A stretch of DNA of 64,000 bases, taken from assembly GCF_902713615.1 (NCBI RefSeq), contig NC_052149.1:126607256-126671255 (forward strand). Direction: 5' to 3'. This stretch comes from Scyliorhinus canicula (taxonomy: Eukaryota). The notes under the pieces are model-generated. The model was not told where the DNA came from and made no database searches. It was given only the letters and a program-made list of their open reading frames with translations. Positions 1 to 64,000 of the stretch are shown here, piece after piece. How positions within the stretch are numbered: the first letter of the stretch is position 1; each line of letters starts with the position of its first letter. A program made the position numbers and the translations under genes.

Positions 1-1952
1 AGATGGATAGATTGGTCAGGGAAATGGGTCGGATAGATGAAGAGCACGCGGAGTCCCCGGGGGAGGTTTTACTCAGGGAGAGGCAGAGACTACAGGCGGA
101 ACTGGGGGCACTATCCACGAGTAGGGCCGTGGAACAGCTTAGGAAGGCGAGGGGAGTGGTGTACGAGCATGGGGAAAAGGCTAGCAGACTGTTAGCGCAG
201 CAAGTCAGGAGGAGGGAGGCGGCCAGGGAAATAGGTACAGTGAGGGACGAGGGGGGGGGGCGCAAAGTGGAGGACCCGGCAGGATTGAATAAGGTATTCC
301 GGGAGTTCTATCTTAAGCTGTATACTTCGGAGCCGCCGGAAGAACCGGAGAGGATGAAAAGGTGTCTGGACGGGTTAACATTTCCAACAGTTGGGGGCGA
401 GTGGAAGAGCTGGGGGCCCCGATTAGAGTAGAGGAGGTATCGGGGGGCCTTAAGGCCATGCAGTCGGGGAAGTCCCCGGGGCCGGATGGATACCCAGTAG
501 AGTTTTATAGGAAGTTCTCTGAGCTGGTGGGCCAGGTCTTGGCGAGGGTTTTCAATGAGGCAAGGGACAGAGGGACCCTGCCGCCGACCATGTCACATGC
601 CACCATATCACTGATATTGAAGCGAGGTAAAGACCCGGAGGCGTTCGGGTCCTCCAGGCCAATCTCCCTGATTAATGTAGACGCCAAGGTCCTGGCAAAG
701 GTACTGGCAGGTAGAATGGAGGACTGTGTACCGGAGGTGATTGGGGAGGATCAAACGGGGTTCGTGAAAGGTAGGCAGCTGGCCGCCAACCTGAGAAGAT
801 TACTTAATGTGATAATGATGCCCCCAGTGGGTAGGGAGGTGGAGGCAGTGGTGGCAATGGACGCCGAGAAGGCCTTTGACCGGGTGGAGTGGGGCTATCT
901 ATGGGAGGTGCTCGAACGGTTTGGGTTCGGGGAGGGATTGGTGGATTGGATCAAATTATTATATCAGGCCCCGAGGGCCAGCGTCAGGACCAACAGAGAG
1001 GTGTCGGAGTACTTTAGGCTGTACCGAGGGACCAGACAGGGCTGCCCGCTCTCCCCGCTGCTGTTTGCGCTGGCCATAGAGCCGCTGGCGATTGCGCTGA
1101 GAGCCGCAGAGGGTTGGAAGGGGATGGTGAGGGGCGGGGTTGAACATAGGGTTTCTCTTTATGCAGACGACCTGCTCCTGTACGTGTCGGACCCAGTGGC
1201 CGGGATGGGAACTATACTGGGAATGCTGAGGAAGTTCGGCCAGTTCTCAGGATACAAATTAAATACGGTCAAGAGTGAAAAGTTTGTGGTCCAGGCAAGG
1301 GGCCTGGAGAACAGATTGAGAGGGCTACCGTTTAGGCTGGTTGAGGAAAATTTCTGGTATTTGGGAATCCAGGTGGCACGAGACTGGGGCAGGCTGCAAA
1401 GTTAAATTTGGCCAGGGTGGTGGAACAAATGTCCCGGGTGCTAAAAACAAGGGTGGTGATGAGTCCAGGGGTGGCAATTTTTGGGGTTTCGGAAGACCCG
1501 GGGGTCCAGGGGGAGAAAGAGGCCGATGTTTTGGCCTTTACTTCCCTGATAGCCCGGCGACGAATATTATTGGCGTGGAGGGACTCAAAGCCCCCGAAGA
1601 CTGAGTGGTGGCTTGCGGACATGTCGAGTTTCCTGGGGATGGAAAAAATTAAGTTCACCTTGAGGGGATCTGTGCAGGGGTTCACCCGAAGGTGGCAACC
1701 ATTTATTGAATTCTTTGCGGGAGAGTGAGCATCAGCAGGGGGTGGGGGGGAGGGGATAGAGTAGAGTAGGTGGGAAAATATGGCGGGTAGTACCGGTGGG
1801 AGAGGAGCGGGCTTGTGCAATATGTTACGAAGGAAGTATTGAAAGTACGTGGATGTTTGCACATTTTTGCCTCTTTTGCTTTCTTTCTGATGATGTCTGT
1901 AACTGTTTATAAAGCCAAAAACTACCTCAATAAAATTGTTTATTAAAAAAAA
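1..1952 (+). mobile_element. L1/Tx1-like LINE, 3' part of ORF2 (reverse transcriptase) plus 3' UTR and poly(A); disrupted
   Basis: ORF 362-1405 has RT motifs (KSPGPDG, RPISLIN, GTRQGCPLSPLLF, YADD). It is frameshifted from ORF 3-431, has a stop at 1403-1405, and jumps near 1415 to the C-terminal ARRRILLAWR segment (internal deletion). AATAAA at 1929-1934, A-run at about 1945-1952. Confidence 0.9.
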
Positions 1953-2790
1953 GGTGAACCTGGCAGAAGGCTGTGGGGAGCTGAGGAGGTGAGTAGCCAT
2001 CTTTACTCACAGGCAAAGAGCCCGGGGGCACTGGGCTTGCCAACCCAGTGCTGGATGGGGGATGAGGGACCCTCGGCTGGGGATGGGTTTTCCACCGAGG
2101 TGTGTGTATCTGCACTGGTGGAGGGGAAGATGACAGCTGTGACACGATTATAAAGGTTGTATCCTTGGAGATCTCCTCTGAGGTGTTCTGCTCGGAGTCA
2201 GGAGAGGGGGCCTCACGGGAAGGGCTGGCGCCATCGGCTGGAGGACGTGCAGGAGAATGGACATGTGGTCAGTGGGAGGGATGGGCCAGTCAGTAAGGCA
2301 ATAATAACTCACGTATGACAGGTCCCTGGGTGGATTCTGGTGGTTCCTCACATCAGCAGCATCCGCCAGCCTCCGTGTGGGTGACTATTCTGTCCTCGGC
2401 TACACCGTCACATCCAGCGCCTGTTCCTCAAAGAGGTGAGGATTCTTATGTCCGCCAGTCTGAGCCCTCTCCCGATGGTTATGGGAGAGCTTTTCCTGAG
2501 GAGACACAGAGAGGGCATCGTTAGCTACAAGCGTGGTTCACAGTGGTGGGAGAGGGGGGTGTGATGGAGGGGTGAAGTGCTGTTCGACTTTGTTAGTGGG
2601 GGGTTAGCGAACGTGGTATCGTTGAATCAGCTGGTGAGCCTTTATTTGAGACAAGAAATCCGTGAGGCCTCGTCAATGGACCAATTAACGTGGAATAGAG
2701 TTGCCGGCTCGCTGGGCTGAGAGCCGGGAACTTTGCAGCAATTCCCGCTCGCTAACACTTTGAAATGTTTCCGGAGAATTGCGCGCATTA
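1953..2790 (-). mobile_element. Probable degenerate Harbinger-type accessory-gene/terminal remnant
   Basis: GC-rich segment loosely resembling the Harbinger-related blocks at 19.3-21.8 kb, ending in a GGAGAATTGCGC terminal-like motif. No recognisable ORF. Confidence 0.3.
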
Positions 2791-3142
2791 TCTGTGAAGC
2801 ATAATTCTGAAAGTATGCCTGTGTCTGACCAGCCAGTGGGACAGCTCCCCCAATTCTGACACATGTTCCCAGATATCAGGAAGGAGGGACTTTATTGCGT
2901 CGACAGGGCTGGGTTTGCCGTTGTTGTTTCCGGGGTCTATGTCGATGCCGGGAGGTCTGTTCGGTTTCATTCCTTTTAGAATTTTCAGCGATTTGATACA
3001 ACTGAGTGGCTATTTCAGAGTCAACCACATTGCTGTGGGTCTGGAGTCACATGTCGGCCAGACCAGGAAAGGGCAGCAGATTCCCTTCCCTAATGGACAT
3101 TAGCGAACCAGACGAATTTTTACGACAATCGACAATGGTTTC

Positions 3143-3546
3143 TGATGTGTTGGGCTGGCTGGGTCGATGTGGACTGCGTTTGATGCAGTGTAGCGAGAGA
3201 CAGACTTCCAACACTTGATGAGATGCAACACAATTTTATTTAACATCTAAACTATTATACATGTTCAACTGTGGGTTGACACTATGCTGACTTGACTGCA
3301 GACCTGATGCTAGCCTGACCAGACTAACTGACTACCACATGGTGTTTGCACTGGCTGCTGCTCACGAGCTCTGACTGTCTCAGAGGCTGGATCCCGAGAG
3401 AGCGGGAAAACTGGTGCCCTCTGGCTTTATAGTGGTCATGTCCCGTCTGGTGATTGGCTGCTGTGTTCTGCGTGCTTACTGGTCATCCTGTGTGTCAATC
3501 ACTGCCTGTCTGCACACCATTATATACATGGATGTATATTATGACA
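3143..3546 (-). mobile_element. Solo LTR
   Basis: TG...CA ends (TGATGTG...ATTATGACA) with an imperfect 5-bp TSD GTTTC/GTTCC. Minus-strand TATAAA- and AATAAA-like motifs. The right end resembles the LTR ending at 51582. Confidence 0.65.
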
Positions 3547-4075
3547 GTTCCATGGTCACCATTACTGAGACGAGCTTTTAATTCCAGGTTTATTCATTGA
3601 ATTTAAATTCCACCAGCTGCCATGGTGGGATTTGAACCTGTGACCAGAGCATTAGCCTGGGCCTCTGGATTACTAGTCCAGTGACATTACCACTACACCA
3701 CGGCCTCCCCCACATTGTGCTGTGAGGCTCCATGGAACTGTATCCCAGCATGAAGTGTCCCTCAGGAGGGGAGAGGGAATGTTCGGAGCCCAGAGCTCCA
3801 TTTCCCAGCCCAGACATTTTGTCTTCCAATGAATGAATGAGATGGCAATTTGGAGCCAGGTTAGGGACAGTCTCGTGCTGTGGACCCAGGCCTACAAGAG
3901 GCAATTGGAGATATCCCTGAAAGGGAACGATTGGCTGGGTTATGGGGATAGAGAGGGGGAGTGGGACTAATTGGGTAAGTCACAGCACGATGGGCAGAAT
4001 GGCCTCCTTCTGTGCTGGAAGATTCGAGGCAGTGGACACAGTTCACAGTTTTCTCCCGTGTCAGTAACAAACATC

Positions 4076-4208
4076 CAGCTGCTCTGAGCCCCTTCTTTCA
4101 CTTCCTCTGTTGGTTACGTTTCAATCTTCCGATCTGACAGTCATTGCTGTTATTTTTTACACTGGGGGTTTCTGCTGTGGTCTGAATCTCTAACAATAAC
4201 TGTCCAAT
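4076..4208. promoter_or_regulatory. Candidate lymphoid cis-regulatory island (E-box, Ets-IRF composite, Runx, CCAAT)
   Basis: CAGCTG 4076-4081; minus-strand AGAGGAAGTGAAA 4096-4108 (GGAAnnGAAA); TGTGGT 4176-4181; CCAAT 4204-4208. Lies in a short stretch with no recognisable repeat. Motif evidence only. Confidence 0.3.
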
Positions 4209-4284
4209 CAGTGACAAGAACAGCAGCTAAGAGCAGTCAGGACTGAGGAGCCAGGCTCACTGGGAAACACATTGGGAAGATCAA

Positions 4285-4985
4285 AGCCATCGTCTTCAGC
4301 TCCCGATACAAACTCCATCCCTCACCCTGAGCACTGTCTGCTGCTCAACCAGACTCTTTACAACATTGGCGTCATCTCTCTGTTCCTCCACAATTCCCAG
4401 CTTCCCACCATTTAGAAATGACTCTGATTTCTCTTTCTTTGGTCCAAAGTGGATGATTTCATATCCCCAGATTGATCTCCATCTGCCATTGTCTTCAGTC
4501 CCCATCACAATCTCTGTTCCCCAGACACTGATTCCATCCCTCTCCCTGGGCCTGTCTGACTCTGAACCACACAGTTCACAGCCATGGTGTCCTATTTGAC
4601 CCTGAGATGACCTTCCCACCACATCATCCGCTCCATCACTAAGACGGCCTATTTCTCCCTCGGTAACATCGACCGAGTCTGTCCTGCCTCACATCATCTG
4701 CTGCTGAGAATCTCCTCCATGTCTTTGTTCCCTCTAAACGTGACTATTCCAATGCTGTCCTGGCCGGCCTCACACCTACCACCCTCCGTAAACATCAGCT
4801 GATCCAAAACTCTGCTGCCTGAATCTGAACTCACACCAAATCCCGTTCACCCATCACCCCCTCTGCTCACTGACCTACACTGACTCCCGGTCCAGCAATG
4901 CCTCGATTTTAAATTCTCATCCTTGTTCTCAAACCTCACCCTGTCCTCCACCCTCCCTATCTCTGTAACCTCCTCCAAGCTGCCT
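4285..4985 (+). mobile_element. L2-like LINE 3' remnant with a nested minus-strand CR1 fragment (~4375-4575)
   Basis: Contains CAAAACTCTGCTGCC...CCCATCACCCC...GACCTACAC, also seen at 26750-26830. The minus ORF 4296-4622 contains CR1-like EIIHFGPK...EEQRD. Confidence 0.6.
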
Positions 4986-5126
4986 AACTTAGTGTGGTCA
5001 GTAACTTGGATATATGTCTCTCTATTCCTTCATCCAAGTCATTGAGAAATACAGTGAAAAGCTGAGGCTCCAGCTCAGATCCCTGGGGACATCACTATTC
5101 ACATCTTGCTGATTGGAGTACACACA

Positions 5127-5800
5127 CTTGGGGTGGGATTCTCCCATCCCGTGGCAGAGTGTCCACGCCATTGTAAACGCTGTTGCGTTTTACGACAGTG
5201 TGAACAGGCTGCTGCCAAGAGTAATTCTGGCCCCTACAGAGGGCCAGAACGGCAATGGAGCAGTTCACGCCACTCCAGCTGCCAATCCCGGCGCTAACTG
5301 TACGCCTCGGGATCCGTGCATGCGCTGTGGTGCCGATGCCGACGCACTCATGCACGGCTTCCTCCTTCAATGTGCCGGCCCCGACGCAACATGGCGCAGT
5401 AGTACAGGGGGCCGGCACGTAGGAATAGAAGTCGGGGGACAGAAAGGCCGGCCTGCCGATCGGTGGGTCCCAATCGCGGGCCAGGCTGCATTGAAGGCCC
5501 CCCCGGTGTCGGAGCCCCCCGCCGGTGTCGTAGGCCCCCCCCCACACACAGGCCGCCACCCGACCCTTGCACACAGTTAAAATGCTGAGTCCAGCCGGTG
5601 CCATCCACGCCTGCTCGCTGCCAGCGGGACTCAGCATTTTAACAGCGGCCGCTTGGCCCATCCCGCGGAGAGCGGCCCCCAACCAGCGCCACACCAAACA
5701 CGCGGGCGCCAGTGGCGACGATCACATGCCGGTGTCGGGGTGGCGTGGCCCGGTCGCGGGGATTCTCCGGCACGGCTCCGGGCTGAGAGAATCCCGCCCA
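5127..5800. mobile_element. GC-rich non-autonomous TIR element (probably Harbinger-derived MITE)
   Basis: Inverted termini GGGTGGGATTCTCCC ... GAGAGAATCCCGCCC. The same GGATTCTCC/GGAGAATCC terminal motif recurs across the window. Confidence 0.6.
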
Positions 5801-6307
5801 TTATCCCTGCTCCCTGTCTCCTCCCTCCGAACTAATTCCTTATCCATGGAAATTGATTTCCTCAAATTCCATATGATTCAGTCTCTTGTTTGGCACCTGG
5901 AAATCCATCAATATAACATCCACAGACATTCCCTTATCTACCACATTGGGGACCTCATTAACAAATCTAACCAGGTTAGTTAAACATGTCTGACCCGCCT
6001 CACCGGACAGGCGCCGGAATGTGGCGACTAGGGGCTTTTCACAGTAACTTAATTGAAGCCTACTCGTGACAATAAGCGATTTTCATTTCATTTCATTTTT
6101 CATTTAAACCCATGCTGACTCTCTCGGATCAGTTCATATTTCTGACTGATTTTGTGTCCAATCACAGATTCCAGTCAATTCCCCATAACAGACATTAAAC
6201 TGAGATGTTAGTTGTGAATAACGCTAGTATACAGCTAGCACAGTCATGAGGGGCTGAGTAGATTCCTCCTGTACTGGAGATATATCTAGCTCATCAGGTA
6301 CATCAGA

Positions 6308-6846
6308 CTACACAATCCAGTCTGTGTACACAGGTACATAACACTTCACTCTCCAGTCTTTGTACACAGGTACATCACATTTCACAATCCAGTCTGTGTA
6401 CACAGGGACATCACACTTCACAATCCAGTTTGTGTACACAGGGACATCACACTTTACAATCCAGTCTGTGTACACAGGTACATCACACTTCACAATCCAG
6501 TCTGTGTACACAGGTACATCAAACTTCACAATCCAGTCTGTGTGCACAGGTACATCACACTTCACAATCCAGTCTGTGTACACAGGTACATCACACTTCA
6601 CAATCCAGTCTGTGTGCACAGGTACATCACACTTCACAATCCAGTCTGTGTGCACAGGTACATCACACTTCACAATCCAGTCTGTGTACACAGATACATC
6701 ACACTTCACAATCCAGTCTGTGTACACAGATACATCACACTTCATAATCCAGTCTGTGTACACAGGTACATCACACTTCACAATCCAGTCTGTGTACACA
6801 GGTACATCACACTTCATAATCCAGTTTGTGTACACAATCTAGTCTG
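6308..6846 (+). repeat. 36-bp minisatellite, ~15 copies
   Basis: Unit CACAGGTACATCACACTTCACAATCCAGTCTGTGTA, giving 12-aa periodicity in the ORF track. Confidence 0.95.
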
Positions 6847-8470
6847 TGAGAGACCCAGTGCAGTAAAACGGTATTGACCGTTTCCTAGTGTCAGGTGTAG
6901 TGAGAGATTCGGTGCAGTAAAACGGTATTGACCGTTTCCTAGTGTCAGGTGTAGTGAGAGACGCGGTGCAGTAAAACGGTATTGACCGTTTCCTAGTGTC
7001 AGGTATAGTGACTGACCCGGTGCAGTAAAATGGTATTGACCGTTTCCTAGTGTCAGGTGCAGTGAGAGACACGGTGCAGTAAAACGGTATTGACCGTTTC
7101 CTAGTGTCAGGTGTAGTGTGAGACATGGTGCAGTAAAACGGTATTGACCGTTTCCTCGTGTCTGGTATAGTGAGAGACCCAGTGCAGTAAAACGGTATTG
7201 ACCGTTTCCTCGTGTCAGGTATAGTGAGAGACCCGGTGCAGTAAAACGGTATTGACCGTTTCCTAGTGTCAGGTATAGTGAGAGACCTGGTGCAGTAAAA
7301 CAGTATTGACCGTTTCCTAGTGTCAGGTGTAGTGAGAGACATGGTGCAGTAAAATGGTATTGACCGTTTCCTAGTGTCAGGTATAGTGACTGACCCGGTG
7401 CAGTAAAACGGCATTGACCGTTTCCTAGTGTCAGGTATAGTGACTGACCCGGTGCAGCAAAACGGTATTGACCGTTTCCTAGTGTCAGGTATAGTGAGAG
7501 ACACGGTGCAGTAAAACGATATTGACCGTTTCCTCGTGTCAGGTGTAGTGAGAGACACGGTGCAGTAAAACGGTATTGACCGTTTCCTAGTGTCAGGTGT
7601 AGTGAGAGACCTGGTGCAGAAAAACGGTATTGACCGTTTCCTCGTGTCAGGTATAGTGAGAGACACGGTGCAGTAAAACGGTATTGACCGTTTCCTCGTG
7701 TCAGGTGTAGTGTGAGACATGGTGCAGTAAAACGGTATTGACCGTTTCCTAGTGTCAGGTGTAGTGAGAGACATGGTGCAGCAAAACGGCATTGACCGTT
7801 TCCTAGTGTCAGGTGTAGTGAGAGACACGGTGCAGTAAAACGGTATTGACCACTTCCTATTGTCAGGTATAGTGAGAGACCCGATGCAGTAAAACGGTAT
7901 TGACCGTTTCCTAGTGTCAGGTGTAGTGACTGACCCGGTGCAGTAAAACAGTATTGACCGTTTTCTAGTGTCAGGTGTAGTGAGAGACACGGTGCAGTAA
8001 AATGGTATTGACCGTTTCCTCGTGTCAGGTGTAGTGAGAGACACGGTGCAGTAAAACGGTATTGACCGTTTCCTAGTGTCAGGTGCAGTGAGACACACAG
8101 TGCAGTAAAACGGTATTGACCGTTTCCTAGTGTCAGGTGTAGTGAGAGACACGGTGCAGTAAAACGGTATTGACCGTTTCCTAGTGTCAGGTGTAGTGAG
8201 AGACACGGTGCAGTAAAACGGTATTGACCATTTCCTAGTGTCAGGTATAGTGAGAGACATGGTGCAGTAAAACGGTATTGACCGTTTCCTAGTGTCAGGT
8301 GTAGTGAGAGACACGGTGCAGTAAAATGGTATTGACCATTTCCTAGTGTCAGGTATCGTGAGAGACATGGTGCAGTAAAACGGTATTGACCGTTTCCTAG
8401 CGTCAGGTGTAGTGACTGACCCGGTGCAGTAAAATGGTATTGACCGTTTCCTAGTGTCAGGTGTAGTGAG
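6847..8470 (+). repeat. 54-bp minisatellite, ~30 copies, each with a small hairpin
   Basis: Unit AGTGAGAGACACGGTGCAGTAAAACGGTATTGACCGTTTCCTAGTGTCAGGTGT (18-aa periodicity), with the inverted repeat AAACGGT-ATTG-ACCGTTT inside it. Confidence 0.95.
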
Positions 8471-9070
8471 AAACGTGTGAAAACAGTGAGGGATCCATCT
8501 CCTGGTAATAAAGCAATGAGAGAGGTCGGACTATAAACATAACATCAGCAACGTCAGATAAAAATTTAGATTGGGGAGTTGCCGAGTCGCTTGCTGAATG
8601 TTTGGTAAATAATTAAATACTGAAAAAAATCATTGAAGTAAAGTCACTGAAGCTTTTGTTGTGGGGGAAGAGAGAGAGAGCGAGAGAGGGTTACCCCTCG
8701 GGGGGTTTATGACCAGTGACAGACAGGGGCTGAGGAAATGGGAGTTTTGGTCGTTTATATTGTTCCTGTTGGTGAAAATCTCGAAGATTCCTTCCCCCCC
8801 CCCCCCCGCCCACCACCCCCACCCCCACTGCTACTTGAAGTTTTGTTTAGAGTCTGAAAGTTTTAATCTGTTCAGATAAATGTTGTAAGAATGGAAATAA
8901 ACAAATATTTACATAATAACTTTTATTGTCACAAGTCGGCTTACATTAACACTGCAATGAAGTTGCTGTGAAAAGCCCCTAGTCACCACATTCTGGCTCC
9001 TGTTCAGGTACACAGAGGGAGAATTCAGAATGTCCAAATTACCTCATGGCACATCTTTCGGGAAATGTGG

Positions 9071-9200
9071 GCACCCGGAGGAAACGCCCACAGACACAGG
9101 GAGAACGTGCAGACTCCGCACAGTGACCCAAGCTGGGAATCGAACCTGGGACCTTGGAGCTGTGAAGCAACAGTGCTAACCACTGTGCCACCGTGCCGCC
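9071..9200 (-). mobile_element. HE1-type tRNA-derived SINE, 5' part
   Basis: Reverse complement of GGCGGCACGGTGGCACAGTGGTTAGCACTGTTGCTTCACAGCTCCAAGGTCCCAGGTTCGATTCC, with A/B-box-like head. Confidence 0.8.
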
Positions 9201-9579
9201 CTGTTATATTTGTGTGTCTGTGTGTAATGAAGAATTTGTGTGTGAGATCTCATGGCCGGGATTCTCCCGGAATTGCGGGGCGGCCCGTCCCAGTGCCAAG
9301 AGCACCATGACCCACTCCGGCGTCGGGCCGCCCGGAAGTTGGGGAATCCTCCAGCGGGGGGTCGGACAATCCCACCTCATGTGTTTCCTTCTCCAAATTG
9401 TCATTTGTTTGTGTTGTTCCAGCAATCTGAGTTCAAAGCCTTACAATGTGGATTCTGAGTTGGATTTAAGTACAATAAAATGAAACAAACCAAAGTTTGA
9501 AGCTATAAAGTTCGAGTTGAGATTTCTGTCCAGAGAGCACAGTTTGAATGGACTCTAAAGATACAACAGCTTTTCCCTG

Positions 9580-9915
9580 TGTTCATAGAATCTGCAGTGC
9601 AGAAAGAGGCCATTCAGCCCATCGAGTCCCCACCAGCCCTTGGAAAGCACCCTATCCAAACCCACACCTCCACCCCATCCCCGTAACCCAGCAACCCATC
9701 TGTACGTTTTTGGACACTGAGGGCAATTTAGCATGGCCAATCCACCTAACCTACACGTCTTTGGATTGTGGGAGGAAACCGGAGCATCCGGAGGAAACCC
9801 ACGCAGACACGGGGAGAACGTGCAGACTCCACACAGGCAGTGACCCAGAGGGGAATCGAACCTAGGACCCTGGAGCTGTGAAGCAACCGTGCCAACCACT
9901 GTGCCACTGTGCCGC
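9580..9915 (-). mobile_element. HE1-type SINE, near full length
   Basis: tRNA-like head at about 9915-9850, CCTCCGGATGCTCCGGTTTCCTCCCAC core, and CR1-like tail ending (TTCTATG). Confidence 0.85.
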
Positions 9916-10404
9916 CCTTGTGCCACCGTGCCACCCTAAAATGAACCAGACTCTGCAGCAACCTCTCACAGACTAACAGGAACTTCACTCTTTCCAATCA
10001 CAGCTTGAGCTTTCTGATTGCTGAATGGATCCATTCCCCCTCGAGCAGAATGGACCCTCGTGTTTTTATTTCGAGGTAACCTCCAATGCCTCTGTGTACC
10101 TGAATAGACACCGGAATGTGGCGACTAGGGGATTTTCACAGTAACTTCATCACAGTGTTAATGTAAGCCTACTTGTGACAATAACGATTATTATTATTAT
10201 ATGTAACAAGATTTCCAGCAGCGTTAATAATCGGAGAATTTATCTAAAGATTTTTATTGCCACAGTATCGTCATGGTTTTGAGTCTTTACTTTATCTAGA
10301 AAGAAAATGGTTGAACCCATTCAGGACCATTGTTATCTTCTGCTTGGGAACAGGAGATCTGATATAAACACACTGACCAATGAGAATCAGACTGTTTAAC
10401 ACGA

Positions 10405-10751
10405 GGGGCGGGATTCTCCGCTATCCGGCAGGATGGGCCGTACCGGCGGCGAGGGGCGGCGGAACCACTCCGGCATTGGGCTGCCTGGAAGTTGCGGAAT
10501 CCTCCGCACTTTCAGGGGCTAGGCCGGTGCCGGAGTGTTTGGCGCCAAGCCAAATGGAGCCGAAGCGCCTCCGCCAGCCTGAGTTGCCGCATGCGCGGGA
10601 GCGCCAGCGTGTGCTGGCATCATCGAGGGCCAGAGAATCGCTGGGGGAGCTGCTGCCAATTGCCACCAACACGGAGAATCCGGCAGCCGGAATCGGGGCA
10701 GCGGATCGGGATTCACACCGCCCCCTGGTGGTGGGACGGAGAATCCCGCAC
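10405..10751. mobile_element. GC-rich TIR element (MITE-like)
   Basis: GGGGCGGGATTCTCC ... GGAGAATCCCGCAC inverted termini. Confidence 0.6.
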
Positions 10752-11164
10752 AAGACCTTTGAAAACGATGATGTTATTGAAGAGAAAGAAAATCTGTCCC
10801 TTTAAATCTGAATCCAAATTCACACACATGAGGAAGAAGTCATTTGAATTTTGATAGTGTAAATTACAGTTTACAAAGTATAATGATTTGAGGTTTGGTT
10901 CCTGATAAAGTTCTCAACAGGAAATTTTAATTTGAAAAGGTTTGACAACAATTGACATTAATTCAAATGCTGCCAGCTGCTGGGCTGAAAGAAGAATTTA
11001 AAATATGTTTGTTCCCAAAATGTAAACATAAACCTGAAGCTTGAAGTTTGGTAGAAATCCAATTTTAAGCAGAGTTAAAGAAAGCAGCTCAACAACAAAA
11101 CTATTAGAATCTGGGATCAGTTTAAAATGAAAATGCTCCAGCTACAAACGAGAGAGATAAGTAA

Positions 11165-11974
11165 GGCCTGATCTTTCCAAAAGTGAACAAAGTTCCCGAG
11201 CGAGTGCGTTTAGCTACATGATTCCTGGCACTCGCCGTGCTGAGAAACACAAGGATTTTCAACACGATTGGCTTTGAACGGGAATGTCGAGGCCGAGGCC
11301 ACACATAGTCCCGTTTGGTACACTGGGAATCTCCGCCCGCCGGACCTTCACGTTGTAGCGAGAAATCGGGAAACTATTTGTAAAAGGTGTACCGATCTCA
11401 GAGGCCACGAAAAGAATCCCCGAGCTCCCCGCCCAGCCCGAATGCAAGAGGGTCCCCTCCCAACCCACACTGGGCAACCCCAGCCCAATCAAGCATGTGC
11501 AGAAAATGACAGCTGGTAGTGCCACATGGGAACCTTGACAGTGCCAGGCTGGCACCCAGGTGGCACTGCCAGGGTACTCAGGTGGCACCAGCAGTGGCAA
11601 GGCACCACCTTGTCCAAAGGGAATGCAGCTGACCACCTTGGAGACCTCCATGATGCCGTTCCTTCTGGAATCCCCGGTTATAGGGACCAGGACCAAGCGG
11701 CGCTAACCCGAGGTCACCGAGGCAAAGGGATTGAAACCCAAAGCCTCAGGTACCTCACGAATCTGCACATTATAGTTAGGCTTACTGCCTCACCCGGATA
11801 TGCAGATTTGCTAAAAGGTGATGCCGCCCATGGTCGGGATTCACCTTGCAGCACCTTGTGTGATTTGTGTTGTGAGCCGGGTAGATCCCGGGAGCGGGGT
11901 CTCCTGGCTTTCCCCAGCACCGCTGCACCGCGGTGAGCTGCTTTCCGGCGCTGCATGGCCGGAAGATCATGGCC
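11165..11974. mobile_element. TIR element (probable non-autonomous Harbinger)
   Basis: Imperfect inverted termini GGCCTGATCTTTCC / GGAAGATCATGGCC. Interior TGCCAGG/GGCAC motifs are shared with 53690-53870. Confidence 0.5.
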
Positions 11975-13152
11975 AAAGAAGCAAAACCATGTCAATGTCT
12001 GGAACCAAATAGAAACATATTCTGAGTGTAGGCCTGAGGCCTGCTGCTGCCACTAATATTTGCAATTTTGTGTTTTACATTTTATTTCAGCTCTGCTTTG
12101 ATTTTAATATTTGAAGTGATTTTGTATTTTCTCACTTGATAAACACTGATCTTAACCCAGCTATGATTGTCCTTTGATTAATTAATCAATAATAATCAGC
12201 AGTGCCCTGTTTTTCTCAATCTTGTTTTCTCTCTATACTGGCCACACAGCTTTGTTTAGACTAAAACTTTTGTTTTTCCACTTTCTCAAACTAGAATATT
12301 AAAATAAGTTGTTTTTTGTCGATTAGAGTTGCTGTTCTCCGGCATTCTGTGACCTTGGATTACAGAGCAAGTCGCTGAGTAATCTTATCTGCTGTGGTCA
12401 CCTGAAGCATCAGAAGATGAAGTTTCATTGATGGGCATAACACCTGATTGATGACAGATGGGAAAACACCATCAAGAGCTCCGTAAACAAGCTGAATATG
12501 ACAAAGTCTGCTTCACCTTGAGCTCCCTGTCAGAGGAACTGAGAAGAGCTGAGATTTGTTTGGGGAAAGATTGTGTGGCAGGCTTCACGAGACTGGAATG
12601 GAGCCAGAAATCCAGTTTAAAGAGACATTACTTCAGAGACTCAGTGCTGGGGTGGAATAGTCATCCACGGACGTCAGGAGGAAGGGTCAGAAACGGACTG
12701 ACTGACCATAGTGCCCACCCACTGGGGTTACTCAGTGACTTGGTAATGAGTTTACTGAGGGGACAGTAAGGTGGGCACCAATTGTGGGGGACCCGTGGTG
12801 GAACAGACCAAATCGTGGTTATTGTTTGTGTTTGAACAAACATCTGACTGTCTTCTTTTCCTCAGATATGTACAAACTGCTTCACCTTTTGTCCGGATTC
12901 TCCTGTCTAAACCCGTTTGGCCATCATTTTTCTTTATTTTCTTTTATTTTGCAATTTCAATTTTTTAACATGGACAATTAATGTGCCGATGCCTTTAAGG
13001 TGGACTTCGAGTGTCTGGCCTTTTCAATGGCACCTGCCAATTGGTTGAGATTTCCTCTGCAAGTTCCTTCCTCCGTGTGACTGTGTTTTCGGTTTTACTT
13101 TTGTGTTGGTCAGAAGCTAGAGGGTCAGAACTCTGATTTCTCTCTCCTGAGC

Positions 13153-13485
13153 AGCACAGCAGCACAGTGGTTAGCACTGCTGCCTCACAGCTCCAGGGAC
13201 CCGGGTTCAATTCCATTCTTAGGTGACTGTGTGGAGTTTGCACTTTCTCCCCATGTCTGCCTGGGTTTTCTCCCGGTTCTCCCGGTTCCTCCCATAGTCC
13301 AACGATGTGCAGGTTAGATGGATTGACCATGCTAAATTGCCCCTTAGTTTCCAAAAGGTTAGATAGGATAACTGGGTTACAGGGAAAGGGTGGAGGAGTG
13401 GGCCAAAGTAGGGTGCTCTTTCCAAGGGCTGGTGCAGACTCGATGGGCTTAATGGCCTCCTTCTGCACTGTAGGGATTCTATGAC
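13153..13485 (+). mobile_element. HE1-type SINE
   Basis: GCAGCACAGTGGTTAGCACTGCTGCCTCACAGCTCCAGGGACCCGGGTTCAATTCC head, conserved core, tail ending GATTCTATGA. Confidence 0.85.
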
Positions 13486-13699
13486 TCATCTAATGGATTC
13501 TTTTTGATGATCTGAAGTGAAAACCTCTCTTTCTGCACAGCCAGACTGAACTGCAAGGAAACCAAAGTCAAGTCACCAGCTGCAGACAGGGTTCAGATGT
13601 TTAACTCCATTTTAATATCTTGTGTGGGAAGTCTGTTCCTATCTCAGTAAGACTGTTAGTCATTCTGGTGGAGTTGGAAATAAGTAAGAATTAAACTGA

Positions 13700-14244
13700 T
13701 CTGAAGCTGTTCCTTTGATTCAAGGCCCAGGTTATTAAAAGTTGAAGTGCCTCTCCCAGAGGGAGTCCTATTGGCTGGTAGTACTGGCTGAATGCTGCTG
13801 CCAGAAGACCATCTCTACCGCTACCGGTGGATCGATCCCAAAACATCCTGGCAGGACAACCTGCTGCAATAACTTCAATACCCGAAGAAAGGACACTCAT
13901 TTTTCATTTCAAATTAATCCCCCTTATTATTTTCACCCTTTTCCCCCTCTCTGGGTGTTTCTGTCTTGTGTCTGTTGAGTAGAGGGTGGAATGGGAAAAG
14001 GTGGGAATAGCAGATTAGAAAGCAGATATTCCATTGTGATTGCTGTACATGTCAAATTTGCTTGTGTTATAAATAAACAGTTATCGTTGTCAACTTACAA
14101 ACCAGGTGGCATTAACTTATTGAGCAGTCAAAGAGCCAAAGATTCTGTGAATTTTATACAAATTATTGGTTAATTCACTTGTGTTGGGACTCAGGAGTCT
14201 GTGGGGCTGGAATTGACCGTGCACTAGCCCAGGGTGTCATAACA
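13700..14244 (+). mobile_element. LTR-like sequence (left boundary uncertain)
   Basis: AATAAA near 14072 and an end of ...GTGTCATAACA at 14244. No TSD found. Confidence 0.3.
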
Positions 14245-14560
14245 CTTTCAATAAAGATATCTTTCTTCCTTTTCATATACTCTTTTTTAAAATATATTTG
14301 TTTTATATAAATTAGAGGTTATGGTTATAATCTTATTATCATTATTCAAAAAATTTCCAACACAATACTTGTGAGAGTTGCTCATTCCTGTAACGTGCGG
14401 CTTTGAACCTCAGTGAGACTCTGAAAGGGATTCTCACCTCTCCTCACAGGGAAACCCTTTATTGTCCGGTGAGTCCCTCCAGACAAACTGAATGAGATAA
14501 GCTGGGAACTATTCCAGGTGTAAAAGGGTCTGAGGAAATGATTCAGAGTTAGAAATAGAA

Positions 14561-15115
14561 GGCTGGATTCTCTGATTGCCGACGGCGAAATTGCATTCAG
14601 CGAGTGGCCGGAGAATCCATTTTGAGGCCAGAATCGGGGGCGGCGCCATTTTTCAGAGGCTCTGCCCCCTCCAAAATGGCGACATTGGGGTATATGCCGC
14701 ACTCTGTTGGGACGGCCTCAGGATGTCACCTGAAGGCCCTCACCCGATGCTCCATGCCCAATGGACCCACTTTCCGACGATGTGGATCACTTGTGGTCTG
14801 AGATTTTGTCAACCTGGTGTGGTGGCTGCGGAGTGTGTCCAGCACCCCCACAGTCAGGGGGTGGAGCCGTTCCATTGGCCGTGGGGGGGGCTTCGGCGGG
14901 AGCTGGGGGGACTGGTGGGGGGATAGTCCGGGGTTGGCGAGAGGGGTTACGGGGGGGGGGGGTACTACCTGGCAGGGTGGGTCCACGCATGGCTGGCACC
15001 ATATTGTACGGTACGGCCGCAGCAGTTTGCTGCCGTGCACATTCGTGGCCATGACTCGCCAATTCTCTATTCGTATCTGCAGGTAAAGCCGGGGGTTTTA
15101 CATAGCCATGCTTCT

Positions 15116-15148
<33 letters not shown>

Positions 15149-15930
15149 CTGGGCGGCGCCAACCTTTTCATCGTAGTACTAGGTACATGCTCCGGACATA
15201 GCCTCAAAGTCGGAGAAAGCAGCCCAGATTTCAGGAAAAACACACAGGACGGGATTCTCCTTTTCTGAGATTAAGGACTGGATTCTCCGATTTTGAGGCT
15301 ATGTCCGAAAGAAGTGTCGAGTTTTAGGATGGAACAGTTGGCATTGCCCTCGCACCGATGCTCTGCCCGGTGGGGGGCTAGCAGTTGGCATTGCCCTCGC
15401 ACCGATGCTCTGCCCGGTGGGGGGCTAGCATTTGGCAGTGCCCTCGCTCCCGCCAGGTGAGGGGCCAGCAGTTGTCAGTGCCCTCGCACCGATGCCCCGT
15501 AAGGTGGGGGGCTAGCAGTTGGCAGTGCCCTCGCACCGATGCTCTGCCCGGGGTAGGGGGCTAGCAGTTGGCAGTGCCCTCGCACCGATGCTCCGCCCGG
15601 GGTGGGGGGCTAGCAGTTGGCAGTGCCCTCGCACCGATGCTCCGCCCGGGGTGGGGGGGCCAGCAGTTGCCCCACATAAAACCCACAGCATTCCCGACAG
15701 AAACGGCCAGGGAATTGCCGGGGCCGTGGCTGCGCATGCTCACGGCGGCATCCTGCAGCGGTTGCGCCACACAGCATGGTGCGGCCGCATGCGCACCCGG
15801 TCTGCCAGATAATCCCCCTCGCCATCCCCGGGCAACCCCCAACCAGTCCCCTCAGCCCCCACTGAAGACCCCCCCCCCCGGCCAATGGAACGGCTCCACC
15901 CCCTGACTGTGGCAGTGATGGACACTCACC
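14561..15930. mobile_element. GC-rich TIR-family sequence(s) containing a ~45-bp tandem repeat (~15330-15665, ~8 copies)
   Basis: CTGGATTCTC terminal motifs at about 14563 and 15277. Repeat unit TAGCAGTTGGCAGTGCCCTCGCACCGATGCTCTGCCCGGTGGGGGGC. Confidence 0.55.
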
Positions 15931-15974
15931 ACCCCCACCCAATCCCACCCCATCCCACCCCCATCCCTCCCCCC

Positions 15975-18900
15975 CACCCCCACCTCCTATACCACCTATA
16001 CCTTCGTCCAGATCATTTATGTATATCACAAACAACAGTGGTCCGAGCACGGATCCCTGTGGAAAACCGCTAGTCACCTTTCTCCATTTTGAGAAACTCC
16101 CTTCCACCTGTTGCCTCTGTCTCCTGTTGCCCAGCCAGTTCTTTATCCATCTAGCTAGTACACCCTGAACCCCATACGACTTCACTTTTTCCATCAACCT
16201 GCCGTGGGAAACTTTATCAAATGCTTTACTGAAGTCCATGTATATGACATCTACAGCCCTTCCCTCATCAATCAACTTTGTCACTTCCTCAAAGAATTCT
16301 ATTAGGTTTGTAAGACATGACCTTCCCTGCACAAAACCATGCTGCCTATCACTGAGAAGTCTATTTTCTTCCAAATGTGAATAGATCCTATCCCTCAGTA
16401 TCTTCTCCAATAGTTTGCCTGCCACAGACGTCAAGCTCACAGGTCTATAATTCCCTGGATTATCCCTGCTACCCTTCTTAAACAAAGGGACAACATTAGC
16501 AATCTCCAGTCCTCCGGAACCTCACCCGTGCTCAAGGAGGCTGCAAAGATATCTGTTAAGGCCCCAGCTATTTCGTCCCTCGCTTCCCTCAGTAACCTGG
16601 GATAGATCCCATCCGGTCCTGGGGACTTGTCCACCTTAATGCCTTTTAGAATACCCAAAACCTCCCCTTTCCTTATGCCGATGTGACCTAGAGTATTTAA
16701 ACATCCATCCCTAGCCTCAACATCCGTCTTGTCCCTCTCCTTTGTGAATACCGATGCCAAGTACTCATTAAGAATCTCACTCATTTCCTCTGACTCCACG
16801 CATAAATTCCCTCTTTTGTCTTTGAGTGGGCCAATCCTTTCTCTAGTTACCCTCTTGCTCCTTATATATGAATAAAAGGCTTTGGGATTTCCCTTAACCC
16901 TGTTAGCCAAAGATATTTCATGACCCCTTTTAGCTCTCTTTATTGGGTTTGAGATTTGTCTACCTTCCTGATATTCCTCCAAAGCTTCATCAGTTTTGAG
17001 TCGCCTTTTTCATCTTAGCTAGTCTCACAATTCCACCCGTCATCCGTGGTTCCCTAATCTTGCCATTTCTATCTCTCATTTTCACAGGAACATGTCTGTC
17101 CTGCACTCTAATCAACCTTTCCTTAAAAGACACCCACAGTTCAAATGTGGATTTACCCTTAAACAGCTGCTCCCAATCCACATTCCCTAGCTCCTGCCGA
17201 ATTTTGTTATACTTGGCCTTTCCCCAATTTAGCACTCTTCCTTTAGGACCACTCTTGTCTTTGTCCATGAGTATTCTAAAACTTACGGAATTGTGATCGC
17301 TATTCCCAAAGTACCCACCGACTGAAACTTCAACCACCTGGCCGGGATCATTTCCCAATACCAGGTCCAGTATGGCCCCTTCCCGAGTTGGACTACTTAC
17401 ATACTGCTCTAAAAAACTCTCCTGGATGCTCCTTACAAATTCTGCTCCATCTACACCTCCAACAATACATGAGTCCCAGTCACTGTTGGGGAAGTTAAAA
17501 TCTCCCATCACAACCACCCTATTGTTCTATAATCTGTCTACATATTTGTAACTCTACTTCAAGCTTGCTTTTGGGAGGCCTGTAGTAAAGTCCCAACAAT
17601 GTTACTGCACCCTTCCTATTTCTTAGCTCTATCGATATTGCCTCAGTGCTCGAATCCTCCATCGTGCCCTCCTTAATCACAGCTGTGATATCATCTCTGA
17701 CTAGTAATGCAACTCATCCACCCCTTTTACCTCCCTCTCTATCCCTACTGAAGCATCTATACCCTGGGATATTTAGTTTCCAGTCTTGCCCTTCCCTCAA
17801 CCAAGTCTCAGTAATACCAATAACATCATATTCCCAGGTATTAATCCAAGCCCTAAATTCACCTGCCTTACCTGCGACACTTCTCGCATTAAAACAAATG
17901 CACCACAGACCACCTGTCCCTTTGCGTTCATCATCTCTTCCCTGTCTACTCTCCCCCTTAGTCACATTGAGTTTATTATCTGGTACCTTACTGGCTTTAG
18001 TTGCTGCCTCTTTACTGACCTCTAACTCCCTAATCTGGTTCCCATTCCCCTGCCAGATTAGTTTAAAACCTCCCCAACAGTGTTAGCAAAAGCACCCCCT
18101 AGGACATTGGTTCCAGTCCTGCCCAGGTGTAGACCATCCGATTTGTAATGGTCCCACCGCCCCCAGAACCGGTTCCAATGTCCCAAAAATCTGAACCCCT
18201 CCCTCCTGCACCATCTCTCAAGCCACATATTCATTCTGACTATTCTTGAATTTCTACTCTGACTGTCCCGTGGCACTGGTACCAATCCTGAGGTTACTAC
18301 CTTTGAGGTCCTACTTTTTAACTTATCTCCTAACTCCCTAAATTCTGATTGTAGGACCTCATCCTGTTTTTTACCTATATCGTTGGTGTCTTTATGCACC
18401 ACGACAACTGGGTGTTCACCCTCCCCCTTCAGTATGTCCTGCAGCCGATCTGAGACGTCCCTGACCCGTGCACTCGGGAAGCAACATTCCAATTGGGAGT
18501 CTCATTTTCGACCACAGAAATGCCTGTCTACTCCCCTTACGATTGAATCCCCTATGACTATAGCCCTGCCAGTCTTTTCCCGCACTTCTGTGCAACAGAG
18601 CCAGCCACGGTGCCATGAGCCTGGCTACTACTGCCTTCCCCTGGTGAGTCATATCCCCCAACAGTATCCAAAACGGTATACCTGTTTTGGAGGGAGATGA
18701 CCGCAGGGGACACCTGCACTGCCTTCCTGCTCTTTCTCGGCCTTTTGGTCACCCATTCCCTGTCTCCTTCACCAATACTAATCTGCGTGTGACCAACTCA
18801 CTGAACGTGCTATCCACGACCTCCTCAGCATCGCGGATGCTCCAAAGTGAGTCCATCCGCAGCTCCAGAGCCATCATGTGGTCTAACAGGAGCTGCAGCT

Positions 18901-19230
18901 GGACACACTTCCCGCACATGAAGGAGTCAGGAGCATCGGCCGCGTCCCTGAACTCCCACATTGAGCACGAGGAGCATAACACGGGTCTGGGATCTCCTGC
19001 CATTTTTACCCTTTACCTTAACTGATTACAAATATAATATCAAATAATGAATAAGTGAAAGGAATAAGGATTCTACTTACCAATCAGGTTATCGCTTTGC
19101 TGTGATGTCACTCTTCAAGGTAAGTTTTTAAAGACGACCCCTGGCCACTGTTCCCGCTGGAAATCTGAAGGCTGCTTCTCCTGAAGGCTGTGACGTCCAA
19201 GTTCAACTTCTTTCTACTTCTACCTGCCCT
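15975..19230 (-). mobile_element. CR1-clade LINE with 5' UTR, ORF1 (Cys zinc-finger + SGNH esterase), APE endonuclease and partial RT; frameshifted, 3' end missing
   Basis: ORF 18749-19003 has CSSC...CGKC; ORF 18058-18492 is esterase-like (DGLHL); 17714-17965 and 16990-17517 are endonuclease (GITETW, MGDFN, SDHN); 16437-16982 has KSPGPDGI; 15610-16485 has [19 protein letters not shown] and YINDL, then breaks off before FADD. Confidence 0.92.
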
Positions 19231-19289
19231 CGAGCCTTCTTCTTGATCTTTACTCGGCTGGGATCCTTACAGCGGTTGTGTTTTTTTTT

Positions 19290-21241
19290 GCAACAGCCAA
19301 TCAGTGGCTCCGAGCTACTGCCCTCTGCTGGATGCTTGCCTGGAGGATCACTTGCGTCTCGACCAGGGTCTCGATGCCCGAGGCCTTGGAGAACAGGGAG
19401 TGGACCATCTCTGTCTGGGTCTATACCACATTACCCAATGGCTGTGCCACCACCCTCTGGGTCTGTGCCACATCAGCCAGTGACTGTGCCACCTCCCTCT
19501 GGGTCTGTGCCACATCAGCCAGTGACTGTGCCACCTCCCTCTGGGTCTGTGCCACATCAGCCAGTGACTGTGCCACCTCCCTCTGGGTCTGTGCCACATC
19601 AGCCAGTGACTGTGCCACCTCCCTCTGGCACTGGCCCAAGTCAGCCAGTGCCCGGGCAATGCCATCGACGCCCTCAACCATGACCTGTTGTGACTGTGCC
19701 ACGCTCTAGAGCGCCATTACAATGTCCAGGTGGCTCTGGTACATGGCTGTCTGTGACAGCACAACCCTGTACTGGGGCTCGGCCCTCACCCACACAGAGT
19801 GCCCCAGACCTTGGACATCCTGACACATGGCCAATACCTTTGCCCACAAAACCTTCACAGCGGGTGGCACCCATGCTGTGTTGGTCTGGGCAGCACGCAT
19901 GGTCGGCACCATACCCTGCCCCTGCAGTCCATTGGACTTCTCGCACTGCACCTGCAGGCGCTGGATGATTGCTGACAGCCCCTCCTGTAGTCCCCGGCTC
20001 TGTGACTGTATCTCCATTATTGATGGGACCGTTGTTTCCAGAATCCCGCAACCCATCCTGCAGCACCTAGTCCCTGTCAGGCTGCCCTCCAACCGTCTGC
20101 CCACTCGGGAGTTCCTACCTCCTCCTGATGTACCACAGTACGTGTGTGGGGCACACCAGAGAGTGTCCCAGGAACCTCTTCACTAAAGTGCCCAACCGAG
20201 GTGAGTGTCTCTGGGCTTGTGGAGGGTGTTGGAGACGCTGTGATGGGACGTCAGTGTCATCCTGGGACCGGTGCTCCGGGTTTCTCGAGCTGTGTTTCGA
20301 GGGCTCCCGTTGCTGTCCATGTCCTCTTCCTCACTGCTATCCACCTGGAGTTGTGGTGGGGGTGGGGGCACCAGAAGGGTCCCCTCATTGCCATGTGATC
20401 CTGCAAGACCCAGACATGACGCATTATTGGGCCATGGGTTGGGGTGGTGGGTGGTGGTGGAGGAGGGGGTGGTGTTGGGGTGGTGGTGGAGGAGGGGGGT
20501 GGTGTTGGGGTGGTGGTGGGGCGGTGTGGGTGTGGTGGCAGTGGAGGAGTGGATGGGGAGGGAGCATGGGGTGGAGGTGCTGGTGGTGACATATGGGTGC
20601 CATGGGGAACCACAACTCAGTGGGGTCTCAGTTGCTCGCCTGATACCGACCACCGCCTCGGCAACTGCCCTCTCTCCAGGCCCACCAACCAGGTCCAGTG
20701 CCCGCTTCCCCAGTACGGTGAGAGGCTGCAGGTCCGGTAGGCCCCCTCCACTCTCTTCCCTCTCCCGGCGGCTGTGGGTAGCTTTATCCTGCTGGGGTGG
20801 GGGAGGGAGACAGAAAACACACTGTGTTAGACAATCAGACACATACAACACAGGAGGTGGGCAGATGGTGGCCATTGTGGCCAGGGCACCGGCCATGGCA
20901 GCCAGTATGGGTGCTGGCATGTGCTGCAGGGTGGGGAGTGCTCGCCCTCTGGGTGGGGGAGGCGGGGTTACGGGGGTTAGTGCCAGGGGCACAGCGCTGC
21001 CGACTTACCTCGGCCTCGTTGAGGAGGTGGTGCAGTCTTTTGTGGCACTGCTGTCCGGACCTGGTGGAGGGGTCCATGACGCTCAAGGCATCTTACACCT
21101 CCATCCAGGCCCGGTGTACGGCAACAGTGACAACCTTCTTCTCACCCCGGGGTACAGGGTAGCCCGCCTTTCCTCCATGGCGTCCAGCAAGGTCTCCAGC
21201 TCAGTGTCTGTGAACCAGGGTGCCGCTCTCACTGCTGCCAT
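19290..21241 (-). pseudogene. Harbinger-type Myb/SANT-like accessory gene, spliced, with coiled-coil C-terminus; disrupted
   Basis: ATG at 21241 reads MAAVRAAPWFTDTELETLLDAMEERRATLYP, then frameshift/stop, then RSGQQCHKRLHHLL. Donor GTAAGT after 21009; acceptor before 20788 (DKATHSRREREESGGG). The downstream LETTVPSIMEIQ segment is homologous to 53332-53565. Confidence 0.7.
19440..19660 (-). repeat. 42-bp tandem repeat, ~5 copies, encoding QREVAQSLADVAQT (double heptad)
   Basis: Direct repeats CAGTGACTGTGCCACCTCCCTCTGGGTCTGTGCCACATCAGC; ORF 19421-19702. Confidence 0.9.
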
Positions 21242-21787
21242 CTTGTTGTTTGGAATGAGTGTGTGGGGAGTGAAGTGCGACTTTGCAGCAGCAGCTTGTC
21301 AGCCTCTCAACTGTCAATCCCGACTCCGGCAAATCCAACACCGTTTCCCGTTGGAATCAATTGTTTCCCACTTGGCACCGGTGCTAGCCCCATTAACGGC
21401 TAATGAATTGCTCCAGTCGCGCCCGCGCAGTTGACGGGCGCTGGTTGGGGACCGCTAAAGGAGGTCCCCGCGGCGATTCCCCACGGTTGACCAGCCGAGA
21501 TACCGCCGGCATGGTTCACGTATGGCTCCTTCCAATGGGAGATCGGCATCGCGGCTGCGGTGGCCGTCCTGGTGTGGGGAGTGGGCATCGGTCTCCGTAG
21601 GCGGGGGACCTCCACAACGGCCAGGCCCGCAATCGAGGCCCACCAATCGGAGTGCGCGGGCGATCACTGGTGAGGCGGGGCCTACCTTCTCCGTGCTGGA
21701 CCCCCTGTGGGATTCAGAATCGCTGGACCAAGAGGCCCGTTAAAGCCGGCGTGAAACACTTTGCCGCGTTTTTAGAGAATCCCGGCC
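21242..21787 (-). mobile_element. Terminal/promoter segment of the Harbinger-type element
   Basis: Directly upstream of the Myb-like ATG and ending AGAGAATCCCGGCC, the terminal motif shared with the MITE-like elements. Confidence 0.55.
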
Positions 21788-22072
21788 ACTGTCTTCCAGA
21801 AGCTCTTTTAATAATCTAATTATTGACTAAATGGTGAAAAGAGATTGTGAGGACAATGTTACCATGGAGATGAATGGGATACTGTAACCATGGTAGCAAG
21901 GTGATCAGAATGGATTGGGAAGAATAAACTCGGTTTTGCTGCCTCTACGTGGTTATATTGAGATCACATTTATGTTTCCTTAATAAACTGTGATTTAGTG
22001 GAAATGTATATGGACCATCGAGAAAAATGGACAAATTACTGTCAGACTTGTGAGTGAACAAAGGAACACACC

Positions 22073-22755
22073 ACACAGACTAGATTGTGAACTGTGATGT
22101 ACCTGTGTACACAGACTGGATTGTGAAGTGTGATGTACCTGTGTACACAGACTGGATTGTGAAGTGTGATGTACCTGTGTACACAGACTGGATTGTGAAG
22201 TGTGATGTACCTGTGTGCACAGACTGGATTGTGAAGTGTGATGTACCTGTGTACACAGACTGGATTGTGAAGTGTGATGTACCTGTGTGCACAGACTGGA
22301 TTGTGAAGTGTGATGTACCTGTGTACACAGACTGGATTGTGAAGTGTGATGTACCTGTGTACAGACTGGATTGTGAAGTTGTGGTAATACCACTGTATAT
22401 ATATGTGTGTGCCTGTATTAGGGGATGTACAATAGTACTGGCTATTACAGGTTTGTCGAAAGCCGCTGCATAGTTTGTCGGTAAGCCGCTGCCGGCTAGC
22501 TCCGCCCACAGGAGCAGGATAAATATCCATGAGGTCTCCTGAGCTGCCATTTTACAGCTCCACTTGAGGTAATAACATCTCACGGTAATAAAACCTCTTT
22601 TGTACCGTTTCGTGTTTCTGTGTGCAATTGTTAGCGCAACAGCACTGTGATGTGCTTGTATACGCAGACTGGATTGTGAAGTGAGATGTACCTGTGTACA
22701 CAGACTGGATTGTGAAGTGTGACGTACCTGTGTAGACAGAGAGGATTGTAAAATG
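22073..22755 (-). repeat. 36-bp minisatellite, reverse complement of the 6308-6846 array (~8 + ~3 copies, interrupted)
   Basis: Unit GTACCTGTGTACACAGACTGGATTGTGAAGTGTGAT; the same VYTDWIVKCDVP periodicity appears on the opposite strand. Confidence 0.95.
22380..22641 (+). mobile_element. Solo-LTR-like insertion inside the 36-bp array
   Basis: TGTGGTAATAC...GCGCAACA ends, AATAAA near 22587, unrelated to the flanking array. No clear TSD. Confidence 0.45.
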
Positions 22756-23167
22756 TGAGCATTGGTGCGACCATCAATTCACTCGGAGACTCGAGTCAAA
22801 GTATACATTCGTTTTAGTGAGCTTACAACATTGCCTGCCTGCGACCGGTACATTACTGAAGGCGGGCCCGCAGGTCAGCTGCTCTTATACTTCCTGAAAG
22901 GGGCGGTGCCATGGGCGGAGCCCCTACATGCTCCACATCTCCCCCATTGGGTGAAGCCACACAGTGGCCCATAGATGGAGCCCACAGGGTTAATACCATG
23001 GTCTAATGCAACACAGTATATTGGTGAATTAATAGTTCTTATACATTCACCACACACTACAAAAGAGGAAATTCAAAGGTGGCCTGGCATTACCGAACCG
23101 GCAATACTTCCACTGGGCAGCAATGGCAGAAAGACTGAGAGGATGGGTAAGCAAATCCAACTCAGAG

Positions 23168-23520
23168 CGGGGCAGCACGGTAGCATGGTGGTTAGCATAA
23201 ATGCTTCACAGCTCCAGGGTCCCAGGTTCGGTTCCCGGCTGGGTCACTGTCTGTGTGGAGTCTGCACGTCCTCCCCGTGTGTGCGTGGGTTTCCTCCGGG
23301 TGCTCCGGTTTCCTCCCACAATCCAAAGATGTGCGGGTTAGGTGGATTGGCCATGATAGTTTGCCCGTAGTGTCCTTAAAAGTAAGGTTAAGAGGGGGGG
23401 GGGTGGTTTTGGGTTACGGGTGTAGGGTAGATGCGTGGGTTTGAGGAGGGTGATCACTGCTCGGCACAACATCGAGGGCCGAAGGGTCTGTTCTGTGCTG
23501 TACTGTTCTATGTTCTATGG
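23168..23520 (+). mobile_element. HE1-type SINE
   Basis: GGGCAGCACGGTAGCATGGTGGTTAGC head, core, and (TGTTCTA)n tail. Confidence 0.88.
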
Positions 23521-23764
23521 GTGCGGATGGAGGAGGCCTCCTGCAAGGGGACCCTCCAGGCATTGGCTCCAGCAGCACTCCCATCCCCTTCGGCAAAATA
23601 TACATCAAGCCCAGGGGTAGCGGCCACACTGAAACCGTGGGGCCCAATTACAGCAGCACTTAGGCTGACTAGGATCTGCCCCGTGGCCCCCATCTGTGAC
23701 AATCACAGATTCCCCCCCCCCCCCTCCCAGCCATGCCAGACACCACCTTCAGCAAATGGAGACA

Positions 23765-24410
23765 GGACAGGGACACGCTGACAGTTAGGGGCTTTTACAC
23801 AGGGCACAGAGTGGCAGCACTGGACAAACTGACGGAGGAATGGGAACTGCCAACAGGACAGGGTCACGCTGACAGTTAGGGGCTTTTACACAGGGCACAG
23901 AGTGGCAGCACTGGACAAACTGACGGAGGACTGGGAACTGCCAACAGGACAGGGACACGCTGACAGTTAGGGGCTTTTACACAGGGCACAGAGTGGCAGC
24001 ACTGGACAAACTGACGGAGGAATGGGAACTGCCAACAGGACAGGGACACACTGACAGTTAGGGGCTTTTACACAGGGCACAGAGTGGCAGCACTGGACAA
24101 ACTGACGGAGGAATGGGAACTGCCAACAGGACAGGGACACGCTGACAGTTAGGGGCTTTTACACAGGGCACAGAGTGGCAGCACTGGACAAACTGACGGA
24201 GGAATGGGAACTGCCAACCGGACAGGGACACGCTGACAGTTGGGGCCTTTTACACAGGGCACAGGGTGGCAGCACTGGACAAACTGACGGAGGAATGGGA
24301 TCTGCCAACAGGACAGGGACACGCTGACAGTTAGGGGCTTTTACACAGGGCACAGAGTGGCAGCACTGGACAAACTGACGGAGGAATGGGAACTGCCAAC
24401 AGGAAAGGAA
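23765..24410 (+). repeat. 91-bp minisatellite, ~7 copies, continuous with an L1 ORF2 remnant
   Basis: GG(A/T)CACGCTG recurs at 23771, 23862 and 23953 (91-bp period). The last unit runs on into ORF 24357-24611 (AALDKLTEEWELPTGKEMKHLRIKHFLRKE). Confidence 0.9.
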
Positions 24411-25392
24411 ATGAAACACCTGCGAATAAAGCACTTCCTCCGCAAAGAGACAGTCGGGTACCCCAGGGCCCCAGAGACCACACTACTAAAGAACCTGATG
24501 AATACAGACAGTAAAGAAGGGGGAAAATATACAGACAGCTTCTGGACAGAGCCCGAACACCATTGGACGAGACCGGATGGAAATGGGAAGATGAACTGGG
24601 GACAGATGTAGGGTGGGGACTCTGGAGCGAAGCACTGAGTAGGGTTAACTCCACCTCCTCCTGCGCAAGGCTCAGCCTAATGCAGCTCAAAGTGGTGCAC
24701 AGAGCGCTCCTGACCAGAACCCGAATGAGCAGGTTCTTCCCGGATGTAGGGGATAAATGTGAACGGTGCCAGAGGGGCCTGGCCAACCACACCCATATGT
24801 TCTGGGCTTGCCCCAAACTTGCTGTGTTCTGGACAGCCTTCTCTGAGGCAATAGGGAGGCACAGTAACACAGTAATTAGCACAGTTGCTTCATAGCTCCA
24901 GGTCCCAGGTTCAATTCCCGGCTTGGGTCACTGTCTGTGCGGATTCTGCACGTTCTCCCCGTGTCAAATGCTGCCTCGATTTCAAGGGCAGTCACTCTCA
25001 GAGAAGGAAGGGCTGGAGAGACACAAAAGAGACAATGCGGGAGGGAGGCCCCTCAGCCACCGCCCCCCTCCCCCCACCCCAGCCAATGGAGAAACATGGC
25101 CGAAGCCGACAGGGGGAAAAAAGAAAGAGGAGGGAGAAGGGGAGAAGAAGGGGGAACCCCCCCCCCCCCATACCAGCCAGGGAGGTCACAAGGGGGGAGG
25201 GGAGGGGAGGGGCGGGCTGGTGGCGGGGGTGGGGGAGGACTACACTCCAAGCCAGATGGCGGCAGACTGCACACAGGAAAACTCAAGGGAAGGAAAAGAC
25301 AAACCTTTCTGTGTTGTACAGTAAATGAACACGACCAGTAATGTATATAATTGTTTAGAATTCTTGAAAATACAAATAAAAATATTTTTTAA
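24410..25392 (+). mobile_element. L1/Tx1-like ORF2 C-terminal remnant and 3' UTR, interrupted by a SINE head (~24860-24965)
   Basis: ORF 24563-24895 has KWEDELG...QLKVVHR...CERC...HMFWACPKL (L1 C-terminal Cys/His region). AATAAA near 25375. Confidence 0.75.
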
Positions 25393-25444
25393 TATACCCC
25401 ACCTCACTCCCACCTTTCTCCACCCCTCCACTGTCGCTAAATTA

Positions 25445-26372
25445 TCTGACTTGGGTTTCTCCGGTGGCCGACGGCGAAATCGCGTTCGGCCGGAGAACCA
25501 ACATTTACGACGAAATTGGGGCGGCGGCGCTTTCGTGATACTCCACCCCCTCCAACGCGGCCTGCTCGAGCGGTACGCAGCATCGACAGCCTCAGGATGT
25601 TGCCTGAGGCCCTCCCCCCGATGCTCCGCCCCCTCCAATGCGGCCTGCTCGAGGGGTACGCAGCATCGACAGCCTCAGGATGTTGCCTGAGGCCCTCCCC
25701 CCCCCCCGATGCTCCGCCCCCTCCAGCGCGGCCTGCTCGAGGGGTACGCAGCATCGACAGCCTCAGGATGTTGCCTGAGGCCCTCCCTCCCCCCCCCCCC
25801 GATGCTCCGCCCCCTGCAATGCGGCCTGCTCGAGGGGTACGCAGCATCGACAAGCCTCAGGATGTTGCCTGAGGCCCTCCCCCTCCCTCCCCCCGATGCA
25901 TCGCCCTCGACCGGCCGAGTTCCCGATGGCGTTGGTCGCGTGTGCTGTGAATCGTGGGGAACTCGGTGTGGCGGCTGTGGACTCAGTCCATCACCGCCAC
26001 AGTCGGGGGAGAGCCGATCCACGGGCAGGGGGGACTTTGGCAGGGGCTGGGGGCAGTGTTAGGGGTTGGTCTGGGGGTAGCGAGTCGGCCAAAGGGGGGG
26101 CATTATTTTCCAGGTTGGGTCTGTGCGCGGCCGTCGCCTGGTTGTACGGAGCAGCCGCTGCAGGCCACCGCCGTGCGTATGAGGGGCCACGGACGGCAAT
26201 TCTCCGGGCCGTATCACCAACTAAAGTCGGGTGCTCTACGCTGCCGGCATACTGGCACCCAGCCAGACGGAGGATCCGTGGCCGTTTTGCACCGAATATC
26301 CGGTCGTAAAACACCACCGTTCCCAAGCCGGCATCAGGACACAGCCGGAAAATCGGAAAATCCAACCCCTTA
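25445..26372. mobile_element. GC-rich TIR element with an internal 70-80-bp tandem amplification (~25545-25900, ~5 copies)
   Basis: Repeated CGGCCTGCTCGAGGGGTACGCAGCATCGACAGCCTCAGGATGTTGCCTGAGGCCCTCCCC. Ends TTGGGTTTCTCCG / CGGAAAATCCAACCC. Confidence 0.6.
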
Positions 26373-26384
26373 TCCGACATCCAT

Positions 26385-27050
26385 CACTGGATCAGCTGAA
26401 ATGTCCTCCAATTAAATATTGGGAATACTGAATCCATTGTTTTCAGCCCCCACTCCAAACTCAGTTCTCTAACTAGCTAATCCATCCCTCTCCATGGTAA
26501 CAGTCTGCCATTAAACTAGTCTCTTCACAACCTGGGGCTGACATTTAACCCCGAGCTGAGCTTCCGACCTCATATTGGTGACATCACTAACATGGCCTTC
26601 TTCCACCTCAGTAACATCGCTCAACTTCACCCGTCTCAGCTCATCTACTGCGGAAACCATCATCCATGTCTCCGTTACCTCTGGACGTGACTATTCCAAT
26701 ACACTCCTGGCTGCTCTCCCACATCCTACCCTCCGGAAACATGAGCTCATCCAAAACTCTGCTGTCCCAACCTGAACTCCCACCAAGTCCCGTTCCCCTA
26801 TCACCCCCTGTGCTCACTGACCCACACTGACTCCTGGCCAAGCAATGTCTTGGTTTTAAAATTCTCATCCTTGTTTTCCAATCCCTCCATGTCCTCGCCC
26901 CTCCCTATCTCTGGAATCTCCTCCAGCCCCACAACCCTCCGAGACATCTGCGCTCCTCTAATTCTGGCCCCTTGTACATTCCTGATCAGAATCGCTCCCC
27001 CATTGGTGGCTGTGCCTTCAGCTGCCATTGCCAAGGCCTGTAGCCATCTG
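26385..27050 (+). mobile_element. L2-like LINE 3' remnant
   Basis: Similar to 4600-4980 (CTCCGTTACCTCTGGACGTGACTATTCCAA...CCAAAACTCTGCTG...ATCACCCCCTGTGCTC). Confidence 0.6.
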
Positions 27051-27532
27051 CCTGCGCATCCCACTGACCACCCACCATGGCCCATGGCTGTGCAGAGCGT
27101 CACCGGCATACCCCCCCCCCCCCCCAACCCCCATCACCACCACCCGATCCCCAACCTCCCCCTCCCTTCTGACAGCCGGGCGCCACCCTGCTGGCGGGGC
27201 AACATGAGGCCCACCCAAGGAGAACGCCCACATGGGTTGTACCATCCACCGGTACCCCTGCCGGCAGGAATGGGTGCCTGGGTCTGAGTATTCCATTACA
27301 CTCCTGACTTGTGCCTTGTAGATAGTGGGCAGGCAAGGAGTCAGGAGGTGGGTTACTCACCACATGACTTCCTAACCTCTGACCTGTTCTTGTCGCCACA
27401 GTTTTTAGATGGCTCAACCAGTTCAGTTTCTGGTCAATGGCAACCCCAGGATGTTTAAAATGGGGATTTAGCAATGGCAATGCCAGTGAAAGACATGGAG
27501 CAATGTTTAACTTCCCTCTAGTTGGATGGGGT

Positions 27533-27845
27533 CACAGTGGTTAGCACTGTTGCTTCACAGCGCCAGGTTCCCAGGTTCGATTCCCCGCTGGGTCACTGTC
27601 TGTGAGGAGCCTGCACGTTCTCCCCGTGTCTGCGTGGGTTTCCTCCGGGTGCTCCGGTTTCCTCCCACAGTCCAAAGACATGCAGGTTAGGTGGATTGGC
27701 CATACTGCACCACCCTCATTGTCCAAAACGGTCAGGAGGGGTTATTGGGTTACGGGGATAGGGTGGAAGTGAGGGCTTGAGTGGGTCGGTGCAGAATTAA
27801 TGGGCCGAATGGTCTTCGCCTGCACTGTGTGTTCTATGTTCTATG
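27533..27845 (+). mobile_element. HE1-type SINE
   Basis: CACAGTGGTTAGCACTGTTGCTTCACAGCGCCAGG head; TTCTATG tail. Confidence 0.85.
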
Positions 27846-27849
27846 TGCT

Positions 27850-28260
27850 GGGTATGACTCCGACCAGCGGAGGGTTTCCCCCCTGATTCCCATTGACACC
27901 AGTTTAGCTCAGGTTCCTTGATGCCAAACTCGGTTAAATGCTGCCTCGATGTCAAAGGGCAGTCACTCTGACCTCACCTCTGGAGTTCAGCTGTTTTGTC
28001 CATGTTGAGCTGAGTGACTTTGGCAGAACCCAAACTGAGCATCAGTGAGCAGGTTATTGTGTAGCAAGTGGCACTTGATAGCGTTGTTGATGATCCCTTT
28101 CATCATTTTGCTGATGATTGAGAGTGGGCTTATGGACGGTAATTGGCCGGATTGGATTTGTTCTGCTTTTTGTGTACAGGACATTCCTGGGGAATTTTCC
28201 ACATTGCTGGGTAGATGCCAGTGATGTACCTGCACTGGAACAGCTCGTCCTGGAGCGGCG
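27850..28260 (-). mobile_element. CR1/L2-group LINE RT fragment
   Basis: Minus ORF 27987-28280 contains NNLLTDAQFGF; homologous to 43780-44050 and 58500-58870. Confidence 0.7.
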
Positions 28261-28339
28261 GGAGGAACCACCCGACTCAATAACCACCACCCGACTCACT
28301 AACCAACCCACCCATCTGGCACCGTGTCCAACTACCATC

Positions 28340-31300
28340 CTACCCAGCTATCACCCTACACAGCTATCACCCTACCCAGCTATCACCCAACACGGCTATC
28401 ACCCTACCCAGCTATCACCCAACACGGCTATCACCCTACCCAGCTATCACCCTACCCAGCTATCACCCAACACGGCTATCACCCTACCCAGCTATCACCC
28501 TACCCAGCTATCACCCTACCCAGCTATCACCCTACCCAGCTATCACCCTACCCATCTATCACCCTACCCAGCTACCCACCCTACCCAGCTATCACCCTAC
28601 CCAGCTATCACCCTACCCAGCTATCACCCTACCCAGCTATCACCCTACCCAGCTATCACCCTACCCAGCTATCACCCTACCCAGCTATCACCCTACCCAG
28701 CTACCCACCCTACCCAGCTATCACCCTACCCAGCTATCAACCTACCCAGCTACCCACCCTACCCAGCTATCACCCTACCCAGCTATCACACTACCCACCC
28801 TACCCAGCTAACACCCTACCCAGCTATCACCCTACCCAGCTATCACCCTACCCAGCTATCACCCTACCCAGCTACCCACCCTACCCAGCTATCACACTAC
28901 CCACCCTACCCAGCTAACACCCTACCCAGCTATCACCCTACCCAACTATCACCCTACCCAGCTATCACCCTACCCAGCTATCACCCTACCCAGCTATCAC
29001 CCTATCCAGCTATCACGCTACCCAGCTATCACCATACCCAGCTATCACCCGACCCAGCTATCACCCTACCCAGCTATCACCCTACCCAGCTATCACCCTA
29101 CCCAGCTATCACCCTACCCAGCTACCATCCTACCCAGCTATCACCCTACCCAACTATCACCCTACCCAGCTATCACCCTACCCAGCTATCACCCTACCCA
29201 GCTATCACCCTATCCAGCTATCACGCTACCCAGCTATCACCCTACCCAGCTATCACCCTACCCAGCTATCATATTGCCCAGCTATCACCCTACCCAGCTA
29301 CCCACCCTACCCAGCTATCACCCTACCCAGCTATCACCCTACCCAGCTATCACCCTACCCAGCTACCCACCCTACCCAGCTATCACCCTAACCAGCTATC
29401 ACCCTACCCAGCTATCACCCTACCCAGCTATCACCCTACCCAGCTATCACCCTACCCAGCTATCACCCTACCCAGCTATCACCCTACCCAGCTATCACCC
29501 TACCCAGCTATCACCCTACCCAGCTACCCACCCTACCCAGCTATCACCCTACCCAGCTATCACCCTACCCAGCTATCACCCTACCCAGCTATCACTCTAC
29601 CCAGCTATCGCCCTACCCAGCTATCATCTACCCAGCTAGCACCCTACCCAGCTATCACCCTACCCAGCTATCACCCTACCCAGCTATCACCCTACCCAGC
29701 TACCCACCCTACCCAGCTATCACCCTACCCAGCTATCACCCTACCCAGCTATCACCCTACCCAGCTATCACCCTACCCAGCTATCACCTACCCAGCTATC
29801 ACCCTACCCAGCTACCCACCCTACCCAGCAATCACCCTACCCAGCTATCACCCCACCCAGCTGTCACCCTACCCATCTACCCACCATACCCAGCTATCAC
29901 CCTACCCAGCTATCACCCTACCCAGCTACCCACCCTACCCAGCTATCACCCTACCCAGCTATCACCCTATCCAGCTATCACCCTACCCAGCTGTCACCCT
30001 ACCCAGCTATCACCCTACCCAGCTATCACCCTACCCAGCTACCCACCCTACCCAGCTATCACCCTAACCAGCTATCACCCTACCCAGCTATCACCCTACC
30101 CAGCTATCACTCTACCCAGCTATCGCCCTACCCAGCTATCACCTACCCAGCTATCACCCTACCCAGCTACCCACCCTACCCAGCTATCACCCTACCCAGC
30201 TATCACCCTACCCAGCTATCACCCTACCCAGCTATCACCCTACCCAGCTATCACCCTACCCAGCTATCACACTACCCAGCAATCACCCTACCCATCTACC
30301 CACCCTACCCAGCTATCACCCTACCCATCTACCCACCGTACCCAGCTATCACCCTACCCAGCTATCACCCTACCCAGCTATCACCCTACCCAGCTATCAC
30401 CCTACCCATCTACCCATCCTACCCAGCTATCACTCTACCCAGCAAACACCCTACCCAGCTATCACCCTGCCCAGCTATCACCCTACCCAGCTATCACCCT
30501 ACCCATCTACCCACCCTACCCAGCTACCCACCCTACCCAGCTATCACCCTACCCAGCTATCACCCTACCCAGCTACCCACCCTACCCAGCTATCACCCTA
30601 CCCAGCTATCACCCTACCCAGCTATCACCCTACCCAGCTATCACCATACCCAGCTATCACACTACCCAGCTGACACCCTCCCCAGCTATCACACTACCCA
30701 GCTATCACCTGACCCAGCTATCACCCTACCCAGCTATCAACCTACCCAGCTATCTCCCTACCCAGCTATCACCCGACCCAGATATCACCCAACCCAGCTA
30801 TCACCCTACCCAGCTATCTCCCTACCCAGCTATCACCCTACCCAGCTATCACCCTACCCAGCTATCACCCTACCCATCTATCACCCTACCCAGCTACAAA
30901 CCTTGCCCAGCTATCACCCTGCCCAGCTATCACCCTACCCAGCTATCCCCTACCCAGCTATCACCCTACCCAGCTATCACCCTACCCAGCTATCACCCTA
31001 CCCAGCTATCACCCTACCCAGCTACCCACCCTACCCAGCTATCACCCTACCCAGCTATCACCCTACCCAGCTATCACCCTACCCAGCTATCACCCTACCC
31101 AGCTATCACCCTACCCATCGGCCCACCCTACCCAGCTATCACCCTACCCATCTACCCACCCTACCCAGCTATCACCCTACCCAGCTATCACCCTACCCAG
31201 CTATCACACTACCCATCTACCCTCCCTACCCAGCTAGCACCCTACCCATCTACCAACCCTACCCAGCTATCACCTTACCCAGCTATCACCCTACCCAGCT

Positions 31301-34300
31301 ATCACCCTACCCAGCTATCACCCTACCCAGCTATCACCCTACCCAGCTATCACCCTACCCAGCTATCACCCTACCCAGCTATCACCCTACCCAGCTATCA
31401 CCCTACCCACCCTACCCAGCTACCACCCTACCCAGCTATCACCCTACCCAGCTATCACCCTACCCAGCTATCACCCTACCCAGCTATAACCCTAGCCAGC
31501 TGCCCACCCAACCCAGCTACCCACCCTACCCAGCTATCACCCTACCCAGCTATCACCCTACCCAGCTATCACCCTACCCAGCTATCACCCTACCCAGCTA
31601 TCACCCTACCCAGCTATCACCCTACCCAGCTATCACCCTACCCAGCTATCACCCTACCCAGCTATCACCCTACCCATTTACCCACTCTACCCAGCTACCG
31701 CCCGAACCACCAGGCACCCTCCCACCTGCCACAGTACACAGCCATCACCCAACCCAGCTATCACCCTACCCATCCACCCACCCTACCCAGCTATCACCCT
31801 ATCCAGCTATCACCCTACCCAGCTATGAACCCACCCAGCTATCACCCTACCCAGCTATCACACTACCCAGCTATCACCATACCCAGCTATCACCCTACCC
31901 AGCTATCAACCCACCCAGCTATCACCCTACCCAGCTATCACCCGACCCAGCTATCACCTTACCCAGCTATCACCCAACCAACCTACCCACCCTACCCAGC
32001 TATCACCCTACCCAGCCATCACCCAACCCAGCTATCACCCTACCCATCCACCCACCCTACCCAGTTATCACCCTACCCAGCTATCACCCTACCCAGCTAT
32101 CACCCCACCCAGCTAACACCCTACCCAGCTACCCACCCTACCCAGCTATCACCCTACACAGCTATCACCCTACCCAGCTAACACCCTTCCCAGCTATCAC
32201 CCTACCCAGCTATCACACTACCCAGCTATCACCATACCCAGCTACAACCCTACCCAGCTATCACCCTACCCAGCTATCACCCTACCCAGCTATCACCCTA
32301 CCCAGCTACCCACCCTACCCATCTACCCACCCTACCCAGCTATCACCATATCCAGCTATCACCCTACCCATCTACCCACCCTACCCAGCAATCACCCTCC
32401 CCATCTACCCACCCTACCCAGCTACCCACCCTACCCAGCTATCACCCTACCCAGCTATCACCCTACCCAGCTATCACCCTACCCAGCTATCACTCTACCC
32501 AGCTATCACCTACCCAGCTATCACCCTACCCAGCTACCCACCCTACCCAGCAATCACCCTACCCAGCTATCACCCCACCCAGCTGTCACCCTACCCATCT
32601 ACCCACCATACCCAGCTATCACCCTACCCAGCTATCACCCTACCCAGCTACCCACCCTACCCAGCTATCACCCTACCCAGCTATCACCCTATCCAGCTAT
32701 CACCCTACCCAGCTGTCACCCTACCCAGCTATCACCCTACCCAGCTATCACCCTACCCAGCTACCCACCCTACCCAGCTATCACCCTAACCAGCTATCAC
32801 CCTACCCAGCTATCACCCTACCCAGCTATCACTCTACCCAGCTATCGCCCTACCCAGCTATCACCTACCCAGCTATCACCCTACCCAGCTACCCACCCTA
32901 CACAGCTATCACCCTAACCAGCTATCACCCTACCCAGCTATCACCCTACCCAGCTATCACCCTACCCAGCTATCACCCTACCCAGCTATCACACTACCCA
33001 GCAATCACCCTACCCATCTACCCACCCTACCCAGCTATCACCCTACCCATCTACCCACCGTACACAGCTATCACCCTACCCAGCTATCACCCTACCCAGC
33101 TATCACCCTACCCAGCTATCACCCTACCCATCTACCCATCCTACCCAGCTATCACTCTACCCAGCAAACACCCTACCCAGCTATCACCCTGCCCAGCTAT
33201 CACCCTACCCAGCTATCACCCTACCCATCTACCCACCCTACCCAGCTACCCACCCTACCCAGCTATCACCCTACCCAGCTATCACCCTACCCAGCTACCC
33301 ACCCTACCCAGCTATCACCCTACCCAGCTATCACCCTACCCAGCTATCACCCTACCCAGCTATCACCATACCCAGCTATCACACTACCCAGCTGACACCC
33401 TCCCCAGCTATCACACTACCCAGCTATCACCCGACCCAGCTATCACCCTACCCAGCTATCAACCTACCCAGCTATCTCCCTACCCAGCTATCACCCGACC
33501 CAGATATCACCCAACCCAGCTATCACCCTACCCAGCTATCTCCCTACCCAGCTATCACCCTACCCAACTATCACCCTACCCAGCTATCACCCTACCCATC
33601 TATCACCCTACCCAGCTACAAACCTTGCCCAGCTATCACCCTGCCCAGCTATCACTCTACCCAGCTATCCCCTACCCAGCTATCACCATACCCAGCTATC
33701 ACCCTACCCAGCTATCACCCTACCCAGCTATCACCCTACCCAGCTACCCACCCTACCCAGCAATCACCTTACCCAGCTATCACACTACCCAGCTGACACC
33801 CTCCCCAGCTATCACACTACCCAGCTATCACCCGACCCAGCTATCACCCTACCCAGCTATCAACCTACCCAGCTATCTCCCTACCCAGCTATCACCCGAC
33901 CCAGATATCACCCAACCCAGCTATCACCCTACCCAGCTATCTCCCTACCCAGCTATCACCCTACCCAACTATCACCCTACCCAGCTATCACCCTACCCAT
34001 CTATCACCCTACCCAGCTACAAACCTTGCCCAGCTATCACCCTGCCCAGCTATCACCCTACCCAGCTATCCCCTACCCAGCTATCACCCTACCCAGCTAT
34101 CACCCTACCCAGCTATCACCCTACCCAGCTATCACCCTACCCAGCTACCCACCCTACCCAGCAATCACCCTACCCAGCTATCACCCTACCCAGCTATCAC
34201 CCTACCCAGCTATCACCCTACCCAGCTATCACCCTACCCATCGGCCCACCCTACCCAGCTATCACCCTACCCATCTACCCACCCTACCCAGCAATCACCC

Positions 34301-37300
34301 TACCCAGCTATCACCCTACCCAGCTATCACCCTACCCATCTACCCTCCCTACCCAGCTAGCACCCTACCCATCTACCAACCCTACCCAGCTATCACCTTA
34401 CCCAGCTATCACCCTACCCAGCTATCACCCTACCCAGCTATCACCCTACCCAGCAATCACCCTACCCAGCTATCACCCTGCCCAGCTATCACCCTACCCA
34501 GCTATCACCCTACCCAGCTATCACCCTACCCACCCTACCCAGCTACCACCCTACCCAGCTATCACCCTACCCAGCTATCACCCTACCCAGCTATCACCCT
34601 ACCCAGCTATAACCCTAGCCAGCTGCCCACCCAACCCAGCTACCCACCCTACCCAGCTATCACCCTACCCAGCTATCACCCTACCCAGCTATCACCCTAC
34701 CCAGCTATCACCCTACCCAGCTATCACCCTACCCAGCTATCACCCTACCCAGCTATCACCCAACCCAGCTATCACCCTACCCAGCTATCACCCTACCCAT
34801 TTACCCACTCTACCCAGCTACCGCCCGAACCACCAGGCACCCTCCCACCTGCCACAGTACACAGCCATCACCCAACCCAGCTATCACCCTACCCATCCAC
34901 CCACCCTACCCAGCTATCACCCTATCTAGCTATCACCCTACCCAGCTATGAACCCACCCAGCTATCACCCTACCCAGCTATCACACTACCCAGCTATCAC
35001 CATACCCAGCTATCACCCTACCCAGCTATCAACCCACCCAGCTATCACCCTACCCAGCTATCACCCGACCCAGCTATCACCTTACCCAGCTATCACCCAA
35101 CCAACCTACCCACCCTACCCAGCTATCACCCTACCCAGCCATCACCCAACCCAGCTATCACCCTACCCATCCACCCACCCTACCCAGTTATCACCCTACC
35201 CAGCTATCACCCTACCCAGCTATTACCCCACCCAGCTATCACCCTACCCAGCTACCCACCCTACCCAGCTATCACCCTACACAGCTATCACCCTACCCAG
35301 CTAACACCCTTCCCAGCTATCACCCTACCCAGCTATCACACTACCCAGCTATCACCATACCCAGCTACAACCCTACCCAGCTATCACCCTACCCAGCTAT
35401 CACCCTACCCAGCTATCACCCTACCCAGCTACCCACCCTACCCATCTACCCACCCTACCCAGCTATCACCATATCCAGCTATCACCCTACCCATCTACCC
35501 ACCCTACCCAGCAATCACCCTCCCCATCTACCCACCCTACCCAGCTACCCACCCTACCCAGCTATCACCCTACCCAGCTATCACCCTACCCAGCTATCAC
35601 CCTACCCAGCTATCACTCTACCCAGCTATCACCTACCCAGCTATCACCCTACCCAGCTACCCACCCTACACAGCAATCACCCTACCCAGCTATCACCCCA
35701 CCCAGCTGTCACCCTACCCATCTACCCACCATACCCAGCTATCACCCTACCCAGCTATCACCCTACCCAGCTACCCACCCTACCCAGCTATCACCCTACC
35801 CAGCTATCACCCTATCCAGCTATCACCCTACCCAGCTGTCACCCTACCCAGCTATCACCCTACCCAGCTATCACCCTACCCAGCTACCCACCCTACCCAG
35901 CTATCACCCTAACCAGCTATCACCCTACCCAGCTATCACCCTACCCAGCTATCACTCTACCCAGCTATCGCCCTACCCAGCTATCACCTACCCAGCTATC
36001 ACCCTACCCAGCTACCCACCCTACCCAGCTATCACCCTAACCAGCTATCACCCTACCCAGCTATCACCCTACCCAGCTATCACCCTACCCAGCTATCACC
36101 CTACCCAGCTATCACACTACCCAGCAATCACCCTACCCATCTACCCACCCTACCCAGCTATCACCCTACCCATCTACCCACCGTACACAGCTATCACCCT
36201 ACCCAGCTATCACCCTACCCAGCTATCACCCTACCCAGCTATCACCCTACCCATCTACCCATCCTACCCAGCTATCACTCTACCCAGCAAACACCCTACC
36301 CAGCTATCACCCTGCCCAGCTATCACACTACCCAGCTATCACCCGACCCAGCTATCACCCTACCCAGCTATCAACCTACCCAGCTATCTCCCTACCCAGC
36401 TATCACCCGACCCAGATATCACCCAACCCAGCTATCACCCTACCCAGCTATCTCCCTACCCAGCTATCACCCTACCCAACTATCACCCTACCCAGCTATC
36501 ACCCTACCCATCTATCACCCTACCCAGCTACAAACCTTGCCCAGCTATCACCCTGCCCAGCTATCACCCTACCCAGCTATCCCCTACCCAGCTATCACCC
36601 TACCCAGCTATCACCCTACCCAGCTATCACCCTACCCAGCTATCACCCTACCCAGCTACCCACCCTACCCAGCAATCACCTTACCCAGCTATCACCCTAC
36701 CCAGCTATCACCCTACCCAGCTATCACCCTACCCAGCTATCACCCTACCCATCGGCCCACCCTACCCAGCTATCACCCTACCCATCTACCCACCCTACCC
36801 AGCAATCACCCTACCCAGCTATCACCCTACCCAGCTATCACACTACCCATCTACCCTCCCTACCCAGCTAGCACCCTACCCATCTACCAACCCTACCCAG
36901 CTATCACCTTACCCAGCTATCACCCTACCCAGCTATCACCCTACCCAGCTATCACCCTACCCAGCAATCACCCTACCCAGCTATCACCCTGCCCAGCTAT
37001 CACCCTACCCAGCTATCACCCTACCCAGCTATCACCCTACCCACCCTACCCAGCTACCACCCTACCCAGCTATCACCCTACCCAGCTATCACCCTACCCA
37101 GCTATCACCCTACCCAGCTATAACCCTAGCCAGCTGCCCACCCAACCCAGCTACCCACCCTACCCAGCTATCACCCTACCCAGCTATCACCCTACCCAGC
37201 TATCACCCTACCCAGCTATCACCCTACCCAGCTATCACCCTACCCAGCTATCACCCTACCCAGCTATCACCCTACCCAGCTATCACCCTACCCAGCTATC

Positions 37301-40300
37301 ACCCTACCCATTTACCCACTCTACCCAGCTACCGCCCGAACCACCAGGCACCCTCCCACCTGCCACAGTACACAGCCATCACCCAACCCAGCTATCACCC
37401 TACCCATCCACCCACCCTACCCAGCTATCACCCTATCTAGCTATCACCCTACCCAGCTATGAACCCACCCAGCTATCACCCTACCCAGCTATCACACTAC
37501 CCAGCTATCACCATACCCAGCTATCACCCTACCCAGCTATCAACCCACCCAGCTATCACCCTACCCAGCTATCACCCGACCCAGCTATCACCTTACCCAG
37601 CTATCACCCAACCAACCTACCCACCCTACCCAGCTATCACCCTACCCAGCCATCACCCAACCCAGCTATCACCCTACCCATCCACCCACCCTACCCAGTT
37701 ATCACCCTACCCAGCTATCACCCTACCCAGCTATTACCCCACCCAGCTATCACCCTACCCAGCTACCCACCCTACCCAGCTATCACCCTACACAGCTATC
37801 ACCCTACCCAGCTAACACCCTTCCCAGCTATCACCCTACCCAGCTATCACACTACCCAGCTATCACCATACCCAGCTACAACCCTACCCAGCTATCACCC
37901 TACCCAGCTATCACCCTACCCAGCTATCACCCTACCCAGCTACCCACCCTACCCATCTACCCACCCTACCCAGCTATCACCATATCCAGCTATCACCCTA
38001 CCCATCTACCCACCCTACCCAGCAATCACCCTCCCCATCTACCCACCCTACCCAGCTACCCACCCTACCCAGCTATCACCCTACCCAGCTATCACCCTAC
38101 CCAGCTATCACCCTACCCAGCTATCACCCTACCCAGCTATCACCTACCCAGCTATCACCCTACCCAGCTACCCACCCTACACAGCAATCACCCTACCCAG
38201 CTATCACCCCACCCAGCTGTCACCCTACCCATCTACCCACCCTACCCAGCTATCACCCTACCCAGCTATCACCCTACCCAGCTACCCACCCTACCCAGCT
38301 ATCACCCTACCCAGCTATCACCCTATCCAGCTATCACCCTACCCAGCTGTCACCCTACCCAGCTATCACCCTACCCAGCTATCACCCTACCCAGCTACCC
38401 ACCCTACCCAGCTATCACCCTAACCAGCTATCACCCTACCCAGCTATCACCCTACCCAGCTATCACTCTACCCAGCTATCGCCCTACCCAGCTATCACCT
38501 ACCCAGCTATCACCCTACCCAGCTACCCACCCTACCCAGCTATCACCCTACCCAGCTATCACCCTACCCAGCTATCACCCTACCCAGCTATCACCCTACC
38601 CAGCTATCACCCTACCCAGCTATCACCCTACCCAGCAATCACCCTACCCATCTACCCACCCTACCCAGCTATCACCCTACCCATCTACCCACCGTACACA
38701 GCTATCACCCTACCCAGCTATCACCCTACCCAGCTATCACCCTACCCAGCTATCACCCTACCCATCTACCCATCCTACCCAGCTATCACTCTACCCAGCA
38801 AACACCCTACCCAGCTATCACCCTGCCCAGCTATCACCCTACCCAGCTATCACCCTACCCATCTACCCACCCTACCCAGCTACCCACCCTACCCAGCTAT
38901 CACCCTACCCAGCTATCACCCTACCCAGCTACCCACCCTACCCAGCTATCACCCTACCCAGCTATCACCCTACCCAGCTATCACCCTACCCAGCTATCAC
39001 CATACCCAGCTATCACACTACCCAGCTGACACCCTCCCCAGCTATCACACTACCCAGCTATCACCCGACCCAGCTATCACCCTACCCAGCTATCAACCTA
39101 CCCAGCTATCTCCCTACCCAGCTATCACCCGACCCAGATATCACCCTACCCAGCTATCACCCTACCCAGCTATCACCCTACCCAGCTATCACCCTACCCA
39201 GCTATCACCCTACCCAGCTATCACCCTACCCATCTATCACCCTACCCAGCTACAAACCTTGCCCAGCTATCACCCTGCCCAGCTATCACCCTACCCAGCT
39301 ATCCCCTACCCAGCTATCACCATACCCAGCTATCACCCTACCCAGCTATCACCCTACCCAGCTATCACCCTACCCAGCTACCCACCCTACCCAGCAATCA
39401 CCTTACCCAGCTATCACCCTACCCAGCTATCACCCTACCCAGCTATCACCCTACCCAGCTATCACCCTACCCATCGGCCCACCCTACCCAGCTATCACCC
39501 TACCCATCTACCCACCCTACCCAGCAATCACCCTACCCAGCTATCACCCTACCCAGCTATCACACTACCCATCTACCCTCCCTACCCAGCTAGCACCCTA
39601 CCCATCTACCAACCCTACCCAGCTATCACCTTACCCAGCTATCACCCTACCCAGCTATCACCCTACCCAGCTATCACCCTACCCAGCAATCACCCTACCC
39701 AGCTATCACCCTGCCCAGCTATCACCCTACCCTGCTATCACCCTACCCAGCTATCACCCTACCCACCCTACCCAGCTACCACCCTACCCAGCTATCACCC
39801 TACCCAGCTATCACCCTACCCAGCTATCACCCTACCCAGCTATAACCCTAGCCAGCTGCCCACCCAACCCAGCTACCCACCCTACCCAGCTATCACCCTA
39901 CCCAACTATCACCCTACCCAGCTATCACCCTACCCAGCTATCACCCTACCCAGCTATCACCCTACCCAGCTATCACCCTACCCAGCTATCACCCAACCCA
40001 GCTATCACCCTACCCAGCTATCACCCTACCCATTTACCCACTCTACCCAGCTACCGCCCGAACCACCAGGCACCCTCCCACCTGCCACAGTACACAGCCA
40101 TCACCCAACCCAGCTATCACCCTACCCATCCACCCACCCTACCCAGCTATCACCCTATCCAGCTATCACCCTACCCAGCTATGAACCCACCCAGCTATCA
40201 CCCTACCCAGCTATCACACTACCCAGCTATCACCATACCCAGCTATCACCCTACCCAGCTATCAACCCACCCAGCTATCACCCTACCCAGCTATCACCCG

Positions 40301-42250
40301 ACCCAGCTATCACCTTACCCAGCTATCACCCAACCAACCTACCCACCCTACCCAGCTATCACCCTACCCAGCCATCACCCAACCCAGCTATCACCCTACC
40401 CATCCACCCACCCTACCCAGTTATCACCCTACCCAGCTATCACCCTACCCAGTTATCACCCCACCCAGCTATCACCCTACCCAGCTACCCACCCTACCCA
40501 GCTATCACCCTACACAGCTATCACCCTACCCAGCTAACACCCTACCCAGCTACCCACCCTACCCATCTACCCACCCTACCCAGCTATCACCATATCCAGC
40601 TATCACCCTACCCATCTACCCACCCTACCCAGCAATCACCCTCCCCATCTACCCACCCTACCCAGCTACGCACCCTACCCAGCTACCCACCCTACCCAGC
40701 TATCACCCTACCCAGCTATCTCCCTACCCTGATATCACCCTACCCAGCTACCCACCCTACCCAGCTATCACCCTCCCCAGCTCTCACCATACCCAGCTAT
40801 CACCCTACCCAACCATCACCCAACCCAGCTATCACCCTACCCATCCACCCACCCTACCCAGCTATCACCCTACCCAGCTATCACCCTACCCAGCTATCAC
40901 CCTACACAGCTATACCCCTACCCAGCTATCACCCTACCCATCTACCCTCCCTACCCAGCTACACACCCTACCCAGCTATCACCCTACCCAGCTTTCACCC
41001 TACCCATCGACGCTCCCTACCCAGCTACACACCCTACCCAGGTACACACCCTACCCAGCTATCACCCTACCCAGCTATCACCCTACCCATTTACCCACTC
41101 TACCCAGCTACCGCCCGAACAACCAGGCACCCTCCCACCTGCCACACTACCGAGCCATCACCCAACCCAGCTATCACCCTACCCATCCACCCACCCTACC
41201 CAGCTATCACCCTACCCAGCTATCACCCTACCCAGCTATCACCCCACCCAGCTACCACCCTACCCAGCTACCCACCCTACCCAGCTATCACCCTACCCAG
41301 CTATCACCCTACCCAGCTATCACCCTACCCAGCTATCACACTACCCAGCTATCACCCTACCCAGCTACCCACCCTACCCAGCTATCACCCTACCCAGCTA
41401 TCACCCTACCCAGCTATCACCCTAACCAGCTATCACCCTACCCAGCTATCACCCTACCCAGCTATCACCCTACCCAGCTACCCACCCTACCCAGCTACTC
41501 ACCCTACCCATCTACCCACCCTACCCAGCTATCACCCTATCCAGCTATCACCCTACCCATCTACCCACCCTACCCAGCAATCACCCTCCCCATCTACCCA
41601 CCCTACCCAGCTACGCACCCTACCCAGCTACCCACCCTACCCAGCTATCACCCTCCCCAGCTCTCACCCTACCCAGCTATCACCCTACCCAGCTATCACC
41701 CTACACAGCTATACCCCTACCCAGCTATCACCCTATCCATCTACCCTCCCTACCCAACTATCACCCTACACACCTACCCACCCTACCCAGCTACACACCC
41801 GACCCAGCTATCACCCTACCCGGCTATCACCCTACCCAGCTATCACCCTATCCAGATATCACCCTACCCATCTATCACCATACCCAGCTGTCACCCTACC
41901 CATCTACCCACCCTACCCAGCTATCATCCTACCCAGCTATCACCCTACTCAGCAATCACCCTACCCAGCTATCACCCTACCCAGCTACCCACCCTACCCA
42001 GCTATCACCCTACCCAGCTATCACCCTACCCAGCTATCACCCAACCCAGCTATCACCCAACCCAGCTATCACCCTACCCAGCTATCACCCTACCCAGCTA
42101 TCACCCTACCCAGCTATCACCCTACCCAGCTTTCACCATACCGATCTACCCACCCTACCCAGCCATCACCCGACACAGCTACCACCCTACCTATCCACCC
42201 ACCCTACCTAGCAATCATCCTTCCCAGCTATCAGAGTACTCAGCTATTAC
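28340..42250 (-). repeat. ~13.9-kb satellite, 16-bp unit ATCACCCTACCCAGCT (minus strand AGCTGGGTAGGGTGAT), with higher-order duplications
   Basis: Directly visible. The 16-aa (3 x 16 bp) period YPAITLPSYHPTQLSP appears in all three plus frames, and the plus strand is nearly devoid of G. Confidence 0.98.
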
Positions 42251-42559
42251 CCTCCTCTCTTGCCACCTTACCCACCTCCCTACCCTTCTCTCTTACCTCA
42301 CTCATGTCCCCACCCTCCTCACTTACCTCACGCACCTCCCCACTTGCACACCCTCACACACCCATTGTCTCAGACATTCGAACATTGAGCAGCTTTGTGA
42401 TCTTTACGGCAGCTATCGGTGTAAAAAGGGCAGGTGGTGGCTCTGTGGTATTATCACTGGGCCAGTAATCCAGAGAGCTCAGGCTAATGTTCCCACTGGC
42501 AGCACCCAGCAGTAGCAGAGGCGCATTGATATACCGCCGGGAGGGAGTTACCCTGGGAG

Positions 42560-44710
42560 TCCTGAACATCAACTCAGGACACCATGAAATGCCATGGCAT
42601 CAGGTCAAACCCAGACATGGAAACCTCATGTTGATTACCACGTACCGTCAATCCCTTAACTGATGAATCATTACTCCTCCTTGTTGAACACCACTTGGAG
42701 GAAGCACTGAGGGTGGCAAGGGCACAGAATATACTCTGGATGAGAGAGTTCTATGTCCATCCCCAAGAGTGGCTCAGTAGTACCACCACAGACCGAGCTG
42801 GCCAGGGTCATAAAGGACATAGCTGCTGGACTGGGACTGCAGCAGGTGGTGAGGGAGCCAACAAGAGGGATAAACTTACTTGACCTCATCCTCACCAACC
42901 TGCCTGCCACAGATACATCTGTCCATGGCAGCATCAATAGGAGTGAGCACCGCACAGTCCTTGTGGGGACAAAATCCCATCTTCACATTGAGAATATCCT
43001 CCATCATGTTCTGTGACACTATCACCGTACTAAATGGGATAGACTTTGAACAGATCCAGAAACTCAAGACTGGGCATCCATGAGGTGCTGTGGGTCATCA
43101 TCAGCAGCAGAATTGGACTCAACCACAAACTGCAACCTCATGACTGCATATCCCCCACTCTACCATTCCCACCAACCCAGGGGATCAACCCTGATTTAAA
43201 GAAGAGTGCAGGAGTGCATGCCAGGAACAACACCAGGCACACCGAAAAATGAGGTGTCAACATCCTAAACCTACAACACAGGATTACCTGCCTGCCAAAC
43301 AGCATAAGCAACAAGTATTAGACAGAGCTCAGCAATAGATCCATAACCAACAGGTCAGATCTAAGCTCTGCAGTCCTTCCACATCCAGCCATGAATGGTT
43401 GTGGACAATTAAACAACTCACTGGGGTAGGAGGCTCCACAAAGATCCCCATCCTCAATGATGGGGGAGCCCAACACATAAGTGCAAACAATAAGGCTGAA
43501 GCAGTCATAAAACTCTTCAACCAGAAACGCTGAGTGGATGATCCATCTCGGTCTCCTCCGGAGGTCTTCAGCATCACCGATATCAGCCTTCAGCCAGTTT
43601 GATTCACTCCACATGATATGAAGAAACAGCTGAAGGAACTGGATACTGCAAAGCCTATGGGTCCTGACAACATCCCAGCAATAGTACTGAAGACTTGTGC
43701 CCCAGAACGTGCTTCACGCCTAGCCAAGCTGTTCCAGTACAGCTACAACACTGGCATCTACCCGACAATTTGGAAAGTTCCCAGGTGTGTCCAGTACACA
43801 GGAAACAGGACAAATACAACCCAGCTAATTATCACCCAGTCATTCTGCTCTCAATCATTAGCATCGTGATGGAAGGTGTCATCAACAGTGTTATCAGCGG
43901 CTCTTAGCAATAATCTGCTCACTGAGGCCCAGTTTGGGTTTCACGAGGGTCACTCAGCTCCTGAACTCATTCCAGCCTTGGTTCAAACATAGACAAAGGT
44001 GCTAAACTCTCGAGGTGAGGTGAGAGTGACTGCCCTTGACCAAGTTTGGCATCAAGGAACCCAAGCAAAACTGGACTCAATGGGAAGCAGTGGGAAAAGT
44101 CTCTCCTGATTGGAGCCATACCTGGCACAAAGGTGGATGGTTGTGGTTGTTGGAGGTCAATCATTTCAGTTCCAGGACATCACTGCAGGAGTTCCTCAGA
44201 GTAGTGACCTAGGCCCAACCATCTTCTGTTGCTTCATCAATTACTTTCCTTCAATCATAACGCCAGAGGTGGGGGTGTTCCCGAATGACTGCACAATGTT
44301 CAGCACCATTCACGACTTCTCAGATACTGAAACCATCCCTGTGTAAATGCAGCAAGACCTAGACAATATCCAGGCTTGGGCTGAAAAGTGGCAAGTAACA
44401 TTTGCATCAAACATGTGCCAGACAATGACCATCACCAACAAGAATGAATCTAACTGCTGCCCCTTTCAATGTCATTACCATTGCTGAATGCCCCATTTTC
44501 AACATCCTGGGGGTTATCATTGAGCAGAAACTGAACTGGACCATCCATATCAATACTGTGCTTAACAAAACTCATCAAAGGCTGGGAATCCTACGGCGAG
44601 TAACTAACCTCCTGACTCCCCAAACCCTGTCCACCATGTACAAGACACAAGTCAGGAGTGTGATGGAATACTCTCCACTTGCCTGGATGAGTGCAGCTCC
44701 AACCACCCTC
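42560..44710 (+). mobile_element. CR1/L2-group LINE remnant (endonuclease to RT), heavily frameshifted
   Basis: EEALRVARAQNILW (endonuclease region), KPMGPDNIPAIVLKTCAPE, degenerate NDCTMF at the ADD position, and ILGVIIEQKLNW...VRSVMEYSPLAW. Confidence 0.8.
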
Positions 44711-44959
44711 ACCTTTATCTTTTCAGTGGTGGCAGCAACGGCAGGGTAAAATGCCGATAGTACGGGGATAGACAGCCGCGGTCTGAGGTAATGGCACATT
44801 TCAGAAAGTGCGTGAGTGTCCTGGAGGGTATTTTCAAATTGGATTAAATTGTCAGTCATTTTTTAAGCAAGGGAAGGGACCTGTTTGATTTATTTAATTT
44901 TTTAATAAAATTTTAAATTTAAATAGTTTAGTCATGACAGGCAAGCTCAAAGCTGTGTT

Positions 44960-47000
44960 ATGTTCCTCCTGTTCTATGTGGGAAGCCAGGTACATTCCAG
45001 TGCCCGGGACCAGCATTTGTGCAGAAAGGCTGTCCAGCTATAGCTTCCGGAAGCTCGGATTTCATATCTGGAATGGTGACTGGAGATAGTGTGGAGCATC
45101 CTTGAGGCTGAGAGCATCATGGGTAGCACGCTCAGAGAGATGGTCACACCGCAGCTGAAGGGACTTGAAGATGGAAGGGAAAGGGTAACACCAAGCTGTC
45201 TATGATAAACAGGCAGGTCGTTCAGGAGTTCCCTGGAAGCTGATGAAGGTACTGGTTCCTCCAGTGAGTGAGTGAGTGCAGACAGAGCCAAAAATATGGC
45301 ACCACAGGAGCCTGTATGTACAGGAAGGGAGGAAGAGATGAAGAGCAATAATAATAGGGGAACCTATATCAGGGGAAAAATAGGCATGACTGTGGCCATC
45401 AACCACTGTGACTCCTGAATGGTGAGTTGTCTCCCTGGTACCAGGGACTTGGATGTTGCTGCACGGCTGCAGGGAATCCTGAATGGGGGGGAGATAAGGC
45501 AGAGTTCATGGTCCATCTTGGTCCCAATGATATCAGTAGAAAGAGCGATGAGGTCTTACATCAAGAATTCAGGAAGCAAGGCAGTAGAATAAAAAGCAGG
45601 ACCACTCGGGTTGGGCAGTGTGGTAGCACAGTGGGCAGCACTGTGTGCTTCACAGCTCCAGGGTCCCAGGTTCGATTCCTGGCTTGGGTCACTGTTTGTG
45701 TGGAGTCTGCACGTTCTCCCTGTGTCTGAATGAGCTTCCTCCGGATGCTCCGGTTTCCTCCCACAAGTCCCAATAGATGTGCTGTTAGGTAGATAGATAG
45801 ATAGAACATTACAGCACAGAACAGGCCCTTCGGCCCTCGATGTTGTGCCGAGCAATGATCACCCTACTTAAACGCACGTAACCTGTATACCCGTAACCCA
45901 ACAATCCCCCCATTAACCTTACACTACGGGCAATTTAGCATGGCCAATCCACCTAACCCGCACATCTTTGGACTGTGGGAGGAAACCGGAGCACCCGGAG
46001 GAAACCCACGCACACACAGGGAGGACGTGCAGACTCCACACAGACAGTGACCCAGCCGGGAATCGAACTTGGGACCCTGGAGCTGTGAAGCATTGATGCT
46101 AACCACCATGCTACCGTGAGGTGATTTGGACATTCTGAATTCTCCCTCTGTGACCCAAACAGGCACCAGAGAGTGGCAACTAGGGGATTTTCACAGTAAC
46201 TTCATTGCAGTGTTAATGTAAGCCGACTTGTGACAATAAAGATTATTATTATTATTATTGTAATCTCTGGATTACTCCCAGTGCCAGGTGCGAGTGAGCA
46301 CAGAAATAGGAGAATAATGCAGATTAACGTGTGGCTTAAGAGCTGGTGCAGGAGGGAGGGGTGTAAATTCCTAGATCACTGGGACCATTTGTGGGGAAAG
46401 TGGGACCTGTGCAAGCGGGACAGTCGACATCTCAACCACAGAGGGACTAACATCCTTGTGGATGGGTTTGCACGTGCTGTTGGGAGGAGTTTAAAATAAT
46501 TTGGCAAGGAGAGGGGATGACAGAATTTTAGCACAATAGGGACGCAGCATTATTCAGTAAAGCAATCGAGTCAGAGGCTATAGAACTTTATTGAATTTCA
46601 AGGGAGAAGGCAAGACTGGATGGCATCTACTTTATTGCTAGGAGTATTACAGGTGAAGCGGATGAGTTAAGGGGGAGGATTAAGACGTGGGGCTGGATTC
46701 TCCGCCCCGTTACACCACATTTCTGTTTCACCCCACTGGCGGGATGCTCCGTTATGCCAGCTAAACAATGGAGTTTCCCATTGTGGGCAGCCCCACACCG
46801 TTGGGAAACCTCCGGGCTGCCGGCAAAATGAATCATCCGCCGGCGGAGAATCCAGCCCGTGGAATTGTGATATAGTTGCCATCACGGAGATGTGGTTGAG
46901 GGAGGGGCAGGATTGGCAGCTGATATCAAATCTTCAGGCGAGACAGGGGTGGGGGTAAATGAGGAGGAGGCGTTGCATTATTAGTTAAGGAGTCAGTTAC
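44960..47000 (+). mobile_element. CR1 5' remnant (ORF1 zinc finger/esterase, start of endonuclease) split by SINEs and a MITE
   Basis: Esterase-like HLGPNDISRKSDEVL (45427-45729) resumes as ISGLLPVPGASEHRNRRI...WGKWDL (46230-46499). Homologous to 18058-18492. Confidence 0.7.
45612..46117. mobile_element. Two HE1-type SINEs in inverted, tail-to-tail arrangement
   Basis: Plus-strand head and core at 45612-45790; full minus-strand copy at about 45795-46117. Confidence 0.8.
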
Positions 47001-47417
47001 TGCAGGAAGGACAGATGTTGGGCGGGTTTCCTGTCGGCCAACACCAAAATCGCAAAATGCAATTTGGTGGGGAATCTGTTTTGACTCTGAAATTGTGGCG
47101 CGCGCCGGTTTCAAAATCGCAATTCTCCAGTGCCTCGACAGCAGCGTCATTGTGTTCCATTCCTCACTTAGAGAAAATGGCATTGGCATATCAGCGTGCC
47201 TGACCCGGTATTCTCCAGGACTTGCGATTCTCCGCCTCCATCGGGGGGAGTTCCCAACGGCGAGGTTCACTTGTGCTTTTAACAATCGTGAAACAGGCGC
47301 CGTGGCTGATGAGGGAGAGAGAGGGGTTCGGACCCGGAGAAGCACCACCTCTTCGATGCCGGTTATGATGCTGGGGGAGGGGGTGGGCTGCACGATTGTC
47401 CTCAATACCTGGGCCCT

Positions 47418-48612
47418 CTAAAGCTGTGTACCTAAGCCCCTACTATATTTCCTATACACACACGACTGCGTGGCAAAGTTTGGCTCCAACTCCATGTCCA
47501 AGTTTGCTGATGACACAACCATAGTGGGTCGAATCTTCAACAACGATGACTCAGAGTAGAAGAGGGAGATAGAGAACCTTGTGGAGTGGTGCAATGACAA
47601 CAATCTCTCCCTCAAAGTCAGTGAAACTGAAGAGTTGGTCATTGACTTCAGGAAGCACAGTATCATACACACCCCTGTCTGCATCAATGGTGTAGAGGTG
47701 GAGATGGTGCCGAGATGGTTAACAGTTTCAAATTCCTAGGTGTGCACATCACCAATAATCTGTCCTGGTCCACCAATGTCGACGCTGTGACCAAGAAAGC
47801 ACAACAGTGCCTATACGTTCTCAGGAAACAAAGGAAATTTGGCATATCCACATTAACTCTTCCCAATTTTTACAGAGGCACCATAGTAAGCATCCTATCT
47901 GGCAGCATCACAGCCTGGTGTGGCAACTGCTTGGCCCAACACCGTAAGAATCTACAGAGTCATGAACACAGCCCAGTCCATTACACAATCCCTCGCCTCC
48001 CATCCATTGACTCTGTCTACGCCTCCCACTGCATTAGGAGAGCGGGCAGCATAATCAAAAACCCCTCCCACCCAGCTTACTCACTCTTCCCACTTCTTCC
48101 ATCGACCAGGAGATACAAAAGTCTGAGAACACGCACTAACAGGTTCAAAAACCATGATGTGGAAATGCCGGCGTTGGACTGGGGTGAGCACAGTAAGAAG
48201 TCTTACAACACCAGGTTAAAGTCCAACAGGTTTGTTTCAAACACGAGCTTTCGGAGCACTGCTCCTTCCTCAAGTGAATCACCTGAGGAAGGAGCAGTGC
48301 TCCGAAAGCTAGTGTTTGAAAGAAACCTGTTGGACTTTTACCTGGTGTTGGAAGACTTCTTACTGGGTTCAAAAACAGCTTCTTCCCCGCTGTTACCCGA
48401 CTCCTGAATGACCCTCTTATGGACTGATCTGATCTCTTCACACATCTTCTCGACTGAGTAGTACTACACTCCTGTATGCTTCATCCAGTGCCGGTAGCTA
48501 TGTATTTACATTGTTTTTTTTTTCATGAATGGAATGATTTGTCTGGATTCTGCGCAGAACAATACGTTTCACTGTACCTCGATACACGTGACAATAAAAC
48601 AAATCCAAATCC
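47418..48612 (+). mobile_element. Rex1/Babar-like LINE, 3' part of RT and tail
   Basis: The reverse of ORF 47418-47687 reads KFADDTTIVG...LVEWCNDNNLSL; ORF 47715-48407 has FKFLGVHITNNLSWS. Ends ATAAAACAAATCCAAATCCAA. Confidence 0.75.
48153..48365. mobile_element. Penelope-like palindromic insertion carrying hammerhead-ribozyme-like cores
   Basis: 11-bp TSD GGTTCAAAAAC at 48142-48152 and 48366-48376. Inverted arms 48191-48276 / 48280-48365. Core CTGAGGA-A-GGAGCagtGCTCC-GAAA-GCTA at 48283-48311. Confidence 0.7.
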
Positions 48613-49165
48613 AAGGATGGAGTGCTGGCCACACAACAGGCCGAGGAGGAGGAGGAGGAGGTGCAAAGGAGGTGCCACATGGGGCCTCATGTGTACCGGC
48701 AGCGCCTGACATTCGAGGACCTGCCGGACCGGGTATGCTGTCGAAGTCTCCGGGTGATCAGGGGACAGTGCGGAATTTCTGCCAGATCATGATGCTCCCG
48801 GCACCATCAATAGGAGAGGACACCCGCTCCCAGTGGTTGTCAAGGTGACGGTCGCCCTGAACCTTTACGCCATGGGGTGCTTCCAGGCGACGAGTGGGAT
48901 CCAGTCTGGGATCTCACAGAGCTCGGTGCAAAGGTACATCCGCGTTGTCACGGAGGCCCTATATCCCCAGAAGCCACAATATATCCATTTCAATGTGGCC
49001 CGTGCCCACCACGATACATCGCCGGGATACCCCGGGTCAAGGAGAGATCAATGGGGTGCATGTCCTCCTGCGAACATTTGCAGATGACAGGCCGCTCTAC
49101 ACAAACCGTAAGGGGTTCCACTCGATGAACATGCAGCTGGTGTGTAACCATCAGCTGAGCATCAC

Positions 49166-50509
49166 ACACAACTGTGCCCAATACACGGGCAGTGTGCACA
49201 ACGCCTTCATCAGACACAACTGTGCCCAATAGCCGGGCAGTGTGCACAACGTCTTCATCATAAACAACTGTGCCCAATACCCGGGCAGTATGCACAACAT
49301 CTTCATCATACACAACTGTGCCCAATACCCGGGCAGTGTGCACAACGTCTTCATCATAAACAACTGTGCCCAATACCCGGGCAGTGTGCACAACGTCTTC
49401 ATCAAACACAACTGTGCCCAATACCCGGGCAGTGTGCACAACGTCTTCACCATACACAACTGTGCCCAATACCCGGGCAGTGTGCACAACGTCTTCATCA
49501 TACACAACTGTGCCCAATACCCGGGCAGTGTGCACAAAGCCTCCATCATAAACAACTGTGCCCAATACCCGGGCAGTGTGCACAATATCTTCATCAGACA
49601 CAACTGTGCCCAATACCCGGGCAGTGTGCACAACGTCGTCATCATAAACAGCTGTGCCCAATACCCGGGCAGTGTGCACAAAGCCTTCATCATAAACAAC
49701 TGTGCCCAATAACCGGGCAGTGTGCACAACGTCTTCATCATACACAACTGTGTCCAATACCCGGGCAGTGTGCACAAAGCCTTCATCATAAGCAACTGTG
49801 CCCAATACCCGGGCAGTGTGCACAACGTCTTAATCATACACAACTGTGCCCAATTCCCGGGCAGTGTGCACAACGTCTTCATCATAAACAACTGTGCCCA
49901 ATACCCGGGCAGTGTGCACAACGTCTTCATCATACACAACTGTGCCCAATACCCGGGCAGTGTGCACAACTCCTTCATCATACACAACTGTGCCCAATAC
50001 CCGGGCAGTGTGCACAACGTCTTCATCATACACAACTGTGCCCAATATCCGGGCAGTGTGCACAACGTCTTCATCAGACACAACTGTGCCCAATACCCGG
50101 GCAGTGTGCACAACGTCTTCATCATACACAACTGTGCCCAATACCCGGGCAGTGTGCACAACGTCTTCATCATACACAACTGTGCCCAATACCTGGGCAG
50201 TGTGCACAACATCATCATCTTAAACAACTGTGCCCAATACCCGGGCAGTATGAACAATGTCTTCATCGTACACAACTGTGCCCAATACCCAGGCAGTGTG
50301 CACAACTCCTTCATCATACACAACTGTGCCCAATACCCGGGCAGTGTGCACAACGTCTTCATCAGACACAACTGTGCCCAATACGCGGGCAGTGTGCACA
50401 ACGTCTTCATCATAAACAACTGTGCCCAATATCCGGGCAGTGTGCACAACGTCTTCATCATACACAACCGTGCCCAATACCCGGGCAGTGTGCACAACTC
50501 CTTCATCCT
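49166..50509 (+). repeat. 48-bp in-frame tandem array, 28 copies, derived from the transposase coding sequence
   Basis: AAC(T/C)GTGCCC first at 49170 and last at 50466 (27 x 48 bp apart). The unit encodes HNCAQYPGSVHNVFII. Confidence 0.95.
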
Positions 50510-50563
50510 GGCACACTCGATGATTCCTGACATGTTCGAGATGCCCCCCCCATCTGAGGGGTT

Positions 50564-51582
50564 TGTTGTGTTATACACCCTGGGGTAACACGGACTGCAA
50601 CATGATGCAGATAAATGAAAAAGTATACTCCAAACATAGGCGTTGGTTCAATAAGTTTTATTGAACTTCAGTAACGAAGCACGCAGCTGCCTGTGGGTTG
50701 ACTCTCTACTACTCGAAGTAAACTAACTCTAACTATCTGGACCAGGCTAGCTCTGACCCACGTGTAGAAGGTGTTGGCTGATTTGTACACCCTGTTGTGG
50801 GAGCTGTGTTTTCAGAACCCCAAAATGTACCATGGAGTTCAACCAACCTCTCCCTTTAATGGATTGTTGCTTTTGAAGCACACAGCTTGGTCTCCAGGTC
50901 TGGGATTACAATTATGGACACGTGGGTTTTTAAACACAAAACAATGTTTATTCCATGAATTCAACTTAACCTTTTTAAATAAACATTGTCTCATTTACCA
51001 CCCCTTACTCCAAAGATAACCCCGAAAATAATACTACACTAAATAATCCCTCAAAATGGTCCTTCAAACCTCCAACCTCCAAAAGACTGAACACCTTTAA
51101 CAACAGAAACACATCAGGTTAAAGACATTACTATTATGAGTTTAAATCACCCAAATGATTCAGAGATAGTCTTTCATGGCAGAGATCACAACAGGTCCAG
51201 CTCACTGCAAACACAGACACACCCAAGCTCTTTTCCTCAAAACGGAAACCAAAACACTGCAAAACGGCTGAGCTAAAACCCCAGCTCCACCCACACTCTG
51301 ACATCACTTCAGTAATATGAGCTGCTCCATTTCTTAAAGTTACATTACTTAGACATCCATTTCTTAAAGGTACTCTCACGTGACAACCCTGAATGTCACT
51401 ACAGTTGTCCCCAGTGGAAAGAGGCAGAGTGCTGATGCCTCGTGTGTTTTATAGTTGGAAGCCACCCTCTGGTGTTCTGTCTGCTGATTGGTTGTGTTCT
51501 GTTCTGTATGTTGATTGGCTCACCTTGGTGTCTGTCACTGTCTGCTTTTGCATCATGATGTGCATAGGTGCATATTATGACA
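50564..51582 (-). mobile_element. Solo LTR (outer), ~420 bp net, inserted in the transposase
   Basis: TGTTGTG...ATTATGACA ends with exact 5-bp TSD GGGTT (50559-50563, 51583-51587). Removing it restores the HLRGLLLGDRGYP frame. Confidence 0.8.
50793..51385 (-). mobile_element. Solo LTR (inner), 593 bp, nested in the outer LTR
   Basis: TGTTGTGGG...CACGTGACA ends with 4-bp TSD ACCC (50789-50792, 51386-51389). Confidence 0.72.
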
Positions 51583-52600
51583 GGGTTTGCTCCTGGGTGA
51601 TAGGGGTTATCCACTGCGGCTGTGGCTGATGAGGTGGAGTCTCCTCTACAACAACGCCCATGTAGGACTAGGGGTGTGACCGAGCGGTGCTTCGGCCTCC
51701 TGAAGATGTGGTTCAGGTGCCTGGACCACTCTGGAGGGGCCCTTCAGTTTGGTCCCGAGAGGGTCGCCCGCATTATGGTGGCCTGCTGTACCCTCCACAA
51801 CATCACGCAGCAGAGGGGCAATGTGCTGGCAGAAGAGGATGAACATCCGGCCTCCTCTGATGAGGAGGATGTAGGGGAGGGCGAGACAGGCAGGGCATAG
51901 GGCCCGGGCAGGCACTGGAGGCCCTACAATGTGTGCACAAGGGCCAATGTACACGGGACGCTCTGATCACCTCCAGATTCACCGACTGACGGTGTCTGAC
52001 CAAGGGCACAGACACCACAATGCCCCCCACACACCCCGCCCCGCCTCCTGGTCACTCGCCCGCCCACAACCTCCTCTATGATACATTCCTGCCACACTAC
52101 GGGATGCAGACCCTGGTTGGCAGTAACAGCGGGTCTGGTCTATGGGACGGAGGATGATGACAGCCCGCTCAGCAATGAGCTCTGGTGCTCCGCATCGTTT
52201 GACAATGTCTGACTCCTGCCACAATAGCACTTTCCACCTGGGTGATCCCTGCCTGCGAGCTGGACAATCCATCACACAGTCCCATCAAATCATTGATGTG
52301 GCGGAAGTTGGGACGGTGGTAGTTGTGGGTGGCGGGGGAATGGGACACCGGAGCGGAGAGCGCTGGCTGAACTGTGGCCTTTCAGCCAAGCCAACCCCCT
52401 ACAACCGTCCATTTCCCCTGCCCCACGCACCCTATCTGGCCAGCCCAGACCCTTACCAGCCCACCCCTCACACCCATCCGACAGAGCACCAAGGCAGGTT
52501 GTAACAGTGTGAACATGTGCTTAATGTGACAACAAATATACAGATTGAGCCCTAGCCCCCGTCACTAAACTGTATCCTGCACCCATGCCAACATAAGGGG

Positions 52601-52950
52601 GGTACGGTAGCATATTGGTTAGCACAATGGCTTCACAGCACCAGGGTCCCTGGTTCGATTCCCGGCTTGGTCACTGTCTGTGCGGAGTCTGCAAATTGTC
52701 CCCGTGTGTGCATGGGTTTCCTCCGGGTGCTGCGGTTTCCTCCCACAGTCCAAAGATGTGCAGGTTAGGTGGATTGGCCAAGATAAATTGCCCTTAGTGT
52801 CCAAAAAAGGTAAGGTAAAGTGGGGTTACGGGGATAGGGTGGAAGTGTGGGGATGGGGTGGAGGTGTGGGCTTAGGTAGGGTGCTCTTTCTAAGGGCCGG
52901 TGCAGACTCGGTGGGCTGAATGGCCTCCTTCCGCACTGTAAATACTGTGA
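52601..52950 (+). mobile_element. HE1-type SINE
   Basis: ACGGTAGCATATTGGTTAGCACAATGGCTTCACAGC head and conserved core/tail. Confidence 0.85.
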
Positions 52951-52989
52951 TTCTGTGAAAACTGCTTTCTAATTTTCTGTCCTTACAGA

Positions 52990-53640
52990 TCCGAATGCTA
53001 CCTCTAGGTGGATCCTCAGATGGTACATCAGGAGTGGAGGCGGCCTGCTGTGATTCCTACTCTGTGACCTGGGTCCCCTTTGCTGGCCATCTTCTGGGGC
53101 AAATGGGTCTGGATGGACCCGGCTGCTGTTCGACTGTCCCAGGTAGTGTGGTGCCGCCCTGTTCTGCCCGCTGTGACTGCACTGTCCAGCAGTGTCTGGC
53201 ACATTGCTGCCTGTGAGGGGGCAGCCTTGTACTGGGCCTAGGCCAGCGGCCGCAGAGTGTGCCCCAAGCCTTGGACATGCTGACCCAGGGCTGAAACCCT
53301 CACCCCAAGGCCTCCACTGCCGACCTGGGTGTCACCATGGCAGCACCACCTCCTGCTCCTGCACGCGGTTGGATTCCTCCACCTTCTCCTGCAGGTGCTG
53401 GATACTCACCAACAACCCCTCATGTAGTCGCTGAATCTGCGACTGCATCACCACAATCGATGGGACTGTCCGTTCCAGCACCCCAACACCCTTCTGGATG
53501 GCAGCTTGTCCCTGGGGCCGGCCCACCCTCCGACCCTCCGCGCCCTCGTGAGTTCCTACCTCCACCTGCTGTACTGGAGCATGTGTGTGGTGGCACCAGA
53601 TAGTGTCCCAGGGGCTTCTTCACTAAGGTGCCCCGCCAAG
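52990..53640 (-). pseudogene. 3' part of a Harbinger Myb-like accessory gene, convergent with the transposase
   Basis: LERTVPSIVVMQSQIQRLHEGL (ORF 53332-53565) is homologous to ORF 19706-20104. DNA at 53540-53650 matches 20105-20220. Confidence 0.65.
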
Positions 53641-54828
53641 GTGAGTATCTCTGGGATGGTGGGAGGTGTTGGAGACAGCTTAGCAGTGCTAGCCTGGCAT
53701 GCTGGCAGTGCCACCTGGTGACTCTGGCAATGCCATCTGGTCACCCTGGCAATGCCACACTGGCCCTGCCAAGATGTCCATGGGGCACGACCAGTATGGC
53801 ATGAGCACTGCCAGGGTGTCAGGCTGGCACTGCCATGCTGCCCGGGCAGCAGGCTGTCTGAGCCTGGGATCAGGCCCCGAGCGTTCCCTGCCTTTGCCGG
53901 GTGGATGGGGGTGGGTCGAGAACCCCCTAATCGGTAATTTGGGGAATCCGGAGGCCGTGTTGGGAGTTGAGGGATGGGAGCAGCATTTAAAGATCACCCC
54001 CTGATCTCTCCCTGCACTGACGGGCTCAGCTCACAGGAAGTGGATGTCAGTGCGGCCTCGGAGGCTCCTTCCTCACCGAGGCCCAAATATCCCAGAATCC
54101 CGGTTAATAACGGGATCATTTTCAGCACTGCAGGCTCCGGGAAACACCCCACTAAACACTCCCAAAACAGGAGCCTGTTCATTCCCAGTTACATTGCTCC
54201 CTGAGTAAATCAGTCGCTGCAGAAATGTTGTGGTGATCGGAGGGCCAGAGACAGATAGTTGGAATTTTGAAAGTGCCGTTGGAATTGAATTGGGGAATAG
54301 GTTTTTCCAGGGATGGATACAGAAGGGGGTACGGTTGGGGTGTGGAAGGGGGATGTGGTTGGGGAGTGATATAAGGAAGTGATCAGTGATGGTCTTATCT
54401 GTGATTGAAACACTGGGAGTAGTGATACCACGTGAAGTGGTAAGGTCATATACAATTCATAGATTTCATAGAATTCATAGAATTTACAATGCAGAAGGAG
54501 GCCATTCAGCCCATCGAGTCGGCACCGGCCTTTGGAAAGAGCACCCCACCCAAGCCCATGCCTCTACCCTATCCTCGTAACCCAGTAACCCCACCTAACC
54601 TTTTTGGACACTGAGGGCAAATTAGCATGACCAATCCACCTAACCTGCACATCTTTGGACTGTGGGGGAACCGGAGCACCCAAAGAAAACCCACACAGAC
54701 ACAGGGAGAATATGGGAGAAGGGGGAGGTGGGGAATATGGGTTGGAGAATTGTGATTGTGATGATTTAATCCCAGCAACTTTCAGTCTCTTTTCTGATTT
54801 GAATCTTGTAAACTCAGAGATTCCAGAT

Positions 54829-55098
54829 TGTTATAACCTGCCTGCTTCCCACTGGCTGGGGACTAATGGCAATCCCACAATCCTTTGGGAGTACGAGATT
54901 CCCCAATGAGGGGGTTGGAGCAGAAATCATAAACAGATTCGCTGCATAAATAAAGCTGGCCAGTTTGGAACCAGCTAGAGAGGAGTGAGCAGCAAGGGAG
55001 TTGCTGCTGCTGCTGTTGTATACATATGTTATTGTAAATAAATGTTATTTCTTTCTATCCTTCAACTCGTGCTGGATTCTTCGTGACCTCACAAAACA
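54829..55098 (+). mobile_element. Solo-LTR-like sequence
   Basis: TGTTATAACC...CACAAAACA ends, CATAAATAAA and AATAAA motifs. No TSD found. Confidence 0.45.
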
Positions 55099-55284
55099 AA
55101 TAAAACTGATCATTTAAAAATGATTGATAATTGTCTTTGAATCCAATCTTCAGCTAATGTGTCATTGATTGACAGGCCAACCAGCCAATCATGATAATCA
55201 TTTGCTCAAATGCAGCCAATCAGCTGATGGGGAGGAGGGACAGTTCCAAAGCACACTTGAGACACAGACTGAATATTCTTAATG

Positions 55285-55290
55285 TTTAAT
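55285..55290 (-). terminator. Candidate polyadenylation signal (ATTAAA) of the light-chain transcript
   Basis: Minus-strand ATTAAA about 510 nt after the C stop, followed by CA and a GT-rich tract (GTCTGTGTCTCAAGTGTGCTTTG). I saw no AATAAA between it and the stop. Confidence 0.4.
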
Positions 55291-55794
55291 ACCTTTTACA
55301 GATTTACATTGTCAGAAAAAAGACTTGAATAAACAGCCCAGCCTGAGGAAGCTGGAGAAATTCACAGGGATAATATGGAGATTTTCTCAATGACATGAGA
55401 ATCCTGTCCCTTTAAACGGTGACTAAACCTTAAATTGTAACTGCAGGGTGAGCAGGAAGGAGGTCTGGTTTCCTGAAGCAGAGATTTCAGGGGTCACATT
55501 ATTTTGGTACAGCTGACAGTCTTCAGCATCTTAGAGAAGTTTTGCTTGGCATCACGAGTCTGCACTGTCCCATCAAACATTCCCAGGACAAATGCTGCAT
55601 GGGATTATATACAGAGTAAATATCCCTCTACAATGTCCCAAAAACATGTCTTAACCCCTGACCCTCAGAAGTGTCTCAGACCCAGTCCCGAGAAGGAGAG
55701 AGTTTTAAGTCAGTGCTGACAATGACCTTTGCCCTCCCAGCTCACCCCTGTTCTATTTAAAGTTGTGTCTCCTCTATGGACTGTCTCTGACACT

Positions 55795-56123
55795 CTACAC
55801 ACATTCTGATCTCCTGATGGTCTTGCTGAGGGCAGAGGAGAGGCTCACGTGGGTGAGGGCACAGGAGAAGCGGGCGTTGGACTCCCAGGCAGAGCCAGAG
55901 AGGGTCAGCAGGCTGCTGACACTGTAGGTGTTGTCCGAAGCTCGCAGGTAGTTGCTGGTCTGAACCCCGTCTGAAATGGCTGCACCATCCTTCTTCCACT
56001 CCACCACCAGCTCATCGGGATAGAAGTGATTGGCAAGGCACACCAGGGTGGCAGTGCCCTTGGTCTTGACCTCCTCCGGGGAGGGGGGCAGCAGGGTCAG
56101 TGTGGGTTGTGAATTCTCACGGC
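55795..56123 (-). CDS. IGKC: Ig light-chain constant exon, kappa type (shark type III/NS4-like)
   Basis: Acceptor ctctctctttcag before 56123. Reads (S)RENSQPTLTLLPPSPEEVKTKGTATLVCLANHFYPDELVVEWKKDG...FSCALTHVSLSSALSKTIRRSECV*, with both C1-set Cys, the Trp and the terminal Cys. TAG at 55797-55795. Confidence 0.96.
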
Positions 56124-56219
56124 CTGAAAGAGAGAGGAAGGAATTTTAATTGCTGCCTTAATAAAGGATTTAAACTTCCCAAATATTAACTGGAATCAAG
56201 ACATGTGTCAATGTATAGA

Positions 56220-57830
56220 TGATCCGGAATTCTGACAATCCATTCTGAGCAACCTTTCTAACTAGTACAGAACAATCCCAACAAGAGAAGGAGCAGTTTT
56301 GGACAGTTTTGTGGATTGAATCTGGGCAGGTGAAGGGGTATCAATGGGAGAGTATTTGGGTAATAGTGATCATAATTCAGTTAGATTTAGAGCAGTTATG
56401 GAAAAGGGTAAAGGCAGACCAAGAGGAAAAGTTTTAAATTGGGGAAAGGCAAATTTTCCGAAACTGGGAATTGCCAAAATGGACAGTAAACAATGACTTG
56501 ATGGTAAAACAGTGACAGAGCCCGGGGAGAATATTCAAGCTGGAGATAGAGAGATTTCAGAACAAATATGTTCACAGAAAGCAAGGGTGAGGGACATTGG
56601 GCGGAATTCTCCGACACCCCGCAGGTTCAAGAGAATCGCCCGGGACCGGCGTAAATCCCGCTCCCGCCGTGGCTGGAATTCTCGTGCCCCCCGCGGCAAT
56701 TCTCCGGCACGCGATGGGCCGAGGTCCCGCCGCTGACAGGCCTCTCCCACCGACGTGGTTTCAACCACCTCTGGTGGCGGCGGGATTGGCGGCGCGAGCA
56801 GGCCCCCGAGGACCTGGGGGGGCACGGTGCGATAGGACCCCGGGGGGTGCCCCCACAGTGGCCTGGTCCGCGATTGGGGCCCACCGATCGGCGGGCGGGC
56901 CAGTGCCGTGGGGGCACTCTTTTCCTTCCGCCACCGCCACTGCCTCCACCATGGCGGAGGCGGAAGTGACGCACCAGCGCATGCGCGGACCGGTGAAGTC
57001 CTTTCGGCCAGCCCCATCGCCGGGTGGGCGGTGTGCGTCAAAGGTCGTTGGTGCCGGTTTTGGCATCAGTCGGCGTGGCGCCAACCACTCTGGCACGGGC
57101 CTAGCCCCTCAGGGTGCGGAGAATTCTGCACCTTTGGGGAGACCCGAATCCAGAGTGGTTGGCGCCACTCCGCTACGCCGGGACCCCCTGCCCCGCCGGG
57201 TAGGGGAGAATCCCGGCCATTGTGAGAGGATAACTAATGAATGAGTGGGATCAATTAGAGAGCAATATGTAACTTATGTGTGGAGGTGGAAGGCATGGAG
57301 ATGGTTCTTAATGAATAATTTACATCAGTTTTCACTAATGCGAGGGACAAAGCAGACATTGGAGTTCAGGAGGAGGAGAATTGTGAAATATTGGATGTGA
57401 TAAAGATAGTGAGAGAGGAGATATTAAAGTGTTTATCAGCTTTGAAAGGGGAGATACCCCCAGGCCCGGGTGAAATGTATCCCAGGCTGCTGAGGGAAGG
57501 AAAGGAAGAAATAGCCGAGGCTCTGACCATTATTTTCCAATCCTCTCTGACTACAGGCTTGGTGTCAGAGGACTGGTGGATGATAATGTTGTACCATTGT
57601 TTAAAAAGGGAGGAAGGGATAGGCCGAGGGAGCGATTTTGAATTTGATGAGGAGGGAACGAGGAGGGTTGATGACGGGAGTGAGTTTGATGTTGACAACA
57701 TGGGTTTTCCAAGGATTTTGCCAAGTTTCCTATGACAGACGTGTTTGGAAATTAAAAGCTGATGGAATCCAAGGGAAAGTGACAAATTGGATTTCAAATT
57801 GGTTCAGTGTCAGGAGGTAAAGGTTTGATG
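56220..57830 (+). mobile_element. CR1 ORF2 remnants in the J-C intron with a nested GC-rich TIR element (~56600-57216)
   Basis: ORF 57391-57735 has PGPGEMYPRLLREGKEEIAEAL. The MITE ends are GGGCGGAATTCTCCG / GGAGAATCCCGGCC. Confidence 0.75.
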
Positions 57831-58479
57831 TTAAGCTGATTAAATCATTTTGGAATGTTACTTAGACATTTGTAAAGACGTTCACTACAAATTCAGCACT
57901 GAAATAGTTAATAATGAGAGCATTTAAAGATGCAGTGTCCCATTTAAGAGACTATTAACCTATCAGGATGCTCAAACTATTGATCAGTATTTCTGGGGGA
58001 ACAGGTTGAACATTAACAAACCTCAAATCACACACAGAACCGGAGAAATTTATCCCAGAAATTTGGAGTAGACGTGGATCAACACACTTCACAAAGGATA
58101 CTGATTGGCTGCCAGTGTAGAAGGTTCTAGATTTCACTTCAAACCTTGCTACCCAGCCCTGGGCTCAGGTCAAGACTGAGATTACGATTAGCCTCTGTGT
58201 CCAGGGGTCAGAATAATCTATCCTTGCTCCTGTGCGGGAACGTCCGGTTCACCAGCTGCGTGATTATTGGCTGCGTGCCATTCTCTGGCGGCAGGATTAT
58301 ATCTGTCCGTCAATTGTCAATGGGATTTGCCACAGCAACCACCCGATGCCACTGTGAAACCCGTTGGCGGTGATGTGCTGCTGGTGGGAAAATTGAATAG
58401 CAACACTGGAGAAATCCGCCTCCTATTTCTGGTGGTCTTGTGTCCAGGTCACACCCCCCAGACAAGCTGTTCCAGTTTA

Positions 58480-60220
58480 GATACATAACTGGTATCGACC
58501 AGTTTCCCAAGTGTGTCCTGTCCACAAAAAGCTGGACAAACCCAATCCGGACAATTACTGTCCATCAGTCATCTCGCGATCATCAGCAAAATGATTGGTG
58601 TTGTTAACGACAGTGCTATCAAGTAGCACTTACTCAGCAATAACCTGCTCACTGATGCTCAGTTAAGGATCTACCAGGGTCTCTCAGCTCCTGACCTCAT
58701 TACAGCCTTGGTTCAAACATGGACAAAAGAGCTGAACTCCAGATGTGAGTCCAGAGTGACTGCCCTTTGACATCGAGGCAGCATTTGACCAAGTTTGGCA
58801 TCAAGGAGCCCGAGCAAAACTGGCGTCAATGAGAATCGGGGGAAACTCTCCGCTGGTTGGAGTCATACCCAGCACAAAGGAAGATGGCTGTTGTTTGTGG
58901 GTTTAACTCTCCAATCTATATTAATGAGCTGGATGAAGGCAATGAGAGTATTGTAACTAAATTTGCTGATGATAAAATGATAGGTAGGAAAGCAAGTTGT
59001 GAGGAGGATACAGAGTCTGAAAAGGGATATTAATAGGTTCAGTGAGTGGGGAGAACATTTGACAGATGGAGTATAATGTGGGGAAATGTGAGCTTGTCCA
59101 CTTTGGTCGGGAGAATAGAAAAGCAGAATATTATTGACATGGAGAGAGACTGCAGAAAGCTGTGGTACAGAGGGATCTGGGTGTCCTTGTGTATGAATCA
59201 CAGAACGTTAACCTGCAGGTACAGCAAGTGATGAGGAAGGTCAATGGAATGTTGTCCTTTATTACATGGGGGATGGAGTATAAAAGTAGGGAAGTCTTGC
59301 TCCATCTATACAGCACATTGGGGAGACTACACCGTGAGTACTGGGGAAAGGTTTGGTCTCATAGAATCATAGAATTTACAGTGCAGAAGGAGGCCATTCG
59401 GCCCATCGAGTAGAAAGAGCACCCTACATTTTCTATTTTTATTAAATAAATTTAAAATGCCCAATTTATTTTTTCCAATTCAGAGGCAATTTGGTTTGGC
59501 CAATCCATCTACCCTGCACATTTTTGGGTTGTGGGGGCGGAACACACGCAAACACAGGGAGAATGTGTAACCTCCACACGGACAGTGTCCCAGAGCCGGG
59601 ATCGTACCTGGGATCTAGGGGCCATGAGGCAGCAGTGCTAACCACTGCGCCACCGTGCAGCCCTCGAAAGAGCACCCTACTTAAGCCCACACCTGCACCC
59701 TATCCCCGTAACCCAGCAACCCCATCCAACCCTAAGGGCAATTTAGCGTGGCCAATCCACCTAACCTGCACATCTTTGGAAGTCCTTACTTCAGGACGGA
59801 TATTCCGACATTGGAAGCAGTTCAGAGAAGGTTCACTGGGCTGATTCCACTGAGGAATGGAATGTCTGATGAGGAAAGGTTGAGCTGGTTTGATCTGTAC
59901 TCATTGCAGAATGAGAGGTGATCTTATTGAAACATATAAGATTCTGAGGGAGCTTGACAGGGTGGATGCTGAAAGAATGTTTCCCCTCGTGGGAAATCTA
60001 GAATTAGTCGATACAGTTTAAAAATAAGGGATCTCCATTTATGGTGGGGATGAGGAGGAATTTCTTCTCTCAGAGGGTCGTTAGTTTTTGGAATTCTCTT
60101 TCCCAGAGAGCAGTGCACGCTGGGACATTGAATATATTCCAGGCTGAGTTCGACAGATTTCTGATTGACGAGGGTCAAAGGTTATGGGGATCGACAGGAA
60201 AGTGGAGTTTGGGCCATTTA
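58480..60220 (+). mobile_element. LINE remnants (CR1/L2-group RT, then CR1 3' end) interrupted by nested minus-strand HE1-type SINEs (~59370-59780)
   Basis: KFADD-like TAAATTTGCTGATGATA near 58960; QRDLGVLVYES...RKVNGML; RRNFFSQRVVSFWNSL. Confidence 0.75.
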
Positions 60221-61039
60221 AAGTTAATTTATGGGATGTGTGGGTCTGAAGTGGGAACCTGCCATCCTGACCTTGTCTGGCCTACAAGTGACTCCAGATC
60301 CTCAGTAATGTGTTGACTCTGAAATGCCCTCTGGAATGGCCGAGCAAGACACTCAGTTCAAGGGCAATTAGGGATGGGCAATAAATGCTGGCCCAGCCAG
60401 AGATCACACATCACATCCATCAATAAAAATATCTCCAGGGATTTTCAGGAATATGGGATCAGGGATAAATATCAGACTGAACTCGACCCAAAGAGAAAGT
60501 AACTGAGAGTCTCCCCAAAAGCCTGGAACACTGAAGCCACTGGATTGTGAGCCCTGCTGGACCTGTTTGTCATCAGAACTTTGCTAAGAGATAAGCAGGG
60601 AGTGGAGAGAGCAGAGTTAAAGCTGGGGGAAGTGGGACCTCGGTGTCTCACTGTGCTGCTGCTGCTGCTGTGATCAGTTATATCAGAGAGTGTGACAGGG
60701 AGCCAGAGCTCACATCAAACTCTGCCCGTGTCTGTCACACGCAGACTGACAGGAGTCTAGTGAGTGATTTCACTCCATGGTCCAGGAATGTGAACACAGT
60801 CTGTAAACGTCCAGATCTCCTCCACACGGTGGGTAAAAGCTGCTTACTTATATCTTGCTGTTTAAAGGGGGGAATGGAACTAAAGAAATACAGCTGGGCA
60901 CCCTGTTCTACACAGTGTTTTTCAATGAACCATTTCATTCACTGCAGCTCCCCACTAACACCTTCAACTATTCAGTATTTGTGTTTGAGAAAGTTTCAGT
61001 ATTGAAAGGGTTAATAACGGAGGATTGGGGTTTACTTAC

Positions 61040-61074
61040 TCAGTCTGAGCTTGGTTCCTTTACCGAACGTAAAC
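61040..61074 (-). CDS. IGKJ: Ig light-chain J segment (FTFGKGTKLRL)
   Basis: G TTT ACG TTC GGT AAA GGA ACC AAG CTC AGA CTG A|GTAAGT. FGxG motif; a phase-1 donor that matches the C acceptor. Confidence 0.96.
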
Positions 61075-61113
61075 CACACTGACAGCTTCCAGTGCAGGGG
61101 CTGTACAAAAACC
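61075..61113 (-). promoter_or_regulatory. J recombination signal sequence, 23-bp spacer
   Basis: Plus strand: CACACTG (61075-61081), 23 nt, ACAAAAACC (61105-61113). Confidence 0.96.
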
Positions 61114-61129
61114 TCTGCTCTCTGCTTCA

Positions 61130-61225
61130 CTCACTCACTCTCACCCTCTCTCTGTCTCTCTCTGTGTCTCTCACTCACTCATGTCTTTCTCTCTCACTCT
61201 TTCTCTCTCTCTGTTTCTCTCAATG
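61130..61225. repeat. CT-rich microsatellite in the V-J interval
   Basis: Visible (CT)n/(CTCA)n tract. Confidence 0.8.
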
Positions 61226-61460
61226 TCTCTGTGTTTTGTTGGGAGATTTGAGAAGTCTAATTCTGAATGATAAATCTTTCAGCTGCTCTTCATACGTGGA
61301 CATGGAGAGTAAAAAACCTGAGGCCTTCAGTGACTGGAGTGTGTAGTGGACAGTGAAAATAATTTGTTCAGTTCCTTTTTTCTGTTTATATAAAACTGTT
61401 TATATGTTATATAAAACTGTGGGTCGTGGTCAGGAGACGAGGTGGGGCTGTGTGTATTGG

Positions 61461-61488
61461 GGTTTTTGTAAGGCTCTGTATCACTGTG
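61461..61488 (-). promoter_or_regulatory. V recombination signal sequence, 12-bp spacer, perfect consensus
   Basis: Minus strand: CACAGTG (61488-61482), ATACAGAGCCTT, ACAAAAACC (61469-61461). Confidence 0.97.
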
Positions 61489-61789
61489 TATGGCCAGCTC
61501 TCACTTTGCTGACAGTAATAATCAGCGACATCCTCATTCTGCACATTGCTGATTGTCAGGGTGAACCTTGTAGTGGACAGTTGTCTGCCGGTGAATCGGT
61601 CGGATATTCCTGTGAATCGAGTTGTTGCATCATAGATCAGCAGAGCCGGTTTTTGACCTTCTCGCTGTTGGAACCATTCAACATCACCACTCGCAGATTG
61701 ACTGGCCGTACAGGTGATGGTTGCGGTCTGGCCCAGGCTCAATGACAGCACCGGGGGAGACTGGGTCATGATGATGTCTCCACTGATAC
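61489..61789 (-). CDS. IGKV: Ig light-chain V exon, kappa type, open frame
   Basis: Acceptor cccctcag before 61789. Reads (G)[99 protein letters not shown], with both Cys and the Trp. V-12/J-23 RSS polarity is kappa-like. Confidence 0.96.
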
Positions 61790-61975
61790 CTGAGGGGTAA
61801 TAGAGAAACAGAGTGAAGTAAGAACTGTCACAGAAAGAGCCTGTACAATGAGATATTGTTGGAGACACTGACTGTTCCTCTGCTTTCAGCATTTTCCCTT
61901 CAATCACAAGTCAGTAGAATTGGATTGAAATGGAGAGCAGGAAAATATTCAAGGTGGAAGGAGAGAGATTTGTAC

Positions 61976-62024
61976 CTGCGATGCAGAATGCCAGAGGCCA
62001 GATCAGCTGGATGGCTGAAATCAT
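61976..62024 (-). CDS. Ig V leader exon (MISAIQLIWPLAFCIA-G)
   Basis: gacaccATG at 62024; a 49-nt hydrophobic exon ending CGCAG|GTAC (phase 1); 186-nt intron to the V exon. Confidence 0.92.
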
Positions 62025-62084
62025 GGTGTCTGCTCCTGTCCCTGTGCCTGGTTACTGATAAACTCTCCCTTCACTGGGCTCTGC

Positions 62085-62178
62085 TTTATAAAGCTGCAGC
62101 CTGAGAGTCTGACTGCCCGTTCCTCAGTATGTAAATGGTATGAGGCAGGGACACCACGTCAGCACCTTCACTTCCTCT
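62085..62178 (-). promoter_or_regulatory. V promoter: TATA-like box, variant octamer and PU.1-type site
   Basis: TTTATAAA 62085-62092; minus-strand ATTTACAT 62136-62129 (one mismatch to ATTTGCAT); minus-strand AGAGGAAGTGAA 62178-62167. Confidence 0.7.
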
Positions 62179-62463
62179 TCTTCTCTCTCACTCACTACTC
62201 ACTACTACTCAGTATCAGACCCTTATTTTCTGCCTCTCCCCCTCTCCCCCTCTCTCTGTGTCTCTCTGTCTTGTTCTTCCTGTCTCACTGTATCTGCTTG
62301 CTCTCCCCCTCTCTCTCCCTCCGTTGATACCTGTCCCTCAGACTCTCTCTCTGTCTCTCTCTCTTTCACCCTGATTTTATCTCTCTTTCTCCCTCACTTT
62401 ATTTCTCTATTTGTTCCTCTGTGTTTTCATCTCCCTCTACCTGAGAGGAGGTAACAATCTCAT

Positions 62464-62720
62464 TCACTCTATTAGTCCCCTCAGGATATCTTTATTGAAG
62501 ATCATGTCTCGTTCTTCTGAACTTTGATCCTTGTACAGCTGCAGTAAAATGTCCCTGTTTTTATTTTCTGTTCCACTTATAATAAACACCAACATTCCAT
62601 TTCCCTTCCTGATCACTTGCTGGACCTGCAGATTAACATGATCTGTAGTTACAGCTTGCCAACGCATAACAAAGCATTTACCCCTCTCCCAGATTTCTGT
62701 TAACCAAAAAATCCTACATC
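62464..62720 (-). mobile_element. CR1 RT 3' fragment
   Basis: VNLQVQQVIRKGNGMLVFI, homologous to 59200-59300. Confidence 0.7.
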
Positions 62721-63049
62721 CATATTCAGATATTACACTGTATACCATGGGATCATGGGCGGGATTCTCCAGCCACACCCACCCGGTGACCAGACATTCC
62801 GCCCAAGGTCAAAGGACCTCTACAGGGTCCGCGTCCCACCCGTGACGACCTTGCGGCGAAGAATCCAGCCCCATATCTTGTGCAGTAACATTTTGTGTGG
62901 CACCTGACCAAATACCTTTTGGAATTCCGAATACATCACATCTACAGCTTCCCCTTTTTCCACCTTCTGACTTCCTCAAAGATGGATGAGCTCAAGCGAG
63001 AGCACAACAGGCCGAAGATTCGCACCCCAAGTACCATTCCAGAACACCC

Positions 63050-63460
63050 CTGACCTCACTGACCTGTTACCCCTGACCTCACTGACCTGTTAATTCTGAC
63101 CTCACTGATCTGTTACCCCTGACCTCACTGACCTGTTACCCCTGACCTCAGTGACCTGTTATCCCTGACCTCACTGACCTGTTAATTCTGACCTTACTGA
63201 CCTGTTACCCCTGACCTCACTGACCTTTTACCCCTGACCTCACTGACCTGTTAATTCTGACCTCACTGACCTGTTAATTCTGACCACACTGACCTGTTAA
63301 TTCTGACCTCACTGACCTGTTAATTCTGATCTCACTGACCTGTTGTCCCCTACATCACTTATCTGTTAGCCCTGATCTCACTGACCTGTTACCTTTGAAC
63401 TCACTGATCTATTGCCCCTAACCTCACTGACCTCTTACCCCTGACCTCACTGACCTCCAA
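63050..63460 (+). repeat. 23-bp minisatellite, ~18 copies
   Basis: Unit CTGACCTCACTGACCTGTTA(CCC/ATT). Confidence 0.92.
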
Positions 63461-64000
63461 TTCCCTCCATGGCCTCACTCCTCCCTACCTCTGTGTCCTG
63501 CTGCAGACTCACATTCCCTCCCTCACCCTTCCATCCTCTGACTCTGGTCTCCTGCCCATCGCTACTTCCTTCATCCCACCATTGACAGCAGAGCCTTCAG
63601 GTGCCTAGGGCCTGCTCTCTGAACTCTCACCCTTAAACCCTCCCCCTCTCCAGGTCACTCCACTCCATCAAACTCCATCCTTCAATCCAAGCCTTCGATT
63701 AATCTTCCTTAAATACCCCCAACTCCCCCGATCCTCTTACTGCCGCTCTGTGTAACATCCTGGGATGTTTTGTACATTAAGGCACTATTTAAATTCATTT
63801 TGTGTGGGGATTTTGTTTGGGGACAGAATTAGACAAAGTAGTGATGGCTCCTTCAGTCAAATATCCTGATGAAAGGGTCCAAACTGCCCCAAACAGAATG
63901 GTAAAATCCCAGGATGTTAATAATGGGGGATGCAATGATGGTACACCATTCATTGAATGTCAAGAGGCAATGGTTGGATTCTCTCTTCCTGGAGATGGAC

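What the first reader, a model, noticed from the sequence alone, without database searches (positions are those of the whole stretch)
28340..42250. 14-kb switch-region-like array (AGCT + G-runs on the Ig sense strand) downstream of a light-chain C exon
Seen: on the strand that encodes the Ig gene the unit is AGCT-GGG-TA-GGG-TGAT. That gives about one AGCT per 16-17 bp (several hundred, not counted exactly), paired GGG runs and extreme G skew, starting about 13.5 kb 3' of the C stop. Known: mammalian S-mu regions are built from GAGCT/GGGGT pentamers, are G-rich on the non-template strand, form R-loops/G4 and concentrate AGCT, the palindromic AID hotspot. Sharks are reported to lack conventional S regions, and light chains do not class-switch. 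The G4 loops here are 2/8/2 nt, just outside the strict N1-7 rule. Inference: if read-through or enhancer transcription reaches it in B cells, it could be an AID/R-loop target promoting deletion, inter-cluster exchange or silencing. It may equally be an unrelated satellite.
Basis: partly seen in the sequence, partly recalled or inferred. Interest (0 to 1): 0.75.

Follow-up and report, generated by a model that had tools for sequence, protein, structure and literature searches.

The report
G-rich 16-bp minisatellite between kappa clusters
A real 13.9-kb run of about 865 copies of a 16-letter G-rich unit lies downstream of a shark antibody light-chain gene and has the composition of a mammalian class-switch region, but its position, its growth pattern and the lack of any special conservation of the AGCT motif point to an ordinary repeat, not a device B cells use.

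Summary
A period-16 tandem array of 865 copies occupies 28328-42253. Its unit on the minus strand is AGCTGGGTAGGGTGAT. That strand is 50.5% G and carries 700 AGCT sites and 1677 G-runs. The array starts 13.5 kb 3' of the stop codon of a kappa-type C exon on the same strand.

By composition it equals a synthetic switch region that works in mouse B cells (46% G, 4 AGCT per 80 bp). The positional criteria fail:
- It follows a light-chain C exon and two ATTAAA signals.
- It lies about 19.8 kb from the only recognisable promoter.
- LINE/SINE debris flanks it on both sides.

AGCT is kept in 80.9% of units, mid-range among the unit's sixteen 4-mers, so nothing suggests selection on it. About 11 kb of the array is four 2.5-3.1-kb blocks that are 97-99.5% identical. 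That is the signature of recent germline unequal exchange.

The scan has already reported a twin 12.8-kb array between two other kappa clusters 284 kb away. I could not check that note.

Best reading: a G4-type minisatellite copied along with the kappa clusters, switch-like in composition only.

The parts
28328..42253 (-). 16-bp tandem array, about 865 units. The G-rich strand is the minus strand, with unit AGCTGGGTAGGGTGAT. It carries 700 AGCT, 1677 G-runs of 3 or more, and 367 extended / 125 strict G4 motifs.
29773..32494 (-). Higher-order block 1 of four (about 2.7 kb).
   Evidence: Exact internal duplications of up to 854 bp at lags 2511/2722/3123. Block-to-block identity 97.4-99.5%, against 92-96% for unrelated array stretches.
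32495..35617 (-). Higher-order block 2 (about 3.1 kb, with a 401-bp extra stretch relative to block 1).
35618..38128 (-). Higher-order block 3 (about 2.5 kb).
38129..40850 (-). Higher-order block 4 (about 2.7 kb).
42254..42360 (.). Degenerate C-rich (on +) low-complexity edge on the side proximal to the Ig gene, including a 30-bp repeat at 42265-42343.
28267..28327 (.). Degenerate C-rich edge on the distal side (19-bp repeat ACCACCCGACTCAATAACC).
42420..44800 (+). Context: SINE-like head followed by LINE endonuclease and RT fragments that abut the array. Their 5' end faces the array.
   Evidence: Sequence read and the ORF at 44444-44749. Assigned by my own recognition of LINE EN/RT motifs; not run against Pfam.
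27100..28240 (-). Context: LINE RT fragment on the other side of the array.
   Evidence: ORF 27100-27480 and the sequence. Assigned by motif recognition; not run against Pfam.
55795..56123 (-). Context: kappa-type C exon (C1-set domain), stop codon at 55795-55797.
54770..55295 (-). Context: the two nearest polyadenylation-type signals (ATTAAA at 55290 and 54770) downstream of the C stop.
61035..61076 (-). Context: J segment (WFTFGKGTKLRLSK); coordinates approximate.
61489..62024 (-). Context: leader exon (ATG near 62024), leader intron and V exon, ending at the 12-spacer RSS whose heptamer starts at 61488.

Best explanation
This is an ordinary, strongly strand-skewed, G-quadruplex-type minisatellite in the TE-rich spacer between two tandem kappa light-chain clusters of a shark genome. 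Earlier notes call the species the small-spotted catshark; I did not verify that here.

Shown: the array arose from a 16-bp unit and grew in the germline by slippage and unequal exchange. Most recently, a block of about 2.7 kb was duplicated in tandem three times, so roughly 11 of the 13.9 kb are young copies.

Inferred: it has no dedicated role in B cells. Its AGCT and G-run content is a by-product of which 16-mer happened to amplify. Because the G-rich strand can fold into G4 and would form R-loops if transcribed in the Ig sense direction, it is probably a length-unstable, replication-impeding tract. Its most likely biological consequence is germline: promoting unequal crossing-over and copy-number change among kappa clusters.
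For: - One array in a single orientation, with degenerate edges, bounded by LINE/SINE fragments on both sides.
- Half of all 80-mers in the array are duplicated, and the dominant lags are 2511, 2722 and 3123 bp. Four blocks are 97.4-99.5% identical, against 92-96% for unrelated array stretches.
- AGCT is retained in 80.9% of units, within the 69.6-91.3% range of the unit's other 4-mers. The G of AGCT is the second most variable position, at 87.5%.
- The window holds at least seven other minisatellite arrays. Earlier notes list multi-kb G4-type minisatellites at non-Ig sites of the same genome (unchecked).
- The array lies 13.5 kb past the C stop and beyond two ATTAAA signals, with no CpG-island-like block between C and the array.
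- It is not coding: the + frames carry 23, 11 and 7 stops, and the word-index protein search found no homologue. There is no Rfam match in 26000-46000.
Against: - By sequence alone the array meets every compositional criterion of an efficient S region: 50.5% G, dense G-clusters, and one AGCT per 20 bp, equal to 4 per 80 bp.
- Its G-rich strand is the Ig sense strand.
- If the twin note holds, the repeat recurs inside the kappa locus. That fits co-duplication but would also fit a locus-specific function.
- Genome-wide distribution was not measured.
Confidence: 0.7

Rival explanations
1. The array is a switch-like AID/R-loop target. Read-through from the kappa cluster, or transcription driven by a TE or an enhancer in the sense direction, forms R-loops over it in activated B cells. 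AID then deaminates the AGCT sites, and the resulting breaks cause deletion, silencing or exchange between kappa clusters.
For: - Minus strand: 50.5% G, 1677 G-clusters, 735 WGCW sites, 13.9 kb long.
- This equals the 46% G, 4 AGCT per 80 bp design that supports CSR in CH12F3 cells.
- The G-rich strand is the Ig sense strand.
- Sharks do exchange V and C between heavy-chain clusters without known S regions, concurrently with AID activity.
- A twin array is reported in another kappa spacer (unchecked).
Against: - The array lies 13.5 kb past the C stop, beyond ATTAAA signals, and about 19.8 kb from the V promoter. CSR efficiency and R-loop formation fall as the distance from the promoter grows.
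- No CpG-island-like candidate promoter lies between C and the array.
- AGCT is not preferentially conserved.
- Light chains have nothing to switch, and I found no report of inter-cluster exchange for shark light chains.
- If the arrays were copied with the clusters, matching orientation is automatic and is not independent evidence.
Confidence: 0.1
2. The array is a structural or chromatin element of the kappa locus. A long G4/i-motif-prone tract might act as a boundary, a replication barrier or a heterochromatin nucleator between neighbouring clusters, and so help each cluster to be regulated or excluded independently.
For: - It sits in the spacer between two same-strand kappa clusters, 13.5 kb after one C and about 36 kb before the next V. 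That geometry is inferred from notes s1-253716 and s1-253717.
- A twin is reported in another spacer.
- G4 motif density is high: 367 motifs in 13.9 kb, against 3-20 per strand in each flank (28.3 kb and 21.7 kb).
Against: - The array has no binding-site content beyond the repeat itself.
- Notes on other kappa cluster pairs (items 6 and 7) do not mention such arrays, so it is apparently not a general feature of the locus.
- Three-quarters of its length is very recent duplication, which is hard to reconcile with a length-constrained functional element.
Confidence: 0.08
3. The repeat is real, but its size and block structure are partly an assembly artefact. The four near-identical blocks could be an over- or under-expansion of a satellite that long-read assemblers handle poorly.
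For: - Exact internal duplications of up to 854 bp, and blocks up to 99.5% identical.
- I could not lay reads across the array.
Against: - The blocks differ by 0.5-2.6% substitutions and by indels of 211-615 bp, unlike a simple assembler stutter.
- DNA runs from two independent samples of the same organism hold about 0.4-0.5 of the words of the junction stretch, although which part they hold is unknown.
Confidence: 0.1
4. The array is a coding repeat: a giant exon on the + strand encoding a Pro/Ser/Thr/Tyr-rich 16-residue repeat (PSYHPTQLSPYPAITL).
For: ORFs of 649 and 1069 codons run through the array. The longest open stretch is 1479 codons.
Against: - The consensus unit contains no stop codon in any + frame, so long ORFs arise automatically.
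- All three frames are nevertheless interrupted, by 23, 11 and 7 stops.
- The word-index protein search found no homologue.
- Frequent 17-bp units shift the frame.
Confidence: 0.02

Closest known systems
GC-skewed, G-quadruplex-forming minisatellites (human CEB1, CEB25, HRAS1 type)
   Same: A short tandem unit (16 bp here; 28-52 nt there), near-absolute G/C strand bias, and one G4 motif per one or two units. These arrays are prone to internal rearrangement (PMC3486850). Here the four near-identical kb-scale blocks show such rearrangement in the germline.
   Different: - The array is much longer (13.9 kb) than typical alleles.
- The main unit's G4 has a long 8-nt purine-containing central loop. 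In yeast, only G4s with short (3 nt or less) pyrimidine loops destabilise arrays (PMC5491262), so G4-driven instability may rest on the 125 strict motifs that come from the 17-bp variant.
- No polymorphism or biophysical data exist for this array.
Mammalian Ig heavy-chain switch (S) regions
   Same: A kb-scale tandem repeat whose non-template strand (relative to the nearby Ig gene) is about 50% G, with G-clusters and AGCT every 20 bp. That matches the 46% G, 4 AGCT per 80 bp design shown to drive R-loops and CSR (PMC4245955).
   Different: - It is not in a J-C or I-C intron and is not upstream of a C gene. It lies 13.5 kb downstream of a light-chain C exon and past poly(A) signals, with no promoter within a few hundred bp.
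- No evidence of transcription, AID action or junctions.
- AGCT is not selectively kept.
Xenopus-type S regions (AT-rich, AGCT-palindrome based)
   Same: A high density of the AGCT palindrome.
   Different: The Xenopus regions are AT-rich and not G-skewed, and they lie upstream of heavy-chain C genes (PMC4279169).
Switch-like G-rich arrays in catshark IgM J-C introns, and the twin 16-letter array between kappa clusters
   Same: The same genome and the same kind of composition. The twin (s1-258557) is described as about 790 copies of a 16-letter G-rich unit with one AGCT per unit, between two kappa clusters.
   Different: The IgM arrays sit in the position where an S region would be; this one does not. 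None of these notes could be checked here, and whether the twin has the same unit sequence is unknown.

Membership tests
Ig class-switch (S) region | kb-scale tandem repeat | tested here: met
   13,926 bp, period 16, 865 copies.
Ig class-switch (S) region | G-rich non-template strand with G-clusters (about 35-50% G) | tested here: met
   The minus (Ig sense) strand is 50.5% G and has 1677 runs of 3 or more G. Reference values come from PMC4245955.
Ig class-switch (S) region | Dense WGCW/AGCT AID hotspots | tested here: met
   700 AGCT and 735 WGCW sites, one AGCT per 19.9 bp. The density is not maintained by selection: retention is 80.9%, mid-range among the unit's 4-mers.
Ig class-switch (S) region | Lies in the intron upstream of a heavy-chain C gene, a few hundred bp downstream of a germline (I) promoter | tested here: not met
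   It lies 13.5 kb downstream of a light-chain C exon, past ATTAAA signals at 55290 and 54770, and about 19.8 kb from the V promoter. No CpG-island-like block lies between C and the array.
Ig class-switch (S) region | Transcribed through in activated B cells (germline transcripts, R-loops) | not testable with these tools
No listed holder of the stretch is on record as RNA.
Ig class-switch (S) region | Somatic AID-dependent mutation and recombination junctions inside it | not testable with these tools
   This needs B-cell versus germline long reads.
G4-forming GC-skewed minisatellite | Tandem unit of about 10-100 bp with strong G/C strand bias | tested here: met
   16-bp unit; GC skew about -0.77 to -0.79 on +.
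G4-forming GC-skewed minisatellite | Four G-triplets within reach, so that a G4 can fold | tested here: met
   367 motifs under N1-12 and 125 under N1-7. ViennaRNA with G4 terms places a quadruplex in both the consensus (-15.1 kcal/mol) and the 17-mer-variant context (-22.3), against -4.2 for the C-rich strand (RNA parameters). Folding in vitro was not tested.
G4-forming GC-skewed minisatellite | Length instability or polymorphism | tested here: inconclusive
   Four blocks of 2.5-3.1 kb at 97.4-99.5% identity show recent germline expansion. Variation between individuals was not measured.
Genome-wide (dispersed or centromeric/subtelomeric) satellite | Many arrays of the same unit at unrelated loci | not testable with these tools
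   No shark genome is searchable here. The window holds no other copy. One twin is reported 284 kb away (unchecked). A related organism's runs hold 0.15-0.17 of the words of the junction stretch, but which part is unknown.
Protein-coding repeat exon | One frame open across the array, with homologues | tested here: not met
   The three + frames carry 23, 11 and 7 stops. None of the 8000 scored candidates reached E <= 0.001.

The most novel reading that the evidence does not exclude
The 16-bp G-rich/AGCT arrays are a kappa-locus-specific element, kept in the sense orientation in several intercluster spacers. In activated shark B cells they would be transcribed, form R-loops and be cut through AID action, giving deletion or V-C exchange between light-chain clusters. 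That would be a light-chain counterpart of the S-region-less 'switching' reported for shark heavy-chain clusters, and a possible evolutionary precursor of S regions.
Probability: 0.06. Interest if true: 0.85.

Novelty: new member of a known kind. Interest (0 to 1): 0.25.

Why it matters
If the ordinary reading is right, the array matters in three practical ways:
- It warns that switch-region-like composition arises by chance when a G-rich, AGCT-bearing short unit amplifies.
- It is a probable driver of germline copy-number change in the kappa cluster family.
- It is a trap for gene predictors, because it yields kilobase-long false ORFs.

It would matter a great deal only if B cells were shown to transcribe and break it. 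Sharks exchange V and C between clusters without known S regions (PMC4279169, PMC4588147), and a natural tract that meets every compositional criterion of an S region would then be a candidate substrate. The array is also a ready natural test sequence for the S-region replacement assay of PMC4245955.

Tried and rejected
1. Reads. No read or contig could therefore be laid, and transcription, copy number and presence in the related organism stay untested. No letters of 46019-46054 were sent to any search tool afterwards. The Rfam scan was limited to 26000-46000. Only local scripts read the whole window file.
2. Other loci through the false ORF. The word-index protein search with 150 residues of the array's peptide scored 8000 candidates and found none at E <= 0.001. 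This gave no route to other loci and also counts against a coding role.
3. Other kappa clusters through the C exon. An exact look-up of the 108-residue C-exon peptide found no record. I ran no further search on an Ig domain: the flanks returned (10 kb at most) would not reach an array 13.5 kb away.
5. The two primary papers on shark switching, PMC3360817 and PMC3839419, are not held. I relied on two reviews instead.
6. A BLAST self-comparison of the array timed out. I replaced it with k-mer diagonals and global alignments.
7. Origin from a TE. No copy of the unit at 3 mismatches or fewer occurs anywhere else in the window, including the flanking LINE/SINE fragments, so no source element was found.
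8. Telomere-derived origin. I considered this because of the CCCTA motif and rejected it. By eye, the unit shares only one hexamer-like piece with (CCCTAA)n.
9. A Kde/RS-like isolated RSS near the array. The only canonical heptamer-spacer-nonamer in the window is the V RSS.
Full report
**What is there.** Tandem Repeats Finder reports a single array at 28328-42253 with period 16, 864.9 copies and 87% matches. The consensus on the + strand is CCAGCTATCACCCTAC. The array holds 700 AGCT, one per 19.9 bp, against one per 269 bp in the rest of the window. Base counts on + are C 7035 and G 883, so the minus strand is 50.5% G. GC skew stays between -0.76 and -0.80 in every full 1-kb bin. The 16-mer matches 660 times at up to 2 mismatches, against 0.05 expected in shuffles. 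At up to 3 mismatches it has no copy outside the array on either strand, and all copies point the same way. Perfect units number 311. The commonest variant is a 17-bp unit, CCAGCTACCCACCCTAC.

**The Ig context is as described.** On the minus strand I found the following:
- a leader exon with its ATG near 62024;
- a V-set exon ending in a perfect 12-spacer RSS at 61488;
- a J segment reading FGKGTKLRLSK near 61067;
- a C1-set exon at 56123-55795, behind a cag splice acceptor.

This is an unrearranged kappa-type V-J-C cluster. The stop codon at 55795 is 13.5 kb from the array's proximal end at 42253. The nearest poly(A)-type signals after the stop are ATTAAA at 55290 and 54770.

Between the C exon and the array lie LINE and SINE fragments and a 48-bp minisatellite at 49160-50507. 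No window of 400 bp there looks like a CpG island, apart from a weak one inside that 48-bp array. On its two sides the array abuts a SINE-like head plus LINE endonuclease/RT on + (about 42420-44800) and a LINE RT fragment on minus (about 27100-28240). These assignments rest on my recognition of LINE motifs; I did not run them against Pfam.

**Anatomy of the array.** A wrap-around alignment of the whole array to the consensus gives per-position conservation of 77-99%. The G of AGCT is the second least conserved position, at 87.5%, with 78 G-to-T changes. The whole AGCT word is intact in 80.9% of units. That is mid-range among the sixteen cyclic 4-mers of the unit, which span 69.6-91.3%. Nothing therefore suggests that AGCT is kept by selection.

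Half of the array's 80-mers occur more than once. Excluding perfect-repeat words, the duplicates fall on three diagonals, at lags of 2511, 2722 and 3123 bp, with exact stretches of up to 854 bp. Global alignments show that four consecutive blocks (29773-32494, 32495-35617, 35618-38128, 38129-40850) are 97.4-99.5% identical and differ by indels of 211-615 bp. Unrelated stretches of the array align at only 92-96%. About 11 of the 13.9 kb are thus very recent kb-scale tandem duplications, the classic footprint of germline unequal exchange in a satellite. The edges are degenerate.

**Physical potential.** The 17-bp variant gives 1/5/2. The array consequently contains 125 non-overlapping strict (N1-7) G4 motifs and 367 under an N1-12 rule. 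The flanks (28.3 kb and 21.7 kb) hold 3-20 per strand. ViennaRNA with quadruplex terms puts a G4 in both contexts, at -15.1 and -22.3 kcal/mol, against -4.2 for the C-rich strand (RNA parameters).

The literature tempers this. In yeast only G4s with short (3 nt or less), pyrimidine-containing loops destabilise minisatellites (PMC5491262), so the main unit's 8-nt loop predicts a modest effect.

**Comparison with switch regions.** Zhang and co-workers showed that an artificial S region of 80-bp repeats, with 46% G on the non-template strand and four AGCT per repeat, supports R-loops and class switching in CH12F3 cells. A 29% G version does much less. Switch regions lie a few hundred bp from their promoters, and CSR falls as that distance grows (PMC4245955). 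This array has 50.5% G and one AGCT per 19.9 bp, so it matches on every compositional measure.

It fails the positional measure. It is not upstream of a C gene, it follows a light-chain C exon and poly(A) signals, and the only recognisable sense-strand promoter is about 19.8 kb away. My searches found no paper reporting such exchange for light chains.

**What could not be tested.** The run search found DNA runs of the same organism holding 0.37-0.54 of the sampled words, runs of a second organism holding 0.15-0.17, and small 'RNA?' runs holding 0.07-0.09. I therefore cannot say which part those runs hold, whether the array is transcribed, or how many copies the genome has.

No searchable collection here holds shark genomes. 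A search with the array's false peptide found nothing, and an exact look-up of the C-exon peptide found no record.

**Earlier notes of this scan** (unchecked AI notes):
- The scan has seen this before on other DNA. Note s1-258557 describes a 12.8-kb array of about 790 copies of a 16-letter G-rich unit with one AGCT per unit, between two kappa clusters 284 kb beyond this window. Its follow-up read it as an ordinary satellite copied with the clusters.
- Notes s1-253716 and s1-253717 place another kappa cluster with its V start about 7.5 kb before this window. From the stated geometry of its upstream DR3 array I infer that it lies on the minus strand. The array would then sit in a spacer of about 63 kb, 13.5 kb after one C and about 36 kb before the next V.
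- Many notes describe switch-like arrays in IgM J-C introns, and others describe G4-type minisatellites at non-Ig sites.

Together these suggest that G-rich minisatellites are common in this genome, and that this one was co-duplicated with kappa clusters. Co-duplication would also explain the matching orientation without invoking function.

**Verdict.** The best explanation, at about 0.7, is a G4-type minisatellite that expands by germline unequal exchange and has no dedicated somatic role. Its likeliest effect is on the copy-number evolution of the kappa cluster family. The AID/R-loop reading stays possible, at about 0.1 (0.06 for the fuller light-chain exchange version), and is cleanly testable with lymphoid RNA, DRIP and long reads.

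Noticed in passing
window 63046-63456: A 23-bp minisatellite (17.9 copies, ACCCCTGACCTCACTGACCTGTT on +). On the Ig (minus) strand it reads AGGTCAgtgAGGTCA, a nuclear-receptor DR3, with 11 intact DR3 pairs. It lies about 1.0-1.4 kb upstream of the V leader ATG (about 62024). Earlier notes report the same kind of array upstream of other kappa clusters (s1-253717, s1-268295, s1-258627, s1-300759).
   Followed up: partly
window 6295-6836 versus 22073-22379 and 22646-22758: Arrays of the same 36-bp unit lie in opposite orientation about 15 kb apart. The first abuts a 54-bp array of 30 copies at 6846-8471. This may be a large inverted duplication or two insertions of one repeat-bearing element.
   Followed up: no
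window 56401-57200: A CpG-island-like block (GC up to 0.71, CpG observed/expected 0.77-0.93) lies inside the J-C intron, 0.3-1.1 kb upstream of the C exon. Its ORF peptides resemble those of the CpG-rich block at 10401-10800 (GGILRHPAG against GGILRYPAG), and another CpG-rich block lies at 5201-6000. It is probably a repeated element, not a unique enhancer.
   Followed up: partly
window 28118-42468, + strand: The unit has no stop codon in any + frame, and 16 is not a multiple of 3. All three frames therefore encode the same 16-residue repeat (PSYHPTQLSPYPAITL), and ORFs of 649-1069 codons appear. These are false ORFs that gene callers could report as a proline-rich protein.
   Followed up: yes
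window 49160-50507, 23762-24408, 25537-25887: Further minisatellites lie in the same spacer: a 48-bp unit with 28 copies, a 91-bp unit with 7 copies, and a CpG-rich 88-bp unit with 4 copies. Tandem repeats make up roughly 30% of this window.
   Followed up: no
I worked beside it and sent none of it to any search tool afterwards.
   Followed up: no
window 42420-42560: A tRNA-like or SINE-like head directly precedes a LINE endonuclease region at the array's proximal edge. This recalls note s1-268271, which describes a CR1-group LINE whose 5' UTR is a SINE head.
   Followed up: no
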